Below are positions 1 to 64,000 of a stretch of DNA of 64,000 nt, piece by piece. Origin of the DNA: Candidatus Melainabacteria bacterium (GTDB lineage: Bacteria > Cyanobacteriota > Vampirovibrionia > LMEP-6097). A program made the position numbers and the translations under genes. The DNA is taken from the NCBI GenBank assembly GCA_005110385.1, contig DUDT01000006.1:9334-73333 (forward strand), read 5' to 3'. The notes under the pieces were generated by a model that saw only the letters and a list, made by a program, of their open reading frames with translations, had not been told where the DNA came from and searched no databases. Within the stretch, counting starts at the first letter, position 1. The number at the start of each line of letters is the position of its first letter.

Positions 1-2
1 CA

Positions 3-191
3 GAAAATGGTATGAGCGAGCAGGTTTTTTTAGCTAGGATGATTAATAATGAACTGCAAAGGCAAGTCCGCCTCTTAGATTTAGATTATAGGTCTAGTAG
101 AAGAATGCTGATTGAGCTTGCTGGACAGCAAGCTGTAGCCAATATAGATCCGATGATAGATGTGGAGATTCGTGAGATATATAATCTTTAA
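3..191 (+). CDS. 3' end of an unidentified gene truncated by the window edge
   Basis: Open frame from position 3 to TAA at 189-191 (...QQAVANIDPMIDVEIREIYNL*); no recognisable motif. Confidence 0.3.
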   Translation, partial: ENGMSEQVFLARMINNELQRQVRLLDLDYRSSRRMLIELAGQQAVANIDPMIDVEIREIYNL

Positions 192-242
192 AATCAATGA
201 TTTGAGGTATTTTTTGTGAAATTTTAGTAATATTATATTATC

Positions 243-1388
243 TTGAGCTCTGTTGTTGTTAATTCCAATAATAAACCTTGGACACTGGGAAAATATCTAG
301 CTGGATTGCGTTATGAGTATTTTAAATTAGGTAAGCGAAATCCTGAATTTGAGCAAGATGTAAGAGAAGCTTTGCCTGGCATAACGCGTGGGGACTTAGG
401 GCGATTGCGACAGGAATTAAGGGAGATGAGCAGGTCTCTAGGAATACCAGGAATTGAAGCTGAGGATCAGATTAGTTTGCGAGAGCTTCATCATCGATTC
501 TCTCATATCAAGCCTTACTTGCGGAGAGGAGGGGCGATGCTTGATCCGGAAATATCCGAAAGAGTAAAAAAATTTTGTAACTCGAATTCTCTTCCTCTTT
601 TAGGTTATCATGGTGGTGAAGTTCATGATTATGGTCATCTCCTAACGGGTTTTAAACCTTCTAAGCGAGGAGAAGCTCAGCAGGTTATTTTTGATATGTA
701 CTTCCAGCATATGCTCAGAGGTTTTATGGTAAACGACACTTTGGCTCTTTCTCTTCAGTCAAATTTCAAGCTTGCAAGGCTTGCTTCTCATTATATGTCA
801 TTAACTCATGATTCTAATACGCTGGCAGAAATGTGTAATGCCATAAATATCTCAAGTGAACTTCCCAGCTTGCCTAAATCAACTATTGATAAATTGTATA
901 AAGAATACGAACACACACATAAATTATACGAACAGGTGGTTAAAGTATTGTTTAATAAATGGACTTTCCCAAAGGGGTATGATATGAAGCTTGTTGATCA
1001 ATCACTTCAAAATATTCAAAGCTTTTTAAAGCGTAAAGAGTTCTTATCAAGCTCTGGGGAATTTCATCTGTTCACCTTGGAGGAACATTGGCTGAAGGAT
1101 GAGGAGGTCGAAGATATCACTAATTATGCTCAGTTCTGTGCTTTAAAATGTATGGGGCATTTGTCAGCTTTAAGTCCAGAAGAAAAAAATAAAACTATTC
1201 AGCAGGTTATGGATGAGAATGGTTATTTTAATATGGAATTATTAGAAAGGTCTACTGGATTGGGAACAGATAAAGAACTGAAATTACCAACATATGAAGA
1301 ATGGCGTAAGATGCTTTGTGATAAGCCAGAGATAAACTATAATGAGCTAATCACAAAAGCTACTCAGTCTATAAAAGCCAGGAGATAA
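243..1388 (+). CDS. Hypothetical protein with a Coq4-like HDxxH...E metal-binding motif
   Basis: 381-aa ORF with TTG start. Contains GEVHDYGHLLTGFKPSKRGE, which matches the HDxxH-x(10-11)-E signature of the Coq4 family; the rest is unrecognised. Confidence 0.6.
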   Translation: MSSVVVNSNNKPWTLGKYLAGLRYEYFKLGKRNPEFEQDVREALPGITRGDLGRLRQELREMSRSLGIPGIEAEDQISLRELHHRFSHIKPYLRRGGAMLDPEISERVKKFCNSNSLPLLGYHGGEVHDYGHLLTGFKPSKRGEAQQVIFDMYFQHMLRGFMVNDTLALSLQSNFKLARLASHYMSLTHDSNTLAEMCNAINISSELPSLPKSTIDKLYKEYEHTHKLYEQVVKVLFNKWTFPKGYDMKLVDQSLQNIQSFLKRKEFLSSSGEFHLFTLEEHWLKDEEVEDITNYAQFCALKCMGHLSALSPEEKNKTIQQVMDENGYFNMELLERSTGLGTDKELKLPTYEEWRKMLCDKPEINYNELITKATQSIKARR

Positions 1389-1392
1389 TTTT

Positions 1393-1959
1393 CTAAGAAC
1401 CTCTCACGAACTTCACATTCTGCTCGGTATTTTTAAGTAAATGCTGAAGCTCTAGTCCATTATTACTTAATTTAAAATATTCAGCGAAAGTTGAAGTCGT
1501 CGTAACTACGTTACTATTACCTTCTTTTTTTCTCTTTATTAGATTTAACTGTTCTAACTCTTTTAAATGCTCATAGACATTAGAACCGCGTAATTCCATA
1601 AGATCTTTCTGATATATAGGTTCTTTTAGGGCTATAGTCGAAAGCGTTCTCAGGCATGAGGTTTTGAGTTCAAAGTTTAAAATTTCATCACTAAGATCTG
1701 AATATTCATCCTTTACTCGCATAATATAACCCTTAGTCGTATCTATGGCAAGAGCAGTATCTTTAGTCTCATATTCAGATAAAAGCTGACTGATAGCTGA
1801 TCTTACAAGATTAGTATCCGTGCCTATACGCTCTGCGATTGCTTTTGAGGAGACTGGTTCGGTAGTTAGGAATAAAATCGCTTCTACCTTGTTACGAAGG
1901 TCTGAGGTATTTTTAATTTCCGCTGCTTCGTTAATAAGGGGTTCATCTTTCAGGTTCAT
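1393..1959 (-). CDS. scpB: Segregation and condensation protein B (ScpB)
   Basis: Last gene of the smc-scpA-scpB run. VEAILFLTTEPVSSKAIAERIG is the typical ScpB winged-helix N-terminus. I prefer the ATG at 1959 (MNLKDEP...) over the track start at 2019, which lies deep inside scpA. Confidence 0.8.
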   Translation of the reverse strand: MNLKDEPLINEAAEIKNTSDLRNKVEAILFLTTEPVSSKAIAERIGTDTNLVRSAISQLLSEYETKDTALAIDTTKGYIMRVKDEYSDLSDEILNFELKTSCLRTLSTIALKEPIYQKDLMELRGSNVYEHLKELEQLNLIKRKKEGNSNVVTTTSTFAEYFKLSNNGLELQHLLKNTEQNVKFVRGS

Positions 1960-2635
1960 ATAGCCACAGCTCCCCATAAAAATCCTGTTGGATAATTTTA
2001 ACGTTATTTTCATGTGCAAGGAAAAGCACTACTAGAAAGGCATTAGACCACGACTGCAAAAAACCACAAAGCCTAGAGAACTTAATACCATTACCATTTA
2101 GAAGATATTCTTTTAGATAGACTTTACTTTTATTTATAGCTTCCTCGATATTCTCTGCATGAGTGAGTTCTAGCATATCATCTGACTCTATCTCTGGCTC
2201 TATAAAAATATCCATATCCATGAATTGACTTAAGTCGAAGCTTCTTCTTTTTCTTTTCTCATCTTCTTCCTGAGCATCTTTCAGAGCTAAAAGCAGATCT
2301 TCTAACTTTATGGGGCGGTAGCGAGTCTTTTTACTTATATTTTTACGCACTATCGCTGTATCTAAGACTCCGAGCTGAATTTCCTGTAAATTAAAATCCA
2401 TGAGTTCTTGTTCTAGAAGGTAGTTTTCATCATCTTCTCTGCCAATATTCAGTGCTGAAGCAGCTTGCATCGAAAGAACATCACTTTTCATTCTAAGTAA
2501 AGTAGAGGCGAAGAATATAGCTTTGCCAGCTTCTTTTAAATTATTAGTGATGGAGCTTTGGATACGACTGAGGTATTTTTCTGTAACTATTTCTAGATCT
2601 ACATCCCACGGATCTATTTCACCATTCTGAGCCAT
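1943..2635 (-). CDS. scpA: Segregation and condensation protein A (kleisin ScpA); true start probably upstream of 2635
   Basis: Located between smc and scpB. EIDPWDVDLEIVTEKYL resembles the ScpA N-terminal helix. The conserved preceding segment (EEPSLEILVEMA) lies upstream of the first ATG; see finding. Confidence 0.8.
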   Translation of the reverse strand: MAQNGEIDPWDVDLEIVTEKYLSRIQSSITNNLKEAGKAIFFASTLLRMKSDVLSMQAASALNIGREDDENYLLEQELMDFNLQEIQLGVLDTAIVRKNISKKTRYRPIKLEDLLLALKDAQEEDEKRKRRSFDLSQFMDMDIFIEPEIESDDMLELTHAENIEEAINKSKVYLKEYLLNGNGIKFSRLCGFLQSWSNAFLVVLFLAHENNVKIIQQDFYGELWLYEPER

Positions 2636-2727
2636 TTCTACTAAGATTTCTAGGCTTGGCTCCTCTGCACTTAACTCCTTGAGCTTTCCAAGCGAATCTT
2701 GCTGAGTCCCATATTCTTTACTAGTCT

Positions 2728-5700
2728 CTATGCTACTAATTCTTTTTCCTCTTTTTGGATATTTTGCATGCCGATTACAGTGCTAAAGCCTTTTTTGTTA
2801 AGTGAAACACCGATGGCTCTATCTGATTTTTCTAACATTGGGCGTCTGTGGCTGACTACTAAGAACTGAGTGTCTTTAGCGTTGCTTTGGATTTTTTCAG
2901 CAAGTCTATCTACGTTTACTCCATCTAGAGCTGAGTCTACTTCGTCGAAAGCATAGAATGGTGCTGGATTGCACTGCTGGAGAGCGAATAGAAAGCTTAA
3001 AGCTGTAAGGGATTTTTCCCCACCACTCATGGCTTCTAGTCTCTGCATCTTTTTACCTCTAGGTTGCGCTTTAATAATTAGACCGCCATTGAAAATTTCT
3101 TCTGGATCTTCAAGAATAAGCTGCCCTTGCCCGAAGGAGAGATTCGCGAAAATATCCATAAAGTAACCATTAATTTCTTCGAAGTTCGCTTTAAAGGCTG
3201 TTAGCTTCTGCTCTTTATAGCTATCCGCTTTATTGATGAGCATAGTGCGCTCTTCAGCTAGTGAGTGCTGTTTATTCTCGATTTCAGTTTCACGGCTTTT
3301 AACTTCTTCATATTCTTCTATAGCCCTCATATTGATTGGCTCCATCGCTGTCATGTCTCTTTCGATTTTATTTAACTGTTTCTGCAAAGCCTGTAAATCT
3401 TCTTCACTAAGCTCTTCCGGGATATTCTCTTCTGTCTGTGAATCCATTTGAGCTTGCCACTCTGTTTCTAGTTGCTCAAGGTGAAGTTTAATTTCGGTAG
3501 ATTTTTTACGGGATTCTACTAATTTAATTGCTGTAGATTCTATTAAACTAGTTATTTCACCTTTTCTTTGAGTAAGTCTAAGTAGCTCATCTGAAAAGAC
3601 TTTACGTTGTTCGCTTAAATCAGCGATGCTTAATTTTATGCTATCTATTTCACTCTGGATAACAGATATTTCTTTAAAGAGTTTTTCCTTATTTGCTTGG
3701 TGAACAGGTACTCCTGCTTTTAGCTTTTCTAGTTCAGTATTAGCTGTTTCCAGTCTGAGGCTAGATTTAAGGATATTTTCTTCATTATATTTCTGCTCTA
3801 TCTCTAAGCGGCTCTCTTCATTAATAAGATTACTAAGCATGGTCTGGTAACGCTTAATCTCGATTTCTACTTCTCTCGACTCTTCCATTAAAGCTCCAAG
3901 ACCAGTGTCTTTTAAAACGTCCGCTATCTCCTCCATGCTCTTATTGAGTAATTCGATTTTAGTTTCTTCGCTGCTGATAGATTTATCTATGGTTTCTATC
4001 TTTAGTTCTATCTCATTGAGTTCTGTAGCGAATTTGGTGAGGCTGGCTTTTTCTTTTTCATAGCGATTTCTATTATTTTCTAATTGAACCGAATGTATAT
4101 TTGAACTTGCTGATTTTTCGCTGAAATCGGCTCTGAGAGACTCTACTTTTAAACGAGCTTCTTCTATCTGTTTTTCAAGCTCTTTATGTTCCTGTCCTAA
4201 CTGTGTAATGAAGTTCTGTAAATCAATGCGAGAATTTTCTAGTTTTTGTTTTTCGTGAGCACTATTCGCACCAAAGTGTACACTACTTTTTAAAGCTGAG
4301 CCGCCAGACATAGCTCCACTTCGCTCGACGATATCACCGTCTAAGGTAACCATGCGATATCTACCGATGAGTTTTCGTGCGATTTCTATATTCTTGACTA
4401 CTAAAGTATTTGAGAAGGCATAGGCGAAGGCATCTTTATATTCAGCTTTAAAACTTACTAGATTTATCGCCCAGTTAATAATCCCTGGCATGGTCGGTGT
4501 CGGTAAATCCTGAGCGGCACTGAGTTTATTTAGAGGTAAGAAAGTAGCTCTGCCAAGGTTATTCTGCCTAAGGAAATTTATACAGTCTTGCCCGACATAG
4601 TCGTCGTCTACAACTACGCTTCGGAGCCTAGCTCCGGCAGAAGTTTCTAGTGCCATTTTATATTCATCTTCCACTACGCCTAGTTGGGCTAATGTTCCAT
4701 GAACACCATCTATATTTAACACTGCTTCTACCGCTTTACCATAGCCTGCGGCGTTCGCTGCAAGCTCTTGACCTTCGATTTGGTTTAACTGTTTTTCTAT
4801 TTTCTTTAATTTATCTTGCTGCTTATAGATTTCTTCTTGCGTGTCACGTTGCTCGTCTTTTAAAGCTTGTATACTGCGGCTTTGAAAGGCTATTTGCTCT
4901 TTCAGTGCATCTAAATTTAGGTTGCTTGAACCAGTTTGTGAGCTTTCTATATTTTGAATTTCGTTTAAAGCTTTAGCAGCCTCTTCTTTATGAAATTCTA
5001 TTCTCTCGGTATGTGATTTTTTTTGCTCTTCTAATCTTGCTTTTTCCTGATCTAATTTACTTTTTTCTTCTTTAATCTCACTGATTTTATTCTGCACATC
5101 AGCTAAACTCTTGTTGCTGACATCGTTATTTAAACTTATATTTTTTATTTCATTTTGAATTTTTTCGTAATTTTTTTGTTCAGTTTCTATATTTGTTTCT
5201 ATATTTTGTTTTTCACTCTTAAATTCCTCCGCTTTAAAAGTGAAATCTTTAATTTTATCTTTTAAAGACTTAATCTCGCGAGTGATGTTTTTAGTTTCAG
5301 TTTCGTAGTCATTGATTTGTTTTTCTAAAAACTCTAGAGTACTTTCTTCACGAGTAAGAGTACTTTGCAATTGTTCCTTTTTCTCACCTAATTCTCTTTG
5401 CTTGCCTTCACCTAATCTTTCTATTTCTTGGTTTAAAGTCTGTAAATCTTCTTGGTTGTTCTGTATTTTAAGATTAACTTCGATATTTTCATCTCGCAGA
5501 GAGACTTTCTGTAAATCTAAATCATTAATTAAGCTTAGAGAGTCTAGATACTGTTTTTCTACTTGTTTTTTACGTATCCCTAAAAATTTTCTTTCCAAGT
5601 CTGCTCTTTGTTTTTTGAGTTCGGCATATTTAACAGCTTGGTCTCTGTCTTTACGAAGCTGTTCTAGTCTGGATTTTAGTTCAGTAAGTATAATCTCTTG

Positions 5701-6252
5701 GCTTTCTATTCTTTCGTAGACTATGGCTAATTCTTTAGCAGACATTTCTATCTTCCTGTCGAATTCAGCGACACCAGCTATTTCGTCAATGATTTTTCTT
5801 CTATCTACCGGAGACATGCTGATAATTGAAGCTACATCACCCTGCATAACTACATTAAAGCCTTTAGGGCTAATATTAAAATCTGCAAGCTTGTCATGGA
5901 TTTGAGTTAAAGTAGCTGGACTGTCATTGAGGGAGTATTTACTGTCGTAAGTATCACCTTTGACTCGAATCCGTCTCTGTATAATGATTTCAACACCACT
6001 ATTCTCATCTTTAAAAGTCACTCTTACAGAACATTCTTTTTTACCACTTATATTATTCAGCAGGTCGCTAAGCTTCTCTGCACGCATATTACGCGTAGTC
6101 GTTAAACCAAGGGCGAACATTAAAGAATCTATAACATTGGATTTCCCTGAGCCGTTAGGACCTGAGACGGTGGTGAAACCATCTAAGATAGGAAGAACTG
6201 TTTTTTCCCCAAAACTTTTAAAATTATCAAGCTCTATTTCTTTGATTCGCAT
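2728..6252 (-). CDS. smc: Chromosome partition protein SMC
   Basis: 1174 aa. Has Walker A GPNGSGKSN, long coiled coils, a hinge, signature LSGGEKSLTALSFLFAL and Walker B FYAFDEVDSALD. Confidence 0.95.
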   Translation of the reverse strand: MRIKEIELDNFKSFGEKTVLPILDGFTTVSGPNGSGKSNVIDSLMFALGLTTTRNMRAEKLSDLLNNISGKKECSVRVTFKDENSGVEIIIQRRIRVKGDTYDSKYSLNDSPATLTQIHDKLADFNISPKGFNVVMQGDVASIISMSPVDRRKIIDEIAGVAEFDRKIEMSAKELAIVYERIESQEIILTELKSRLEQLRKDRDQAVKYAELKKQRADLERKFLGIRKKQVEKQYLDSLSLINDLDLQKVSLRDENIEVNLKIQNNQEDLQTLNQEIERLGEGKQRELGEKKEQLQSTLTREESTLEFLEKQINDYETETKNITREIKSLKDKIKDFTFKAEEFKSEKQNIETNIETEQKNYEKIQNEIKNISLNNDVSNKSLADVQNKISEIKEEKSKLDQEKARLEEQKKSHTERIEFHKEEAAKALNEIQNIESSQTGSSNLNLDALKEQIAFQSRSIQALKDEQRDTQEEIYKQQDKLKKIEKQLNQIEGQELAANAAGYGKAVEAVLNIDGVHGTLAQLGVVEDEYKMALETSAGARLRSVVVDDDYVGQDCINFLRQNNLGRATFLPLNKLSAAQDLPTPTMPGIINWAINLVSFKAEYKDAFAYAFSNTLVVKNIEIARKLIGRYRMVTLDGDIVERSGAMSGGSALKSSVHFGANSAHEKQKLENSRIDLQNFITQLGQEHKELEKQIEEARLKVESLRADFSEKSASSNIHSVQLENNRNRYEKEKASLTKFATELNEIELKIETIDKSISSEETKIELLNKSMEEIADVLKDTGLGALMEESREVEIEIKRYQTMLSNLINEESRLEIEQKYNEENILKSSLRLETANTELEKLKAGVPVHQANKEKLFKEISVIQSEIDSIKLSIADLSEQRKVFSDELLRLTQRKGEITSLIESTAIKLVESRKKSTEIKLHLEQLETEWQAQMDSQTEENIPEELSEEDLQALQKQLNKIERDMTAMEPINMRAIEEYEEVKSRETEIENKQHSLAEERTMLINKADSYKEQKLTAFKANFEEINGYFMDIFANLSFGQGQLILEDPEEIFNGGLIIKAQPRGKKMQRLEAMSGGEKSLTALSFLFALQQCNPAPFYAFDEVDSALDGVNVDRLAEKIQSNAKDTQFLVVSHRRPMLEKSDRAIGVSLNKKGFSTVIGMQNIQKEEKELVA

Positions 6253-6444
6253 TAAGCACTATTATGTTAATGGTAACGATTTATCTATTATATATTGATA
6301 AGTCTATATGGGCTAGCCCTTTTTTGCCTCTATCTTACTTATCCCTTATACTATTGATATATCCTAATTAATAAGCAGGGTTCTAGATTAGTTTAAGGAC
6401 TGCTTATAAACGTGCAAGTTCAAGTCTAGTGAGGAGATCATTTT

Positions 6445-8055
6445 CTGCAAAGAGTACTTAAAGCTGAAGAAATAAAAAATATAGACGAAGTCGCTGTCGC
6501 TGAGCAGGGAATCTTCTATATGCAGAGAGCTGCTCAGGGGCTTTTTAAGTTGATAGTTGGGCTGATCGAAAAAAATCATCAGAATTTTCTTTTAAGTTTT
6601 CCGAGAATAACAGTTTTTGCAGGTAAGGGAAATAATGGCGGAGATGGTATTCTGCTTGCAGCAGAGTTACTAAAGCACGATTATAAAGTGAAATGCTATT
6701 CTACTGCTCACCCTAGCGAGTATCAAGGTGAATCAGCTCTTGCTTACCAGCTTTTCTTGCAGGCTGGTGGAAAGCTTGATGTGATTCATAATGACGCAGA
6801 TGTATTATCTGTAAAACATTTTCTTTTAAAGCAGGTAAATGGTATTTGGGTTGATGCATTGCTTGGAATTGGCTCTAGGGGTGCGGCTCACGGCATTTGT
6901 GCAAAGTTAATTGAGGTTATAAATTCTACTAAAGTGCAGAGTAAATCACTCTGTGTGTCTGTTGATATCCCATCTGGAATTGATGTTGATAGTGGTGAAA
7001 TGTTTGAACCTTCTATTAATGCTGATTATACGGTGCAGATGGGCTTCTCTAAAATATCTTCACTGTTTTATCCTGCGAAAACCAAGTATGGGCAGATAGT
7101 TTTTCAAGAATTAAAGTATCCTGTAGATTTGATTTCCCGCTCATCTTCTGTAAGGATTTTTTCAGTAGATCTTTCTATGGTTAAATCTCTTATTCCAGAA
7201 AGGAAAATAACTGGTTCTAAATTTGATCACGGCGTTGGGATGCTTTTAGCTGGTTCCTATGGTATGAGTGGAGCTGCGATGCTTTCTGGGAGTGCTGCTA
7301 TGCGTTCGGGGCTTGGTTTACTGCATGTTTTTAGCTATGAAGCTGTTTTACCAGTAATCGCAGCTAATCTCTGGGATGCTGTTTTGCACCCGATTATAGA
7401 GAATGCGAAAGCTAATATTGATTATATAAAAGATTTTCTTGTATCTCGGAAGATAGATGCTTTAGCCTTAGGTCCTGGTTTGTCGACGAATGCTAAAAGT
7501 ATTAGTCTTGTGAAGAATATTCTTGAATTGATGACTATGATTGACTCTAAACCATTAATTTTAGACGCTGATGCGATTAATGCTTTTGTGGGTTCTGCTG
7601 ATCTTCTAAAAGCTTATTCTGGTGAGCTTTTGATAACGCCGCATGCTAAAGAATTTTCTAGATTATTTCAAGAAGATATTTCAGAATATGCTCCTTATGA
7701 TAAGGCTAAATTTTTGAGTGAAACGGCTAAAAAGTATTCCTTGAATATACTCTATAAAGGAGCTCCTACTTACGTTGCTCGCAGTAGTGGTGAGGTATAC
7801 ATAGTTCCGACAGGATGTTCAGCCCTTGCTAAAGCTGGTTCTGGTGACGTTTTAACCGGTTTGATTCTTTCTTTTACGGTTCAAGGATTAGAACTGTATC
7901 AGGCAGCAATTCTTGCTGCTTATGTTCATAATCTCATGGGTTTACTAGCCGCAGAAAAGGATTCGGAGTATTCAGTTTTAGCTAGTGATTTGATTAAATA
8001 CATTGGTATGGCGATAGAAATTTTAAAACAGGATGATATGAGAAATTCTTTGTGA
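6445..8055 (+). CDS. nnr: Bifunctional NAD(P)H-hydrate repair enzyme (epimerase/ADP-dependent dehydratase)
   Basis: YjeF_N-like GKGNNGGDG and a C-terminal carbohydrate-kinase-like GSGDVLTG. The track start is ATG 6520, but the conserved N-terminus (LKAEEIKNIDEVAVAEQGI) is upstream. A CTG at 6445 lies 8 nt after GAGGAG, so the start is uncertain. Confidence 0.85.
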   Translation: MQRVLKAEEIKNIDEVAVAEQGIFYMQRAAQGLFKLIVGLIEKNHQNFLLSFPRITVFAGKGNNGGDGILLAAELLKHDYKVKCYSTAHPSEYQGESALAYQLFLQAGGKLDVIHNDADVLSVKHFLLKQVNGIWVDALLGIGSRGAAHGICAKLIEVINSTKVQSKSLCVSVDIPSGIDVDSGEMFEPSINADYTVQMGFSKISSLFYPAKTKYGQIVFQELKYPVDLISRSSSVRIFSVDLSMVKSLIPERKITGSKFDHGVGMLLAGSYGMSGAAMLSGSAAMRSGLGLLHVFSYEAVLPVIAANLWDAVLHPIIENAKANIDYIKDFLVSRKIDALALGPGLSTNAKSISLVKNILELMTMIDSKPLILDADAINAFVGSADLLKAYSGELLITPHAKEFSRLFQEDISEYAPYDKAKFLSETAKKYSLNILYKGAPTYVARSSGEVYIVPTGCSALAKAGSGDVLTGLILSFTVQGLELYQAAILAAYVHNLMGLLAAEKDSEYSVLASDLIKYIGMAIEILKQDDMRNSL

Positions 8056-8106
8056 TAAGCCATCTATATATTCCTTAAAATAAATCATTTTTAATTTAAA
8101 AAGATA

Positions 8107-8134
8107 TTTACAAAAAAGACAATCATGCTACACT
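8107..8134 (+). promoter_or_regulatory. Candidate sigma-70 promoter upstream of recA
   Basis: TTTACA (8107-8112), a 16-nt spacer, then TACACT (8129-8134), about 80 nt upstream of the recA ATG. This is a consensus match only. Confidence 0.25.
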
Positions 8135-8216
8135 TACAAGCATAAGAGGGTGGATCCCTGAATTTCTCGAATACTTTACCCAAGTGTATTAGGATCTAGT
8201 CTCGAAGGAGATAAAC

Positions 8217-9326
8217 ATGGCAAAAGAAAAAAATATCGGAGTTGAACTAAAGGATAAGCAGGCTAAATTGACTGCTTTAGGTACAGCTCTTGGGCAGATA
8301 GAAAAGAGTTTTGGTAAGGGAGCCGTAATGAGATTAGGTGATAAGCCTGCGGTTAATTTAGATGTAATCCCTACAGGTACATTAAGCTTAGATTTAGCTT
8401 TGGGCGTTTTCGGTATACCAAAGGGGCGTATTATAGAAATATATGGTCCAGAGTCTTCTGGTAAAACTACCCTTGCGATGAGTATCTGTGCGCAAGCTCA
8501 GAAATTAGGTGGTGTTGCGGCTATCGTTGATGCGGAGCATGCTTTAGATCCAGTTTATGCTAAAGCTATTGGTGTGAATACTGATGATCTACTTGTAGCT
8601 CAGCCAGATACTGGTGAGCAGGCTTTGGAAATTACTGAACAATTAGTGAGATCATCGGCTGTGGATATAGTAGTTATTGACTCTGTCGCAGCATTAGTAC
8701 CTCGTGCTGAGATCGAAGGTGAAATGGGAGATCAGTTACCCGGGCTCCAAGCTAGGCTTATGTCTCAGGCTTTACGTAAGCTTACGGCTATTTCTGCGAA
8801 AACTAATACTACTGTGATTTTCATTAACCAGTTACGTCATAAAATTGGTGTAATGTATGGTTCACCTGAAACTACTACTGGTGGAAATTCTTTGAAATTC
8901 TATTCCAGTGTGAGGTTGGATATTCGTAGAATTGAAAGCTTGAAGAAGGATGGAGATTTTTATGGAAACAGGGTTAGAGTGAAAGTTGTGAAAAATAAAG
9001 TAGCGCCACCGTTTAAGCAGGCTGAGTTTGACATACTGTTCGGTATCGGTATAGATTCTAATGGCTGTATCTTTGATACAGCGGTAGATATGAATATCGT
9101 TAATAAGGCTGGTGCTTGGTATAGTTATAAGGATGATAAGCTAGCTCAAGGTAGAGAGAATTCCATAGAATTCTTGAAAGCTAATCCACTATTGTTAAAA
9201 GAAATAGGTGATAGAGTCCAAAACGAAATTAGCCTTATGAGTAAAGAGGTTAAGGCTACTAGATCTTTTGATGATGAAGGTGTTGAGGCTGGAATGCCTG
9301 TTGAAGATGATGAATTATTAGTTTAA
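8217..9326 (+). CDS. recA: Recombinase RecA
   Basis: [12 protein letters not shown] Walker A, the L1/L2 region, typical full-length architecture, and a strong GAAGGAG SD. Confidence 0.97.
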
Positions 9327-9401
9327 TTCTTGATTCAGTAAATAATAGAAAACGATTATGGGATCTATGCTTCTAGCTTCAAAGTATAGATTCCATAATT
9401 T
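9326..9401 (+). repeat. 76-bp direct repeat, copy 1 (duplicate of the 3' end of the M23-peptidase gene)
   Basis: Identical to 10756-10831 except for one position (9343 T vs 10773 G), by manual alignment. Confidence 0.9.
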
Positions 9402-9528
9402 ATTTTTTTGCATTACTAAAACATAGAAAAGGGACTTGTGTCCTATCCTTTTAAAAGTATCGATTCACGACCTTCGGTATAGAATGGTAAAAAAATGACG
9501 ATTCTATAGTGTGTGATAGTATTGGTTT

Positions 9529-10737
9529 ATGACTGTTGTAAGAGAAGTTCTTTCTTTTTTGATTGAAAATTTAGCTGAGCGAGAGGTTTTAATACTTCTT
9601 GGAGCAAGGCAGGTTGGTAAAACTTTTTTAATGAGAGAGTTAGAGAATTTTCTTCGTTTAAAGAAAAAAAAAGTTAAATTTTTTGATTTAGAGTTGCCAG
9701 ATCATAGTCGATTATTTGATCGTGATAAATCTGAACTATATAGTTTTTTAACGGATGATTGTGATTATCTATTTATAGACGAGTTTCAGTATTTTGAAAA
9801 TGCTTCTAAATTGTTTAAAGCTATTTATGATGATCGGCGTATTGATGTTAAGGTCATAGCTTCAGGCTCTTCTAGTTTAGATATGCATAGGCACCTCAAG
9901 GAAAGCTTGACTGGCAGAAAAATAGAAAAAATTATTAGACCTTTATCATTTATTGAATATAGTCAGCAATTCAATGATTTTGAAGATTATTTAGTTTATG
10001 GTGGTTATCCTGGATTATTAGCTAAGTCTAAAGCCGCTGAGAAAAGAGATTTACTTAAGCAGATTTTACAAACTTATGTGATGAAAGATATTAAGGGCTT
10101 AGTTAAGGAGGAGAACATCTCTGCTTTCAATAATCTTTTATATCATTTAGCACAAGCTCAAAAACAAGTTTTACCAACAGCAACATTAGCAAATGAACTC
10201 AGAGTGACTGAAATGACTGTCGAGCATTATATTAGTATTTTAGAACAGACTTATATCATTTATAGGATTCCTAGTTTTTCTCAAAATCTAAGTAATGAAC
10301 TTAAAAAATCGAAAAAATATTATTTTTATGATAACGGTATACGAAATGCCGTCATAAATAATTTTATGAGGATCAAGAATCGCGAGGACAAATCATCTCT
10401 ATACGAGGCTTATGTTTGTCACTTTTTAAAGAATCGCCTTCCTTCAAATGGAGAATTGAGATTCTGGCGTACTAAAACCGGTGATGAAATTGATTTCATT
10501 CTTTTAATTAATCAGGAGCCCACAATCTTTGAAGTTAAATCAAAACTCAATTCACTAGAGATCCCAAAGTCAATTAAAACTTTTATAAAAAATTATCCAA
10601 AATTAAAGAAAGCTTTTATTCTTAATGAAAATCTTGAAGGAGAAGCTTATCATTTGGGTTTCAAGGTGAGCTTTATAAAATTAAAGCATCTAGAGCATGA
10701 TCCTGAAATTTTAGAAATTTTTGAAGATGAGTTTTAA
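9529..10737 (+). CDS. AAA+ ATPase (AAA_14 + DUF4143 type)
   Basis: Walker A GARQVGKTFLM and Walker B-like YLFIDEFQ. The C-terminal region is typical of DUF4143 ATP-binding proteins (WRTKTGDEIDFIL). Confidence 0.8.
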   Translation: MTVVREVLSFLIENLAEREVLILLGARQVGKTFLMRELENFLRLKKKKVKFFDLELPDHSRLFDRDKSELYSFLTDDCDYLFIDEFQYFENASKLFKAIYDDRRIDVKVIASGSSSLDMHRHLKESLTGRKIEKIIRPLSFIEYSQQFNDFEDYLVYGGYPGLLAKSKAAEKRDLLKQILQTYVMKDIKGLVKEENISAFNNLLYHLAQAQKQVLPTATLANELRVTEMTVEHYISILEQTYIIYRIPSFSQNLSNELKKSKKYYFYDNGIRNAVINNFMRIKNREDKSSLYEAYVCHFLKNRLPSNGELRFWRTKTGDEIDFILLINQEPTIFEVKSKLNSLEIPKSIKTFIKNYPKLKKAFILNENLEGEAYHLGFKVSFIKLKHLEHDPEILEIFEDEF

Positions 10738-10753
10738 AGAAATTTTAAAGAGC

Positions 10754-13021
10754 TTATTCTTGATTCAGTAAAGAATAGAAAACGATTATGGGATCTATGC
10801 TTCTAGCTTCAAAGTATAGATTCCATAATTTTGCAAAGCGGGTTTCAAAATGTAAATGTGGAGCTGTTGATAGACCACTGCTACCTGCTTTGCAGAGTGG
10901 GGAATTTTTTAAAATGATCTGACCTGCTTTATAATCAAGGGTTTCATTTAGATGAGCACAGAGAATATATAGGCTTTCGTGATTTTTTTGATTTGATTCA
11001 GGAAGTGGTAATTGGAGTTCGCGAGCAGTGCTAGTTTGTAAATTTAAGACTTCGGCGATTAGATAATTACCAAGTTCCTTGTTGAAATTGCTTTGGCAGA
11101 TTTTTAAGTCTATTGGTGCGTATATAGTTTGCTCGCGAAGAGCGTTATAGTCAATACCATGATGAAATTTGGTTTCACCTGTTACTGGATGCCTACCTCG
11201 CATGCCATAGGCAGAAGTTAATTTATGATTGCTATCAAAGCCGAAAAGTAACTTAGCAAGCTCAAACTCCGTTTCTTTTCTTTGATGCCCGTCAGGTGTT
11301 GATTGACAGAATTCTGTTGGGTAAATTGTTTGAGTGTCAAATCTTAGGTGAGAATTATTCCTTTTCTGTTTTTGCCCACTTCTTTCTTCTATATTGAGAA
11401 TTGTGAGCTCGTCTTTAATCATTGAAACTGCTTTGGATTCGGCGTTTAAGATCTTAATGTTTTTTGTGGTTTTTAAATATAATCTTTTTCTACTGCCTTC
11501 TTCATCTAAAACGTAAGTAGAATAACCTTTATAGATTTCTTTTAAGTGAATTTTAAAATCTTTGATGTAGACTACAGTAGGTGAATTTGATGTTGAGCTT
11601 AGTAGCACAAATTCCTTTTCTGTAAAAGGTTCTGTGATCAAATTAATTAATGATTTATGCGGAAAATTTTCTAAGTTTTTTTTATTGAGAAGAAAGTCTC
11701 TGGCTTGGAGGTTTTCAGATTGATTATTTGTACGAATATTTATATCAAGATCATCTAGCCTAAATTCAAATTCTCTTTTTCCAGAATCACCTTCACTATT
11801 CAGGCTTAGAATTGAAATATTGTTTTTAATTCGCGTGAAAAGCTCTTTGGAATTGTTTTTATAACGCCAAAAGCCAGAGAGAATGGAGAATGGATTTAAT
11901 AAAGCTAGTTTTTTCTTTAAATCTTTTACTAGCTTGCTTGATTTAAAGACTCCTTGGGGGTTTGTTTCAGTAATATTCTCGGTTTTTGCAACATGAAGTG
12001 AAGTTCTGTCAGTAAAAGGTCTTAGAATAAAATGAAATCCATATGAATTTAATCTCTCGTCAGAGAAAGCTTCATTTGGAATATGGGTCTGAGCATTATG
12101 ATCGCCATCAGCAAGGAGGATTTTTATATTAGAGAAACTTTCACCAATTCTTTCTAGATAATTATTTAATCTGATTTTAATATAATCTGAAATATGTGAA
12201 GCTCCTATATCAGTTGTTCTGTAATGCATGATGAGTTTGTTTTTAGCATTGAATATAAAAGCAGATCTGCGTGAATATGAGCCATGAACAGATTCTACAT
12301 GCTGTAAGCCAAGAAAATAGAGTAGGGATTTTTCTTTTATTTCTTTACGCCAAGCATGTAGCTGAGACTCATCTAATTCACCTTCCCGCTCTAAATACCT
12401 TATGGATAAATCATCTTGGCTGATATAGAGTCCATATTTCTTACCAGAATGATTATAGATATTAGATTCAGTATTATTAGTAAAAAAATATTCTTCAGTT
12501 AAGCCCTGAAAAGTAACTGAGGTGTTTTTCGTAAAATCATACCAAAGCTCTCCAGAAGCCTCACCTTCAGAAGAATAGTAACTGAGTCCTAGGCAGTAAT
12601 CATCATCATGAGGGTCTGTATGACTTGGAATTATCAGATTTTTACCTTGCTGGAATTTAAGTAAAATTTCATAGGCTTTTTTAGTTTTAGGTAAGGGAGA
12701 TAGTTTTAAGGATTTTTCTAACTCTAAGTTTTTTTGATCATTTAATTCAGCGAAAAAAAATATCTGATACTCTTCTGAAATCATTAACTTAGAATTTGGT
12801 TTTAAATCCATTAATTCTTCCGTGCAGGTATAAAGAACCTGTCCGTTAAATTCTATCGAGCTTGAGTTTTTTTTAAGATAGCTGAGAAGGGAGTCATAGC
12901 CTAGATCTAAGGCTGCTTGATTTAAAGTCTGTATGTATTCTGGTTTATGATCGTAGATCTGATAAGTAAGATGTTTATTTTGCTTTTGGCTAATTAAAAC
13001 AGTGCCTTTTCCTGAAAGCAT
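10754..13021 (-). CDS. Large protein with a C-terminal M23 (LytM-type) metallopeptidase domain
   Basis: 755 aa. HHGIDY (HxxxD) and APHLHFE (HxH) motifs occur in the last ~170 aa. The ~580-aa N-terminal part is unrecognised and no signal peptide is seen. Confidence 0.8.
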   Translation of the reverse strand: MLSGKGTVLISQKQNKHLTYQIYDHKPEYIQTLNQAALDLGYDSLLSYLKKNSSSIEFNGQVLYTCTEELMDLKPNSKLMISEEYQIFFFAELNDQKNLELEKSLKLSPLPKTKKAYEILLKFQQGKNLIIPSHTDPHDDDYCLGLSYYSSEGEASGELWYDFTKNTSVTFQGLTEEYFFTNNTESNIYNHSGKKYGLYISQDDLSIRYLEREGELDESQLHAWRKEIKEKSLLYFLGLQHVESVHGSYSRRSAFIFNAKNKLIMHYRTTDIGASHISDYIKIRLNNYLERIGESFSNIKILLADGDHNAQTHIPNEAFSDERLNSYGFHFILRPFTDRTSLHVAKTENITETNPQGVFKSSKLVKDLKKKLALLNPFSILSGFWRYKNNSKELFTRIKNNISILSLNSEGDSGKREFEFRLDDLDINIRTNNQSENLQARDFLLNKKNLENFPHKSLINLITEPFTEKEFVLLSSTSNSPTVVYIKDFKIHLKEIYKGYSTYVLDEEGSRKRLYLKTTKNIKILNAESKAVSMIKDELTILNIEERSGQKQKRNNSHLRFDTQTIYPTEFCQSTPDGHQRKETEFELAKLLFGFDSNHKLTSAYGMRGRHPVTGETKFHHGIDYNALREQTIYAPIDLKICQSNFNKELGNYLIAEVLNLQTSTARELQLPLPESNQKNHESLYILCAHLNETLDYKAGQIILKNSPLCKAGSSGLSTAPHLHFETRFAKLWNLYFEARSIDPIIVFYSLLNQE
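10756..10831 (+). repeat. 76-bp direct repeat, copy 2 (encodes the C-terminal ~25 aa of the M23 protein on the minus strand)
   Basis: 75/76 identical to 9326-9401. Confidence 0.9.
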
Positions 13022-13080
13022 AGTTTAAGTTTATATCAAATTTTACGATTCTTACGCCTTAAATTAATAAAGAGTTGCCC

Positions 13081-15726
13081 ATGCCAGATTCTATTACGAT
13101 TTCACATGCAAAAGAAGTAGTATCTCATCTATCTCAGCTCACTGAAAATCAATACTCATCTATAGTTGCGGCAGCTAATGATACAGAAAAAGAAAAATTA
13201 AAGAAGACTGCTATCGGTCCTAGAATGGCTGATTTAGAGCCAGATCAGGTTACTTTAGTCGGTGCTGATGATAAGAAGATTACCCAGCAAGAGTTAGTCG
13301 ATACTTTTAATAAACAACTTACTAAAAATGGTGGGGCTGAGCTTACTGAAGGTCAGAAGAAATATTTATGGGAAAAGAGTATAGTCGTAATTAAAGATCC
13401 GGGAGAAAGTTCTAATCCTGCTAATTCTCCAGCTACTGTTCCTGATTCTTCTCCGGCTGCTCCTCCTACTACTAGACCTGAATCTGTGGCACCTACACCT
13501 CCAGCTGTCCCTACACCTCCTGAAGATACAGCAGCTCCGACACTAAGCTCTAGCAGCCCAAGTAATGCTGCTAAAAATATAGCTAGAAATTCTAATATAG
13601 ATCTTACTTTTAGTGAAAATATCAGATTAGCTGATGCTGCAAAAGTAAAGCTTTTTAAGAAAGATGGTTCTGAAGTGCAAATAGATACATCTGTAGAGGG
13701 TGATAAGACTTTGAGAATTAAGCCTAAAGCAGATTTAGAAGCTAGTACAGAATATTATGTGAAGATAGATTCTGCTGCTATAACTGATACTAGTGAAAAC
13801 AACAATGCTTATGCTGGCATAACTGCAAATACAGGCTTAAGTTTTACTACGGCGGCTAAATCAGTAACTCCTCAAGAACAGCAGGCAGCGGCAGGGACAG
13901 CCGCTGCAGAAACAAATAAGCCAGAACCAGCCTCACTAAGTTCTAATGGTTTTAATAAACCAGTCACCAAGCTAAATTTAGATGCTGATGATGCCAAGCA
14001 GTCAGCAGGCGAGAAGAAGTTAGGGGAATTAGTAAATCTTAGGTATGGTTTAGATCTGTTAGAGAGTAAAGATGATGTGCATGTGGCCTTATTAGGTGAT
14101 GAGGAGGACTATGTTAATCGTGTTCTTAAACGTTTGAAAAAATCTCCTGCTCCAGATTCTGAGATAGATAATGGTAGTACTGATGGCGAAACACCATATA
14201 GACTTGAAGCCTTTGTTTTAAAACAGGCTATAGAAGAGTACAAGAAAATTGATAAAACACTTGCTGAAAAGGCTGAAACAGCAAGAGATAAAAAAATAAA
14301 TGCGATGGCGGAAGATGAAAAATCAGCTTTGACTAAAGTCTTTGAAAATTATCAGAAGAAGTTTACTAAATTAAAAGGCGAGGTCTCAGAGGAAAAGCTG
14401 AAAAAATATTTAACTGATAATTATGATACTTTGAAGGATTTAGGAATAGATGATTTTCCTGCTGATACAGCAGCCATTAATGGAAAAAATAAAGATGAGT
14501 TAATTACTTTATCTGTGGCTGCGAGAAATAAGCTCAATGAAAAGATTTCAGAAGAATTTAAAACTATCACTATTAATGCAGAGGATAAAAAAGCCTTTCT
14601 TAAAAAATATACTGATATAGATTTTAGTGATTCAGGAAAGAGTATAGAGTTTATAAAGGGACTCACGGATAAAGAATTGCTTCTTTTCAATCGTTGGGGT
14701 TCGAATAATTTTCATTCCAGAGATTTTATTATGAGGGAGTTGTCTCAGCATAAACTGAGTCTAGATAGTTACTTCCAACTTTCTACTTCAAGCTTGTCTG
14801 ATGATGCAGATTTAATCTCTTTTACGGATAGAGAGAATCTTCTGAAAAAATATGATCCAAAAAATACAGACCTCAGTAAGAAAAAGGAATTTATTCAAGG
14901 ATTAACGCCAGCGGAGCTTGTTTTATTAAGATCTTCTTTGGGCTTTGTTTCCAAACAATCTCTGCTGCGTGAATTAGATAAGCCAGAGAATAAAGAGAAA
15001 TCTCTTGGTGATATTTTAAATGCTGATGTTGTATTATCCTACGTAAGCGGGCTCCAATCAAAGCCCCTTAAGGAAATTGAAAAAATCATCAATCGAGCTG
15101 AAATAAAAGCAGCCTTGACGAGAAATACAGTTCCTCTTAAGATTGAACAACCATTTAAATACTCACAAAATTCTACTGATGGGAAACTTTATAAATTTGG
15201 TGATAGTTATTTAGTAGATTTCGGTGATGGAAAAGCTAAATTTTATAGAAATCAAAATGAGATTCTTGGTTTACCAATGGAGTCAGATCGAAATTATTTC
15301 TTAAATTTAGCTGCTCAGAGTGATTTGGGGTATGACACTTCAACGCGCGGCATCTACCCAACTAGTTTATTAAGAGTTGGCGAAAATGCTAGGCGAATTC
15401 GTGAAACAGGCACTTATGCAAATGTTTTGAATAATATTTTAGAAAAAATTTATACTTCTGAAGGTAATGCTCCTGCAGATCAGAAAAAGTGGCATAAGCA
15501 GATGAAGCAGCATGTAGCTAGAATGTTACTAGCTAAAGATCCTACTGAATTTGATAAGCGTAGGGCTGAGTTTCAAAACCATTTAAATGATACATATAAG
15601 GGGATTAGTGGAGGCTGGTTCAATGTAGATGGTTTAAGAAGGACATTCAATCATGCCGATGGTCAAACTGAGCAGATGCTTAGAGATGTTAAAGTTCTTT
15701 TGAGCGAAGGGACTCTTGGATCTTAG
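13081..15726 (+). CDS. Large orphan protein with a Pro-rich linker, a Big_5/SbsA-type Ig-like domain and an internal tandem repeat
   Basis: DTAAPTLSSSSPSNAAKNI...IDLTFSENI...TLRIKPKADLEASTEYYVKI fits the SbsA-Ig pattern. I prefer ATG 13081 (AAGAG upstream) over TTG 13075. Confidence 0.7.
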   Translation: MPDSITISHAKEVVSHLSQLTENQYSSIVAAANDTEKEKLKKTAIGPRMADLEPDQVTLVGADDKKITQQELVDTFNKQLTKNGGAELTEGQKKYLWEKSIVVIKDPGESSNPANSPATVPDSSPAAPPTTRPESVAPTPPAVPTPPEDTAAPTLSSSSPSNAAKNIARNSNIDLTFSENIRLADAAKVKLFKKDGSEVQIDTSVEGDKTLRIKPKADLEASTEYYVKIDSAAITDTSENNNAYAGITANTGLSFTTAAKSVTPQEQQAAAGTAAAETNKPEPASLSSNGFNKPVTKLNLDADDAKQSAGEKKLGELVNLRYGLDLLESKDDVHVALLGDEEDYVNRVLKRLKKSPAPDSEIDNGSTDGETPYRLEAFVLKQAIEEYKKIDKTLAEKAETARDKKINAMAEDEKSALTKVFENYQKKFTKLKGEVSEEKLKKYLTDNYDTLKDLGIDDFPADTAAINGKNKDELITLSVAARNKLNEKISEEFKTITINAEDKKAFLKKYTDIDFSDSGKSIEFIKGLTDKELLLFNRWGSNNFHSRDFIMRELSQHKLSLDSYFQLSTSSLSDDADLISFTDRENLLKKYDPKNTDLSKKKEFIQGLTPAELVLLRSSLGFVSKQSLLRELDKPENKEKSLGDILNADVVLSYVSGLQSKPLKEIEKIINRAEIKAALTRNTVPLKIEQPFKYSQNSTDGKLYKFGDSYLVDFGDGKAKFYRNQNEILGLPMESDRNYFLNLAAQSDLGYDTSTRGIYPTSLLRVGENARRIRETGTYANVLNNILEKIYTSEGNAPADQKKWHKQMKQHVARMLLAKDPTEFDKRRAEFQNHLNDTYKGISGGWFNVDGLRRTFNHADGQTEQMLRDVKVLLSEGTLGS

Positions 15727-17636
15727 TTTTCTAATCTCTCCCTAATCCTTTCAGCAAGTATTTTATTAAACCCAGGCAGAGCCTCTATCTGATTTAATGG
15801 TGCTGTAAGTATTCTATTTACTGTCCCGAACTTCTCTAATAAAATCTTTTTCTTTTTAGGACCTAAACCTGGAACTGAATCTAAAAGACTCTCCTTAGCC
15901 TTTCTAGCACGCAGTTTGCGGTGATATTCTATTGCAAAACGGTGTGCTTCATTCCTGATTTTCTGTATTAAAAAGAGTTCTGGCGATTTTCTATCAAGCA
16001 CCATCGGTGTTTTGTTCTCTGGAAAAAATATTTCTTCTTCTCTTTTGGCAAGACCGACTATTTGAATATGTGAAAGATTCAGTTCCTTAATAATTTCACA
16101 CGCTGCGCTTAACTGCCCCTTTCCGCCATCTATGATGATTAGATTTGGGCTTGAATCTAGTCCATTAGATAAAGGCTTATAGCGCCTTTTGACGACTTCT
16201 TGCATGGAAGCAAAGTCATTATTCTGATCTATACTAATTTTAAATCTACGATACTGATCCTTAGCGGGAAGCCCATCGATAAAACAAACCATACTCGCTA
16301 CGACATTAGTTCCCTGTATATGAGATATATCGAAACACTCTATGCGACTTGGAGTGGACTTTAGGTCTAAAGCTTTTTGAAGATTATCTAAGGCGACATT
16401 AATGTCTTTAGAGCTGTCTTCAAGCATATCTATTTTCATTTTCCTGAGCGTTAGCCTAGCATTACGCTTAGCAAGTTCTACTTGAGCATATTTATCACCA
16501 CGCTTAGGAGTATTTATAGTTACTTTAGAACCTTTTCTCTCACTAAGCCACTCCTCTAAAGTATTTGGAGGTGAAATTTCATTTTGGGATTCTTTTGAGA
16601 CCCCATCTTCTGCTTCTTCTTTTTCGGGGCTAGCTAATTCCTCGCTTAAAAGTATTTCTTTGGGTAAATCACTGTCAGCGACTTGAGTGTAATACTGCAT
16701 AAAAGCAGATTCGAAAATCTCTTTAGTATCATTCTCATCACCGAAATCGATTTCATGATTTTCACGATTAATTAATTTCCCTTCTCTAATTTTAAATATT
16801 TGTAAGCAGGCGAAATCACACTGTTCATCTGGGTCATAGGCGATAGCAAATATATCCTGGCTTAAATCATAATTTACGGAGATGACGTTTTGTACTTCAT
16901 TAAAGGTTTTTAGAGATTTAATTTGATCCCTTAATTTAGCAGCTTTCTCAAAATTCAGATCATCACTAGCTTTTAGCATTTCTGCTGTAAGTAAAGATTT
17001 TAGATCATCGTAATTACCCTTAAGTAGCATTTCGACTTGCTCTAACATATTTCTATATTCTTCTTCTGAAACTAGCTTCTGACAGGGACCTAGGCATTTA
17101 CCTAAGTCATAATTCAGGCAGGGACGATTTTTAAAAGGAGGAGTGCGTTTTTTTCTTAGAGGAAATAATTCATTTACTAATTCTAGATTTTCGTACATGG
17201 CTCCAGAATTAGTATAGGGACCAAAAAACTTATTTTTAGAGTTACGTCTTTTTTTGAATTTTTTTATATCCCTTACTGGAATTAGCCTTGGATAGTCTTC
17301 ATCATAGGTAATGACTAACCAAGGAAAAGTTTTATTGTCTTTCAGTAAGACGTTATACTGTGGCTGATGTTTGAAGACTAAATTAGATTCTAGTATCAGA
17401 GCTTCTTTTTCTGATTTAGTAACTATTGTTTCTATTTTCGTAATTTTAGGAACGAGGAATTTTAATTTATATCTATTCGACCAGTTTGATTCATTCCAGT
17501 AAGATTGAACTCTGCTTTTAAGTTTAATTGCTTTACCGATATAGATTATTCGATTAAATCTATCAAAGAACAGATATACACCAGGATCTTGGCTAATATG
17601 TTTTATCTGTTGTTCTAACTCTTTCGCTGTGAGCAT
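15723..17636 (-). CDS. uvrC: Excinuclease ABC subunit C
   Basis: GIY-YIG N-terminus (GVYLFFDRFNRIIYIGKAIKLKSRV), a UVR domain, an endonuclease domain and a C-terminal HhH. Confidence 0.95.
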   Translation of the reverse strand: MLTAKELEQQIKHISQDPGVYLFFDRFNRIIYIGKAIKLKSRVQSYWNESNWSNRYKLKFLVPKITKIETIVTKSEKEALILESNLVFKHQPQYNVLLKDNKTFPWLVITYDEDYPRLIPVRDIKKFKKRRNSKNKFFGPYTNSGAMYENLELVNELFPLRKKRTPPFKNRPCLNYDLGKCLGPCQKLVSEEEYRNMLEQVEMLLKGNYDDLKSLLTAEMLKASDDLNFEKAAKLRDQIKSLKTFNEVQNVISVNYDLSQDIFAIAYDPDEQCDFACLQIFKIREGKLINRENHEIDFGDENDTKEIFESAFMQYYTQVADSDLPKEILLSEELASPEKEEAEDGVSKESQNEISPPNTLEEWLSERKGSKVTINTPKRGDKYAQVELAKRNARLTLRKMKIDMLEDSSKDINVALDNLQKALDLKSTPSRIECFDISHIQGTNVVASMVCFIDGLPAKDQYRRFKISIDQNNDFASMQEVVKRRYKPLSNGLDSSPNLIIIDGGKGQLSAACEIIKELNLSHIQIVGLAKREEEIFFPENKTPMVLDRKSPELFLIQKIRNEAHRFAIEYHRKLRARKAKESLLDSVPGLGPKKKKILLEKFGTVNRILTAPLNQIEALPGFNKILAERIRERLEN

Positions 17637-17659
17637 TTTTTTTCAATACTATCATTAAT

Positions 17660-17693
17660 AAAAAAAATCCCTCGCTTAGCGAGGGATTTTTTA
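17660..17693 (-). terminator. Rho-independent terminator (bidirectional shape)
   Basis: Stem ATCCCTCGC / GCGAGGGAT (17667-17675 / 17679-17687), flanked by an A-run and a T-run. It lies downstream of the minus-strand genes htpG and the small ORF. Confidence 0.6.
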
Positions 17694-17742
17694 GTTAGTT
17701 AGCTCAATCATTTTTAATTCAGTTTTAAAATTATTTGAGTTT

Positions 17743-17913
17743 TTAAGCTGCACAGAGCTCAAGCTTAATTTTTCTAAAAAGCTTTATTTTTAACTCACTT
17801 GCATCTGCTTTAGTATTAGCTCTAGATGCTAGTATATCTTCTTCTGGTTTATTGTTTTCATCATCTGCATCAGTGATGAAAAGTTTTGACCGATTGTTTG
17901 TTGAATTCGTCAT
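17743..17913 (-). CDS. Small hypothetical protein (56 aa)
   Basis: The ATG at 17913 is preceded by GGAG. Sits between htpG and the terminator; no homology recognised. Confidence 0.3.
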   Translation of the reverse strand: MTNSTNNRSKLFITDADDENNKPEEDILASRANTKADASELKIKLFRKIKLELCAA

Positions 17914-17960
17914 AATGTTCTCTACTCCCACTTTTTACTTACCCCTAAGGATTTTCACTC

Positions 17961-17986
17961 ACAAAGCTTATATTGGTAAGCTTTGT
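17961..17986 (-). other. Perfect 10-bp hairpin downstream of htpG
   Basis: ACAAAGCTTA (17961-17970), loop TATTGG, TAAGCTTTGT (17977-17986). There is no clear U-run. Confidence 0.3.
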
Positions 17987-18046
17987 TATGGCTTGGTTAA
18001 CAACATTAAAATAATTGAAAAATTATTCAAGCAAGACTCGATAGCT

Positions 18047-20125
18047 TTACATTAAATTAGTTACTAATTCGTTATAACGATTTAGATTTTCTATTTTAGA
18101 ACCTTCTAGTAGTAATGCTTGAAAGTAAATAAGCTCACTATAATCTTTAATAAGTTTATCTTCTGGATTGTTTTTGAAGCTGTTATTTAATTTCTCTATA
18201 ACTTTGTGATTAGGATTTAACTCAAGGATTCTTTTACTTTTTCCTACTTTCTGGTTCGCACTTTGGTAAATTTTCTCTAAATTAGCACCCATCTCGTGTT
18301 CATTAACTACTAAACAAGCAAGGGTATTTACTAATCTGTCGGTAAATCTAACTTCGCTGATATTTTCTGTAAGGACATTCTGAATTTTACTAAGCAAATC
18401 TTTAAAATCTTCTCTTTTCTTAGCTTGCTCAGCCTTCTCTTCTTCTTTAGCGCCGAGGTCTATATTACCCTTATTGATAGCTTTAAAAGATTTATCTTTA
18501 AACTCTGGAGCTGACATAATTACCCACTCGTCAATAGGATCAGTTAAAAACAGAACTTCTATATCCTTAGCTTTAAAAGCTTCTAGATAAGGGGAATTTT
18601 CTAATTCCTTTCTATTTTCACCAGTGATAACGTAAATATGTTTACGCACTTCTTCGTCTAGATCAGTTTTAGCATTTAATTTATCAGAATACTCTTCTAA
18701 TGTTCGGAGTATCCCAGCGCTCTCAGTGCTGCTTTCAAACATCATAAGGTCAAGTAATTTTTCTTTATTACTGTAATCTAGATGCACGCCTTCTTTTAGA
18801 ACCTTACCTAATTCTTTAAAGAACTTAGAATATTTCTCTTTATCATCATTTTTAAGTTTTTCTAAAGTAGAAAGTATTTTTTTCGTAATGTTTTTCTTGA
18901 TATTTACTACTTTTTGGTTCTCTTGCAGCATTTCACGAGAAACATTTAAAGGCAGATCGCTAGAATCTACTACGCCTTTAACGAATCTAAGATATTTAGG
19001 TAGTAATAAATCACTTTCACTAGTTATAAATACCTTATTAATAAAGAGCTGTAAGCTTTTTACATCTTCCTGCATAAAAAGATCGAAGGGAGCCTTTTCT
19101 GGAATAAAGAGTAAAGCCGTAAATTCATTAGTACCCTCAGCGTTAAAGTGGATATGCGTTAAAGGGTCATTAAAGTCATGACTAATATGACGATAAAATT
19201 CTTTATAATCTTCTTCGCTAATCTCTGATTTATTTTTAGCCCATAGAGCTTTACGAGAATTCAGTATTTCAAATACAAGCTCGGGCTCGTTATTTAATTT
19301 CTCTTCTAAGTCAGCTTTTTCTTGCTCTGCTGAAGACTTCTCCGTTTCATCTTTCGCATCTTTAATTTTATCTTCAATGGATTTTAACTGATACTCGATG
19401 CTCTCTTTTTCCGGATTTTCTGTTTTAAGTTTAATCGGATATTCGATAAAATCTGAGTATTTTTTTACGACTGATCTAATCTGATACTCTTTTAAAAATG
19501 CTGCCGCTTCATCATCATTTTTTAAATCTAAGACTATAACAGTACCCTGCTTAATAGTATCGAAATAAGGATTGATAAATTCTGCGATATCTTCATCTGT
19601 AGCAGCTTTTAAAGTATAAAAGCCATCACCTTTTGATTGCCAAAAATTTACTGCTTCCTCTTTCGCTCTTTTCGATAAAACTGTCACTGTATCAGCGACT
19701 ATAAAAGCTGAATAGAAGCCAACCCCAAACTGACCGATTAAAGATTCTTTAAAATCCTGATTAGAACCAGATTCTTTAATCGAATTAATAAATTCTTTAG
19801 TCCCTGATTTAGCGATAGTTCCAAGATTAGAAGCTAAATCCTCTTCATTCATGCCAACGCCGTTATCACGGATAATTAGTCTTTTTTTATCACTGTCTAT
19901 TACTAGTTTAATAGCTAGCTCTTCATTAGCCCCGATTAATTCTTTCTCGCTTAGGGCTGCGAATCTTAATTTATCTAAAGCATCTGAGGCATTAGAGATT
20001 AGCTCTCTTAAAAAAATGTCTTTATTAGAATATAGAGAATGTATAACTAGATCAAGAACCTGCCTAACTTCTGCTTCAAATGACCTAGTGTTAGAACTAT
20101 GAGACTCTGCTGTAAATACCATCAA
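18047..20125 (-). CDS. htpG: Molecular chaperone HtpG (Hsp90)
   Basis: The N-terminal GHKL ATPase motifs LRELISNASDALDKLRF and GQFGVGFYSAF are present, and the length is typical. Confidence 0.95.
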   Translation of the reverse strand: MMVFTAESHSSNTRSFEAEVRQVLDLVIHSLYSNKDIFLRELISNASDALDKLRFAALSEKELIGANEELAIKLVIDSDKKRLIIRDNGVGMNEEDLASNLGTIAKSGTKEFINSIKESGSNQDFKESLIGQFGVGFYSAFIVADTVTVLSKRAKEEAVNFWQSKGDGFYTLKAATDEDIAEFINPYFDTIKQGTVIVLDLKNDDEAAAFLKEYQIRSVVKKYSDFIEYPIKLKTENPEKESIEYQLKSIEDKIKDAKDETEKSSAEQEKADLEEKLNNEPELVFEILNSRKALWAKNKSEISEEDYKEFYRHISHDFNDPLTHIHFNAEGTNEFTALLFIPEKAPFDLFMQEDVKSLQLFINKVFITSESDLLLPKYLRFVKGVVDSSDLPLNVSREMLQENQKVVNIKKNITKKILSTLEKLKNDDKEKYSKFFKELGKVLKEGVHLDYSNKEKLLDLMMFESSTESAGILRTLEEYSDKLNAKTDLDEEVRKHIYVITGENRKELENSPYLEAFKAKDIEVLFLTDPIDEWVIMSAPEFKDKSFKAINKGNIDLGAKEEEKAEQAKKREDFKDLLSKIQNVLTENISEVRFTDRLVNTLACLVVNEHEMGANLEKIYQSANQKVGKSKRILELNPNHKVIEKLNNSFKNNPEDKLIKDYSELIYFQALLLEGSKIENLNRYNELVTNLM

Positions 20126-20140
20126 TAGTAATTCTACAAA

Positions 20141-21073
20141 CTATTGATGTAGACTTGCAATAGCTTCCTTTTTGTTGGCAAATTTTCTGATCTGAATTTG
20201 ATTCACCAAAGTTTTATCTATTTTGTTACCTAGTGCTGTTTTTGGCTTAGATTCAGTAATCTTATTTATAGCCGATTTTTCTAAAATAAATTTTAAATCC
20301 TTATTCGAAAAAGTCGCAGGTGATATGAAGCTGAGAGTAGTAGGTATTCTCATACGCTTATATCTATCGATAGATTCTTTGATGTTATTTTCTATATAAT
20401 TCTGAATTCTAGAAGGTATTTCACGAATAGGTTTAATGACTTCAGTTTCGAAATATTCACGTGGCTGTCTGTATAAGAAGTCTTTAATCATGTCAATCGC
20501 ATCATCGTAGAACTGTTTCAGGCGTTTTAAAGTGAAAAAATCAAGTGTGTTCTGGTAAGTCTTTAAGGTGAATTTCTTTAAATCTTCAAATCTTCCAACT
20601 ATATCTTCAATAATCGTCTCAACTAAACCTTTTTCAGCTTCGGCTTCTTTTTCTTCTTTGTTCCCTAGTAATTCTCTTTGAGATTCTTCCCAGGCTCTTT
20701 TCTCTGCTTCTAGCTTAGCCTTACGCTCTTCTTCATCCTTATCTTTAATTTCTTGAGCTTTTTGATTAATTAAAATTTTATTCTGTTCGATCATCTTAGC
20801 TGAAAGTAAATTCAGCATGGCTTGAAGAGTCGCTCCTTCTGCATTCTTTAATGCAAGAGCTAAACTGCTGTTATCTAAACTTATTTCCCCTAGTGAATTA
20901 GAGTTTGAGCTTTCTTTTAAAATCTGTAATGCCCTGAGTTTCCTCAGTTTACGTTCTTTTTCGGTAAGTGGTTGGTAGGCCTCTAGAGCTTTTTCTGCGG
21001 TACTTGAATTAAATGTCTTTAAAATCTCGTGGTTCGCATGCGAAAGATTCTGGAAGCGAACAGTAATCGCCAT
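20141..21073 (-). CDS. Hypothetical coiled-coil protein
   Basis: 310-aa ORF with a K/E-rich central segment; no recognisable motif. Confidence 0.55.
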   Translation of the reverse strand: MAITVRFQNLSHANHEILKTFNSSTAEKALEAYQPLTEKERKLRKLRALQILKESSNSNSLGEISLDNSSLALALKNAEGATLQAMLNLLSAKMIEQNKILINQKAQEIKDKDEEERKAKLEAEKRAWEESQRELLGNKEEKEAEAEKGLVETIIEDIVGRFEDLKKFTLKTYQNTLDFFTLKRLKQFYDDAIDMIKDFLYRQPREYFETEVIKPIREIPSRIQNYIENNIKESIDRYKRMRIPTTLSFISPATFSNKDLKFILEKSAINKITESKPKTALGNKIDKTLVNQIQIRKFANKKEAIASLHQ

Positions 21074-21407
21074 TTTAACAATTTATAAGTAAAAATGATT
21101 TTTGTAAAGCAGCTCGCGTGAGAAATATAGAATGTTTTTTGATTTGGTATTAGGATTAAAAAATTTATTTTTGAAAATTAAATAATATGATAGCTACTGT
21201 GATGTTATTTTGAGTATAGATGCCATTGATCATAGATCCCCCCCCCCGCAATCACTCCACAGTCTGACCTGAAGTCGCAAGGTTATGATACTTTGCAAAC
21301 AAGATTTTTGAGCGAACTTGGAAAGATTGCTCCTAATTTAACGATATATCAATCTGGTCCTAATCAAACCTGAGTAGACCTTCTCTCTGATGAGTAATTA
21401 ATTAGCT

Positions 21408-21869
21408 CTAAGCCACTCCAGTGCTACCAAAGCCACCAGCTAATCTAGTGTTACTTTCTTCTAAAGGCAATTCAGCAATCTCCGTAAAACTAGCTTGATA
21501 TATAGGTGCAAGAACGCCTTGCGCGATTCTGTCACCGTGATTAATCGTGAAATCCTCTTCGCCATGATTAATCATAAGTATCTGTATCTCACCGCGATAG
21601 TCACAGTCTATGGTTCCTGGTGTATTAGTTAAAGAGATGCCGTGCTTGAAAGCAAGTCCAGAGCGCGGGCGTATCTGCAATTCAAAACCTTCTGGTAAGA
21701 CCATCTGAATTCCAGTAGGGATTTTCGCTCTAGAACCAGTTTTTATGGTTACTGAAGACTGATCCATAAAAAAAGCTCTCAGATCGAAGCCAGCAGAGCC
21801 GTTAGTGGCATATTCAGGGATGATAACATCGGGGTGAAGTTTTTTGATTTGAATAGATGGATTAATCAT
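21408..21869 (-). CDS. dut: dUTP diphosphatase
   Basis: Five dUTPase motifs are present, including GSAGFDLRA, RSGLAFKHGI, GTIDCDYRGE and GGFGSTG. Confidence 0.95.
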   Translation of the reverse strand: MINPSIQIKKLHPDVIIPEYATNGSAGFDLRAFFMDQSSVTIKTGSRAKIPTGIQMVLPEGFELQIRPRSGLAFKHGISLTNTPGTIDCDYRGEIQILMINHGEEDFTINHGDRIAQGVLAPIYQASFTEIAELPLEESNTRLAGGFGSTGVA

Positions 21870-21920
21870 GATCTCTAATTATATCCTAGATGAAATTTGC
21901 GACTCTGCAGTGAAACAGCA

Positions 21921-22445
21921 CTAAGCCTGAGTAGAAGCTAATTTTAAGCGAATTTTTTGTAAAGCAATTAATGCTAAATAAGCGAGAAGTAAATCTATTA
22001 AGCCAGTTAATATACTTAAGTCTATAAACTTGAAAATATTAAATCTGCCTGTAAGGATAATTAGCATATTCGCTACAAGATGTAATATACCAAAGGCAAT
22101 TAAAGGCTTAAATAATTTAGATGGATTGCTTAAAGTTTCTTCAAATGATGATCTATAGAGGAAAGCAAAAATAGTAAAAGGGATTAAAGCGATTAGATAC
22201 ATAAAGCCTAGCTGTGTTATATATGAAATTCCAGCACCAAAGGCGAAGACTTGAATGCCAAGAATGCCTAAGATAATGTAAGCGATGGAACCCACGGTAG
22301 CGTAGTTCTTAGTGAAGATCTGGCTTACAAGAAATAGCACTAAGAAAATAGGTGAATAATTATAACCAGAAATGCTAAATATTGTCACTGTGGCGAGCAT
22401 GCTGAGAGCTAAAGTAAATAAAGTGCGGCTGAAATCGTAAAACAT
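21921..22445 (-). CDS. Polytopic membrane protein, tentatively BioY-like
   Basis: About 6 hydrophobic segments. YIILGILGIQVFAFGAGISYI resembles the BioY core; the assignment is weak. Confidence 0.45.
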   Translation of the reverse strand: MFYDFSRTLFTLALSMLATVTIFSISGYNYSPIFLVLFLVSQIFTKNYATVGSIAYIILGILGIQVFAFGAGISYITQLGFMYLIALIPFTIFAFLYRSSFEETLSNPSKLFKPLIAFGILHLVANMLIILTGRFNIFKFIDLSILTGLIDLLLAYLALIALQKIRLKLASTQA

Positions 22446-22522
22446 TTTATTTTAAAGAAAGCACCTTCAGTATAACTGCTTTTTAATTTTGTTAAAAGGG
22501 ACAGATGGCAGGGTATGCAGTT

Positions 22523-23494
22523 TTAAGACTGATAATCAAGCATTTCTAAAGACAGCTTAACTAAATTTTCTGCGGTAAGACCGTAGTGTACTAGTAGGTC
22601 TTCAGCTTTCCCAGATTGACCAAAGGAATCATTTATACCTAGTCTTTTAAATTTTAATTTTTCTGAGCAGTTCTCTAGTAGAGCACTAGCTACGCTGTCG
22701 CCCAGTCCACCCCATATATTATGCTCTTCTGCGACTATAATATTTCTGGTTTTTAATGCTGAATTAACGATAGTCTCAGTGTCTAAAGGCTTTATGGAAG
22801 CGATATTTATGACTTCAATGCTTTTATTATGTTTTTCTTTAAGGATTTTAGCTGCCTCTACTGCTGCGCTAACCATAATCCCACATGCCATTATGCTTAA
22901 GTCTTCTCCCTTCTCGATGACATTGGCTTTGCCGATCTGGAAATTATATTTATCATCAAAAAGCACTGGTAACGCGGATCTTCCAAGTCTCACATAGACT
23001 GGACCGTTGTAAGCAGTAACTACTTGCATTACTTTTTCTGTTTCTTTAGCATCGGCTGGAACTATAACTACCATACCTGGAATACTTTTCATTAGAGCAA
23101 TATCTTCAATTATCTGATGGCTAGCACCATCTTCACCAACTGTAAGACCAGCATGTGTAGCGCAAATTTTCACATTTGCGTGATTATGAGCGACTGAATT
23201 ACGTACTTGCTCCCAAGCTCTGCCAGTAGCGAACATCGCAAAGCTACTCACAAAGGGGATTTTCCCAGCCTTAGCTAATCCAGCTGCCGTGCTAACCATG
23301 TTCGCTTCAGCGATACCCATGTTAAAAAATCTTTCAGGAAATTCTTTAGCGAAAAATTTAGTCTGAGTGCTACTAGATAAGTCTGCATCTAAGACGACTA
23401 TATCTTGATTCGATTTAGCTAATTCTACTAAACTCTTACCGTAAGCTACTCGAGTAGCTATTTTTTCTGTTGATGGTTCTATCGCTGCACCCAT
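22523..23494 (-). CDS. Transketolase, C-terminal (pyrimidine-binding) subunit
   Basis: Split transketolase arrangement. FFNMGIAEANMVSTAAGLA and GEDGASHQ motifs are present. Confidence 0.9.
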   Translation of the reverse strand: MGAAIEPSTEKIATRVAYGKSLVELAKSNQDIVVLDADLSSSTQTKFFAKEFPERFFNMGIAEANMVSTAAGLAKAGKIPFVSSFAMFATGRAWEQVRNSVAHNHANVKICATHAGLTVGEDGASHQIIEDIALMKSIPGMVVIVPADAKETEKVMQVVTAYNGPVYVRLGRSALPVLFDDKYNFQIGKANVIEKGEDLSIMACGIMVSAAVEAAKILKEKHNKSIEVINIASIKPLDTETIVNSALKTRNIIVAEEHNIWGGLGDSVASALLENCSEKLKFKRLGINDSFGQSGKAEDLLVHYGLTAENLVKLSLEMLDYQS

Positions 23495-23496
23495 AA

Positions 23497-24342
23497 TTAT
23501 TTAGTCCCTGCTAATTCTACTAAAGCCTTCTCTAGATCAGTATCACTTGGAGCTACTCCATGCCAAGCAACCGCATCTTCCATAAAGGATACACCTTTGC
23601 CTTTGATAGTATTTGCGACTATCGCAAATGGTTTATTAGTCTCTTCACTTACTCGGTAAGCTTCTTTTAGAGCATTATCTAATTCTTCAAGATCATGACC
23701 ATTTATCGTCTTAGTTTCCCAATTAAAAGCACTTAATTTATCCTCTAACGGATCAAGTGCCATAGTGGTTTCTGTGCCACCATCAAGCTGGATACGGTTT
23801 CTGTCTATAATCGCAACTAAATTATTAGTTTTATAATGAGCACATGCCATAAAAGCTTCCCAGCACTGTCCTTCCTGTAATTCACCATCACTGAGTATGG
23901 CAAAAACCTTACGCTGAGATTTATCAAGCTTCGCTGCTAAAGCAAAGCCAAAGGCGTTAGAAAGACCGTGTCCGAGAGAGCCTGTCGACATCTCAACACC
24001 AGGTACTTTTAAGCTGTCTATGTGTCCTTGGAATTTAGAGCCGAGCTGTCTAAAGCTCATAGTATCTGCGATAGGATAAAAGCCAGCTAGGGCTAAAACT
24101 GAGTACACTGCTGGTGAAGCGTGTCCTTTGCTGATAACTAAAATATCTCGATTCGGATCATGAGAATTTAGTGGATTATGCTTTAGATGACCACCAAAAT
24201 ATAAAACAGAGAGTATGTCTGCAATAGATAGTGAGCCACCAGGATGACCAGATTTAGCGGCATGTATCATTTTTAAAGAATTAGCTCTTATTTCTAAGGC
24301 TTTTTCCTTGACTTGAACGAGATCAGGGAAATTACTAGACAT
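23497..24342 (-). CDS. Transketolase, N-terminal (TPP-binding) subunit
   Basis: GHPGGSLS, SKGHASPA and GSLGHGL, plus the GDGELQEG-like sequence SDGELQEG. Confidence 0.9.
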   Translation of the reverse strand: MSSNFPDLVQVKEKALEIRANSLKMIHAAKSGHPGGSLSIADILSVLYFGGHLKHNPLNSHDPNRDILVISKGHASPAVYSVLALAGFYPIADTMSFRQLGSKFQGHIDSLKVPGVEMSTGSLGHGLSNAFGFALAAKLDKSQRKVFAILSDGELQEGQCWEAFMACAHYKTNNLVAIIDRNRIQLDGGTETTMALDPLEDKLSAFNWETKTINGHDLEELDNALKEAYRVSEETNKPFAIVANTIKGKGVSFMEDAVAWHGVAPSDTDLEKALVELAGTK

Positions 24343-24406
24343 GAAAAATTTTGGTTATTCAGTTACTCCTAAAAGGAATTTTAACAAAATGAGACTGAAT
24401 TTATCT

Positions 24407-25378
24407 TTAATTTAAAAATTCTTTAAGGTCCTTAATATCTTTAGCGTAGAGTTTTAATTTTCTTAATGCCTTAGCTTCAAGCTTTTTAACCTGAGCTTTA
24501 GGGATTTCTAAAATTTCAGCGAGTTCTTCGTGAGTATATTCTTTGTCTGTGGCGATGCCGTATTTAAGAAATAATACATTCTGTTCAAGCTCACTTAATT
24601 CTTCAATAATCGTCTTAAGTTCTTTTCTGAGTAATGTCGCGCTGGTGTGATCATCTGGAGAGGCGAAAGCGTTATTGCTAGCAATAAAGTCAGAGATATC
24701 TACCCCTTCTTCACCTTTGACTTTAGTTGACATAGAAACAGTTTTAATCTGTAGATTCTCAATCTCGTCTAATTTTTCTAAGCTGATAGCCATATGTTGA
24801 GCTATCTCGGCAGGCTTAGGATCACGGTTTAATGCCTGTCTTAGAGCTACTTTGCTTTTGTTTAGTTTGGAGGCATATTCGATCATGTGAACAGGTATAC
24901 GAATAGTTCTAGATTTATCTGCAATAGATCTGCTGATGGACTGCCTAATCCACCAAGTGGCGAAAGTACTAAATCTATAGCCTTTTTTATAATCAAATTT
25001 AGAGGCGGCTTTCATTAAGCCAAGATTTCCTTCTTGTATCAGATCTAATAACTGATTAGAGTTTCTTGCATAGCGTTTAGCGATACTTACAACTAACCTT
25101 AAATTAGCTCTTACTAAAGCCCTTTGGGCTTTATCTGAGGTTTTTTTATCTTCAGACTGAATATCTCTAGCCGTTTCTATTTCTTGATCTGCGGTAATAG
25201 TCGGTATTTTCCCAATCTCCCTTAGATATAGATAAACACTGTCATTGACTAATGGTGAACTTTCTTTTGGCTGTTTAAAAATAACCTCTTCGTCAACGTC
25301 CAGATCCCTCTGAAATTCACGAGTTTCATCTATATCAGCTTCGCTAGGGCCTATTAATAAGTCTTCATCTTCTGTCAT
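24407..25378 (-). CDS. RNA polymerase sigma-70 family factor (group 1/2 type)
   Basis: Region 1.2 YLREIGKIP. Region 2 DLIQEGNLGLMKAASKFDYKKGYRFSTFATWWIRQSI. Regions 3 and 4 are present. Confidence 0.9.
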   Translation of the reverse strand: MTEDEDLLIGPSEADIDETREFQRDLDVDEEVIFKQPKESSPLVNDSVYLYLREIGKIPTITADQEIETARDIQSEDKKTSDKAQRALVRANLRLVVSIAKRYARNSNQLLDLIQEGNLGLMKAASKFDYKKGYRFSTFATWWIRQSISRSIADKSRTIRIPVHMIEYASKLNKSKVALRQALNRDPKPAEIAQHMAISLEKLDEIENLQIKTVSMSTKVKGEEGVDISDFIASNNAFASPDDHTSATLLRKELKTIIEELSELEQNVLFLKYGIATDKEYTHEELAEILEIPKAQVKKLEAKALRKLKLYAKDIKDLKEFLN

Positions 25379-25437
25379 CTAAGATAATTAAATGCCTATC
25401 CCTTACTATACAATCCTCTACCCTTATCAGAAACCTG

Positions 25438-26607
25438 TCAAACGAGCTTTGTTATTATCTCGGTTAATTTCTCTAGTTCTGCTTCATCATTCATCCATGA
25501 AAGCGATATGCGGATAGCTCTTCTCGCTATATCCTCGTCTATCTGGCAAGCTCTAAGTACATAAGAACTTTCAATGATCTCAGCCGTATTTTTTTTATTA
25601 GAAGTACAGGCAGATCCAGAGCTTACGCAGATACCTTTTAGATCTAGCTGAAGCACTAGTTGCTCACTATTGAATTTTAAATCCATAAAAGATAGATTTA
25701 AATTACCACTTAATCTTTTTTCTAAATTTTTAGGGCCATTTAAAATGACAGATTTAAGGTTTTTTATTTTCAGCCATAGTTTTTTTTGTAGTTCTTTAAC
25801 TTTATTACGTTTTTCTGGATCTAAAGATATTTCAAGAGCTTTAGCGAATGCGATTATTCCATTTACATTTTCTGTTCCAGCTCTGAAACCTCTTTCCTGA
25901 CCACCACCTGTAATTAGGGCTTTATCTAAAATATGGTCTTGGAGTTTTTCAGCTATATAAATAAAGCCTAATCCTTTGGGTCCGTGTAGTTTATGGGCTG
26001 AAGCTGATATTAGGTCTAGCTTATAGTTTTTAACATCTATATCAAGCTTGCCAAGGCTTTGAACACAGTCACTATGGAAAGTAGCTTTATATTTTTCGCA
26101 TAAATCTCCGATGGCTTTTAAATTTTGTATAGTGCCAATCTCGCTATTAGCATGCATTATAGATACTAAAATCTTTTTAGGAGATCGCTGCAGAACTCCA
26201 TTTCCTGCGTTAGAATTTTTGGCGAGAATATTTTCTAATTCGTTTAAGGAAATATAACCTTCTTGATCAAGGTTTAACCAAATAATCTCTTGGCGAGAGG
26301 CTTTTGCTGCTTCAATTACGCTTGCATGCTCGCTAGGACTAGTAATGATTAGGTCATAATTACAAGCTTTAAAAACAGTATTATTCCCTTCTGTAGCACC
26401 ACTGAGGAAAAATATTTCATGAGGTTCAGCATTTATGCTGCGTGCAATGAAAGTGCGAGCTTCTTCTATTCTCTTTTTTGCAGATCTGCCGAGTTCATGA
26501 ATACTGCTGGGATTAGCGAAGCTGTTTTTAAAACTATCAATCAGCACTTCTATAACTTCTGTAGCAAGAGGAGTAGTCGCAGAATTATCGAAATAGATTT
26601 TATCCAT
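25438..26607 (-). CDS. Cysteine desulfurase (NifS/IscS class V aminotransferase)
   Basis: IYFDNSATTP, the PLP-lysine SAHKLHGPKG and the active-site loop SSGSACTS. I prefer the ATG at 26607 (MDKIYFDN) over 26628. Confidence 0.85.
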   Translation of the reverse strand: MDKIYFDNSATTPLATEVIEVLIDSFKNSFANPSSIHELGRSAKKRIEEARTFIARSINAEPHEIFFLSGATEGNNTVFKACNYDLIITSPSEHASVIEAAKASRQEIIWLNLDQEGYISLNELENILAKNSNAGNGVLQRSPKKILVSIMHANSEIGTIQNLKAIGDLCEKYKATFHSDCVQSLGKLDIDVKNYKLDLISASAHKLHGPKGLGFIYIAEKLQDHILDKALITGGGQERGFRAGTENVNGIIAFAKALEISLDPEKRNKVKELQKKLWLKIKNLKSVILNGPKNLEKRLSGNLNLSFMDLKFNSEQLVLQLDLKGICVSSGSACTSNKKNTAEIIESSYVLRACQIDEDIARRAIRISLSWMNDEAELEKLTEIITKLV

Positions 26608-27679
26608 GAAATCTTGCTTTAAAGCCATTCTTGATCAAAGATAGAGTTATATCTTTATCTAACTTAAATGCCGATTGGATTTTAAATATTTCTTCACTAA
26701 CAGTAGTATTAGAAACAGTGCGATTATCAGTTGAAGGGCTAATACTGATGCCAGCTTCTAGCATTTTAATTAGACTATGGTTTTCCGCTTTCATTTTGAG
26801 TTGAGGTAAGGTCTGTAAATTGCTAGTGAGACATACTTCTATCGTTATATCGTTATCTTTGATTATATTTATTAATTCAGCTGTCTTTTTATCACTGTAG
26901 TTATATTCTTTATTAAAAAGATTTACGCCGTGACCGATTCGTTTAGCGTCAGCAAGCTTGATAGCAGAGTATATGCTTTCTGGTCCATCAGCTTCTCCAG
27001 CGTGAATGGTTTTATTTAGACCTTTGCTTAGGTCAAAAGCTTTTTGGTGTAGGCTTACGGGAAAGCCATTTTCAGGTCCAGCTAGATCTATATTTTGAAT
27101 CTCTATGTCACCAGTTTTTTTAATATCAAGTAATTCTTCTATATATTTATAGGAATCTTCTGGACTCCAGTGTCTCATTATGCAAAGTATCTGAGTATAA
27201 GTGAAGGCTTTATTTGCAAAAGAGTAGTCTGAGAAAAGCTTCTCTGTTTTAGCCGAACCAGTTATCTGTTCGTTAATTAATCTAGCTGCATGACTCAGAC
27301 CTTTTTCTACAGCTAGGATAATATCTTTAATCGAAAAGCTATTTTTTTCATTTAATAGTAAAGATGGACAGTAGCGTGGTTCTATGTGATAAACACCATC
27401 GAGGAAAGCATCTAACGCGAATTCATAGCTAGCCTGTTCTATATTTTCTAAATCTTGCATGCTTGCACAGAGATAATCAAAGCATTTTAAATATTCAGGC
27501 AGATCTTTATAACTATTCTTAAAGACTAGGTCTTTCAAACCTTCTTTGGTATAAGAAGGAAGTTTTATTTTTAGCCTATTTGCAAAATCGATAAGAGATT
27601 CTAATCTGACTGAACCGTCGAGATGTACGTGCAAGTCAGTCTTTGGGATTTGTTTAATTTCATCAAGTGTAAAGGGCAT
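26600..27679 (-). CDS. add: Adenosine deaminase
   Basis: PKTDLHVHLDGSVR, HAGE and SPSTDN metal/catalytic motifs. Confidence 0.85.
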   Translation of the reverse strand: MPFTLDEIKQIPKTDLHVHLDGSVRLESLIDFANRLKIKLPSYTKEGLKDLVFKNSYKDLPEYLKCFDYLCASMQDLENIEQASYEFALDAFLDGVYHIEPRYCPSLLLNEKNSFSIKDIILAVEKGLSHAARLINEQITGSAKTEKLFSDYSFANKAFTYTQILCIMRHWSPEDSYKYIEELLDIKKTGDIEIQNIDLAGPENGFPVSLHQKAFDLSKGLNKTIHAGEADGPESIYSAIKLADAKRIGHGVNLFNKEYNYSDKKTAELINIIKDNDITIEVCLTSNLQTLPQLKMKAENHSLIKMLEAGISISPSTDNRTVSNTTVSEEIFKIQSAFKLDKDITLSLIKNGFKARFHG

Positions 27680-27692
27680 AAATTATATGGAA

Positions 27693-27778
27693 TGGTGTCT
27701 GAGATGAGATTTGAACTCATACAACCCAAAGGTCACTACCCCCTCAAGATAGCGCGTCTACCGTTCCGCCACTCAGAC
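27693..27778 (-). tRNA. tRNA-Leu (anticodon GAG), type II with long variable arm
   Basis: Manual cloverleaf: acceptor GTCTGAG/CTCAGAC; anticodon stem CTATC/GGTAG; loop TTGAGGG. T arm ATGAG-TTCAAAT-CTCAT, discriminator A, encoded CCA. Confidence 0.85.
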
Positions 27779-27851
27779 TAGGCTCAAAATATCTTAGCAA
27801 AAAGTTTGTTATCATGTTGGAGGAAGTGATGCGAAACGAAGTTTCCTAAGG

Positions 27852-29057
27852 ATGCGAATATTTTTTATATTAATTTTATTTTCCCTAAGTGCCTGTTCTC
27901 TTATTAATAAGAATCGGCAGAATGATTTAGAAGCTAATGCAGAAGCTGAGCTTGAAGAAATTATCTCAGAAGATGAGCCCCTTAGTGCAGAAGAGCTAGA
28001 TAGATATTTTGCAGATCTGAGTACTCGGTATAAGAAGGTTTATTTAAACAGTTCTCGAAAAGAAGCTCTTAGTAAAGAGTTACACCATGGTGATTTACTC
28101 GGCAATTATGCACGTGAAAGATCTATGGTCATGGAGTTAATGTTTAATTTAGCTAATTCTAAAATTCCTTACTGTTTTCATATTTCTAAAGATCTTTCAG
28201 ACGAGCAGGCGGAGGATATAACCAGAAAATCTCTTAAGTCATTAAAAAAATTAAAAGCTAAAGATTTAGATTTCACACATATGTATTTGGTTAATTATTA
28301 TGCAGATGCTTATTTATTTTTAGGTGAAAAATCCTATATCTCTCTTGCAGAACAGCTTTATGAAAAATTATTAGAGAGATTGACTAATAGGGAGGGCTTT
28401 TTCGTTTTTCATACAGGAGAGTCTTTCCCAGACATGGATGATAATGCTTATGCCTTGCTGACTATAATTAAACTTTATAGAAATACTTTAGACTTAAGAT
28501 ATTTAGAAAAGGCATTGAGATTGGGTGATCAGATCCTAGATAAACTAGAAGGATCTTTCGTGAATACTGATTTAGCTAATTCCATGCTCTATCTCTATAA
28601 TTATACGGGTGAAAAGTATCTATTGGAGAAGGCTAGGTATTTTGCTGATTTAATTTTAAATGAGCCCGAATCTTTTAGAACATCTGAACATGCAAGGTTT
28701 ATGAATTTCCTCTACTATTTTTTAGCAGAGCAGAGCTATAAAGACTTTGCGGCTGAGACTTTAGAGAAAATAGTTAAAGAACAGCTTAAGGATAATGAGA
28801 AAAATTACTATTCACTTCTGCTACTAAAAGCAGAACTAGCTAGTGAGCCGGTTTTCTTGAAATTAAGCGCAAAAAATTCAAGAGATGCAGATTTTTTAGA
28901 TTTGCTCAGAACTTTTCTTAAAAAGCCTACTAATTATTATATTTTGGAGCTAAGCTTTGATGAGAATTTAAGAGAACCCGTGCTGAGGGTTTGCGTTGAT
29001 AAAAAATGTTCAGAAGATTTAAGATCAAAGAAAGCTTTAACTGCTTTTCTGAATTGA
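27852..29057 (+). CDS. Putative lipoprotein, all-helical
   Basis: Signal peptide with lipobox LSAC. DMDDNAYALLTIIKLY weakly resembles the alpha/alpha-toroid C-terminal domain of DUF255/YyaL-type proteins (tentative). Confidence 0.6.
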   Translation: MRIFFILILFSLSACSLINKNRQNDLEANAEAELEEIISEDEPLSAEELDRYFADLSTRYKKVYLNSSRKEALSKELHHGDLLGNYARERSMVMELMFNLANSKIPYCFHISKDLSDEQAEDITRKSLKSLKKLKAKDLDFTHMYLVNYYADAYLFLGEKSYISLAEQLYEKLLERLTNREGFFVFHTGESFPDMDDNAYALLTIIKLYRNTLDLRYLEKALRLGDQILDKLEGSFVNTDLANSMLYLYNYTGEKYLLEKARYFADLILNEPESFRTSEHARFMNFLYYFLAEQSYKDFAAETLEKIVKEQLKDNEKNYYSLLLLKAELASEPVFLKLSAKNSRDADFLDLLRTFLKKPTNYYILELSFDENLREPVLRVCVDKKCSEDLRSKKALTAFLN

Positions 29058-29060
29058 TTT

Positions 29061-31586
29061 TTAACCAGCATTAAGATTAACTGATTTTTGAAACTTTTCT
29101 AAAGCTCGTGCTAACGGAGGGAATTCTTTATTGATATCATCATGTTTTTCGCTAAATACTCTTGCTGAGTCTCTTGCTGCGATTAATAACTGCTCTTGAT
29201 CTACTAGTGAACTTAAAAAAGTGTCTCCAATACCAGACTGTTTAACTCCAAGAAAATCTCCAGCACCTCTGATCTGTAAATCATGCTGGGCGACGATAAA
29301 GCCATTATTACTTTTAACTAAAATTTCTAAACGCTGGTTAGTCTCTGGATTTTTAGAATTACTAGAAAGCAGGCAGTATGACTGTTTATTACTTCTGCCG
29401 ACTCTGCCTCTTAACTGATGTAACTGTGCTAAACCAAATCTCTGACAAGACTCAATTAAGATTACTGTGGCATCTGCTACGTCTATCCCTACTTCTATAA
29501 CGGTGGTAGAAACTAAAATCTGTAAATCCTTTTTGTAGAAGGCTTGCATGGTAGCTTCTTTATCTTCGTCGTTGAGCTTTCCATGCAGAAGACCTATTTT
29601 ATAGTCTTTAAAAGTAGTCTCTTTAAGCTTTTCATATTCAACGCTTGCGGCTTCTGCAGCAAGCGTTTCTGATTCATCAATTAAAGGGAAAACTATGTAT
29701 GCTTGATTACCTTTATCTAATTCGGTTTTAATAAGCTTATGGGCTTCTGATTTTTTCTTGGATATTTTAGTAATAATCGGTAGGCGATTAGCAGGGAGCT
29801 GATCTATTTCTGACATATCTAAATCTCCATGTAAAGCGAGGGCTAGTGTCCTTGGAATCGGAGTCGCCGTCATAAAGAGCTTTTCGACAAGTACTGTCGA
29901 TCCAGCTTTATTTTTAGCTTTTAAAGACAATTGTTCACGCTGTTTTACACCAAAGCGATGTTGTTCATCTATTATTACTAAGCCAAGATTCTGAAATTCC
30001 ACACTATCTTGGATGAGGGCATGCGTGCCGACTACTATGTTAACAGTGCCACCAGCTATTTCTTGTAATACACTACGCCTCTCTTTAGTTCCCTGTCTGC
30101 CTATTAATAGAGAAACTTTAATCTTTAAATGAGCGTTGAGTAGATTTATCCATTCTTGAAATTTTTTAAAATGTTGCTTTGCTAATATTTCGGTGGGAAC
30201 CATAATCGCTGATTGGTATCCATCATCTATCGCTACTAAAATAGCAAGAAACGCTACTACAGTTTTCCCAGCTCCTACATCCCCTTGTATTAACCTATGC
30301 ATAGGCTCATCGCTAACCATGTCTGGCAGTATCTCTTCGTAAAATACTCGTGCTTGAGCGTCTGTGAGCTGGAAGGGTAAAAGATCTAAGAATTTATCTA
30401 CTAAGCCACCCGAAAAGCAGTTAAATTGAATACCTTTTGATTTTTTTTTAACCTGTTTCCGAATTAGCATAAACTGTAGCTGAAGCAGAAAGAAATCATT
30501 AAAGATAAGTCTATGAGCAGCATTGTTAATTTCTAGTTGTGATTCAGGGAAATGTATTTGAGTAATCGCAGACTTTAGGCTCACTAATTGATTAGTATCT
30601 AAAACTTCTTCTGGTAAAAATTCTTTTACAGTGTCTATGTAAAGATCTATGCTACTTCTAATAGCTTTTCGTAATTGAATGGTAGAAAGTCCTTCAGTGA
30701 GAGGGTAAACGGGGATAATGCGATTTTCATTCTGCTCTGCTGATTCACTGATGTCATCACCAATGATTTCTATAACAGGGTTTGCGAAGCTGAGCTTTCG
30801 AGAAAATTTATCTATTTTTACTTTTCCGAAGCAGATAACTTTACTGCCTTCAGGATACATACCTTTAAATTGTTTTAAATAAAAGTGGCTAGAGTTACCC
30901 TGAAAGTATTTGATGATTTTAATTTTTCCAGAGATATCGCTAATCTCTATATTCATTACCACCAGATCCTTTTTCGGACTTTTAAAAGCATTGATTTTCG
31001 TGATTTCTCCGAATATCGTAGCGTTATCATCGATTTTTAAATCTTTAATAAGATCCTTGCTTTCAAAGAAAATATAATCACGAGGTTTATAAAGTAGTAA
31101 GTCCTTGCAGGTCTGTATGCCTATTTTGTCGAATTTTTCTGCTAATTTCTGTCCAACGCCTTTTACGAACTGTACGGGAATCTCTTCAGCATCTACATTT
31201 TTAAGATCAGCTTTAAATTTATCTTCCTTAGCTTTTTTTAGAGCCTTTAACCTCGCTGCATCTGCTGAATTTATAGAAAGATTGCGATGCTCTATGTCAC
31301 TTTCGTAATAATCCTCAAGCTCTAAAAGGATATCTAAAATATGATTAATATTAGCGATGCGCGAGGATAGGTCTAGAAAAGGATATCTAGAGATTAGTGC
31401 GTAAATTTTGTTCCATTTTTCACTATGTTCAAATATTTTAAGAGCGTTCCTAGACTCTTCTTTCATAAACGTGGTGAAGTCACCATTTTTACCTACTATG
31501 TTGATATAGTTGTGCTGAATTTCAAAGCGAATGCCAGTCCTGATTTTATTTATGGTCTGTAGACCGCTCTGTATCTGATTAATCAT
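29061..31586 (-). CDS. recG: ATP-dependent DNA helicase RecG (with a long N-terminal extension)
   Basis: GDVGAGKTVVA, DEQHRFGV, QLRGRVGR and a wedge domain. At 841 aa it is longer than typical RecG. Confidence 0.9.
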   Translation of the reverse strand: MINQIQSGLQTINKIRTGIRFEIQHNYINIVGKNGDFTTFMKEESRNALKIFEHSEKWNKIYALISRYPFLDLSSRIANINHILDILLELEDYYESDIEHRNLSINSADAARLKALKKAKEDKFKADLKNVDAEEIPVQFVKGVGQKLAEKFDKIGIQTCKDLLLYKPRDYIFFESKDLIKDLKIDDNATIFGEITKINAFKSPKKDLVVMNIEISDISGKIKIIKYFQGNSSHFYLKQFKGMYPEGSKVICFGKVKIDKFSRKLSFANPVIEIIGDDISESAEQNENRIIPVYPLTEGLSTIQLRKAIRSSIDLYIDTVKEFLPEEVLDTNQLVSLKSAITQIHFPESQLEINNAAHRLIFNDFFLLQLQFMLIRKQVKKKSKGIQFNCFSGGLVDKFLDLLPFQLTDAQARVFYEEILPDMVSDEPMHRLIQGDVGAGKTVVAFLAILVAIDDGYQSAIMVPTEILAKQHFKKFQEWINLLNAHLKIKVSLLIGRQGTKERRSVLQEIAGGTVNIVVGTHALIQDSVEFQNLGLVIIDEQHRFGVKQREQLSLKAKNKAGSTVLVEKLFMTATPIPRTLALALHGDLDMSEIDQLPANRLPIITKISKKKSEAHKLIKTELDKGNQAYIVFPLIDESETLAAEAASVEYEKLKETTFKDYKIGLLHGKLNDEDKEATMQAFYKKDLQILVSTTVIEVGIDVADATVILIESCQRFGLAQLHQLRGRVGRSNKQSYCLLSSNSKNPETNQRLEILVKSNNGFIVAQHDLQIRGAGDFLGVKQSGIGDTFLSSLVDQEQLLIAARDSARVFSEKHDDINKEFPPLARALEKFQKSVNLNAG

Positions 31587-31681
31587 TTCTGAATTGCTTT
31601 ATCAGTTTTAATCTCAAACTTTTATTTACTTATTCTGCCTAAGCTATAATTTTAGAGAAATCTAAAGAGATTGTGTTAATT

Positions 31682-32644
31682 ATGACTATAACTAATAAAT
31701 TAAACATTGCAGACAATATTATAGAGACTATTGGTAGAACACCTCTAGTAAGGCTGAATCAGGGAAAAATGCTTGATTCAGAGCATCTTGCGGATGTCGT
31801 TTTAAAGCTAGAGTTTTTTAATCCAGGTGGTTCTGTCAAGGATCGTATTGCTATGAGTATGGTTAATGCGGCGGAAGAAGCAGGTTTAATTTCTCCAAAT
31901 AAGTCAGTTATTGTCGAGCCAACTAGTGGTAACACTGGCATAGGCTTAGCTTTAGTCTGTGCGGCTAAGGGTTATAAATTAATACTCACTATGCCAGATA
32001 CGATGAGCATAGAGAGAAGAAAATTATTAAAAGCTTATGGAGCTGATTTGGTGTTAACTCCAGGGGCCTTAGGGATGAGAGGGGCTATCGCTAAAGCTGA
32101 AGAATTAACTAATACTTTGCCAAACGGCTTTATGCCACAGCAGTTTAGCAATTTGGCTAATCCTAAGATCCACAGGGATACCACTGCAGATGAAATTTGG
32201 GAAGATACCGCAGGCGGGGTAGATATTATCGTCGCTGGTGTAGGAACAGGGGGGACTATTACTGGATTAGGTCAAGTACTGAAATCTAAAAAAACGAGTA
32301 TCAAGCTTTATGCTGTAGAACCAGAAGAATCTCCAGTAATCTCTGGTGGTGAGCCTGGTCCACATAAAATTCAAGGTATCGGAGCGGGTTTTGTTCCAGA
32401 TAACTTGGATAAATCTTTACTAGATGGGGTTATAAAAGTGAATGTCACTGCAGCAGTAGCTACTGCTCGTAAAGTCGCTGCTAAAGAGGGTATACTCTGT
32501 GGTATTTCTTCTGGAGCTACTTTGGATGCGGCTTTACAGCTAGCTAAAGATCCACTGAATAAAGGCAAGATGATAGTAGTAATTATTCCATCTAATGGGG
32601 AAAGATACTTATCGACTGTGCTTTATGCTGATTTAGAGGTATAG
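31682..32644 (+). CDS. cysK: Cysteine synthase A (O-acetylserine sulfhydrylase)
   Basis: NPGGSVKDR (PLP Lys), [10 protein letters not shown] and GTGGTITG. I prefer ATG 31682 over GTG 31673. Confidence 0.9.
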
Positions 32645-32651
32645 ATAAAAA

Positions 32652-32728
<77 letters not shown>

Positions 32729-32754
32729 TAAAGGATTTTAGCAAAGCTTAAGCC

Positions 32755-33264
32755 TTAATAGCAAATGTTATTTTCATTACATACGGAAAACTGGTCTTTA
32801 GTCACTCTATAAACTTCTCTAGTAGTTTCTTTTACACGAGAAAACACGTCTATGACGATAGTCTTAGCGTTTTCTTCAATTGAAGGAGCGGTCAATTCTG
32901 GGCATCTAGAAAGATCAAAGTCACATTCTTTTAATAAACGTTGTTCCTGCTTGTGTCTTTTGCTAATCTCCATCAAATCTAGGCTGCCACCGATTTGATA
33001 AGTTTTATCCCAAGGCTGGTAAATAAGTTCAGTGTTAAGTATCCCGATTTTAGGTTTTAGTTTAGCTACAGGAATCTTAATGTTTGTTGTAGATTCATTA
33101 TTAGTTTCAAGTGGAGCTAAATTTGACCTGTAGCCTACTTGATAGTTATTTAGTTCCTGAATCGCCTCATTATTGAGACGAATCTTTTCAAAGCTGTTAG
33201 CTTGAACTTCTGAGATTAGAGTTATTACGAAAAAGATTAAAATGTTTTTTAATATTTTTTTCAT
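32755..33264 (-). CDS. Secreted hypothetical protein
   Basis: N-terminal signal peptide MKKILKNILIFFVITLISEVQA; no known motif. Confidence 0.6.
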   Translation of the reverse strand: MKKILKNILIFFVITLISEVQANSFEKIRLNNEAIQELNNYQVGYRSNLAPLETNNESTTNIKIPVAKLKPKIGILNTELIYQPWDKTYQIGGSLDLMEISKRHKQEQRLLKECDFDLSRCPELTAPSIEENAKTIVIDVFSRVKETTREVYRVTKDQFSVCNENNICY

Positions 33265-33308
33265 TTTTCTTAGCTTCCTCTAAGCCTTGCATTTAGTTTA
33301 GAGCAGAA

Positions 33309-33992
33309 CTAGAAAGGATTTGCTCTAAGATCGAAACTTAGTTTTACGGTATCGCTGATTAGTTTATCTCCAAGATTGCTGAAGAATTTCCCTGAGCCGT
33401 ATTTAACATCGAAATCAGTTCTGTCAAAGATAAAGTTCCCTTTAAAGCTATAGTTAAAACCATCTGTAGCGTAGAATCCAGTAATATTAGTATTTTTTTT
33501 AGTATTTTTAATAGTTAATTGACCAATTAGTTGATATTTTTTATCGCTAATTTTTTGAACTTGAGTTGATTTAAATGTCGCTTCTGGATATTTTTTTACG
33601 TCAAAGAAATCGGGACTTTTTAAATGCTGGACTATTTTACTTTGTAATTCACCACTGAGATTGTCATTAGTAATGCTAGTCATATCCATGATTAATTCAG
33701 CAGCAGTAATTTCTCCAGCTGTATTGACTATGACTTTACCTTTTTTTACTTTAATGCCGCCACTGTGTTCTGCTATTACAGGTGAGCCATTAGTGCCGTA
33801 CCATCTTATTGAGCTGCGACTAGGGTTTAGCTCTAAAGCTTCGCCGATAATCGCAGTGGGAAATTTTTTTTCCTTTGCTTCTTTATTTTTCTTTTCTGCA
33901 AAAGCAGAACTGTTTAATTGAGTGAAGAATATAATGCTGATAAAGGCAGTTAGGCTCAATATATTAGGTAAAGATTTCTTTAGAGTTTTCAT
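33309..33992 (-). CDS. YceI-like periplasmic protein
   Basis: Has a signal peptide. The pattern SSIRWYG...HSG...ATFKST...GQLTIKN is typical of the YceI lipid/polyisoprenoid-binding family. Confidence 0.75.
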   Translation of the reverse strand: MKTLKKSLPNILSLTAFISIIFFTQLNSSAFAEKKNKEAKEKKFPTAIIGEALELNPSRSSIRWYGTNGSPVIAEHSGGIKVKKGKVIVNTAGEITAAELIMDMTSITNDNLSGELQSKIVQHLKSPDFFDVKKYPEATFKSTQVQKISDKKYQLIGQLTIKNTKKNTNITGFYATDGFNYSFKGNFIFDRTDFDVKYGSGKFFSNLGDKLISDTVKLSFDLRANPF

Positions 33993-34038
33993 TTTTGTTA
34001 CAACAATTGAGTATACTATCAGTGGGCGTATAGATTAT

Positions 34039-35298
34039 ATGGTTCAAAGAAAGAAAATTATTATTATTGGTGGTGGTTTTGGAGGAATCTTTACTGCTCG
34101 GAAACTGGCTAATCATAATATTGATGTTTTACTTATCGATAAACAGAATCATCACCTTTTTCAGCCGCTACTTTACCAGGTAGCAGCTGGAATTCTTTCA
34201 CCAGAGAACGTGGCAATACCTTTGAGATTGGTTTTCGCGGATAATAAAAATGTGAAAGTTCGTATGGAAGAGGTTCTTAGCGTAGATAAAACTACTCAAA
34301 AAGTTATAACTAATGAGAATGAATATTTTTATGATTTTTTAGTTATTGCGACAGGAAGTACTTATAATTTCTTTGGTCATAATGAATGGGCTAAGCATGT
34401 TTTTACGCTGAAAACTCTAGCTGGAGCATTGAAACTTAAGAATCATATTCAGACTCAGTTTGAGAGAGCTTTAGTTATTAAAGACTCTGCTGAAAAAGAA
34501 AAATTGCTGACTTTTGCAATAGTAGGAGCTGGTCCTACTGGGGTCGAGATGGCTGGGATAATTTCTGAGATAGCGAAGAAATTTACTCAAGAGGAATCGA
34601 CAATTAAGTTTCAGGATATCAAAGTTAATTTAATTGAAACGGCAGAAAGGCCATTAGCTGCTTTTTCTACTTATCTGTCTGATTATTCAGTACAGGCTAT
34701 GCATAAACTTGGTATTAAGGTAAAGCTCAATACTACTGTAGAAGAGATACGACATAATTATATTAAAACTTCTGAAGGTGAAATCCATTCTAACACCATT
34801 GTTTGGGCGGCTGGGGTTTTAGGAGTAGGGGCTGCAAGCCTCTTGAATATCTTGAAACCGGCTAGGGGAAATAAAGTAACAGTAACTGAATATCTAAATT
34901 TATGTGACGATGATAAAGTTTTTGTTATTGGTGATACGGCTGAATTTATCCAAAATGATAGACCTTTACCTGGTTTGGGATCGGTGGCCAAGCAGCAGGG
35001 TATTTATTTAGGTAGAGCTTTGAGGAAAATAGTTCGAGGTGAAGATCGTAGAGAGATAAAACCCTTTAAGTATGAGGATTATGGCATTATGGCCATAATT
35101 GGTAAAAGAGCTGCTGTTGCTGAATTACCTTTAGTTCATTTGCAGGGAGTCCCAGCTTGGATACTATGGGGATTAGTTCATTTATTATTGTTAATAGGCT
35201 TTAGAAATCGCGCTATAGTTCTTTTTGATTGGGTTTGGACTTATTTAGCAGGTAGTTACTCTTCTCGTGTAATAAATCAAGTTAATTATGAAGCTTGA
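34039..35298 (+). CDS. ndh: Type II NADH:quinone oxidoreductase
   Basis: Two Rossmann motifs IIIIGGGFGG and AIVGAGPTGVE, plus VFVIGDTA. I prefer the start at ATG 34039; the track start at 33922 overlaps the YceI-like gene. Confidence 0.85.
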   Translation: MVQRKKIIIIGGGFGGIFTARKLANHNIDVLLIDKQNHHLFQPLLYQVAAGILSPENVAIPLRLVFADNKNVKVRMEEVLSVDKTTQKVITNENEYFYDFLVIATGSTYNFFGHNEWAKHVFTLKTLAGALKLKNHIQTQFERALVIKDSAEKEKLLTFAIVGAGPTGVEMAGIISEIAKKFTQEESTIKFQDIKVNLIETAERPLAAFSTYLSDYSVQAMHKLGIKVKLNTTVEEIRHNYIKTSEGEIHSNTIVWAAGVLGVGAASLLNILKPARGNKVTVTEYLNLCDDDKVFVIGDTAEFIQNDRPLPGLGSVAKQQGIYLGRALRKIVRGEDRREIKPFKYEDYGIMAIIGKRAAVAELPLVHLQGVPAWILWGLVHLLLLIGFRNRAIVLFDWVWTYLAGSYSSRVINQVNYEA

Positions 35299-35299
35299 T

Positions 35300-38200
35300 T
35301 TAGTCGATACAGCCATTCCCAAAGGTAGAAGCCCCCGCAGAGAAAGCTTTTCTGAGTAAATCTAAATATTTTAGCGGAATGCTATTAATACTTAGTGGGT
35401 TTAATTCGTTCTCCTTGCAGTGGTGAATGATTTTACTGATACTGTAAGCAAGTCCTAGTCTAGGAACTACAGCATCGTCTCTGCGAGCTAATAGTAGATC
35501 CCTTTCTTCAGGATTATTCTGTAAAAGCTCTTTAAGGGAGATATTTTCTGGATCACTTACTTTATAACCTTTAACTTTAGCGATAAAGCTTTTAGTAGCT
35601 CGGTTACCGATAATTAGTTTCTGTAATAACTTATCCTCTTCTACTCTGTAATTAGGATTACTAGCTGATTCTATAATTTTCCTAGCTTCAGAATAAGCAG
35701 CCATATCTGCTGTAAATATGCCTCGCTCTAATGAGTCGATAATATGTTTTAGTAGGCGAGTTTCTTGTTTAGATTCAGGCTGATGATAGTGGTAGTTTAG
35801 TTCTTGTATAAACTCCGCATCATTATCTAATCCCTGATAGCCATAGAAAGATACGTGGTTACCACCGAGTAAATTAAACATCGCAGAATAAGGGATGGCT
35901 CTTATGTCAGCAAGCAAGCCTAATATTTCACTTATAGAAAGCTTTTTACTTAAAATATCTAAATCATTATTATATTCAGGGTCACTCAGTATCCCTTTAA
36001 CCTTAGCTCCAGAGCGGCTAGTAGGTCTGCTCGCTATATTAAAGAGATCTAAATAAATCAACGGTGATTTTATAACGTGTGCAAAATACTCTCTAAGAGT
36101 GTTTTCATTAGTGCAGATATTATCGTCATTTAAATCTAAGCCAAAGACTTCTTCCCTAAGCTGCTTTCTAACTCTTTCTATTAGAGAGTTTAAGAATTTT
36201 ACGAATTTAGGATCGAGTAGCAGTTCTTGCGGCTCTCCTAGTTTATCTTGGACGAGCTTTCTGCCTGAAATTTCAGAAGTAGCGAAAATAAATTCCTGTA
36301 TCATTTCATGGCTTTTAAAAAAAGAAATAAGCTGCTGAGCACCACCGCCCTGTAAGGTTCTTTCATAGTGAGCATTTGAGCCTATAGGCTGAGTGCAAGT
36401 GGCTGTGCGTTTGAATTCAAGCCCGCCACCACGCTCTATTGGTTCACCCCAGCCGTCGAAATTGATTAATTTAACTTGTTTGATTTTTTGTGATTCGTAA
36501 ATTCTTAGCCATAAAGCCTTTTCTTCTGAGCTGAAATTATTCTGAAAAAGATCAGAGAATGTATCTATTGCAAGCTTTATTGCTAGAGCTTCTTCTAGTT
36601 CAGGCTTGTTTTTTAATAAATTATGCCAAGCAGCAAGGGAAACTCCCTTGCTGCTTGTATTTAAGCTTTCCTCGGCTTCATTGAAAATATACTCATCAAG
36701 AAAGGCATTAAAAATTTCTGTAACGATAGTGTCAAGCTGCTTTGAGCGAAACATTTCCCACTGTGAAGCGGTGAAACCATTTTGTTTACCACTATCTGAA
36801 GGACCGCGCATTTTAATAAATTCGCCACGATGTCTAAGTAAGTATAAGCGCCAAGCTTTATTAGAGAGAGCTTCTATTGTACATTTATATGAATTCCTAA
36901 GATCGGAAATTTGTTCAGTTAAAGGAACTATTTCAAGTGAAGCTAATGTGTCTTCAAGGATCATCGAAGATCCTTGACTAGAACTGCTGATAATATATTT
37001 AGATAGTATTAAAGTGTTTAACATATCTTCAAAGCAGGTATTCATACTGATAATCTGTCTTTTAATGCCACCCGCACGAGTAAGGGAGAGAAGTTCTAAG
37101 GTCTGAATTGCTTTTTGGTTTAGTTTCCCGTCTGAGTCAGTTAATTTCTCTTTTAAATCTATTATTTTTTTCTGAGTCTCTTCTCTATTGAGTTCTGCTT
37201 TTAAGAGAAAATCGGTTTTTGCTGAAATGTCGCCGTAGACTTTGAAGCCAGATAAATTTTCTGTAAGAAAATTAATTACTTCGTTTCCTTGTCTTGTATG
37301 ACCATGTGAGCCGAATTTACCAAAAATTTCTATTTTTTTGATAATAATTTCTATTTCTTTACTGTTCACGCCTTCTTTATTTGCGATTATGGCTTTTAAT
37401 GGTGCAAGCAAAGTCTCTTCACTACAGTATTTGTCAAAATCAAAGTCAAAATTATAGTCACCAGTGTAGGCGATTCTCTGCCTTTGTGTTTCTAAAGAGT
37501 CGATCGCTTTAGCTAGAGGATGTAAAATTCTATGGTCTATCACCAGTCTGTAAGCTTGTTTGTTTGATTTGTAGACTGGGTTTTCTGTGATGATATTGTC
37601 GTAAAGTTTTTTAAAGTCACTGTTTATAAAAAAAGTTTTACTAGGCAGTTCTTTATCAAAGGTGAAGTCGTCGCTTAAAGTCTGCCAAAGCCTCTGTATA
37701 TCAGCAAAGTATTTTTTATAAAAGTGTAGATTTTCATTAATAAGCGTTTTAAAATGTTCTTCCTTGTTTACAGTTGGGTTTCCATCTATGTCGCGTGCTA
37801 CCCAGCTATGTAATTTAAAAAACTCTGGATGAATATAAAACTTCTCACCTAAGGCTTTACTAAGTTCATTGCCGAGTACGACTAGAGTCTCTGGGATGAT
37901 TTCATAAATTTGACTGACACTTTTTAGGAAATTCTGTGATTCATCAGAGGGTTTAAGCTTATTTTCATTATAAGGCTTAACTCTAATCATGTGGCTGATT
38001 GATATGGCGAGATCTTCTTTAATTAATTCAAGTTTCTCGTCGATCTTTTCTTGACTGGATTCATCTCGAATAGTGTCTGCTACAGAGTTTACTTTCTCTA
38101 TCATATTTGAAATATGATGCATATAATCTGGCTGTATACCAGCAGTAGGATGTGCTGTGAGAACGAGATTTGCTGATAAGTCTTTAGAGAATATCTTTAA

Positions 38201-38599
38201 AATCTCTTCCTTACTGAATTTATTTTCAAGAAAGAAGTTGATTAATTTTCTTGCGAAAAGTATTTCAGAGTTTTTATTTTTACTTACATCAGCACTCGCT
38301 GTGCTGGATTGGTTTAATAAAAGATAAGCTTCTAAAATCCAGGCGAATATCTTCGTTTCATATTCTGGTTTTTCAGAAATTTTACTAAAGATGGTAAGTA
38401 CTTTACTTAAATCTCTATCTTCGCTTTTTAATATATTTCTAAATGCACTTATATAGTCAATAAATTCATAAGCTAGCTGTTTACGTAAATTGCTATCAGT
38501 GCTGATATTACTATCGAAGTTAATCCTGTTCCAAATCTGCTTGCCAACGAGGTTCCCGATAATACGGTATAAGGATCTGATCGCAGGTTTAATTGCCAT
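35300..38599 (-). CDS. ppc: Phosphoenolpyruvate carboxylase, divergent
   Basis: VLTAHPT, GPSDSGKQNG (cf. GYSDSxKDxG), ERGGG, SRPTSRSG and RAIPY motifs occur in canonical order. The C-terminus ends FGNGCID rather than the usual ...NTG. Confidence 0.75.
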   Translation of the reverse strand: MAIKPAIRSLYRIIGNLVGKQIWNRINFDSNISTDSNLRKQLAYEFIDYISAFRNILKSEDRDLSKVLTIFSKISEKPEYETKIFAWILEAYLLLNQSSTASADVSKNKNSEILFARKLINFFLENKFSKEEILKIFSKDLSANLVLTAHPTAGIQPDYMHHISNMIEKVNSVADTIRDESSQEKIDEKLELIKEDLAISISHMIRVKPYNENKLKPSDESQNFLKSVSQIYEIIPETLVVLGNELSKALGEKFYIHPEFFKLHSWVARDIDGNPTVNKEEHFKTLINENLHFYKKYFADIQRLWQTLSDDFTFDKELPSKTFFINSDFKKLYDNIITENPVYKSNKQAYRLVIDHRILHPLAKAIDSLETQRQRIAYTGDYNFDFDFDKYCSEETLLAPLKAIIANKEGVNSKEIEIIIKKIEIFGKFGSHGHTRQGNEVINFLTENLSGFKVYGDISAKTDFLLKAELNREETQKKIIDLKEKLTDSDGKLNQKAIQTLELLSLTRAGGIKRQIISMNTCFEDMLNTLILSKYIISSSSQGSSMILEDTLASLEIVPLTEQISDLRNSYKCTIEALSNKAWRLYLLRHRGEFIKMRGPSDSGKQNGFTASQWEMFRSKQLDTIVTEIFNAFLDEYIFNEAEESLNTSSKGVSLAAWHNLLKNKPELEEALAIKLAIDTFSDLFQNNFSSEEKALWLRIYESQKIKQVKLINFDGWGEPIERGGGLEFKRTATCTQPIGSNAHYERTLQGGGAQQLISFFKSHEMIQEFIFATSEISGRKLVQDKLGEPQELLLDPKFVKFLNSLIERVRKQLREEVFGLDLNDDNICTNENTLREYFAHVIKSPLIYLDLFNIASRPTSRSGAKVKGILSDPEYNNDLDILSKKLSISEILGLLADIRAIPYSAMFNLLGGNHVSFYGYQGLDNDAEFIQELNYHYHQPESKQETRLLKHIIDSLERGIFTADMAAYSEARKIIESASNPNYRVEEDKLLQKLIIGNRATKSFIAKVKGYKVSDPENISLKELLQNNPEERDLLLARRDDAVVPRLGLAYSISKIIHHCKENELNPLSINSIPLKYLDLLRKAFSAGASTFGNGCID

Positions 38600-38630
38600 T
38601 GTTTTAGTATAACCTGCAATTTAGATAGAA

Positions 38631-38685
38631 AAAGCACCCTAGGCTTGAACTTGCACGTTTGCGAGTAGTCTCTGGAGGGTGCTTT
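38631..38685 (-). terminator. Large-loop hairpin flanked by A- and T-runs (terminator candidate); the loop carries the 22-nt motif
   Basis: AAAGCACCCT (38631-38640) pairs with AGGGTGCTTT (38676-38685), with a 35-nt loop. It lies between the stop of the 38704 gene and the ppc start. Confidence 0.4.
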
Positions 38686-38703
38686 TTTTATTATTAATTA
38701 CTT

Positions 38704-39177
38704 TCAGCGTCTAAGATTCGTAATTTGTAAGCTAGGTAAGAATTTTTCTTTATTCTTTTTAGCTTTTCTTTTTGCTTGAAACTCGTTCCCCTTAGGGTAA
38801 CTATATGAACCTAAGCTCACAGTTTTTGTACTTACTGGAGCGAAATTTGCATCATAGGTTTTAATATCGGCAGTAATATTAACGGTAACTTCGGAATCTG
38901 TCTCAGTACGATCTTCTTTGTAATCATAGAGAACTAAGCCATAAGAATTAACTATTCCATAGTCAAATTCAGGATTTAAAATTAATTCTTTACCAGTTGC
39001 AGTTAAGCTTGGGAATTGATACTGCACTAAAACTTTGTCAGAATCACGTGTCTCAACGCTATAGGCTTGATTCTCATCGACTTCGATGCCATTACTCCAT
39101 GGGCTAATATAAGTTTGAGCATTAGCTACAGGGCAGACTAGAAAAGCAAAAAGACCAGTTAGTAATATTTTTTTCAT
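38704..39177 (-). CDS. Secreted hypothetical protein
   Basis: The start at ATG 39177 gives the signal peptide MKKILLTGLFAFLVCPVANAQ. The track start at 39228 adds a non-signal extension. Confidence 0.6.
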   Translation of the reverse strand: MKKILLTGLFAFLVCPVANAQTYISPWSNGIEVDENQAYSVETRDSDKVLVQYQFPSLTATGKELILNPEFDYGIVNSYGLVLYDYKEDRTETDSEVTVNITADIKTYDANFAPVSTKTVSLGSYSYPKGNEFQAKRKAKKNKEKFLPSLQITNLRR

Positions 39178-39501
39178 GTAAATTTCTCCTTTATCACACA
39201 AATCAGTTATTCCTAAAATTAAAGCCAAGAAAGAACCACCGTTAGAACTATATTTAAATATAATTATACTCTTTTGTCTTGAAAAGGGTTTAACTTGCTA
39301 GTTTTGAAAACGGTCGTTAAACACTATAAGGGGAGAGACCTAACTTGTTTTGAAATAGCTAGATAGGGAGATGATGAAGGGGAGATATTAAGCATGAGGG
39401 ATTGAGCTATTTTCATCAAGTTAGGCCTCTGTTATATCGGGGAGATATTATGTCTATACAAGGCAAGGTCAAGAAATTTTTTTATAGATTTTTAAAAATA
39501 A

Positions 39502-40053
39502 TTACGCGAGAGGTTGTGAGTTTACATTAGCAAAGCCATGCTCATCTAATTCTGATCTAGCGATAACCTTATCCTTGGCTATATCTACAAAAAGCTGACC
39601 GTTAAGATGATCTATTTCATGCTGAATGCACCTACAGAAAAGATCTTCTTCTGCACTCATCTCCTGTTCTAAGCCTTTTAGATCTTGAAATTTAAACTTG
39701 ATTTTTTTTGCTCTAGTGACATTAAAGAAAACCTCAGGGAAACTCAAACAGCCTTCAAAGCTCTCCATCTCACCTTCCATATATGTGATCTCTGGATTGA
39801 TCATTACAAGAGGATTTTTAGCTTTAGCTGGTTTTTCATTTTCGTATCTATCAGAGCTGTACTCAGTATCTACTACGATGATTCTTTGATTGACGCCGAT
39901 CTGAGGCGCTGCTAAACCTACACCATTTGCTGAATACATAGTCTGAATCATATCTTCAGCTAGCTTCGCTATGCGCTTGTCAAACTTTTTAACAGGAGTG
40001 GATTTTCTTCTTAAAACCTCTGAGCCATATTTGAAAATTTTCTTCTTAGTCAT
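39502..40053 (-). CDS. def: Peptide deformylase
   Basis: The three canonical motifs GVGLAAPQIG, EGCLSFP and QHEIDHLNG. Confidence 0.95.
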   Translation of the reverse strand: MTKKKIFKYGSEVLRRKSTPVKKFDKRIAKLAEDMIQTMYSANGVGLAAPQIGVNQRIIVVDTEYSSDRYENEKPAKAKNPLVMINPEITYMEGEMESFEGCLSFPEVFFNVTRAKKIKFKFQDLKGLEQEMSAEEDLFCRCIQHEIDHLNGQLFVDIAKDKVIARSELDEHGFANVNSQPLA

Positions 40054-40089
40054 AGTTAATTAAAATTCTGATGTATAGATATCTAAAAG

Positions 40090-40842
40090 CTAGACCCGAA
40101 TTAAGCTCCTGCCTAATTTAATACCACGTTTAGAATTTTTCAAAAAGTCGATTAGGTATTTAATTTCATCAAGAGGATTTAATTCGGCTTCGAGCTTTTC
40201 AATAATTTGTGGTAGGGATATGCCTGTTTTATAAATTATTTTAAATGCTTTAAAAATTTCATTAATAGTTTCAGTACTGAAATTATGTTTTTTTAAGCCA
40301 TGTCTGTTAACAGCAGCAGCGATAGCTGGTGTTAAGCCATACATAAAATAAGGTGGCATATCTTTACTGCTAGCGGACATTCCAGAGATCATGGAGTATT
40401 TACCCACTCTGCATCCTTGGTGTATAGCGGCTAGACCACCTATGGTTACGAAATCTTCTATTATTGAATGACCTGCGATTTGTACTGAGTTCGCTATGGT
40501 TACGTAATTTCCGACAGTAGCATTATGGGCTATGTGACTGTAAGTCATAATGTAATTATTATTACCAATGACAGTCTTAGCTCCCTCACCGACAGCTTTA
40601 TTAATGGTTACGAATTCACGAAGAGTATTATTATCACCGATTTCAATAGAACTGGTTTCACCTTTAAAACTGTAGTCCTGTGGAGCCTCGCCTATGACAG
40701 CGTAGGGGAATATTTTACAGTTAGAACCAATTTTAACTCCATCGCGGATAATAACGCCTTCACCAATCTCCGTACCTTCACCGATTTCTACTGACTTACC
40801 TATCATGGCAGATTTGGCAACGATAATAGTACTGGCTGTCAT
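40090..40842 (-). CDS. lpxA: Acyl-ACP--UDP-N-acetylglucosamine O-acyltransferase
   Basis: Left-handed beta-helix hexapeptide repeats followed by a helical C-terminal domain (VNRHGLKKHNFSTETINEIFKAFKIIY). Confidence 0.85.
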   Translation of the reverse strand: MTASTIIVAKSAMIGKSVEIGEGTEIGEGVIIRDGVKIGSNCKIFPYAVIGEAPQDYSFKGETSSIEIGDNNTLREFVTINKAVGEGAKTVIGNNNYIMTYSHIAHNATVGNYVTIANSVQIAGHSIIEDFVTIGGLAAIHQGCRVGKYSMISGMSASSKDMPPYFMYGLTPAIAAAVNRHGLKKHNFSTETINEIFKAFKIIYKTGISLPQIIEKLEAELNPLDEIKYLIDFLKNSKRGIKLGRSLIRV

Positions 40843-40868
40843 GGATTAAATCTCTTCCTTGCTAATAT

Positions 40869-41321
40869 TTATTTTAAGTTAAGTGACTGAACTTTTTCAG
40901 ATAATTGTCCAGAGCTTATATAGCCGACTCTATTTTCTATAGATTTTTTATCTTGGCTTACGAAATAGGTAATGGGTATTAATCCAACTTTAAGTTCTTT
41001 AATTAAGGCAGAGTATTCCTTCTGATCAACATTAACTTCATAGAAATCTACATTTGCATCTTTTAATGATGCCTTTGCCGCAGCGTACTGTGGCTGATAG
41101 TCCCTGCAAGTACCACACCAATCAGCGTAAAATTTAATCACAGCGACTCTTTTTGAGCCTTTAGAATCTAGGAATTTCTGTAATTCAGTCTTAGGGTGGT
41201 TTTCTTTGGAGATAGCAGTGTCAGTTCCAGAACTTTTACTTTCTAGAGAAGAGCAGCTAGTTAAAGTAAAAATCAAGAAAGAAGAACTTAAAAGAAAAAA
41301 ATAAGATAAAAACTTTTTCAT
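40869..41321 (-). CDS. Thioredoxin-fold lipoprotein (thiol:disulfide oxidoreductase)
   Basis: Lipobox LTSC and the CxxC motif WCGTC. Confidence 0.75.
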   Translation of the reverse strand: MKKFLSYFFLLSSSFLIFTLTSCSSLESKSSGTDTAISKENHPKTELQKFLDSKGSKRVAVIKFYADWCGTCRDYQPQYAAAKASLKDANVDFYEVNVDQKEYSALIKELKVGLIPITYFVSQDKKSIENRVGYISSGQLSEKVQSLNLK

Positions 41322-41353
41322 AGTGATTTTTAATTATAATAGACTTCATCATT

Positions 41354-41773
41354 ATGCTACGAAGCAGTATTTTTATTTTAGTTTTATTAATTACTCCATT
41401 GCTGATTCTCGGAGCCTCTGCTGAAGAAATAGTTCAGGTTATTAATAAAAAATCTTGTGCTTTAAGTAGATCACTGAGTCTTTCTGAAGTAAAGGATCAT
41501 GCAGGAATTATTTTTTCAGGCAGGTTTATTAATTCAGAGGCGGTCGAGGATAGCGGCTCCCTGAAGCGAATCGCTCTTAAATTTATAGTTAAAGAGCCGA
41601 TTAAGGGACTTAATTCTTCAGTAAATGAGTTAACTCTTTATCAGTGGGCTAATTTAGAGAATCATTTTCTAGAACTTGATAAGAATAAAGATTATACTTT
41701 TTGTTTTTACGCTCCTAGTCCTAATTCTGGGCTTTCTTCCTTGGTTGGTGGAAAGCAGGGAATACTTCCGTAA
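41354..41773 (+). CDS. Secreted hypothetical protein
   Basis: Signal peptide ...LLILGASAEE; no known motif. Confidence 0.5.
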   Translation: MLRSSIFILVLLITPLLILGASAEEIVQVINKKSCALSRSLSLSEVKDHAGIIFSGRFINSEAVEDSGSLKRIALKFIVKEPIKGLNSSVNELTLYQWANLENHFLELDKNKDYTFCFYAPSPNSGLSSLVGGKQGILP

Positions 41774-41796
41774 AATCAGCTATAATGATAAGTATT

Positions 41797-42114
41797 ATGG
41801 CAACAGAAGTTAATGATGTTAATTTTGACACGGAGGTAATTAACTCAGATTTACCTGTACTTGTAGATTTTTGGGCTCCTTGGTGTGGTCCTTGTAGAGC
41901 TTTAGCTCCAGTTATAGATCAGCTAGCAGAGGAATACTCTGGTAAAGCTAAGATCGTAAAGCTTAATACTGATGATAATCCTAATATTGCTGTTCAGTTT
42001 AGAATTAATAGTATTCCGACTATGATTCTTTTTAAAGATAAAAAACCAGTAGATATGCTTGTAGGAGCATTATCTAAGGAAAAAATCCAAGAAGCTATTG
42101 ATAAGTTAATTTAA
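41797..42114 (+). CDS. trxA: Thioredoxin
   Basis: WAPWCGPCR active site and about 105 aa from ATG 41797. The stop TAA at 42112-42114 spans the IS junction. Confidence 0.95.
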   Translation: MATEVNDVNFDTEVINSDLPVLVDFWAPWCGPCRALAPVIDQLAEEYSGKAKIVKLNTDDNPNIAVQFRINSIPTMILFKDKKPVDMLVGALSKEKIQEAIDKLI

Positions 42115-43168
42115 ACTGCCCCCATTAATTTCTCCTACAAGTCAAGCCTAAATCACTGACAGCGAAGCATTTCCCTGATTTCAAATCAAATTCCTCATAC
42201 GAAGTGGAGCCTTATCTATGACTAGGTTATGAAAGTAGGCGTAGATATAGAGTATATGTTCTAACATATGAATTCTTTTAGTAGTACACCAAGTACGCCT
42301 ACTTAGCCTTTTAACATTATCCCTGATCATGGCACAGCTGTGATTTAGAGCGAAAAGAGGATCTCTACCAGAAGCTTTAAGTTCACCTTGACCCACTATA
42401 CAACCCCTTTTTCCCTTAAAAGCAAAATGTTCGTACTTTGAAAATAACTCCTTCAGTATATTTGGATAACAAGTAGCCTGATCTGAAGAAAATAAAATAT
42501 TCTTATCTCTATATCGCCTAATATACATAAGCATTTCTTTGATTTTTTTCTTTTTTTCTGATTCCCTAAATCCATATTTTTTAAAAGCAATCGCGGTTAA
42601 TTTCTTCTTAGGAGGTATTTTACCCACGCTTAAGGACAGTATTTTACGGTTCTTTGGATTAACTGCTAAAGGAATAGTTAATGGCTTGCATTTAGAATGC
42701 TCAAAGGTCTCCATTTCATCAAAAAATACTTCACTAAGATCTTCTGTTCTTCTAGTTTTCTCTAGATGTTCTCTAGCTTTAAAACCATATTTCTTTATCC
42801 TTACAGCTACTGTAGTTTGTTTAATGTTAAGTATCTGCGCAATTCCTCTTTGTGATACCCCTTTGCAGATTAATTTAAATACTGTTTGGTTCAGATAACG
42901 CTTTCTGAGGCGGTAGTCATAGCTGAAAGTCTGCTGTGAAAAGGATTTCCTGCATTTTTTACAGTAATATTTTTGAATTATTTTTCTATCTGATTTTCTC
43001 TCGAAAAATCCACGTCGAATCACACTTCCCCTAGCTTTACATATTAAACACTCCCCAAGAACATCTACTCTCTCTTTCATTCATAATATTTTCACCCCTT
43101 ACATAACTTGTTTTTTAGGGGTCATTTTTCCCCAGATTTATTTAAGTGAAGTTAATTGGGGCAGTTTT
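42113..43168 (-). mobile_element. IS1-family insertion sequence (single-ORF type), apparently intact
   Basis: Imperfect terminal IRs AAACTGCCCCCATTAA (42113-42128) and TTAATTGGGGCAGTTTT (43152-43168). Flanking direct repeat AGTTAATTT(AA) at 42104-42112(14) and 43169-43177(79). Confidence 0.75.
42181..43080 (-). CDS. IS1-family transposase (zinc finger + HTH + DDE)
   Basis: N-terminal CxxC...CxxC (CLICKARG...YYCKKCRKSF) and HTH RGIAQILNIKQTTV. FFDEMETFEHSK...LAVNPKNRKILSLSVG resembles the IS1 DEQW...D..tr.i....G pattern. Confidence 0.8.
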   Translation of the reverse strand: MKERVDVLGECLICKARGSVIRRGFFERKSDRKIIQKYYCKKCRKSFSQQTFSYDYRLRKRYLNQTVFKLICKGVSQRGIAQILNIKQTTVAVRIKKYGFKAREHLEKTRRTEDLSEVFFDEMETFEHSKCKPLTIPLAVNPKNRKILSLSVGKIPPKKKLTAIAFKKYGFRESEKKKKIKEMLMYIRRYRDKNILFSSDQATCYPNILKELFSKYEHFAFKGKRGCIVGQGELKASGRDPLFALNHSCAMIRDNVKRLSRRTWCTTKRIHMLEHILYIYAYFHNLVIDKAPLRMRNLI

Positions 43169-43175
43169 AGTTAAT

Positions 43176-43586
43176 TTAAGAGTTGAGTTTAGCTAATATT
43201 TTTTCTGAGCTTGATTTCATTTCATCTACTTTTTCTAATAGCTTATATTTAGAGTCATAGATTTTATTAATTAGTTTACGTTTTTCATAATCAAAATTAT
43301 CAAAAAGATCATCTTTTTTTCGACCTAATTGATATTTTTGCGTACTGAGAAACTTTCTAAACTCCTGTTTAAGAAAATATTTCAGCATATTCTGATTTTC
43401 TTTGATGCTATAGAATTTCCAGTATTGCCTTATTACGAAGATATAATAATCTAATTTACTTTTCATGTTAGTGAAACTTGATCTATTTTGTTGTAGGCAA
43501 GAAAATAGGGTGGAACTTGTAAGAGTCAATGCGGAATTAATAAAGCGAGTGATTATGTCAAGAAAGCTAGTGGGGCTTGTTTGCAT
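43176..43586 (-). CDS. Hypothetical protein
   Basis: 136-aa ORF, K/Y/F-rich, with no motif. Coding status is uncertain. Confidence 0.4.
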   Translation of the reverse strand: MQTSPTSFLDIITRFINSALTLTSSTLFSCLQQNRSSFTNMKSKLDYYIFVIRQYWKFYSIKENQNMLKYFLKQEFRKFLSTQKYQLGRKKDDLFDNFDYEKRKLINKIYDSKYKLLEKVDEMKSSSEKILAKLNS

Positions 43587-43622
43587 ATAAATATTAAATA
43601 ATTATTGTAACAGGCTTAAGAT

Positions 43623-43642
43623 AAAAAGCAAGTTTGCTTTTA
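43623..43642 (-). terminator. Rho-independent terminator candidate
   Basis: AAAAAGCA-AGTT-TGCTTTT. On the minus strand the stem is followed by TTTTTAT. It lies just downstream of the 43682..44329 gene. Confidence 0.5.
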
Positions 43643-43681
43643 TTAGTTTTTGTTTATTTTTCAATTTAATTACAGTCTTTA

Positions 43682-44329
43682 TTATGCAGTTATAAGAGTT
43701 ACCTCATTAGTAGGGAGTGCTGCTCTTAAACCACTGTTAATACGATTAGTGGTATCTCTCAATGTTTTTGCTATGCCACTTACATAATCAGTTTTCAGGT
43801 TTTTCGCTTCGATCTGCTGTATGAAATTTTGAGTTGCTAGTAATTTAGAAACTATGTTCGTACCGTTAGCATTATCAAGATTAAATTTGGAGCCATTTTC
43901 CTGATATTTTAATTTCCAAGCACTTTCGAGTTTATTTAGTTCATCTTCAAGCACTTTTTTCTGTTTGCTATCTAAAGCTGTGCTAGTTCTAACCGTGTTC
44001 TTTACTTCGTCTGATAATTGGGTTAAACCTGCATCATTTGTAATTTCTGTAACGCGGTTCCTTATTGATTTAGCACTTAAATTATTAGGATCTAAGCCAA
44101 GTTGATTTGCAAATTCTTTAATATCGCCTTGGACTCTTTGAATCTGAAGATCTTGAGAAGTATCTTTTTGTCTTTGGTTGCCCTGGTTGGTTTTTATATC
44201 GTGAGTGTTTTGATAGATTGTTTTGTCTTGATCTTTATCATAACCTCTGGGATTTCCGGTCATCGACTCATATTTTTTTTGCAGTTCCTGAAGTCTATCA
44301 TTAAACCAGCCACCTATATTAAAACCCAT
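43682..44329 (-). CDS. Hypothetical protein
   Basis: 215-aa ORF, Q/N/K-rich, with no signal peptide and no motif. Confidence 0.55.
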   Translation of the reverse strand: MGFNIGGWFNDRLQELQKKYESMTGNPRGYDKDQDKTIYQNTHDIKTNQGNQRQKDTSQDLQIQRVQGDIKEFANQLGLDPNNLSAKSIRNRVTEITNDAGLTQLSDEVKNTVRTSTALDSKQKKVLEDELNKLESAWKLKYQENGSKFNLDNANGTNIVSKLLATQNFIQQIEAKNLKTDYVSGIAKTLRDTTNRINSGLRAALPTNEVTLITA

Positions 44330-44505
44330 GCTATTTTGTCCTTTTTTAATCTTGCATTCTCACTTTAGTCGCAGCTAAACCTGATTTAGTCTTGGTTATC
44401 GCTTGAATTAATCTGTGCTTAACTTTATAAGGGAATAATGTTGGTTTTTTTGATATCTTATCTTAAAAATAGTATTTACTTAATAAAAATTATACACTAT
44501 TAAAT

Positions 44506-45720
44506 ATGGAAGTACTTAAAAAAGTGGCGATAATCGGCTCTGGTGTCTGTGGGGCTTATCTGGCTTATTCACTCGCTGTTAAATATGAGGTTTATGTATT
44601 TGAGAAAGCTCGCGGGCTTGGTGGCAGGTCAGCATCGAAAAGACAAGGTGAGACTAGTTTTGATTATGGAGTATCTTACTTTAGTATTCACGATTCAGAT
44701 CTAAAAAGCTTTTTAACAGATTCTTTGTTTCATGAAAATATTGAATTGGTAGATAGAAAAGTTGTTAAATTAGACCGTAACGATAAGGAGATTTCAGGGA
44801 ATCGAATCCTAGTTTCTGAAGGGACTGCTAGCAAAAACGTAGAAAGTGGTGTTTGGGAACAGTCCACTGAAGCACTTTTCGTATCTAAGCCTTATGGCAA
44901 TTCTTTTGCTAAGGCACTTTTAAAAGATATTAAAAATATTTTTTTGGAAACTAGGATTCAGGGTGTTGTAAAAAAATCTGTCGTGGGAAGTGGACTTCTG
45001 CAGCAGAATTTACAAGATGACTTTAAATATAAGCTGATTTTAGAGAATGCTGCTGAATTTGATGTAGATTTTGACATAATAATTTCGACGGCTCCAGCCG
45101 CCCAGTCCGCAGCGATTTATGCGAATTACGATGATTTAGTAAAAGGCTTATCTACAGTGAAATATAACCCTGCTTTTGTTTTAATGTTTTCTTTAAAGCA
45201 GGCAGCAGCCGTGTTTTCATCCCCTGCGGTATCAGAGTCCATATCTAAAATACGAGATGCAGATATTTTAAAAATCAAAAATTCTATTATAGAAGAAATA
45301 ATTTTTAATCATAAAAAGCCTCTGCGAGATTCTAATACACCTGCTTTTGTTATCAAAGCTTCTAAATCTTTTACGGAAAATAATTTAGAAATGGAACATG
45401 CTTTGATTGAAGAAGCTTTATTGAATGAATTTTTCTCAATAATGGGATTTGATTCAGATTCTATACCAGAGCTGGGTTTTAAGCATTTACATCGCTGGTT
45501 ATATTCGACTCCTAGTAATACTGTTAAAGAATATGCAGATTTGAGACCGAGGAATTTAAATGACCGTAATATGATTTCTCGCGAGGATAATTCTGAGAGC
45601 TTGTTTTTAAAAGCGGAGAATGAGGAAATTTACGCTGTTGGGGATTATATTTTAGGCTCTTTGGGGGTAGAAGCTAGCCTCTTGAGTGCTAGAGCTTTAG
45701 CTCGAATCTTGTGCGTGTAG
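44506..45720 (+). CDS. NAD(P)/FAD-dependent oxidoreductase (renalase-like, tentative)
   Basis: N-terminal dinucleotide fold VAIIGSGVCGAYLAYSL...FEKARGLGGR and C-terminal AVGDY. Confidence 0.65.
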   Translation: MEVLKKVAIIGSGVCGAYLAYSLAVKYEVYVFEKARGLGGRSASKRQGETSFDYGVSYFSIHDSDLKSFLTDSLFHENIELVDRKVVKLDRNDKEISGNRILVSEGTASKNVESGVWEQSTEALFVSKPYGNSFAKALLKDIKNIFLETRIQGVVKKSVVGSGLLQQNLQDDFKYKLILENAAEFDVDFDIIISTAPAAQSAAIYANYDDLVKGLSTVKYNPAFVLMFSLKQAAAVFSSPAVSESISKIRDADILKIKNSIIEEIIFNHKKPLRDSNTPAFVIKASKSFTENNLEMEHALIEEALLNEFFSIMGFDSDSIPELGFKHLHRWLYSTPSNTVKEYADLRPRNLNDRNMISREDNSESLFLKAENEEIYAVGDYILGSLGVEASLLSARALARILCV

Positions 45721-45822
45721 CCGAACGAACAAGTTCAAGTACACGCCCATCTTGAATTTTTCCTAAACATTAAGGTGGTATTCCCCCAATTCATACTCGC
45801 CTATTGTAAAATTGTTAATACT

Positions 45823-46809
45823 ATGTCTATTATGGCTCGCTCAGTGATTGATAAAACAGCTGAGAAACAAGAAATATTTAATCAGATTCGTGCTTTAGCG
45901 AAAGAAAAAAATGCGGTTATACTGACGCATATTTATCAGAGATTAGAGGTGCAGAGGGTTGCAGATTTCGTTGGTGATTCTTTAATGCTATCTAAGAAGG
46001 CAGAAGCTACTGATGCTGATTTAATTGCTTTTTGTGGTGTGCATTTTATGGCAGAGACGGCTAAATTGCTTAATCCTAAAAAGAAAGTTCTGCTACCAGA
46101 TATCCAATCTGGCTGCCCTATGGCAGATATGATTAATGTTGATGATTTGAGAGCCTTTAAAAAAGAGCATGCTGGGGCTTCAGTGGTTTGTTATATAAAT
46201 AGCTCTGCTGCGGTAAAAGCAGAATCTGATATTTGCTGCACTAGCACTAATGCAGTCGACATAGTAGAGTCTTTGAGTGAAAAAGAAGTTATCTTTGTGC
46301 CAGATAAAGGTCTGGGTGAGTGGGTTCAGCTTAATCTACCAGATAAAAAACTACATATCTATGATGGTTTCTGTCCTACGCACTGGCAGATAACTCCACT
46401 TGAAGTAGATAAGCAGAGGGAAAAATTACCTAATGCGATTATAGTTGCTCACCCTGAGTGTAATCCAGAGGTTTGGCGTAAGGCTGATTTCGTAGGCAGT
46501 ACTTCTGCGATTTATAATTTCGTGAAAGATCATACGGCAACTCAGTTCGTTATACTTTCTGAGCAAGGCTTAGTAGCTAGAATGCAAGCTGATATTCCAG
46601 AAAAAGAGATTACCACAGTGTTTCCACTACCTCTTTGCCCTAATATGAAATATCATAGCTTAGAGAACCTTTATCTAGGTATTAAAGAAGAGTTTACTGA
46701 GATTAAAATCCCCGATGAGATTATAGAGCCAGCTAGACTTACGATTGAGCGTATGCTTGAGATTAGTAATAGGAAGAAGACTTGGTCTGGGCCTGTCAAT
46801 CAGGGCTAA
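45823..46809 (+). CDS. nadA: Quinolinate synthase
   Basis: AHYYQ-like THIYQ, VADFVGDSL, FCGVHFMAETAK, the PD..GCPMA cysteine, and AHPEC. I prefer the start at ATG 45823. Confidence 0.9.
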   Translation: MSIMARSVIDKTAEKQEIFNQIRALAKEKNAVILTHIYQRLEVQRVADFVGDSLMLSKKAEATDADLIAFCGVHFMAETAKLLNPKKKVLLPDIQSGCPMADMINVDDLRAFKKEHAGASVVCYINSSAAVKAESDICCTSTNAVDIVESLSEKEVIFVPDKGLGEWVQLNLPDKKLHIYDGFCPTHWQITPLEVDKQREKLPNAIIVAHPECNPEVWRKADFVGSTSAIYNFVKDHTATQFVILSEQGLVARMQADIPEKEITTVFPLPLCPNMKYHSLENLYLGIKEEFTEIKIPDEIIEPARLTIERMLEISNRKKTWSGPVNQG

Positions 46810-46831
46810 AGGACGCGTAGCGAAACTCTAA

Positions 46832-46973
46832 TTTCTGCGTTTTCGTCGTCCTCATGATCCTCATGTAAGCTTGATAAATCAAGCTTGTATTTCCGCTTGC
46901 TCGCATATGACATTAATGTCGCATGCTCGGCATCGCTGGAAATTACTCGCAGTACACTGCGGTCATTCGTCCT
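46832..46973 (+). repeat. Degenerate/nested copy (A) of the GC-rich repeat family
   Basis: The left arm 46832-46867 and right arm 46953-46973 match the internal arms of copies B and C. The terminal IRs are absent, and an 85-bp insert of nested palindromes replaces the 7-nt centre. Confidence 0.65.
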
Positions 46974-47421
46974 TCGGAGTAGTTCTAGAGAAAATAATAT
47001 CTAGTATGTAAAAAAATAAACCAATATTCAGGAAAACATCTGCTAGATTGAATATGGCAAAATTAATAAAAATAGGGTTTATAAAATCAGTTACGAATCC
47101 AAAGATGTATCTGTCTAATAAATTAGAAAACGCGCCCGCGAAGATAAATATGAGAAATACAGGTGGCTGTGCTTCTTTGAGAAAATAGAATAGAATCCCA
47201 AGATTAATAATGCTGATAAGTATAGTAAGAATGAGTGGGTGGCTCGCTAAGAAACTAAAAGCCATGCCAGTATTTTCTGCATATTTAAACTCTAAAAACG
47301 ATGGAATGAAATCAGTTCTAATAGCGGGTCTTAAATATTCACGAGCCCAAAACTTGGAAAGCTGGTCTATTAGAACAAGAAATAAAATTAATATACTGGA
47401 TATTTTTTTAGATAAAAACAC
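46963..47421 (-). CDS. lspA: Lipoprotein signal peptidase (signal peptidase II)
   Basis: DQLSKFWA, NTGMAFSF, NLLDR and FNLAD motifs. The last codons and the stop lie inside repeat copy A. Confidence 0.85.
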   Translation of the reverse strand: MFLSKKISSILILFLVLIDQLSKFWAREYLRPAIRTDFIPSFLEFKYAENTGMAFSFLASHPLILTILISIINLGILFYFLKEAQPPVFLIFIFAGAFSNLLDRYIFGFVTDFINPIFINFAIFNLADVFLNIGLFFYILDIIFSRTTPKDE

Positions 47422-47437
47422 TATTTAGATAATTATT

Positions 47438-48136
47438 CTATTTTTTGGCTTTTTTATCTTTAATTTTTTTCTCAGCTTCTTTGGCTTTCGCTTTTGTTTG
47501 CATGCTTTTAGCTCTGGTTCTCATTTCAGCTAAGCTCTGTAATGCTCCCACTGCACCTTTTCCTTGGAGTTTCGCTGAAGCAAAAGCTGAGCAGGCTTGG
47601 TGTAGTAGCGATGCTGTAATCATAGAGTATTTAGTACTGCGTCTCTGTATAGTTCCCCAGATAATTAGTCCAGTAAATAAAACTCCTAAGATTAGGTTCC
47701 TGAGAACCGCGGGATTAGTAAAATTAAAAGGTCCAGAAAAGAAGCTCATAATGATTACAGTAAGCAGCCCCGCAAGCCCTAATAAATAAGGAATCATTTT
47801 AATTATGGATGTTTTCTGTAAATTCTGGGCACGTTTCATGGCTATCTCACTCATAGATAGTGAGACTTGAGAGCTGATTTTATCTCTATCCATACGTTTA
47901 ATAGACTCATAAATTATTTTGTCGCTAGGATCTTCACTGGTAACCTGCTTTAAAAATCGCTGAATCGCCTTTATAGTGCCGAACTCTTTGGCATTTTCTT
48001 TAACCTGTCTTAGAATGCCATTCGCAAAATTATCAATTAGCTGATAAGCTTTATCTTCAGATGATTTATCTATGCTTAAATCTGGTCTCTGAAAGCTTGT
48101 TTTGTTCTTTTGCATTGCGCTGTTTCTCATAATCAA
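47438..48136 (-). CDS. Hypothetical membrane protein with a Lys-rich tail
   Basis: Two clear hydrophobic segments and a C-terminal KAKAKEAEKKIKDKKAKK. Confidence 0.55.
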   Translation of the reverse strand: MIMRNSAMQKNKTSFQRPDLSIDKSSEDKAYQLIDNFANGILRQVKENAKEFGTIKAIQRFLKQVTSEDPSDKIIYESIKRMDRDKISSQVSLSMSEIAMKRAQNLQKTSIIKMIPYLLGLAGLLTVIIMSFFSGPFNFTNPAVLRNLILGVLFTGLIIWGTIQRRSTKYSMITASLLHQACSAFASAKLQGKGAVGALQSLAEMRTRAKSMQTKAKAKEAEKKIKDKKAKK

Positions 48137-48169
48137 TTAAAATTTATCTACTAAGCTTAGCAAATCCAC

Positions 48170-49402
48170 ATGACAGATTTAACTGTAAGAGATAGATATT
48201 TACTGATTATTTTAGCGATTTTTCTATCTGTTCCCCCAATTTTTTCAATTTTTTTAACGTGCATTGATATTTATTACACTGTGATAGCTTTGCCCTGTAT
48301 AGCTTTAATTGCTTTATTTGGCTTTAGCAGGGCAGTGAAAAGAAGCTTATTTTTTACTATTAAGGAGAGTTTATGTAATAAATTTACTCTTTATATTTTA
48401 CTGATTTTCTTTACGCCACTTATATGGGGAGCATTTCAGGGTGATTATTTTTATTCTCGGCATGAAAATGCTCATTGGATAAATGCTTCAACTGTATTTA
48501 TAGTGCCTCTGTTTTATTTCGCTTCGCAGTTATTTCTAAGTTTTTTAGAGTTACTCGGCTTAAAGAGAGTTTGGCAGTTGTCTATTTTTGCAGCTTTATT
48601 TAGTTTAAGTTTTTCTATAGATTGGTTTTACTCACTTTATAAAAGTTTGATCTTTGCAGATTATCGTTGGAATGGCTCTGCTGGTAATGCTAATATTTGG
48701 GCTTGTGAATCCACTATTGTGCTTTTAGTTATAGTGGCAGCTTTCGTTGAGTATAGAAAAGAGAAATCACTGAAACTCTCTCCTTATGTAATAATTCCTG
48801 GCGTAATTATTATTTTTCTTTGTTTGATTGGTATCGCTAAAGCTTTTTCTCTAGCTACTTTAATTGGTATATTAGCTTGTCTTTTTTGCATCGGTGCTTA
48901 TAAACTCTTACGGGAGAGGGTTTGGCTAATTATTGGTGCAATTCTGTTATTGCTTGGCATAGCGTTAATTTTTTATATTTTATTTGGGGATCTGAGCTTT
49001 AAAGCTAAGCAGTTATTTTGGGGAAAGAAATTTTTTCCACGTATTAAGCTATGGCGTAATATTGATGATTTGGTTTTAGATTTTAAATCTCTGGAAATCT
49101 TCTTCGGGATTGGCTTTGAGAAATATACATCTTGGCTCGCTAGTTTTAAAAAGCCAGAATATAATCATATTCATAATGCCTTTTATCATTATTTTATTCA
49201 GTATGGTTTCTTAGGTTTCCTCTGCTCAACCATGCTTTATTTTAAATTATTTTTTGCAAATAGTTTTTATCTGAAAATACTAGCGGTTTTTCTTATAGCT
49301 ATAAGCTTTTTTGACGTCAGTGTATTCTTTGAGGAAGTTCAGATACTATTATTTCTTTTGCTGCCAGTGTTTGAAAGGTTTGAATCTGAAAAAATAGATT
49401 GA
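48170..49402 (+). CDS. O-antigen ligase-like (Wzy_C family) polytopic membrane protein
   Basis: About 10 TM segments and the HNAFYHYFIQYGFLGF motif, typical of O-antigen ligase/polymerase-like proteins. Confidence 0.6.
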   Translation: MTDLTVRDRYLLIILAIFLSVPPIFSIFLTCIDIYYTVIALPCIALIALFGFSRAVKRSLFFTIKESLCNKFTLYILLIFFTPLIWGAFQGDYFYSRHENAHWINASTVFIVPLFYFASQLFLSFLELLGLKRVWQLSIFAALFSLSFSIDWFYSLYKSLIFADYRWNGSAGNANIWACESTIVLLVIVAAFVEYRKEKSLKLSPYVIIPGVIIIFLCLIGIAKAFSLATLIGILACLFCIGAYKLLRERVWLIIGAILLLLGIALIFYILFGDLSFKAKQLFWGKKFFPRIKLWRNIDDLVLDFKSLEIFFGIGFEKYTSWLASFKKPEYNHIHNAFYHYFIQYGFLGFLCSTMLYFKLFFANSFYLKILAVFLIAISFFDVSVFFEEVQILLFLLLPVFERFESEKID

Positions 49403-49449
49403 TGCATTCAGTCTAGCAGACATTGGGGAGCTGATTATGAATGCATCAA
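49399..49449 (-). terminator. 12-bp perfect hairpin in a convergent intergenic region
   Basis: TTGATGCATTCA (49399-49410) pairs with TGAATGCATCAA (49438-49449). On the minus strand a T-run follows. Confidence 0.4.
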
Positions 49450-49480
49450 AATTGATGGAAGCGTGACTGTTGTCTTCCAA

Positions 49481-49828
49481 TTATAGTTGTATTAATTCAT
49501 AAAGGCGCCTATGTTTTTTAGCTTGTTTTTTTATTGCAGTTAGGAAAGGACTCGGTCCACGACGCTCTTCTATTTTTTCCACTGCGTAAAGTACACTAGC
49601 GAAATTAAAAGCTGATAATTCTATTTCATCAATGCGCCCAGACTTTAATTTTTCTTCTGAGTAAATTTCTTTTCGATCTAGTAAAACTTTACTGATCTCA
49701 TCTTTGATCTGAGTGACATCTTCTTCTGAAAATTTTATATTTGCTCTATTCAGGGCTCTCTTTACATCAACCTCTGCGATTTTTTTACGAAAAAAATTAT
49801 CAAGAAATAGCTTCTTTCTATCCTGCAT
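49481..49828 (-). CDS. Hypothetical protein
   Basis: 115-aa ORF with a GGGGAGG SD; no motif. Confidence 0.5.
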   Translation of the reverse strand: MQDRKKLFLDNFFRKKIAEVDVKRALNRANIKFSEEDVTQIKDEISKVLLDRKEIYSEEKLKSGRIDEIELSAFNFASVLYAVEKIEERRGPSPFLTAIKKQAKKHRRLYELIQL

Positions 49829-49853
49829 TTAAGCCTCCCCTCGGATTGTGTCT

Positions 49854-49972
49854 AGACCGCTGCACAACTCCATTTTCTGCGTTTTCGTCGTCCTCATGAT
49901 CCTCATGTACCTTGAGTACACTGCGGTCATTCGTCCTCCTCAGCCTTGAAACTGCACGTTGTGCAGCGGTCT
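49854..49972 (+). repeat. GC-rich 119-bp MITE-like element, copy B
   Basis: Terminal inverted repeats AGACCGCTGCACAAC (49854-49868) and GTTGTGCAGCGGTCT (49958-49972). By manual alignment, 111/119 identical to the reverse complement of copy C. Confidence 0.85.
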
Positions 49973-50109
49973 CTGTAAATCTTTGCTTATTTAATAAGAA
50001 GAATATTTCGTTGTTTTCTTTTGAAATACTTCTATGGATATAAGGTGAGGGAGGGGGTTATTTTGATAGGAAAAGGTGGCGAAATGAAAGTATCCTATCA
50101 TCTGCTGCA

Positions 50110-52281
50110 TTATAGTACGACTTTTGTGCTATTACTGAGCTGATTGCTAGCCATAGATCCTATGGTTTCAGGGTATCTAAATGTGTCTCCATTTGGGTGA
50201 AAATCTGTACCGAAGGTCCCATTTGGTCTAAATATTAAAGCTCCACCGTACGGGGATAGAGCTGCTCTTATCATTCCATCATTTCTAATATTTTGAGGTA
50301 CAAATCCCTCTCTCCTGCTGAGAGCTGCTTGAAATTTACGCTTTGAGGATGCAAAGTATTCCTGGGCTCTAAGTGTTTCTGGGCGATTAGCCGTTGGGAG
50401 GGTGAAAGCTGGCCTAGTATTCCTATTATTTTCATCAAATAATAACGTGACCCCAGAAGGATTAACTTGTGCAGTCAGCTTTTCTTGCCCTTCTTTATTT
50501 GGTCCAAATAAACTTATAATTCCATTATTAATCTCTAGCTTAAATGTTCCATTATCGCTCCTTAGACTAAAAGTCTCATAGGGTTTTCCTTTGGGAGCAG
50601 CTCCTGCTGTGTGGACGACGACGCCTCCCGGCATTTTCACTTCTTTTCCAGGAACTTCTTGATTTGGTAAAAATTCTAATTTAGTTGGATTTTCTGTATT
50701 AACTGTTATGGTTTGAGTGACCAATTGACTCTCTGGGATATCAGCGTCATTGTGATTCTTTCCGAAGCCTGCTTGCATAATATCTTGGTATTTTTCTTGT
50801 AAGTCTTTATCTGACAGCATTTCTGGACCAAGGTGCTTATTTCTTTCTACTGCTGCTGTGTATTCTTTGTGGCTGGGGTACTTACTTGGGTTTAGAATTT
50901 CTGATATTTCAGCTTGAGCTAAGTTTTCTCTGATTACGCTACTCATTGCTTCTTTTAATTTTATAGATAGTGCACTGTGGTTTAGGTGCTGAGTTGATGC
51001 TGTAAATATTTTTTCATATTTTTCATACGCTTCTGATTCTTCTATGTTAAGTCCCTCACTGAGCTTGGCGAAAAAATGGTCAATAAGCTGCTCTTTATTA
51101 AGTGTAGTTATGCCGCTCTCTATAATTCTATTAAATATTGGATCAAGCTTTGCGAGTATTTCTTTTTGTCCTGCAGCTTCTGGATGTATTTTTGCTATTT
51201 GTCTGTTTAAAGAGGCAGAAAGGCCGTCATCATCTGTTTCCTCAAGCGGGGGGCGAGAAAGTCCAGCTGTAAAATTACGAAAAGCTTTGGCAAGATCAAG
51301 AGAAGATTTGTTATCAGGATCTGATGTATTGCTTGTGTCAAGGTTCATCATGGCTTCTCGGATTTCTTCTGCCGATCTAGCTCCTTTAGGTATTTCCCAC
51401 TTAACTGTTATTTTAGGGAGGTCTCCATATTTTATGGTTAGTTCTGAGATTATATGTTCACCACTTGGCGAATTAGGATTAGGACTAAATATTCTTTTTA
51501 GTCTTAGATCTTTTGCTTCCATTTCGTCATAGACTGGCTTATAAATCATTTTTTGCTGAATTAAAGCTACTGCCTCTGCTGCATTTTGAGGGAGAGTATC
51601 TAAGAATTTTTGGTCAACTATAGCGCCTTCCCTGATCCATTCAAGTTTATTTTCTGGAGAGAGGTTATCTAAGCTCATAATTAACTGTAATGGGCTTGAA
51701 TTTAACCTAGTGATTATTTGAGAAGCTTTTACGGATTGAGCATGGTCAGTATTTTTTTCAAAAAGTCCTAATTTATCTTTACGTATAACATCTTGCTCTA
51801 GTGCGATTATGAGGGCACTGCTCAGTCCATAGTGTTTAGGATCGCCCATTATTGAAGTAAATTTTTGCTGACTTGTCATAGTGTCATCGATTAGTAAAGC
51901 CATTAACTCTTTACTTTTAAATTTAATTTCGGGGACTTCATTCTGGAAACTTAATTTTTGCGACCCAAAGGTACTAGACTGCCTACTCTCAGCAGGAAGA
52001 TGCATTGTTATCGCTTTTGCAGTACCCGCAGCATTACTAGTATCTTCTTCTGTAATTGGCAGTTTGGAGACAGCCATAAATCCCTGTTCATCGCCTTCTT
52101 TTGGATGAACTTCGTCCAAAGGTCTTAATGGAGTTACTATTGACGACATCCACCCTATTAGACTTCTAGGGTCTATTTTTTCGTGTTCTGCTAACCTCCC
52201 TGTTTGCACTGGAGATAATATTGTAGAGCCAGGCTCTACGGTATGTGGATAAAGGAATAAGTTTCGACTCGTAATTCCCAT
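50110..52281 (-). CDS. Large orphan protein (723 aa)
   Basis: Long uninterrupted ORF, visibly more GC-rich than its neighbours. No signal peptide, TM segment or known motif. Confidence 0.7.
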   Translation of the reverse strand: MGITSRNLFLYPHTVEPGSTILSPVQTGRLAEHEKIDPRSLIGWMSSIVTPLRPLDEVHPKEGDEQGFMAVSKLPITEEDTSNAAGTAKAITMHLPAESRQSSTFGSQKLSFQNEVPEIKFKSKELMALLIDDTMTSQQKFTSIMGDPKHYGLSSALIIALEQDVIRKDKLGLFEKNTDHAQSVKASQIITRLNSSPLQLIMSLDNLSPENKLEWIREGAIVDQKFLDTLPQNAAEAVALIQQKMIYKPVYDEMEAKDLRLKRIFSPNPNSPSGEHIISELTIKYGDLPKITVKWEIPKGARSAEEIREAMMNLDTSNTSDPDNKSSLDLAKAFRNFTAGLSRPPLEETDDDGLSASLNRQIAKIHPEAAGQKEILAKLDPIFNRIIESGITTLNKEQLIDHFFAKLSEGLNIEESEAYEKYEKIFTASTQHLNHSALSIKLKEAMSSVIRENLAQAEISEILNPSKYPSHKEYTAAVERNKHLGPEMLSDKDLQEKYQDIMQAGFGKNHNDADIPESQLVTQTITVNTENPTKLEFLPNQEVPGKEVKMPGGVVVHTAGAAPKGKPYETFSLRSDNGTFKLEINNGIISLFGPNKEGQEKLTAQVNPSGVTLLFDENNRNTRPAFTLPTANRPETLRAQEYFASSKRKFQAALSRREGFVPQNIRNDGMIRAALSPYGGALIFRPNGTFGTDFHPNGDTFRYPETIGSMASNQLSNSTKVVL

Positions 52282-52365
52282 AAATCATTAATTTAGTGTA
52301 TATCTTTATAATTAGTCAAGCTTTTCTTTAATCTTTATTTTTCGTCCTGCTATTATTAAATTAAG

Positions 52366-53091
52366 ATGCATTTCGTTATTCGAATATTACTGCTTTTGAC
52401 TTTATGTGTAAGTTACGTCTCCGCCCATGAGCCACATTTAGAGCCGAGGCTGATAGAAGTTCAGGGTGCTGCTAAAAAGAAAGTCGCGCCAGATATGGCG
52501 ATCTGTAGTTTTTCTGTTATTAATGAAGCGAAGACGGCTGAAGAATCACGTTCTAAAAATGAGCTGAATGCTAAAAATGTTTTAAATGCTATTCGTAAAA
52601 TGGGCATCGCTGAAGCTGAGATTAATTTAGAGAGATTTAATATAGAGGAAGATCAGGAGTATAGCCAGAAAGAGCAAAAATATATATTTAAAGGCTATAA
52701 GGCGGTAAGAGCCTTTTCTGTAGAGGTTTTTAATTTAGATTTACTGCCTAAAGTAATAGCGACTGTCACTCAAAATGGTACTAATAGCTTAAATGGAGTG
52801 AGTTATACTTTGAAAAACCCTGAGCAGTACAGGCTTCCACTATTAAAGGAGGCGGTGTTAAATGCTAAAGCTAAAGCCGAAGCTATGTTAATACCAGTAA
52901 CTGCTAAATTAGGTCTAGTGCAGAAGCTGAGTGAAAGTTCTTCTTTTGATTATCCCTCACCAAGAGCGATGCCGATGATGCTTATGGCTAAAGCTGCTAA
53001 TGCTGAGAGTGATAGCGGTAGCGTAGAAGCTTATTCTGCTGGAACTGTAGAAATTACAGTTAATGTGCAGGCGAGTTTTAATATTCTTTAG
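52366..53091 (+). CDS. SIMPL/DUF541 family periplasmic protein
   Basis: Has a signal peptide. The pattern IEVQGAAKKKVAPDMA...V...A is typical of DUF541 (26-kDa periplasmic immunogenic protein family). Confidence 0.8.
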   Translation: MHFVIRILLLLTLCVSYVSAHEPHLEPRLIEVQGAAKKKVAPDMAICSFSVINEAKTAEESRSKNELNAKNVLNAIRKMGIAEAEINLERFNIEEDQEYSQKEQKYIFKGYKAVRAFSVEVFNLDLLPKVIATVTQNGTNSLNGVSYTLKNPEQYRLPLLKEAVLNAKAKAEAMLIPVTAKLGLVQKLSESSSFDYPSPRAMPMMLMAKAANAESDSGSVEAYSAGTVEITVNVQASFNIL

Positions 53092-53102
53092 GCTGTTTAT
53101 AG

Positions 53103-53221
53103 AGACCGCTGCACAATGCGCAGTTTCAAGGCTGAGGAGGACGAATGACCGCAGTGTATCAAGCATACATGAGGATCATGAGGACGACGAAAACGCAGAA
53201 AATGGAGTTGTGCAGCGGTCT
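53103..53221 (-). repeat. GC-rich 119-bp MITE-like element, copy C (inverted relative to B)
   Basis: AGACCGCTGCACAA...TTGTGCAGCGGTCT. It fills the convergent gap between the SIMPL stop (53091) and the DUF2126 stop (53225). Confidence 0.85.
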
Positions 53222-53224
53222 CTC

Positions 53225-56200
53225 TTATGACCTTCTCAAATCGAGTGTACATGGAAAGTCTGGATTAATATTAGCTGCTTTAAAAGCTAAATTCCCGGGG
53301 CTGTGCCCCATAGCCTGAAAACGTGATAAGCACCTGCCTTCAGCTTCATTTTCATTTACTGGTAGGCTTTCATAGCTTCTGCCACCGGGGTGCATAACAT
53401 GGTAAGTACAGCCACCTAGAGAACGATTTAATGTTTTATCTATGACATCGAATTTCAGTGGACTGTGTGCGGGGATAGTCGGGTGGAGGCTAGAGTAAGG
53501 TGCCCAAGCTTTAAAGCGCAGACCAGCCACGTAAACACCTTTTTTACTAGTGCTTTGCAGAGGTAGTTCTGTGCCATTGCAAGTTATGCAATGTCTAGAA
53601 TCTATATGACCAGTGACTTTTACTTCTAGTCTTTCTAAGGAAGAATCTACTGATCTGCTAACGCCAGCAGCCCCCAGTTCTTCACCTAATACTGGCCACG
53701 GCTCTAATGCCATGCGTAACTCAAGCTTTATGCTGCCAAGCTGTACTTCACCATATCTTGGGAAGCGAAAATCAAAGAAAGGCTCAAACCAAGAGCTTTC
53801 AAATTTAGCTGCTTTTTTCGGCATGCCAGAATTGAGGAAATTTAATACATCATTAAAATCTTCCCAAAGATAATGAGGCAGCATAAATCTATCATGTAGC
53901 TGTGTTCCCCAAGGAATAAGCTTGCCATTATATGGTGTCTTATAAAATTTAGCGATGCAAGCTCTAATTAATAATGCTTGAACTAAATTCATCTGTGGAT
54001 GAGCTGTCATTTCAAAACCACGCATCTCAAGAAGACCTAATCTGCCAGTGTTACTGTCTGGGCTGTAAAGTTTATCTATGCAGAATTCCGCTCGGTGAGT
54101 GTTACCTGTAAGATCGACAAGCAGATTTCTGAATAGTCTGTCCACTAGCCATGGCGGTATATCTTCACCATCTGGAATCTGCTCAAAGGCTATCTCTAAT
54201 TCATAAAGAGAATCATGCCTAGCTTCATCTATCCTTGGGGACTGACTAGTAGGTCCTATAAACATAGATGAGAAAAGATATGAAAGTGATGGATGATTCT
54301 GCCAGAAAGCGATCATGCTTTTTAATAAATCGGGGCGTTTTAAAAATGGGCTAGCTTCAGGGCTAGAAGCACCTAGTACTATGTGGTTTCCTCCGCCAGT
54401 ACCTACTCTGCGCCCATCAATTAAAAACTTTTCGGTGGTTAAGCGTGTTTTGTAAGCTTCTTCGTATATGGTGAAAGTAATATCTTTTAATTCTTCCCAA
54501 TTATGAGCAGGTTGTATATTTACTTCTATAACACCGGGGTCTGGTGTTACGCTTAGATGCGTGATTCTGAGATCCTTTGGTGGAGTGTAACCTTCAAGGA
54601 CGACTGGAATGTTTAATTCTTCAGTCGTTAACTCAATAGCGACTATAATCTCTAGGAAGTTCTCTATAAAGTTTAACGGTGGTAAAAACAGATGTAATAT
54701 ACCACCCCTGATTTCAGCACAAATCGCACTACGAACTAGACCGCAGGGGTCGTCTTTAAAATCTTTGTCGTGAATATTTTTCTTCGGATTTTTTAAGATA
54801 TGCTCGCGTAGCTGACTATAAGAAGCGAGTGGGGCTTTCTGCTCATAAGGACTAGGTTTCAGTAAAAATTCACCATGAGGGGCTACTACAGTGGGAAGGC
54901 TTTGAAGAGGTAAGCGTAAACCTATAGGTGAATCCCCTATTCCTAATGTTAGCCTTTGATTTCTAAACTCCCATCTATTACTAATCCATCTCTGCCTTCT
55001 TGGTGAAAAATGTAATGGTAGAACATAGCCCACTTCTTTATTAAGATTCTTATCTAATAGATGCTGCAAACGCTTACGCTCAGCAGCTTCATATGTATCA
55101 GCTTCTATGATCTCTTTCTCTATAGGTATTTTATTTTCTTGCCAGAGATAATATATAGTATCTTCAAAAGCTGGAATTATGTAAGATGATGGTATGGAAA
55201 GCTTTTTAGATAATTTTTCTAAAAAGATTTTACTGTTTTCTAAGGAAGTGCTGCTTTTATCTTTTTTAGATTTACTTTTAATTTCGGCAGTCGATATTTT
55301 AATTAAACCAGTGTTAGCCCAGATGGGTTCAGCATCCTTGCGCCAGAAACAGTGCATAGCCCAGCGAGGTAATATTTCACCTGGATACCATTTCCCTTGA
55401 CTGACCTGTATTAAAGCATTAGGCTGAAATCTTTCTTTTAAAGATAGCAGAAGCTTTTCCCCAAGCTGTTTCTTTTCATCGCTGAGAGCTGTGAAATTCC
55501 ATTCAGAACCAGAGCGATTATCAAGAGAGACGAAAGTCGGTTCCCCGCCCATAGTGAGCTCAATTTTAGATTTATTGAGATCTTTATCTATAGCTTTTCC
55601 AAGCAGGTCAATGCTGTTCCATTCATGGTCTGAATATGGCTTGGTGACTCGTCTGTCTTCATGAATACGAGTTATAGTCATCTCGTGGTGTAAAGTGCTA
55701 CCACAAGCTTCAAGTAAGCCGCTGATGGGAGCTGCACTAGAAGGGTTCGGTGTGCAGCACAAAGGTATATGACCTTCACCTGTAAAGAGACCAGATGTAG
55801 GATCTAGCCCTATCCAGCCAGCACCGGGTAAATAGACTTCAGTCCAAGCATGTAAATCAGTAAAATCATGGTCTGTACCAGATGGTCCATCAAGAGATTT
55901 AATATCAGCTTTTAATTGGATGAGATAACCAGAGGCAAAGCGAGTTGCTAAGCCGAGATGGCGCATGGCTTGGCAAAGTAACCATGCAGAGTCTCTGCAT
56001 GAGCCACTTTTAAGCTTGAGTGTCTCTTCGCAGCTCTGAATACCTTCTTCTAAGCGAATTACATATTTTAATGACTTGTTTAATTCACTATTTATGGCTA
56101 CCAAGAAATCTATAGTATTTAGTTTATTTTCTTTATTGAGCTGGGTTGATTCCGTGAAATCCTTTATCCAAGCCTTAAGTAAGCTGCCATTTTCCTTAAT

Positions 56201-56557
56201 TTCTAAATATGGCGATAGCTCTTCTCTTAATTCAGCACTATAGGAGAAAGGAAATTTCTCGGCGTAATCTTCTAGGAAAAAATCAAAAGGGTTAAAAACT
56301 CTAAGTTCTGTAATTAGGTCAACTTCAACAGAAAATTCTTTAGTCTCTTCCGGAAAGACTAAGCGAGCTAAGTAATTTCCAAAAGGGTCTTGTTGCCAGT
56401 TTATGAAATGTTTTTCAGGTAAGACTTTTAATGAATAGGACTGGATGTGTGATCTGCAATGGGGTGCTGGGCGCAATCTGATCGTCTGCATGCCAAGCTT
56501 AATCGGTCTATCATAGCTGTAGCGTGTAATATGGTGTAGTGCTGTTAATATACCCAT
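53225..56557 (-). CDS. Giant transglutaminase-family protein (Bact_transglu_N + transglutaminase core + DUF2126)
   Basis: 1110 aa. N-terminus HHITRYSYDRPI...IRLRP. Catalytic Cys in SGSCRDSAWLLCQAMRHLG; His/Asp in DLHAWTEVYLPGAGWIGLDPTSG. The long C-terminal region is typical of DUF2126. Confidence 0.85.
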   Translation of the reverse strand: MGILTALHHITRYSYDRPIKLGMQTIRLRPAPHCRSHIQSYSLKVLPEKHFINWQQDPFGNYLARLVFPEETKEFSVEVDLITELRVFNPFDFFLEDYAEKFPFSYSAELREELSPYLEIKENGSLLKAWIKDFTESTQLNKENKLNTIDFLVAINSELNKSLKYVIRLEEGIQSCEETLKLKSGSCRDSAWLLCQAMRHLGLATRFASGYLIQLKADIKSLDGPSGTDHDFTDLHAWTEVYLPGAGWIGLDPTSGLFTGEGHIPLCCTPNPSSAAPISGLLEACGSTLHHEMTITRIHEDRRVTKPYSDHEWNSIDLLGKAIDKDLNKSKIELTMGGEPTFVSLDNRSGSEWNFTALSDEKKQLGEKLLLSLKERFQPNALIQVSQGKWYPGEILPRWAMHCFWRKDAEPIWANTGLIKISTAEIKSKSKKDKSSTSLENSKIFLEKLSKKLSIPSSYIIPAFEDTIYYLWQENKIPIEKEIIEADTYEAAERKRLQHLLDKNLNKEVGYVLPLHFSPRRQRWISNRWEFRNQRLTLGIGDSPIGLRLPLQSLPTVVAPHGEFLLKPSPYEQKAPLASYSQLREHILKNPKKNIHDKDFKDDPCGLVRSAICAEIRGGILHLFLPPLNFIENFLEIIVAIELTTEELNIPVVLEGYTPPKDLRITHLSVTPDPGVIEVNIQPAHNWEELKDITFTIYEEAYKTRLTTEKFLIDGRRVGTGGGNHIVLGASSPEASPFLKRPDLLKSMIAFWQNHPSLSYLFSSMFIGPTSQSPRIDEARHDSLYELEIAFEQIPDGEDIPPWLVDRLFRNLLVDLTGNTHRAEFCIDKLYSPDSNTGRLGLLEMRGFEMTAHPQMNLVQALLIRACIAKFYKTPYNGKLIPWGTQLHDRFMLPHYLWEDFNDVLNFLNSGMPKKAAKFESSWFEPFFDFRFPRYGEVQLGSIKLELRMALEPWPVLGEELGAAGVSRSVDSSLERLEVKVTGHIDSRHCITCNGTELPLQSTSKKGVYVAGLRFKAWAPYSSLHPTIPAHSPLKFDVIDKTLNRSLGGCTYHVMHPGGRSYESLPVNENEAEGRCLSRFQAMGHSPGNLAFKAANINPDFPCTLDLRRS

Positions 56558-56654
56558 GAATTTTCCTAAATTTGTTTTGATAATCTAGGCTATCTATAAT
56601 ATAGTTGTTAATAAGCCAATATTACAAGGGCTTTCTTTATCTAAGGGTCGACTT

Positions 56655-58532
56655 TTGAGTGATATATTTGCACTAAATTTTGATGGCTTAAGTTCGCCAT
56701 CCATTAAATTGAAACTTTTTGATGAAGCTCAGGCGAGTATATCTACTGGTTGGGGGTTTGGTTGGTATCCGAACAATAATCAGGGAGCGATTGTTGCTAA
56801 AGACCCCGCGGCAAGAGATACTCGAATACTTACTGAAGCTTTGATGGATTGGGAGAAATTTCGTTCAACAGTCTTTATCTGTAAAGTGATGAAGGGTGCT
56901 AAAGGTTATACGAATCATGAGACGCAGCCATTTTCTCGCAGCTTTGCTGGCAGGGATTGGTTATTTATGCATAAAGGAGATTTAGATAAAACTAAATTAC
57001 AGGCTCTGCATTCTAATAAATCTAGATTTCTTGAGCCATTGGGGCGAACAGATTCAGAGATAGCTTTCTGTTATTTACTTGGCTTGATGCAGGATAGTAA
57101 TATTCGTAAGCTTGCTGACATTAAACCTGAAGTATTATTAGTTTGGTTTGAACAGTTTGACCAGCTTGGTAGTGCAGATATGATACTTACTGATGGTAAT
57201 AGCTTAGTTTGCTTTCATGGAACTAAGTCACAGACGAATATGTATTATACAAGAAGGAAGCCACCAAGCAAACTCAATGTCTTTGATTCAGAAATAGCTT
57301 CTATAGATTTAAAAGACCCAAGGGATACTTATAGAACGGCTTTAATATTCAGTTCCTCATCTTTTCCTCAAGGTGATTGGCATCAAATGCAGTCTGGTCA
57401 ATTACTGATTTCTCGAAGAGGCAGCTTGATTTGGGATAATAAGCAAGGCTTGCAAAATTTTAATTATGCTTACCAATCTGAAAACTCTTCTGATTTAATG
57501 GCTGGATCTTTAGTAGGTATTTCTGAACAACAGTTATCGGGTTCTGCCAGCTTATCATCTTTAAGTGACTCTACCCAGCAGGCTTTAGCGAGTCTTCCAC
57601 ATCTATCTATAACTAATCTTCGGGCAATGACACATGCACCTGATGGTCAAGCACTCTCATACAGAACTTTTGATGTTACTCACGTTACCAGTTACGAATA
57701 TGAACAGATAGTAGAGCACAGCACTCATAGATTTAGATTACAGCCGATAGAAGATCAATTACAGGAAGTACTTTTATCAAGCCTGAAAGTCTCTACTGGT
57801 GGTGAAGAGATTCGCTATGAGGATGTTTTTGGTAATCAATCAGTGCATTACAGTATTAATGTACCTTATGCTCAATTATCTATAGAGAGTAAAAGTCGAG
57901 TGAAGGTTTTTGCTTGTCCCCCAGATGATCACAGTCTTTCACGCAGGCAGACTACTATTCCGCTAGTCTGGATGCCGTGGCAGAGACAGATGATGATGGC
58001 TTATTTACTGCCACCGGAGTTGCCAGAAACTCAGCTTGTAGAATTGACTGACTATGCGATGAGCTTTGTGGAAAGAAATGATTACAGTCTACACCACACA
58101 TTAGAGGATATCAATCAGAGTATTTATAATGATTATAAATATGTCCAAGGTACTACTTCTTTGAATACGACACCATTTGAGGTTTATACTGCAAGAAAAG
58201 GCGTCTGTCAGGATTTCGCTAACTTATTTATCTGTTTAGCCCGTCTTCTAAATATTCCAGCTCGTTATCGCACGGGCTATATATATACTGGGGCTAACTA
58301 TGAAAATAAGCTGCAGTCTGAGGCTTCTCATGCTTGGGCTGAAGTCTACCTGCCTTATGTTGGCTGGCGAGGTTATGATCCGACTAATGGTTGCCCAGTA
58401 GCGCAAGATCATATTAGGGTAGCCTGTGGTAGAAATTATCGAGATGCTACGCCGACTTCAGGCACGATTTTCAAAGGCGGTGGTTCTGAAAAACTTTCAG
58501 TTACGGTTAGAATAGAAGAGGTAAATATTTAA
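56655..58532 (+). CDS. Fusion protein: YafJ-like class II (Ntn) glutamine amidotransferase domain + transglutaminase-like domain
   Basis: TTG start 7 nt after AAGGG. The N-terminus resembles YafJ/GATase_4 (GWGFGWY, ETQPF, GRTDSEIAFCYLL) but has Ser, not Cys, at position 2. The C-terminus has VTHVTSYEY...FRLQP, GVCQDFANLF and SHAWAEVYLPYVGWRGYDPTNG. Confidence 0.8.
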   Translation: MSDIFALNFDGLSSPSIKLKLFDEAQASISTGWGFGWYPNNNQGAIVAKDPAARDTRILTEALMDWEKFRSTVFICKVMKGAKGYTNHETQPFSRSFAGRDWLFMHKGDLDKTKLQALHSNKSRFLEPLGRTDSEIAFCYLLGLMQDSNIRKLADIKPEVLLVWFEQFDQLGSADMILTDGNSLVCFHGTKSQTNMYYTRRKPPSKLNVFDSEIASIDLKDPRDTYRTALIFSSSSFPQGDWHQMQSGQLLISRRGSLIWDNKQGLQNFNYAYQSENSSDLMAGSLVGISEQQLSGSASLSSLSDSTQQALASLPHLSITNLRAMTHAPDGQALSYRTFDVTHVTSYEYEQIVEHSTHRFRLQPIEDQLQEVLLSSLKVSTGGEEIRYEDVFGNQSVHYSINVPYAQLSIESKSRVKVFACPPDDHSLSRRQTTIPLVWMPWQRQMMMAYLLPPELPETQLVELTDYAMSFVERNDYSLHHTLEDINQSIYNDYKYVQGTTSLNTTPFEVYTARKGVCQDFANLFICLARLLNIPARYRTGYIYTGANYENKLQSEASHAWAEVYLPYVGWRGYDPTNGCPVAQDHIRVACGRNYRDATPTSGTIFKGGGSEKLSVTVRIEEVNI

Positions 58533-58554
58533 AAAAATTTAGTGGTGAAAATGT

Positions 58555-60015
58555 ATGAAGGAAACTAATTTAAATTTTGATAATTATAAAGCAGGTTCTT
58601 TCTATGATGAGCTTTTTGATCAAAACGGTCAAGCACATTTACATTCTAAGCCACTTATAGACCAGATTAATGCGTTATCTCATAAAGATCTGCGTCGCAG
58701 GCAGAAAGCCGCCGAACTCGCATTGCATCAGCTTGGCATAACCTTTAGTGTTTATGGTGATAAGAAAGGCACTGAGAAAATATTTCCTTTTGATGTTATT
58801 CCAAGAGTTATTCCAGCAAGTGAATGGCAGAATATCGAGAATGGACTTAAGCAGCGTATAGAGGCTTTAAACCTGTTCGTAGACGATATTTATCATGATA
58901 AGAAGATTCTAAAAGATAAGATCATACCTCAGGATTTAATACTCTCATCTAAGTGCTATTTAAAAGAGTGCGAGGGGTTAAATCCTCCACGTAAAATATG
59001 GATTCATATTACTGGTACTGATTTAGTAAGGGATGTAGATGGTGTATTTTATGTTTTAGAAGATAATCTTAGGTGTCCATCTGGTGTCTCTTACGTTCTG
59101 GAAAATCGAGCTATACAGAAACGCACTTTCCCACAGGCTTTTGCGACGATGAATGTTAGAAGAGTTGCTGATTATCCAGACCACTTATACGATACTTTAA
59201 AATACTTAGCTCCAGATCATATTGAAAAGCCTAAGATAGTTATCCTCACTCCGGGTATTTATAATTCAGCCTATTTTGAACATGCTTATTTAGCTCAGCA
59301 GATGGGTATTACTTTAGCCCAAGGATCAGATTTGGTAGTCGAGAATGATGAATTGATGCTTCGTACTACTAAAGGCTTTGAGAAAGTAGATGTGGTTTAT
59401 AGAAGAATAGATGATGATTTTCTTGATCCGAGTGTATTTCGTGAGGATTCTTTATTAGGTGTGAAAGGTATTATGAATGCCTATCGTAAAGGTAACCTTG
59501 CGTTAGCTAATGCGCCAGGTAATGGTATCGCTGATGATAAAGCTGTCTACGCTTATGTTCCAGAGATTATAAAATATTATTTAGGCGAAGAGCCCATATT
59601 ACCTAATGTTCATACTTATATCTGTGAGGACAAGAAGCAGCGTGATTATGTACTTGATAATTTAGAGAAACTGGTAGTTAAGGCTGTAAATCAGTCTGGT
59701 GGCTATGGGATGTTAATCGGTCCTAAATCTACACGTTCTGAAAGAGAGAGTTTTGCTGAAAAAATTAAAGCAAATCCAAGAGACTATATAGCTCAGCCGA
59801 CTCTTTCTTTATCTCGCTGCCCGACTATTATTGGTGATGATATTGAGGGTAGGCATGTTGATGTGAGACCTTACATCCTTTATGGTAAGTCGATTTTCGT
59901 TCTTCCAGGTGGGCTTACTCGTGTGGCTTTGGTGAAAGGCTCACTAGTAGTTAACTCTTCTCAAGGTGGTGGCAGTAAAGATACTTGGGTATTGGGTAGT
60001 GAGGGGAATTCTTAA
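58555..60015 (+). CDS. Circularly permuted ATP-grasp protein, type 2
   Basis: GITFSVYGD...IFPFDVIPRVIPASEW...GLKQRIEALNLFVDDIYHD and a C-terminal GGLTRVA, as in the CP_ATPgrasp_2 family. Confidence 0.9.
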   Translation: MKETNLNFDNYKAGSFYDELFDQNGQAHLHSKPLIDQINALSHKDLRRRQKAAELALHQLGITFSVYGDKKGTEKIFPFDVIPRVIPASEWQNIENGLKQRIEALNLFVDDIYHDKKILKDKIIPQDLILSSKCYLKECEGLNPPRKIWIHITGTDLVRDVDGVFYVLEDNLRCPSGVSYVLENRAIQKRTFPQAFATMNVRRVADYPDHLYDTLKYLAPDHIEKPKIVILTPGIYNSAYFEHAYLAQQMGITLAQGSDLVVENDELMLRTTKGFEKVDVVYRRIDDDFLDPSVFREDSLLGVKGIMNAYRKGNLALANAPGNGIADDKAVYAYVPEIIKYYLGEEPILPNVHTYICEDKKQRDYVLDNLEKLVVKAVNQSGGYGMLIGPKSTRSERESFAEKIKANPRDYIAQPTLSLSRCPTIIGDDIEGRHVDVRPYILYGKSIFVLPGGLTRVALVKGSLVVNSSQGGGSKDTWVLGSEGNS

Positions 60016-60027
60016 GTGTCAGAGCTT

Positions 60028-60966
60028 ATGTTAAGTAGAGTAGCTAATTCCATATATTGGATGAGCCGTTATCTAGAACGGGCTGATAGTATAGCTCGCT
60101 TTATAGATGTTAATCTTAAACTGATTTTAGATATAGCTTTAGATCGTGAAAATGTTCAGTGGCAGCCACTAGTTTTAGCTTCTGGAGATGAGGCTGATTT
60201 TTTTAAGAGATATAAGACTTTAGATCAAAAGAGAGTAGTACATTTTTTAACTTTTGATAATTTAAATCCTAATTCTATTCTTTCTTGTATTCTTAATGCT
60301 CGTGAAAACGCTCGTACAGTGAGAGAGATTATACCTACTGAATTATGGGAAACTATAAATGAGCTTTATCACTTTATACAGAAGTATAGTAAAAAGCGCC
60401 AGAAAGATAATCTTTTACCTTTGTATGCTCAGATAAAAGCTTCTAATAATGTGGCTTGCGGCCTTGTAGCGAATGCAATGCTCAGAGACCAGGCTTTGCA
60501 TTTTCTGCGTTTAGGGCAGATGATAGAGCGAGCAGATAAAACAGCAAGATTATTAGATGTTAAGTATTTTCATTTATTACCAAGCCCCGAATATGTCGAT
60601 TCTCCTTATGATGCTGTGGAATGGGGTGCTGTATTGCGTTCAGTAAGTGCTTTTCAGATGTATAGAAAAAAATATCATCAAGTTAATTATCGTGATGTTT
60701 CTGAGTTTTTAATTTTTGATCCATTTTTTCCGCGCTCAATAAACTACTGTGTTAACCAGGCTCTATCTTCACTTGGGGCTATTACTGATATGACTAAAGT
60801 TGATATGGGAGCTAAAGGTGAAATGGCGAAATTGCAGCAAATGCTCTTGCTGACTAGTGTAGATAAGGTTTTAGCTGAAGGACTGCATGAATTTATTGAT
60901 ATTTTTCAGTTTAATTTAAATATAGTGGATCAAGTAATTTATAGATCGTTTTTTGAGCTTAAGTAA
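60028..60966 (+). CDS. Alpha-E domain protein
   Basis: MLSRVANSIYWMSRYLERAD is the hallmark alpha-E N-terminus. GTG 60016 abuts the ATP-grasp stop and ATG 60028 is also possible. Confidence 0.85.
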   Translation: MLSRVANSIYWMSRYLERADSIARFIDVNLKLILDIALDRENVQWQPLVLASGDEADFFKRYKTLDQKRVVHFLTFDNLNPNSILSCILNARENARTVREIIPTELWETINELYHFIQKYSKKRQKDNLLPLYAQIKASNNVACGLVANAMLRDQALHFLRLGQMIERADKTARLLDVKYFHLLPSPEYVDSPYDAVEWGAVLRSVSAFQMYRKKYHQVNYRDVSEFLIFDPFFPRSINYCVNQALSSLGAITDMTKVDMGAKGEMAKLQQMLLLTSVDKVLAEGLHEFIDIFQFNLNIVDQVIYRSFFELK

Positions 60967-61027
60967 TAATTTAATACTACTCTAGGTTCTTCTTGAGTCT
61001 TTTTTTGGGTATTACAATATTAGGGTT

Positions 61028-62356
61028 ATGGAAAAAATTACTAAGGATTTCTATCTTGTTGAGGATTGGGTTGATTTTGATAAATCATCTTTGGAATCCA
61101 TTTCCAGAGAATATTTCACAAAGAAAGGCATGGACGCTTTTGTTAAAAAGGGTAATCCACACATAATACCTCATCTCGTGACTACATCAATAGCACATGC
61201 TTATAATGTTGCTAGTATTTTTAAGAATAATATTCAGACTCTTCCACTTGATCGAAAATTAAGAATATTAGAATGTGGTTCTGGAAGCGGAATATTCTCA
61301 AGGCATTTTTTAATTGCCGCTCAGGACTTAGGTTTCTTAGATAGGGTAGAACTTATTGTTAGTGATTTTTCTGAGCAGAGCTTAAGACATATTAAAGAGC
61401 GTAAGGTCTTAGAAGGTTTTACTGAAAATGAACATTATAGTTTTTTAGTTTTGAATTTACTAGATGCGAGTACTGCGGTTAATCTAGATGGTGATTCTGT
61501 AAACCTTAAGGAGATTGATTTAGCTGTTTTGAATTATGTCATGGACGCATTACCTATGATTCCTTTGGCAAAAAACTCTGATGGATTATTCTCTAAACAG
61601 CAGATAAGAATTTTAAGTAAATCTGATAGTGAAGAGAACGACATTATTAACAATACCTCTTATCTTGCGAGTTTGATTATTGAGCCGCGCTGGGAGCCTT
61701 ATGACGTACATTCTGCAAGTGATTTAGAGCAAGAGTTCTTTAATGTATTTTCAGGCTTAACCGCTAGTCACTCTGAAGGTCAGCAATCTCGCTATTCTTA
61801 TGGGTCTCTTGCGGCTTTAAAGTCTTTAAATTCAATTTTGAGTGATAACGGGATGATCTATATTGCAGATATTCCATCTCCCTTGTTGACCAAGAAACAA
61901 AATCAACACTACATGTTATTTGGTAATTCTAAAGCTAATTATATTAATGAGGATTTAATGATAAGCTACCTGCAAAGCTTGGGATATTCTTCATTACAAA
62001 AAAAAGAGGCTGGTTTAGCAAGGATTATTTTATGTAAGAATGATTCTGCTACGACCAATAAAAAATTTCGAGAGTTTTTTTTAAATAACCATTACTTGGA
62101 GAGATTCATAGAGATTTTTACTATGTTTCAGGTAATTAAAGATTCTTCTCTATCTGATGTTGCAAAGATATTATTAGATAAATTACTGGAAATCGATAAC
62201 CAATCTTCATTAGCTTTAACTTTGCAAGGTTCATATCATTTGTTAAATAAAAACTATGAAAAAGCCTTGGAGCTTTATAAAGAAGCTAGGGAGATAGATT
62301 TTTCTGCCGCTTGGGATTTAGATTATAAAATCAGTGGCACGGAGATGTTCATTTAG
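61028..62356 (+). CDS. Class I SAM-dependent methyltransferase-like protein (MidA/DUF185-like) with a C-terminal TPR-like tail
   Basis: Motif I ILECGSGSGIF, an acidic motif II in LIVSDFS, and VLNYVMDALP resembling the NExxDAxP of the MidA/NDUFAF7 family. The C-terminal YEKALELYKEA is TPR-like. Confidence 0.55.
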   Translation: MEKITKDFYLVEDWVDFDKSSLESISREYFTKKGMDAFVKKGNPHIIPHLVTTSIAHAYNVASIFKNNIQTLPLDRKLRILECGSGSGIFSRHFLIAAQDLGFLDRVELIVSDFSEQSLRHIKERKVLEGFTENEHYSFLVLNLLDASTAVNLDGDSVNLKEIDLAVLNYVMDALPMIPLAKNSDGLFSKQQIRILSKSDSEENDIINNTSYLASLIIEPRWEPYDVHSASDLEQEFFNVFSGLTASHSEGQQSRYSYGSLAALKSLNSILSDNGMIYIADIPSPLLTKKQNQHYMLFGNSKANYINEDLMISYLQSLGYSSLQKKEAGLARIILCKNDSATTNKKFREFFLNNHYLERFIEIFTMFQVIKDSSLSDVAKILLDKLLEIDNQSSLALTLQGSYHLLNKNYEKALELYKEAREIDFSAAWDLDYKISGTEMFI

Positions 62357-62689
62357 TAAGGCTTCCGTGTCTAGAAAAATTTTTTCAAGATCAATGAATT
62401 GCTTAAATTCGTTGATATGATTTATATTTTGTATGTGGTTTGTACCCGTGGTTTCGCTGCGGAAAATATTCTTTCTGGCTCTTTCTAAAACTTTTTGTGC
62501 TCCAGTATAACGTTTCTCATTTATGAGGTGTAAACAAGCACAGATTTGGATAAAAGCCTGATACAGACAGCGATCTGCTTCGTGATAATTTCGCCAGAAT
62601 TTTTCTATTTCTTCGTGAGCCTCATGGAATCTGCCTTCGTGGAAAAGTTTAATTCCTAAATAGACATGGTCAAAATTATCGTAAGACAT
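62318..62689 (-). CDS. DUF309 domain protein
   Basis: LFHEGRFHEAHEEIEKFW...YQAFIQICACLHL matches the DUF309 pattern. Confidence 0.7.
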   Translation of the reverse strand: MSYDNFDHVYLGIKLFHEGRFHEAHEEIEKFWRNYHEADRCLYQAFIQICACLHLINEKRYTGAQKVLERARKNIFRSETTGTNHIQNINHINEFKQFIDLEKIFLDTEALLNEHLRATDFII

Positions 62690-62813
62690 TAATACTCATT
62701 TTTACATAAATTTTACATACCAAGATTATTAATCACTGGCATGATTATTGGTAATGCCTCATCTTCTTGAAATTAATAGGAATTTATTCCCAAGCAGCTC
62801 TAGTCCGAGCTTT

Positions 62814-63590
62814 ATGTTGAGTCGTTTAGCAGCATTAGGCTTGCTATTGTGTATCTTTACTAATCCGGGTTTCGCGGCGATGGACGCCATTACAACTTTT
62901 GAATTAGGTGGTGCTTCTAATTCTCCAGGTATTGCTGATAAAAACCATTTAATTATTGAAGAGGATTTTATGCGTTACCAGACTAAATTTAAAGGAGATA
63001 AATCTTACAGTTATCAGCTTGGGCTGACCAAGCTGCGTTATGGTCTTATTGAAAATAAACTTGAGGCGAGAGTAAGTTCGGCTGGTGTAACTGTAAATGA
63101 AATAGATTCAGGCCTTTCTAATATGTCTCTAGGTACGAAGATACGTCTCTGTGATGAATCTAAATATATTCCTAGTACAGAAATTATTACCGATTGGGAA
63201 ATTCCTCTAGGGGAAAAGGATTTAAGGAATGTAGGTTTTGATCAGAGCTATATGCTGGTTATGGGGAAAATGTTTACTAAGAAGTTCGGTGGTATCATTA
63301 ATGCGACTGTAGATTTTTCAAGTTTTAATGCGAATACTGGTACTAGCGCAATAGTCTCTGCACCACTGGTTTTTAACTTGAATTACTATGTTAAACCTGA
63401 ACTCAATCTCTTCTCTCATATCTATGGAACAGTTTATTTTACTGAAGGTATTGATAACCCTTTAGCTATGGATATAGGAGCTAGTTATGCCATTACCAAG
63501 GATTTAGTGGTAGTTTCGTGGGTAAGTAAAGGTTTAAATGAGGCTGCTCCAGATATGACTATTGACCTCGGTTTAATTTATCGTATTTAA
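62814..63590 (+). CDS. Putative outer-membrane beta-barrel protein
   Basis: The start at ATG 62814 gives the signal peptide MLSRLAALGLLLCIFTNPGFA. Alternating amphipathic strands are present and the terminal strand is GLIYRI. Confidence 0.55.
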   Translation: MLSRLAALGLLLCIFTNPGFAAMDAITTFELGGASNSPGIADKNHLIIEEDFMRYQTKFKGDKSYSYQLGLTKLRYGLIENKLEARVSSAGVTVNEIDSGLSNMSLGTKIRLCDESKYIPSTEIITDWEIPLGEKDLRNVGFDQSYMLVMGKMFTKKFGGIINATVDFSSFNANTGTSAIVSAPLVFNLNYYVKPELNLFSHIYGTVYFTEGIDNPLAMDIGASYAITKDLVVVSWVSKGLNEAAPDMTIDLGLIYRI

Positions 63591-63923
63591 ATACTGCTGC
63601 TCTTTTGATCTTGTTTATTGATTCTTTTTTAATTCTATTGATAAGTCTTTTTTCAGGGTTAAAAATTCTCAATGAATTTGAGTTTTTCATCTTCTTTATT
63701 AATCTAGTTAAATTCTCTCTTGATTTGCTATCTAGGTCTTTATTCTTTAAAACTTTTTTGAAAAGCCTGCGTGCAATTGAGTTTTTTTCTTTGTCTGTAA
63801 TATCCTAAGTAGATCCTATAGTTTGAGCTGCAGATATCTCTGTAATATTCGCATTCCGCTCTAATCGCTCTGGTAATCCCCCCATATACTAAACAAGTGA
63901 GTGAAGTATCATAAGGAGGATAT

Positions 63924-64000
63924 ATGACAAAGTTATCAAAAGAGCAATGGGAAGAGGTTCTAGCAAAAGTTAAGAGTGGTGAAAGTATACCTAGCTTAGC
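63924..64000 (+). CDS. 5' end of a gene truncated by the window edge; N-terminus resembles small HTH proteins of phage/IS origin
   Basis: Strong SD AAGGAGG 5 nt before the ATG. MTKLSKEQWEEVLAKVKSGESIPSL resembles terminase-small-subunit or transposase-HTH N-termini (tentative). Confidence 0.4.
   Translation, partial: MTKLSKEQWEEVLAKVKSGESIPSL

What the first reader, a model, noticed from the sequence alone, without database searches (positions are those of the whole stretch)
49854..53221. Two inverted copies of a GC-rich 119-bp TIR element bracket a 3.1-kb two-gene cargo
Copy B (49854-49972) and copy C (53103-53221) are reverse complements of each other, 111/119 identical by manual alignment. 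Each ends in 15-bp terminal inverted repeats (AGACCGCTGCACAAC / GTTGTGCAGCGGTCT). Most of the differences fall in a 7-nt central block. The elements are far more GC-rich than the surrounding AT-rich DNA. They enclose exactly two genes, the 723-aa orphan and a SIMPL/DUF541 protein. This geometry would allow inversion of the segment by recombination between the copies, or mobilisation as a composite unit by a trans-acting transposase. No matching transposase is in the window, and the IS1-like element has unrelated ends.
Basis: seen in the sequence. Interest (0 to 1): 0.6.

Follow-up and report, generated by a model that had tools for sequence, protein, structure and literature searches.

The report
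Two independent mini-transposon copies, not cargo
The two inverted 119-base repeats are real, but they are two separate insertions of a very abundant miniature transposon of this uncultured relative of cyanobacteria, and the two genes between them are not carried or flipped by them.

Summary
B (49854-49972) and C (53103-53221) are inverted copies, 111/119 identical, about 52% GC in 36-38% GC DNA, and they enclose exactly two genes.

The composite or invertible reading fails. The repeat is one family with 57 full and about 140 partial copies in this 1.9-Mb Vampirovibrionia genome, and it occurs in all six sister species. Random placement of 57 copies predicts about 5 neighbour pairs within 3.3 kb; 7 are seen.

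Gene order nadA-lspA-p232-p410-p115-[slot]-SIMPL-C-p1110 is conserved across the genus:
- B is present only in G000 and G003; G001, G004 and G006 have clean empty sites.
- C is old: it is in four species and is a deleted remnant in a fifth.
- The 723-aa orphan is present or absent independently of B.
- The SIMPL gene keeps the same place and orientation everywhere.

The element is a 121-bp MITE: a 16-bp covarying terminal stem, a conserved core and a 5-bp target duplication (121+5 = 42 codons). One frame is open, and 81 of 199 hits lie in that frame inside long ORFs, as Rickettsia palindromic elements do.

A likely mobiliser exists outside the window. It is an IS5/IS1182-like insertion sequence whose 16-bp ends match the MITE stems at 14/16 and which also makes a 5-bp duplication. 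Its only copy in this genome is decayed.

The parts
49854..49972 (+). Copy B of the MITE, with the pyrimidine-rich strand on + and the single open frame on -. It lies 25 nt upstream of the ATG of the 115-aa gene and 137 nt downstream of the stop of the 723-aa gene.
   Evidence: B is 100% identical to the copy at the same site in G003. G001, G004 and G006 have the empty site ggattgtTCTGCTGtaaatc there. No clear target duplication is visible at this copy.
53103..53221 (-). Copy C of the MITE, in the opposite orientation. It lies between convergent genes, 11 nt after the SIMPL stop and 3 nt before the stop codon of the 1110-aa gene.
   Evidence: Orthologous copies are present in G001, G003 and G006 (91.7-97.5% identity). 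G004 has an internally deleted chimeric remnant at the same site.
46811..46985 (+). Copy A, an old disrupted copy placed directly after the nadA stop. An ~84-nt second palindromic element sits in place of the central loop. The right arm of A supplies the last codons and the stop of lspA.
   Evidence: G006 has a full copy at this site, while G001, G003 and G004 have an internal deletion.
50110..52281 (-). A 723-aa orphan gene that occupies a variable slot. It is not linked to the repeats.
   Evidence: No Pfam or NCBIfam hit. It is present in G005 (76% aa identity) and G006 (67%) and absent in G001, G003 and G004. G001 carries an unrelated 910-aa orphan in the same slot.
52366..53091 (+). SIMPL/DUF541 gene, a conserved syntenic core gene.
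   Evidence: Pfam PF04402, E = 6.5e-41. It is 92-95% identical at the amino-acid level, and in the same place and orientation, in G001, G003, G004, G005 and G006.
49481..49828 (-). 115-aa gene on the left flank, conserved across the genus.
   Evidence: 91-93% aa identity in G001, G003, G004 and G006.
53225..56557 (-). 1110-aa gene on the right flank, conserved across the genus.
   Evidence: About 95% aa identity in G001, G004 and G006.
42104..43179 (-). IS1-family element, which is not the mobiliser of this MITE.
   Evidence: NCBIfam IS1 transposase, E = 2.3e-15. Its ends are AAACTGCCCC(C/A)ATTAA and are unrelated to the MITE stems.

Best explanation
B and C are two independent, differently aged insertions of a non-autonomous 121-bp miniature inverted-repeat element. 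They happen to lie 3.1 kb apart in a genome that is saturated with this family.

The element has four parts: a 16-bp terminal stem (G + 15 nt ... 15 nt + C), a highly conserved, strand-asymmetric core that is not self-complementary, a short inner hairpin GTAC-N5-GTAC, and a 5-bp AT-rich target-site duplication. Because 121 + 5 = 126 = 42 codons and one frame carries no stop, copies survive inside genes as in-frame 42-aa insertions (...SRLRRTNDRSVLxVHEDHEDDENAEIGV...). Old copies are trimmed to 'solo left ends'.

Mobilisation is inferred to be in trans, by a DDE transposase of an IS5/IS1182-like insertion sequence of the same genus. That IS has near-identical 16-bp ends and the same 5-bp duplication. 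Its only copy in this genome is a frameshifted relic, so the family is probably immobile here now.

The two genes between B and C are not cargo. SIMPL is a fixed core gene. The 723-aa orphan sits in a separate hypervariable slot between p115 and SIMPL.
For: **Shown: family and spread.**
- The family has 199 nhmmer hits in G000: 57 full, 112 left-end and 23 right-end copies.
- It is present in all six sister species and weakly in two other genera.

**Shown: the locus across genomes.**
- Presence or absence of B, C and p723 at the syntenic locus is independent, and SIMPL orientation is invariant.
- The B-C spacing is what chance gives.

**Shown: 5-bp duplication and 121-nt boundaries.**
- These come from flanks in G000 (TTCCT, ATTAG, AAAAG, CTAAG, TAATT, TTCAA).
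- They also come from filled-versus-empty comparisons with G001, G004 and G006 (TTGAT, TTCAT, ATCTT, CTTAT, TTTTA).

**Shown: coding behaviour.**
- Only one of six frames is open.
- 19 of 57 full copies, 53 left-end hits (of the 115 that script classed as left) and 9 right-end hits (of 24) lie in that frame, with at least 40 codons on both sides. Examples are an AcrB-family pump and a glycerol-3-phosphate dehydrogenase.

**Shown: stem and trimmed copies.**
- Stem positions are 76-98% paired (15 of 16 at 85% or more), with 3-5 pair types at most positions, against 44-77% at variable positions when partners are shuffled. Pairing stops abruptly after 16 bp.
- Solo ends are deletion derivatives of full copies.

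**Shown: candidate mobiliser.**
- It is an IS with DUF772 + DDE_Tnp_1 domains.
- Homology among three copies starts exactly at GGCACTGTTGC.
- The G006 filled site, compared with the G000 empty site, gives a 5-bp duplication ATAAT and ends G-GCACTGTTGCCAATC...GATTGGCAACAGTCC-C. That is 14/16 identical to the MITE stem GGCACTGTTGCCGAAC.

**Inferred.** That this transposase actually moves the MITE.
Against: - Copy B itself shows no clean 5-bp duplication (at most TCT).
- Beyond the 16-nt ends there is no significant similarity between the IS and the MITE (z < 1). The MITE is therefore not a simple internal-deletion derivative of this IS.
- The stems of the B/C subfamily (G-AGACCGCTGCACAAC) match the IS ends at only about 9-11 of 16 positions.
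- Stems vary between subfamilies while the core stays almost invariant. That is the reverse of what is expected if a transposase reads the ends by sequence.
- No intact transposase gene could be assembled, because the G006 copies lie at contig breaks.
- Low-frequency inversion between B and C could not be tested.
Confidence: 0.87

Rival explanations
1. Composite transposon: B and C act as the two ends of one mobile unit that carries the 723-aa gene and SIMPL as cargo.
For: The copies are inverted, have intact outer ends and enclose exactly two genes. A DDE transposase could in principle use the two outermost ends.
Against: SIMPL sits at the same place and in the same orientation in every genome, with or without B, C or p723. 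G003 has B and C but no p723. G006 has p723 but no B. G004 has none of these. No duplication flanks the unit. B's closest relatives are other copies (98% to C21:46085), not C. The only candidate transposase in G000 is decayed.
Confidence: 0.02
2. Invertible segment: homologous recombination between the inverted copies flips 49973-53102, either as a programmed switch or as population heterogeneity.
For: The copies share 56 nt and about 40 nt of perfect identity in inverted orientation, which is enough for RecA-type recombination.
Against: No invertase or recombinase gene lies nearby. G003, which also has both copies, and all the other relatives show the same orientation. Public runs are held only as unitigs that break inside the repeat, so they give no evidence either way. 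Two junction pattern scans of the metagenome contigs found nothing.
Confidence: 0.07
3. Exapted RNA hairpin: copy C (and perhaps B) is kept because its 16-bp GC-rich stem serves as a 3'-end protector or terminator for the convergent SIMPL and 1110-aa transcripts. This reading does not exclude the main explanation.
For: C lies 3 nt and 11 nt from the two stop codons. It is retained in four species at 91.7-97.5% identity. Predicted folds are strong (z = -4 to -7). Across 10 orthologous sites the elements are 95.8% identical, against 89.9% for their flanks.
Against: There is no U-tract, and the terminator scan does not call it. G004 has deleted most of the copy. The high conservation is equally well explained by gene conversion among about 200 copies: the same loops occur with different stems, and loops are replaced all-or-none. 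No RNA data are available.
Confidence: 0.12

Closest known systems
Rickettsia palindromic elements (RPEs; Ogata et al. 2000, as summarised in PMC10969869)
   Same: Both are short palindromic repeats in high copy number. Both are frequently inserted in frame in unrelated housekeeping genes, where they encode a conserved hydrophilic peptide. Both also occur in intergenic DNA.
   Different: This family is in a different phylum (Vampirovibrionia/Melainabacteria rather than Alphaproteobacteria). No sequence relationship to RPEs was tested or is expected. It has a clear 5-bp target duplication and a candidate parent IS. It is 121 bp long against about 150 bp, and many copies are trimmed 'solo left ends'.
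Prokaryotic MITEs mobilised by IS5-superfamily transposases (general class; review PMC10969869)
   Same: It is small and non-autonomous, with terminal inverted repeats, a target-site duplication of the same length as the putative parent IS, and many copies.
   Different: The terminal repeats are the least conserved part and covary, while the core is the most conserved part. No subterminal homology to the IS was found. One reading frame is kept open.
Composite transposons (for example Tn5 or Tn10, two IS copies flanking cargo)
   Same: The geometry is the same: two inverted copies of a mobile element around genes.
   Different: The flanking copies encode no transposase. The unit is not inherited or lost as a block. 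There is no duplication around the unit, and the inner genes are syntenic core or slot genes.
REP/BIME elements with RAYT (Y1 HUH) transposases
   Same: Both are abundant GC-rich hairpin-forming repeats at gene ends, with structure conserved more than sequence.
   Different: No Y1_Tnp gene is present in any of the seven genomes of the genus. This element makes 5-bp duplications and is 121 bp long.

Membership tests
Composite transposon | The block (end-cargo-end) is gained or lost as one unit, and relatives lack or carry it as a whole. | tested here: not met
   B, C and p723 vary independently among G000, G001, G003, G004, G005 and G006. SIMPL is always present in place.
Composite transposon | One target-site duplication flanks the whole unit. 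| tested here: not met
   The left flank of B is ...GTGTCT and the right flank of C is CTCTTATG. They share no direct repeat.
Composite transposon | A transposase that recognises the ends is available. | tested here: inconclusive
   None lies in the window. The only related IS in G000 (C12:103263-104414) is frameshifted. Copies in G006 lie at contig breaks.
MITE | Small size (under about 300 bp) with no transposase gene. | tested here: met
   The element is 121 bp. Its only open frame encodes a 39-42 aa low-complexity peptide.
MITE | Terminal inverted repeats. | tested here: met
   The terminal stem is 16 bp, and 15 of its 16 positions are paired in at least 85% of 55 distinct copies.
MITE | Target-site duplication, and polymorphic filled and empty sites. 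| tested here: met
   5-bp duplications are seen at many copies, and clean empty sites exist in sister genomes. Copy B itself lacks a clear duplication.
MITE | A related autonomous IS with matching ends and the same duplication length. | tested here: met
   An IS5/IS1182-like IS has ends GGCACTGTTGCCAATC (14/16 to a MITE stem) and a 5-bp duplication ATAAT. Whether it actually mobilises the MITE was not tested.
Rickettsia palindromic elements | Frequent in-frame insertion in unrelated protein genes, encoding a conserved peptide. | tested here: met
   81 of 199 hits are embedded in the single open frame with at least 40 codons on each side. Examples lie in AcrB and G3P dehydrogenase genes.
Rickettsia palindromic elements | Sequence membership in RPE-1 to RPE-10. 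| not tested
   No RPE sequences were compared. The host phylum is different, so the claim is 'works like an RPE', not 'is an RPE'.
Site-specific invertible segment (Hin/Fim type) | A recombinase gene within or beside the segment, and short specific inverted crossover sites. | tested here: not met
   The ORFs between and beside the repeats are an orphan, SIMPL, a 115-aa ORF and a transglutaminase-like 1110-aa protein. No recombinase domain was found.
REP/RAYT | A Y1 HUH transposase (RAYT) in the genome. | tested here: not met
   PF01797 is absent from all 7 genomes of the genus, while the control genomes were positive.
Known structured RNA (Rfam) | A match to a covariance model. | tested here: not met
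   No hit with E <= 1 in 46000-54000 on either strand.

The most novel reading that the evidence does not exclude
The ends of this family may be defined by pairing rather than by sequence. Stems differ at up to half of their positions between subfamilies, yet nearly all stem positions stay at least 85% paired. One compensatory double change is seen at an orthologous site (G000 C16:27907 against G006). The 5-nt central loop is replaced all-or-none between orthologous copies, while the ~90-nt core stays almost invariant and is more conserved than the flanking genes. This could mean that the element is recognised or repaired as a folded single strand. Mismatch correction between the arms and frequent ectopic conversion would then maintain it, by a mechanism not described for DDE-mobilised MITEs. 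In that case new copies would be preferentially integrated next to existing left ends.
Probability: 0.15. Interest if true: 0.7.

Novelty: new member of a known kind. Interest (0 to 1): 0.35.

Why it matters
For this locus the result is a correction. The apparent 'cargo' is a coincidence of a repeat-saturated genome, so neither the 723-aa orphan nor SIMPL should be annotated as transposon-borne or phase-variable.

For the family, the result gives a second, phylogenetically remote example of Rickettsia-style colonisation of protein genes by a palindromic element. No paper in the held library combines Melainabacteria or Vampirovibrionia with MITE or palindromic-element terms.

Unlike the Rickettsia elements, this family comes with a defined target duplication and a candidate parent IS. 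That makes the mechanism experimentally approachable. It also matters for annotating these MAGs, because the repeats break assemblies and add 42-aa loops to housekeeping proteins.

Tried and rejected
- **Rfam.** Scan of 46-54 kb with E <= 1: no hits.
- **Reads for inversion.** All 21 DNA runs are held only as Logan unitigs, which end inside the repeat. The 3205-nt inner unitig is the same in four runs. The 'opposite strands' joints have at most 34 nt on the short side and come from other copies, so the data are uninformative.
- **RNA runs.** None are listed.
- **Junction patterns.** Two pattern scans of metagenome contigs, for the reference or the inverted junctions at B and at C, gave 0 hits.
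- **NadA loci.** The loci from genome contigs (L039-L046) belong to other genera and are not syntenic, so they were not useful.
- **Parent search inside G000.** Pairing left and right ends found no IS-sized pair. Multi-copy ORFs turned out to be flagellins and similar proteins, not transposases.
- **Transposase families.** Tn3-family (PF01526) is absent from the genus, although it too makes 5-bp duplications. Y1/RAYT (PF01797) is absent. The rve-type IS copies have no element-like ends.
- **Subterminal homology.** None between the IS and the MITE beyond the 16-nt ends.
- **Terminator scan.** It does not call B or C.
- **Loop origin.** The idea that the 5-nt loop is a copy of the element's own target duplication was rejected by inspection.
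- **The two slot orphans.** The 723-aa and the G001 910-aa orphans are unrelated.
Full report
**1. Observation**

Direct reading and the repeat finder confirm two inverted arms, 49854-49979 and 53096-53221, 93% complementary and 3116 nt apart. B against the reverse complement of C has 8 mismatches in 119. Six lie in the 7-nt centre and two in GCACG versus GCGCA. B ends in a perfect 15-nt inverted repeat; C has 14/15.

The copies are 51-52% GC in DNA of 36-38% GC. Exactly two ORFs lie between them: a 723-aa orphan on the minus strand and a SIMPL/DUF541 gene on the plus strand. A third, disrupted copy A sits after nadA at about 46811-46985. No Rfam family matches.

**2. The repeat is a genome-wide family**

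A search of the window's own assembly gave 69 matches. That assembly is 1.91 Mb in 25 contigs at 36% GC, and its relatives carry record titles such as Vampirovibrionia, Melainabacteria and Caenarcaniphilales. A more sensitive blastn gave 171 hits and an nhmmer profile gave 199.

- The 199 hits comprise 57 full-length copies, 112 'solo left ends' of 30-65 nt, 23 right-end pieces and 7 others.
- All six other species of the genus carry the family, and two further genera have diverged copies.
- Placing 57 copies at random gives on average 5.1 neighbouring pairs within 3.3 kb. Seven are seen, three of them tandem.

The B-C spacing therefore needs no special explanation.

**3. Test of the composite or invertible reading**

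I fetched the syntenic locus from five sister genomes. The gene order nadA-lspA-p232-p410-p115-[slot]-SIMPL-(C)-p1110-p625 is conserved, with 88-98% amino-acid identity.

| Genome | B | Slot between p115 and SIMPL | C |
|---|---|---|---|
| G000 (this window) | present | p723 | present |
| G003 | present, 119/119 identical | empty | present |
| G006 | absent | p723 (67% aa identity) | present |
| G001 | absent | unrelated 910-aa orphan | present |
| G004 | absent | empty | internally deleted chimeric remnant |
| G005 | locus not covered | p723 (76% aa identity), then SIMPL | absent; downstream not syntenic |

- Alignments give a clean empty site for B in G001, G004 and G006 (ggattgt-TCTGCTG-taaatc). 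They show C at an identical position in four species.
- SIMPL keeps its place and orientation everywhere.
- B, C and the orphan therefore have independent histories. The block is not a unit, and no fixed inversion exists, even in G003, which has both copies.
- B's nearest relative in G000 is the copy at C21:46085 (98%), not C.

Rare inversion in the population could not be tested. All public DNA runs are held as unitigs that end inside the repeat, no RNA runs are listed, and two junction-pattern scans of metagenome contigs found nothing.

**4. Anatomy of the element**

Aligning the full copies shows the following.

- **Terminal stem.** It is 16 bp (a G, 15 nt ... 15 nt, a C). Positions are 76-98% paired (15 of 16 at 85% or more), with 3-5 different pair types at most positions, against 44-77% at variable positions when partners are shuffled. 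Pairing stops abruptly at the 17th position, and the flanks do not pair.
- **Stem subfamilies.** Distinct stems occur, for example AGACCGCTGCACAAC, GGACTGCTCGCAA(A/T)C, GCACTGTTGCCGAAC and GGCGTGTAGCGGAAC.
- **Core.** The ~90-nt core is 90-99% conserved. It is pyrimidine-rich on one strand in both arms, so it is not self-complementary.
- **Centre.** The centre is GTAC-N5-GTAC, with 31 loop variants among 54 copies. The same loop is combined with different stems.
- **Target duplication.** Flanks carry 5-bp AT-rich direct repeats when the element is taken as 121 nt (TTCCT, ATTAG, AAAAG, CTAAG, TAATT, TTCAA).
- **Filled versus empty sites.** I compared 40 sites that are filled in G001, G004 or G006 with the G000 genome. 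Some are shared, some are clean empties, and some are sites where G000 keeps only a solo left end. The 5-bp duplications include TTGAT, TTCAT, ATCTT, CTTAT and TTTTA.
- **Tandem copies.** Arrays have a period of 126 nt. New full copies often lie directly beside an older solo left end.
- **Origin of solo ends.** They arise by internal deletion of full copies (site C in G004, site A in G001, G003 and G004, and C18:26173).

**5. Coding behaviour**

Only one of the six frames is open (TAAQRAVSRLRRTNDRSVLKVHEDHEDDENAENGVVQRS). Because 121 + 5 = 126, an insertion adds exactly 42 codons.

- In G000, 19 of 57 full copies lie in this frame with at least 40 open codons on each side. So do 53 hits classed as left-end (of 115 in that script) and 9 classed as right-end (of 24). 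Only one hit is embedded in another frame.
- Examples are an AcrB-family pump (element at residues 494-535) and a glycerol-3-phosphate dehydrogenase, where the element lies between the DAO and DAO_C domains.
- This is the behaviour described for Rickettsia palindromic elements (PMC10969869).
- Copies B and C are intergenic members. Copy A supplies the C-terminus and stop of lspA.

Earlier notes of this scan on other windows of the same genome reached the same RPE-like reading. I derived it independently before reading them.

**6. The likely mobiliser**

- The IS1-family element in the window has unrelated ends.
- The genus has no Tn3-family transposase and no Y1/RAYT transposase.
- Among the DDE_Tnp_1 hits, one locus in G000 (C12:103263-104414, outside the window) is a ~1.15-kb IS. 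Its transposase has DUF772 and DDE_Tnp_1 domains and is split into 111-aa and 187-aa ORFs. It is bracketed by GGCACTGTTGCTTAAT and the inverted GAGACTGTTGCCAATC.
- Two further copies in G006 begin their homology exactly at that first base.
- Joining the G006 left-end contig (C198) and right-end contig (C160) against the empty G000 site (C10, about 837) gives ...CAG ATAAT | G-GCACTGTTGCCAATC ... GATTGGCAACAGTCC-C | ATAAT AGGACTGG..., with one GTAAT at the empty site.
- The IS therefore has the same G...C-bounded 16-bp ends as the MITE (14/16 identical to stem GGCACTGTTGCCGAAC) and the same 5-bp duplication.
- Beyond the 16 nt there is no significant similarity. The MITE is a compatible-ends element rather than a simple deletion derivative, and mobilisation by this enzyme remains an inference.
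- The G000 copy is decayed, so the family is probably inactive in this genome. In G006 the IS breaks contigs, which suggests several copies.

**7. What remains odd**

At ten orthologous sites the elements are 95.8% identical between species, against 89.9% for their 250-nt flanks. The differences are concentrated in the 5-nt loop, which is either identical or completely different.

One orthologous pair shows a compensatory double change in the stem: AGACCGCGGCAC/GTGCCGCGGTCT in G000 against ...GCTGCGC/GTGCAGC... in G006. Chimeric stems also exist (G004 site C, and C12:44522).

I attribute this to frequent ectopic gene conversion among about 200 copies, plus correction between the arms. That is not shown. 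The alternative, that the ends are read as a structure, is given as the novel case.

**8. Verdict**

The mobile-element nature is confirmed and a candidate transposase has been found. The composite-cargo reading is refuted by comparative data, and the invertible-segment reading has no support, though rare inversion stays untested.

The locus is an ordinary consequence of a MITE-rich genome. The family itself is a new member of a known kind, and earlier reports of this scan have already noted it.

Noticed in passing
window 49829-52365 (slot between the 115-aa gene and SIMPL); L141:4521-7253: This intergenic slot holds different large orphan genes in different species: the 723-aa ORF in G000, G005 and G006 (67-76% aa identity while neighbouring genes are 92-98%), an unrelated 910-aa ORF in G001, and nothing in G003 and G004. 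Neither orphan has any Pfam or NCBIfam hit.
   Followed up: partly
window 46868-46952; also G000 C12:86550, C11:52626, C14:263512, C24:12249: A second palindromic element of about 84-90 nt (AAGCTTGATAAATCAAGCTTGTATTTC...CGCT(A/G)GAAATTAC) is inserted exactly at the central loop of at least five copies of the 121-bp element. The loop therefore seems to be a preferred target for another repeat family.
   Followed up: no
G000 C16:70805, C17:19321, C12:70583 and C16:27907 against their orthologues in G004 and G006: At orthologous copies the 5-nt loop GTAC-N5-GTAC is either identical or wholly different between species, while the remaining ~114 nt are nearly identical. The elements are also more conserved (95.8%) than the flanking, mostly coding, DNA (89.9%).
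   Followed up: partly
G000 C18:111040-111283, C14:105381-105621, C12:213148-213385, C13:1-206: Tandem arrays of the element have an exact 126-nt period and usually end in a truncated left end. Elsewhere, full copies lie directly 5' of an older solo left end, separated only by the 5-bp duplication. This suggests a target preference for the edge of existing copies.
   Followed up: partly
G000 C12:103263-104414 (outside the window): A decayed IS5/IS1182-like IS whose 16-bp ends resemble the MITE stems. The neighbouring 172-aa ORF starts inside the IS end and reads ...KQQC, the same peptide that the MITE stem encodes.
   Followed up: yes
G000 C22:257-290 and C11:31804-31873: Ends of the IS1-family element (AAACTGCCCCAATTAA...) abut truncated left ends of the 121-bp element at two sites. 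This indicates that the IS1 element inserted into or beside older MITE copies.
   Followed up: no
window 49829-49930, minus strand: On its purine-rich strand the element core carries GAGGAGG-N4-ATG. In copy B the resulting 33-codon ORF ends at a TAA that abuts the ATG of the 115-aa gene. The gene's own ribosome-binding site (GGGGAGG) is present in species without B, so this looks incidental.
   Followed up: partly
window 26182-26211: A further solo left end of the family, found as a blastn hit covering element positions 1-30 at 90% identity (C6:35515-35544).
   Followed up: no

Follow-up and report, generated by a model that had tools for sequence, protein, structure and literature searches.

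A candidate amidoligase-peptidase module from a Melainabacteria bacterium, with serine in place of cysteine at the predicted catalytic N-terminus of its amidotransferase-fold domain

Introduction

Operons that combine genes for an ATP-grasp ligase, an alpha-E protein and a transglutaminase (TGL), in some cases together with Anbu, correspond to COG2308-COG2307-COG1305 and were predicted to form a functional system in 2008–2009 (Valas & Bourne 2008; Iyer et al. 2009). Papers up to 2017-18 describe its function as unconfirmed, and we found neither a characterization nor a substrate in the literature to mid-2026. The three-gene core of ATP-grasp, alpha-E and TGL is present in Rhizobium and Sinorhizobium. 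In Mycobacterium tuberculosis, the Rv2566 region associates a DUF2126 protein with ATP-grasp, alpha-E and TGL, and the Rv2566 family has been placed in the carboxylate-amine ligase (GS/GCS) superfamily (PMC2588565). The same four components, with no Ntn domain, occur at a Burkholderia cenocepacia locus (L082).

Here we describe a related module in a 64,000-nucleotide stretch of DNA (the window) from a Candidatus Melainabacteria bacterium. Forming and cleaving amide (peptide-like) bonds is the probable function of the system. What is new, as read from the sequence, is a serine instead of a cysteine at the catalytic N-terminus of what would otherwise be called a glutamine amidotransferase domain.

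Organization of the module

The four open reading frames match the first-pass annotation in length, strand, spacing and domain content, with GATase_4, Bact_transglu_N, Transglut_core, DUF2126, CP_ATPgrasp_2 and Alpha-E all recovered by Pfam. No hydrophobic stretch of membrane-span type was found in any of the four proteins. The features are as follows.

53225-60966, DUF2126 gene on the minus strand and the other three on the plus strand: the fusion–ATP-grasp–alpha-E unit with the DUF2126 gene (open reading frame list)
53225..56557, minus: gene for the 1110-aa Rv2566-type protein, N-terminal papain-fold TGL and C-terminal DUF2126 (Pfam, homologues, AF2, Foldseek)
53234..55711, minus: DUF2126 domain, aa 283-1108, putative GS/GCS-superfamily amidoligase (Pfam, PMC2588565)
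55799..56539, minus: TGL domain, aa 7-253, Cys187/His236/Asp252 (Bact_transglu_N and Transglut_core)
56558..56654, unstranded: 97-nt region between the DUF2126 and fusion genes, presumed bidirectional promoter region (head-to-head reading frames)
56655..58532, plus: gene for the 625-aa Ntn(GATase_4-fold)-linker-TGL fusion, TTG start (Pfam, homologues)
56655..57446, plus: Ntn domain, aa 1-264 (GATase_4, PDB 1te5)
56658-56660, plus: codon of Ser2, in place of the Cys nucleophile (alignment of 79 sequences)
56973-56975, plus: codon of Lys107, in place of the oxyanion Asn (same alignment)
57447..57671, plus: variable Ser/Gln-rich interdomain linker, aa 265-339 (homologue identity)
57672..58529, plus: TGL domain of the fusion, aa 340-625, Cys518/His559/Asp575 (Pfam, PDB 3isr)
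58555..60015, plus: gene for the 486-aa circularly permuted type-2 ATP-grasp ligase (CP_ATPgrasp_2, 1.2e-169)
60016..60966, plus: gene for the 316-aa alpha-E protein, GTG start, alternative ATG 60028 (Alpha-E, 1.5e-88)

Neighboring genes are separated by 97 nt (the divergent pair), 22 nt and 0 nt. Spacing this tight suggests co-transcription or translational coupling, but does not demonstrate the co-translation first proposed. The last gap is 0 nt only with the annotated GTG start and becomes 12 nt if alpha-E begins at ATG 60028, an alternative suggested by the invariance of Met5 among 40 homologues.

Assignment of the module to the ATP-grasp/alpha-E/TGL system of the Aravind group's prediction is supported. 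The three core families are shared, and ATP-grasp and alpha-E are adjacent in the same order. The TGL gene, however, is last in the known operon and first here, where a GATase_4-fold Ntn domain bearing Ser as its nucleophile precedes the TGL in the same protein; no Anbu gene accompanies it, and a DUF2126 gene lies head-to-head with the fusion. The suggestion that the Ntn domain occupies the slot of Anbu survives as a functional analogy only, since the domain is N-terminal to the TGL in the first gene, whereas Anbu is a separate, fourth gene after ATP-grasp, alpha-E and TGL. Both have an Ntn fold, a hydroxyl N-terminal nucleophile (Thr1 in Anbu) and a genetic tie to the system's TGL, but Anbu belongs to the proteasome beta-type rather than the GATase-II branch and assembles into a multimeric ring or helix. 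We found no sequence relationship between the window's Ntn domain and Anbu. The attached DUF2126 gene, initially regarded as unexplained architecture, is not new: its linkage to the other three families is already published for the Rv2566-type cluster, which likewise joins a DUF2126 TGL-ligase protein with ATP-grasp, alpha-E and TGL, and it is also seen in Burkholderia, albeit there on a single strand, with ATP-grasp and alpha-E fused into one protein and a TGL that lacks the Ntn domain.

Conservation across genomes

Comparison of 80 genome loci carrying the fusion showed the module to be conserved, with linkage spanning Vampirovibrionia, Alpha- and Gammaproteobacteria, Nitrospinota, Chlamydiota, Verrucomicrobiota and Polyangia. 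In 47 loci the fusion is followed immediately by ATP-grasp and alpha-E, the median distance from fusion to ATP-grasp being ~31 nt, and alpha-E is usually the last gene of the operon. The module can nevertheless come apart into halves: in about 22 of the 80 loci the DUF2126 gene and the fusion have neither ATP-grasp nor alpha-E within 10 kb, and in one clade the fusion stands on its own. Among flanking reading frames of at least 90 aa, no fifth gene, Anbu included, was found to be conserved across genera.

An Ntn domain beginning with serine

The N-terminal half of the fusion matches GATase_4 at 4.7e-48 over aa 1-264 and PDB 1te5 at 3e-12. It shares with the YafJ/EgtC class-II amidohydrolases (GATase_4; PDB 1te5) the fold, the GWG, TxPF and G-x-TDSE motifs and, in most members, H-N-G. 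The label of YafJ-like Ntn-amidotransferase is therefore right as to fold, but the nucleophile that defines class-II amidotransferases is absent, because the protein begins M-S-D rather than M-C (start TTG-AGT), and the protein reaches 32 bits with the NCBIfam EgtC equivalog model, whose cut-off is 219. YafJ/EgtC proteins carry Cys and no TGL fusion, and every free-standing YafJ-like relative examined starts Met-Cys; the fusion family has Ser or Thr. In the window's copy Lys107 further replaces the oxyanion Asn and Met79 a conserved Arg, while the TDSE motif with Asp133 is retained.

Across the family the nucleophile position is Ser in 73 of 79 homologues, preceded by the start codon or, in some, by a short conserved propeptide of 4-8 residues; certain divergent members have Thr. 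Elsewhere it is Gly (Nitrospina) or, in other lineages, Asn, Ala, Pro, Ile, Glu or Asp. The TDSE Asp is present in 77/79 and Asn-Gly in 65/79 sequences. Given the residues lost in the window's copy and the replacement of Ser in several lineages, the domain is not catalytic throughout the family and may have no activity here. dN/dS is 0.013-0.025 for the Ntn domain and 0.017-0.030 for the TGL domain, about equal constraint. Our reading is that the domain is no glutamine amidotransferase and probably either is an Ntn amidohydrolase of the Ser type or has a binding role.

The linker that follows averages 21% identity to homologues, as against 55-78% for the domains, and differs by 19 aa in length from that of a 96%-identical homologue (P0001). 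The TGL half matches Bact_transglu_N (5.6e-16), Transglut_core (1.5e-20) and PDB 3isr (5.6e-16), keeps the C518/H559/D575 triad in 79/79 fusion sequences and shares ~33% identity with the TGL that stands alone in the canonical Rhizobium and Sinorhizobium operons. That the fusion is genuine is clear from more than 100 full-length homologues at ~60% identity in several phyla, from the three-domain architecture of all of the best 120 homologues, which come from independent sources, and from uninterrupted reading frames in the 80 genome loci.

The DUF2126, ATP-grasp and alpha-E proteins

The DUF2126 protein has 8000 homologues, of which the best 120 share its architecture. Its TGL domain (Bact_transglu_N 1.7e-25; Transglut_core 9.3e-17) has the intact triad described in the first-pass annotation, and C187/H236/D252 do not vary among 41 sequences. 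The protein is a paralogue of the fusion in this domain alone (~26% identity). The DUF2126 model is matched at E=0 over positions 1-826 of 826. Foldseek with the AF2 model (mean pLDDT 75.8) matched the TGL structure 3isr (2.8e-12) and, with E of 9e-4 to 5e-3, glutamine synthetases; the latter similarity is weak (E ~1e-3, target-normalized TM ~0.3), and this modeled, glutamine-synthetase-like signal is in keeping with the superfamily to which the family has been assigned in print.

The closest structural match given for the ATP-grasp protein is PDB 3n6x (3e-162), and a homologous protein liberates phosphate from ATP. We found no sequence link between it and glutathionylspermidine synthetase beyond the depositor's name for 3n6x. 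Alpha-E is all-helical, with two ER(A)D motifs and an internal duplication whose halves align at E=6e-8. Its AF2 model (pLDDT 82.6, pTM 0.85) had no match in a structure search of the PDB (best E 0.41).

Proposed working and alternative explanations

E. coli Gss, the glutathionylspermidine synthetase/amidase, joins two enzymes that work on one and the same bond, a thiol amidase of the papain fold and an ATP-dependent amide ligase. The same logic may hold here, mirrored both within the DUF2126 protein and by the fusion with ATP-grasp, although this is an analogy of mechanism: the Gss amidase is CHAP-type, not TGL-type, and sequence homology is not detectable. Two ATP-dependent carboxylate-amine ligases, one the ATP-grasp enzyme with alpha-E as its putative partner and the other the glutamine-synthetase-like DUF2126 domain, would form an amide bond via an acyl-phosphate. 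The bond would most likely be a gamma-glutamyl-type peptide or isopeptide link, located in a small peptide or amine conjugate or else on the side chain of a protein. Beside each ligase would stand a TGL domain of papain fold, whose Cys-His-Asp site hydrolyses the bond or transfers it. The operon's TGL would have acquired an N-terminal Ntn domain descended from YafJ/EgtC-type amidohydrolases, its nucleophile, once Cys, now being Ser or in some members Thr and exposed by Met removal here, elsewhere presumably by propeptide cleavage. The domain would serve either as another amide hydrolase or to recognize gamma-glutamyl groups or glutamine. We give this full working, jointly with the view that the module is a chromosomally encoded, cytoplasmic form of the known, uncharacterized amidoligase-peptidase system, an even chance.

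Weighed against that working were the loss of three canonical Ntn residues, the weak likeness of DUF2126 to glutamine synthetase and the separability of the halves. Pull-downs of the operon's proteins in Yersinia gave no stable complexes. We take Rv2569c to be the TGL of the Rv2566 cluster. This M. tuberculosis protein has been reported as a cell-wall protease of the YebA superfamily, a location at odds with a cytoplasmic cycle.

A tentative alternative for the Ntn domain, plausible though we lean away from it, is a non-catalytic pseudoenzyme that binds or positions substrate or regulates the attached TGL. The missing Cys, Asn and Arg, the other residues that take the nucleophile position in several lineages and a TGL triad that is invariant while the Ntn site varies all favor this; the prevalence of Ser, its alternation with Thr and the start codon or propeptide exactly before it fit a free N-terminal nucleophile, and the very strong purifying selection also speaks against a pseudoenzyme, though a binding role would fit it too. 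For the module as a whole, EgtC, the closest characterized Ntn relative, is a small-molecule enzyme (the window's match to its model being weak), which argues against an otherwise published, rather unlikely prediction: that ATP-grasp adds amino-acid or peptide tags to proteins, as TTL does on tubulin (Iyer et al. 2009), and that the TGL domains, here with the Ntn domain, strip them like deubiquitinases. Intact peptidase-type TGL triads and an Ntn domain beside TGL, as Anbu is in other operons, fit protein tagging, yet no tag-like small reading frame lies in the 97-, 22- and 0-nt gaps, none of the flanking frames of at least 90 aa is conserved across genera, and the authors of the Rv2566 superfamily assignment preferred peptide-metabolite synthesis to protein conjugation (PMC2588565).

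Nor does protein turnover account well for the amidoligase-peptidase module. In Pseudomonas putida the canonical Anbu operon shows the strongest induction of any when nitrogen is limiting, and the Ntn fold is a glutaminase fold; both would suit hydrolases that free ammonia, glutamate or peptides when nitrogen is scarce, with the Ntn domain as glutaminase; this is improbable, as the Cys needed for class-II glutaminase chemistry is missing and a purely degradative role leaves two ATP-consuming ligases unexplained. Identities of 57-74% between phyla suggest horizontal transfer, as for an anti-phage defense or other mobile accessory system, a very remote prospect when none of the four proteins matches PADLOC and the genes sit amid housekeeping neighbors (for example NadA, LpxA, PEP carboxylase and NDH-2) in ordinary, lineage-specific flanks rather than a variable island. 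An assembly join or chance neighborhood has next to no probability and was rejected on the shared architecture, the uninterrupted reading frames and the linkage across phyla.

In the proposed working, the fusion, ATP-grasp and alpha-E genes would form one transcription unit, with the DUF2126 gene read divergently from a common 97-nt control region. The best sigma-70-like match there is 10/12 at 56577-56605 on the plus strand, the number of matches in the region being at chance level. The head-to-head arrangement of DUF2126 and fusion genes recurs in 63 of the 80 loci, where a median of ~145 nt lies between the two genes.

Composition of the module

The four adjacent genes singled out by the first-pass annotation have exactly the positions, lengths and strands given there, and a Pfam profile search recovers every domain it named.

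Genes of the module (positions within the window)
53225-56557, minus strand: DUF2126 protein gene (ORF 1), 1110 aa
56655-58532, plus strand: Ntn-TGL fusion gene (ORF 2), 625 aa, TTG start
58555-60015, plus strand: ATP-grasp gene (ORF 3), 486 aa
60016-60966, plus strand: alpha-E gene (ORF 4), 316 aa, GTG start

ORF 1 encodes Bact_transglu_N, Transglut_core and DUF2126 (E=0, profile positions 1-826 of 826); the Cys-His-Asp triad of its transglutaminase-like papain-fold (TGL) domain, previously described as intact, is C187/H236/D252 and proves invariant among homologues. ORF 2 joins an N-terminal GATase_4 domain of the Ntn fold (4.7e-48; aa 1-264, profile positions 1-259 of 272) to Bact_transglu_N and Transglut_core, with a second triad, C518/H559/D575, present in 79/79 sequences. 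A circularly permuted type-2 ATP-grasp protein (CP_ATPgrasp_2, 1.2e-169, whole model covered) and an alpha-E protein (Alpha-E, 1.5e-88) complete the set. The DUF2126 and fusion genes diverge across 97 nt; 22 nt separate the fusion from the ATP-grasp gene, and 0-12 nt, depending on the start chosen, separate the latter from alpha-E. The packing noted earlier (gaps of 22 and 0 nt) is thus reproduced, the second gap becoming 12 nt if alpha-E starts at the ATG at 60028, a possible alternative start because Met5 is invariant in 40 homologues. No membrane-span-like hydrophobic stretch occurs in any of the four proteins, and promoter and terminator scans stayed at chance level.

Distribution of the fusion and conservation of its neighborhood

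A fusion of this kind might be an assembly join of two separate genes, and the first-pass annotation had named that outcome as one that would overturn its reading. The explanation is ruled out by the recurrence of the same architecture. A large protein collection yielded 1622 matches to the fusion, of which the best 120, from independent sources, all measure ~600-650 aa, carry the identical three Pfam domains and are ~60% identical to the window protein; Caenarcaniphilales, Rickettsiales, Kiloniella and Zavarzinella are among them. When one genome per species was scanned, 510 relatives emerged, of which the best 80 are all full-length. These 80 loci span Vampirovibrionia, many Alphaproteobacteria (Asticcacaulis, Hyphomonas, Kiloniella, Hyphococcus, Algimonas), Gammaproteobacteria including Legionellales, Nitrospinota, Nitrospirota, Verrucomicrobiota, Chlamydiota and Polyangia. 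The nearest genome is a Vampirovibrionia MAG, at 97% identity for the fusion. Plasmid records yielded no fusion, only free-standing TGL at ~33% identity. The fusion is therefore real and widespread. Its linker is 21% identical to distant homologues, as against 55% for the Ntn domain. This Ser/Gln-rich stretch (57447-57671, plus strand) is the sole fast-evolving part of the protein, and carries a 19-aa indel relative to P0001, a 96%-identical metagenomic homologue of 606 aa.

The linkage counts that follow rest on those best 80 of the 510 fusion loci. In 63/80, the gene upstream of the fusion is DUF2126 in head-to-head orientation (median gap ~145 nt), and in four Nitrospina-type loci DUF2126 is upstream on the same strand. 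ATP-grasp and alpha-E follow the fusion directly, on the same strand, in 47/80 (median gap ~31 nt), with six further loci having the pair elsewhere within 10 kb; their mutual adjacency is retained in at least 47/80. About 22 loci combine DUF2126 and fusion genes with no ATP-grasp/alpha-E inside 10 kb, and in a freshwater alphaproteobacterial clade (loci L009-L015) the fusion stands alone. From these counts, DUF2126 and the fusion form the tightest pair, with ATP-grasp/alpha-E a second, separable one. The comparison of neighborhoods proposed at the outset accordingly upholds four-gene linkage across phyla.

Clustering of 2118 flanking ORFs from the 80 loci found no flanking gene conserved across genera, beyond synteny within the genus Asticcacaulis, and the gene following alpha-E is mostly on the opposite strand; we therefore take the module to consist of these four genes. 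The same clustering gave neither Anbu nor a tag-like ORF of at least 90 aa as a module component, nor does any transporter or regulator gene recur beside the module from one genus to another.

A variant of a known system

The operon of ATP-grasp, alpha-E and TGL genes, with or without the proteasome-like Anbu, was noted by Valas and Bourne (2008) and, according to later papers that cite them, was read by Iyer et al. (2009) as a peptide-ligase or peptide-tagging system. Experiments up to 2017-18 showed that the ATP-grasp protein releases phosphate in an ATP-dependent manner, but detected no peptidase activity of Anbu and no stable complexes, and their authors regarded the operon's physiological role as unconfirmed. 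In Pseudomonas putida, the operon is strongly induced by nitrogen limitation. For the Rv2566 family, to whose type the DUF2126 protein belongs, PMC2588565 assigned the C-terminal domain to a ligase superfamily, and its authors suggested glutathione-like peptides, not protein conjugates, as the product of the Rv2566-type system. In later literature, Rv2567 was tested solely for a suspected role as GABA-trehalose synthetase, and the result was negative.

All three core families of the system are present in the window, TGL being the C-terminal half of the fusion. Rhizobium and Sinorhizobium operons run ATP-grasp, alpha-E, TGL, whereas in the window the Ntn-TGL gene comes first, followed by ATP-grasp and alpha-E; Anbu, frequent but optional in the canonical operon, is missing from the window module, judging by the downstream genes and the flanking-ORF clustering. 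In Burkholderia cenocepacia, DUF2126 is followed by a fused ATP-grasp/alpha-E gene, and that in turn by TGL. Set against these reference loci, the window module is thus the four-component set of Burkholderia and Mycobacterium in a different arrangement, its TGL having gained an Ntn domain. We regard this identification of the system as very probably correct. The DUF2126 "paralogue" beside the fusion, earlier presented as part of an unexplained architecture, reflects an association already known from those sets. Overall, the first-pass observation was borne out, and its interpretation in part. The module is a variant of an already known system.

Rv2569c presumably represents the TGL in the Rv2566 cluster. 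That protein has been reported as a cell-wall protease of the YebA superfamily, blocked by serine-protease but not by cysteine-protease inhibitors, a report hard to reconcile with a TGL fold and a cytoplasmic partner set.

An Ntn domain with serine at the nucleophile position

In class-II amidotransferases and in YafJ and EgtC, the nucleophile is an N-terminal Cys. The window Ntn domain, which matches PDB 1te5 at 3e-12, begins TTG-AGT, that is Met-Ser-Asp and not Met-Cys. Its earlier designation as a YafJ-like Ntn-amidotransferase therefore needs revision: the Cys is replaced by Ser, and other canonical residues have changed too. Among 79 genomic homologues, 73 have Ser at this position, 4 (Nitrospina) have Gly, and Asn and Ala occur once each. 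Two configurations are found. Either the start codon directly precedes the Ser (Vampirovibrionia, Legionellales, Chlamydiota, some proteobacteria), or a 4-8-residue N-terminal extension does, with conserved patterns of which x-F-x-I-P-P-L-T|S-D and x-S-A-I-S|S-D are examples, the bar standing before the Ser. Because the codon before the Ser in the extended homologues is not a start codon, the extension is a real propeptide or N-terminal strand. The sequences of the fused homologues are compatible with a free N-terminal Ser arising through Met removal or autoprocessing.

Searched alone against 1.84 billion representative proteins, the Ntn domain has only 667 relatives. Of those examined, the divergent fused proteins (30-40% identity) carry Ser, sometimes Thr (e.g., MTQLL), or have lost the residue to Pro, Ile, Glu, Asp or Ala, whereas every free-standing YafJ-like relative (25-29% identity) begins Met-Cys. 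The change from Cys to Ser/Thr is thus specific to the TGL-fused clade.

The other canonical residues are unevenly conserved. The TDSE motif, whose Asp binds the substrate alpha-amino group in class-II amidotransferases, is kept in the window as T132-D133-S134-E135 (Asp 77/79, Glu 79/79 homologues). Those enzymes also use an Asn-Gly oxyanion hole and an Arg that contacts the substrate carboxylate. The H-N-G Asn is present in 65/79 homologues and is Lys in the window's clade (Lys107-Gly108 in the window), and the Arg is conserved in 50/79, with Met79 in its place in the window, so the window domain has neither the Asn-Gly nor the Arg of the class. With TIGR03442, the EgtC equivalog model of NCBIfam, the score reaches 32.2 bits where the cut-off is 218.65, and the Ntn domain is joined to a TGL peptidase instead of the ammonia-using synthase or acceptor of class-II amidotransferases. 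Despite these changes, dN/dS against four close relatives (Ntn 0.013-0.025, TGL 0.017-0.030) indicates purifying selection on the Ntn domain as strong as that on the TGL; the domain is clearly functional.

What that function might be is a choice between two readings, hydrolysis by the Ser or a binding role. The near-constant Ser and the intact TDSE motif stand beside the altered oxyanion hole and carboxylate contact of the window domain and the fused members in which the residue has been lost. In the hydrolase reading, the TGL-fused proteins would constitute an undescribed branch of the GATase-II/YafJ Ntn fold whose Ser or Thr nucleophile is exposed by Met removal or propeptide autoprocessing, an Anbu-like hydroxyl-Ntn hydrolase of the DUF2126/ATP-grasp/alpha-E system; the retained glutamine/gamma-glutamyl-binding motifs would then suggest that the system's substrate is a gamma-glutamyl-type amide. 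Taken whole, this proposal is an unlikely one. In the literature searched, which did not include Iyer et al. (2009), we found no earlier description of a Ser/Thr-type Ntn domain.

Structural clues and a possible amide-bond cycle

Structural comparison offers some insight into the remaining parts. All best 120 homologues of the DUF2126 protein share its N-terminal TGL plus DUF2126 architecture. Its AlphaFold2 model (mean pLDDT 75.8, pTM 0.70) matches TGL structure 3isr in Foldseek at 2.8e-12 and, weakly, glutamine synthetases and the gamma-glutamylmethylamide synthetase GmaS (E 9e-4 to 6e-2, probability as high as 1.0, target-normalised TM ~0.3); by sequence profile, DUF2126 gave no PDB match to solved ligases. 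The Foldseek matches agree with the published ligase assignment without proving it. The alpha-E model is confident and all-helical (pLDDT 82.6, pTM 0.85), and a structure search with it gave no solved fold relative (best E 0.41). Alpha-E is an internal duplication whose halves align at E=6e-8, each opening with an ER(A)D helix (YLERAD, aa 19-24; MIERAD, aa 169-174). The ATP-grasp protein matches PDB 3n6x at 3e-162. A remote link to glutathionylspermidine or glutathione synthetases was sought and dropped, as the profile search gave only 3n6x, whose own glutathionylspermidine synthetase link is the depositor's entry name only.

The module would supply a pair of ATP-dependent carboxylate-amine ligases, a pair of papain-fold Cys-His-Asp domains and a single Ntn domain, all predicted to be cytoplasmic. 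Read most simply, these parts would make and break an amide bond in a cycle, with a separate thiol amidase for each ligase, DUF2126 in cis on one polypeptide and ATP-grasp via the operon's TGL, following the ligase-plus-amidase logic of glutathionylspermidine synthetase/amidase. We put this mechanism forward tentatively, and think it less likely than not. Since the Ntn domain derives from gamma-glutamyl/glutamine amidohydrolases and most members keep the binding motifs, a gamma-glutamyl-type bond is the best first guess. As to the acceptor, we lean toward a small molecule or peptide, after PMC2588565 and the EgtC relationship, although the substrate could be a protein side chain, the view that citing papers attribute to Iyer et al. 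(2009).

The system was predicted in 2008-2009, is widespread, is linked with nitrogen limitation and with how the proteasome-like Anbu evolved, and is present in M. tuberculosis. In the window variant it has gained a domain related to characterised enzymes that cleave gamma-glutamyl or glutamine amides, and this addition, together with the clade-specific Cys-to-Ser/Thr change, supplies concrete first substrates and mutants to try, with Asticcacaulis, Kiloniella, Hyphococcus and Algimonas as cultivable hosts. Were the Ser catalytic, it would represent new chemistry for the class-II amidotransferase fold.

Genes beside the module

PADLOC matched none of the four proteins, which sets aside a defence system. 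Downstream of alpha-E in the window lie a methyltransferase/TPR protein gene and a MetA-pathway protein gene. The former (61028-62356, plus strand) encodes 442 aa whose matches to methyltransferase, to TPR and to mad2 of PADLOC (9.8e-6) are all weak. It also follows alpha-E in loci L002 and L003, yet the 97%-identical locus L001 lacks it; it is therefore a variable insertion outside the module.

Replacement ligases were considered for loci lacking ATP-grasp/alpha-E, and the one such set, in Hyphococcus aureus (locus L025), is unique among the loci. The set (741-6389, minus strand) comes directly downstream of the DUF2126 gene and consists of a radical-SAM gene of lysine-2,3-aminomutase type, two Ddl-like ATP-grasp genes and a gene for an HDAC-GNAT fusion; it looks like a separate small-peptide or beta-lysine pathway. 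In three other loci (L017 7195-9877, L029 6596-9855, L073 5512-8277), the DUF2126 gene is recovered as two separate tblastn pieces; these may be frameshifts, pseudogenes or assembly errors.

The window neighbors of the module are housekeeping genes (NadA, LpxA-like, PEP carboxylase, NDH-2). Among them, a 1099-aa PEP-carboxylase-like ORF (35300-38599, minus strand) matches the PEPcase model of Pfam over aa 66-621 alone (profile 49-593 of 919), its C-terminal half having no match. A 723-aa ORF (50110-52281, minus strand) has no Pfam or NCBIfam match, and its only relative among the 80 loci is in L004 (66% identity). Finally, a SIMPL/DUF541 gene (52366-53091, plus strand) adjoins the 3' end of the DUF2126 gene, likewise in L001, L003 and L004. 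Asticcacaulis carries 1-3 tandem SIMPL copies within 5 kb on the DUF2126 side (L021 5582-6469, minus strand, and 18 other loci), the L021 copy lying directly downstream of the DUF2126 gene on the same strand after a 66-nt gap. All other lineages among the 80 loci lack a SIMPL gene within 5 kb, and the proximity may be a coincidence or a loose association.
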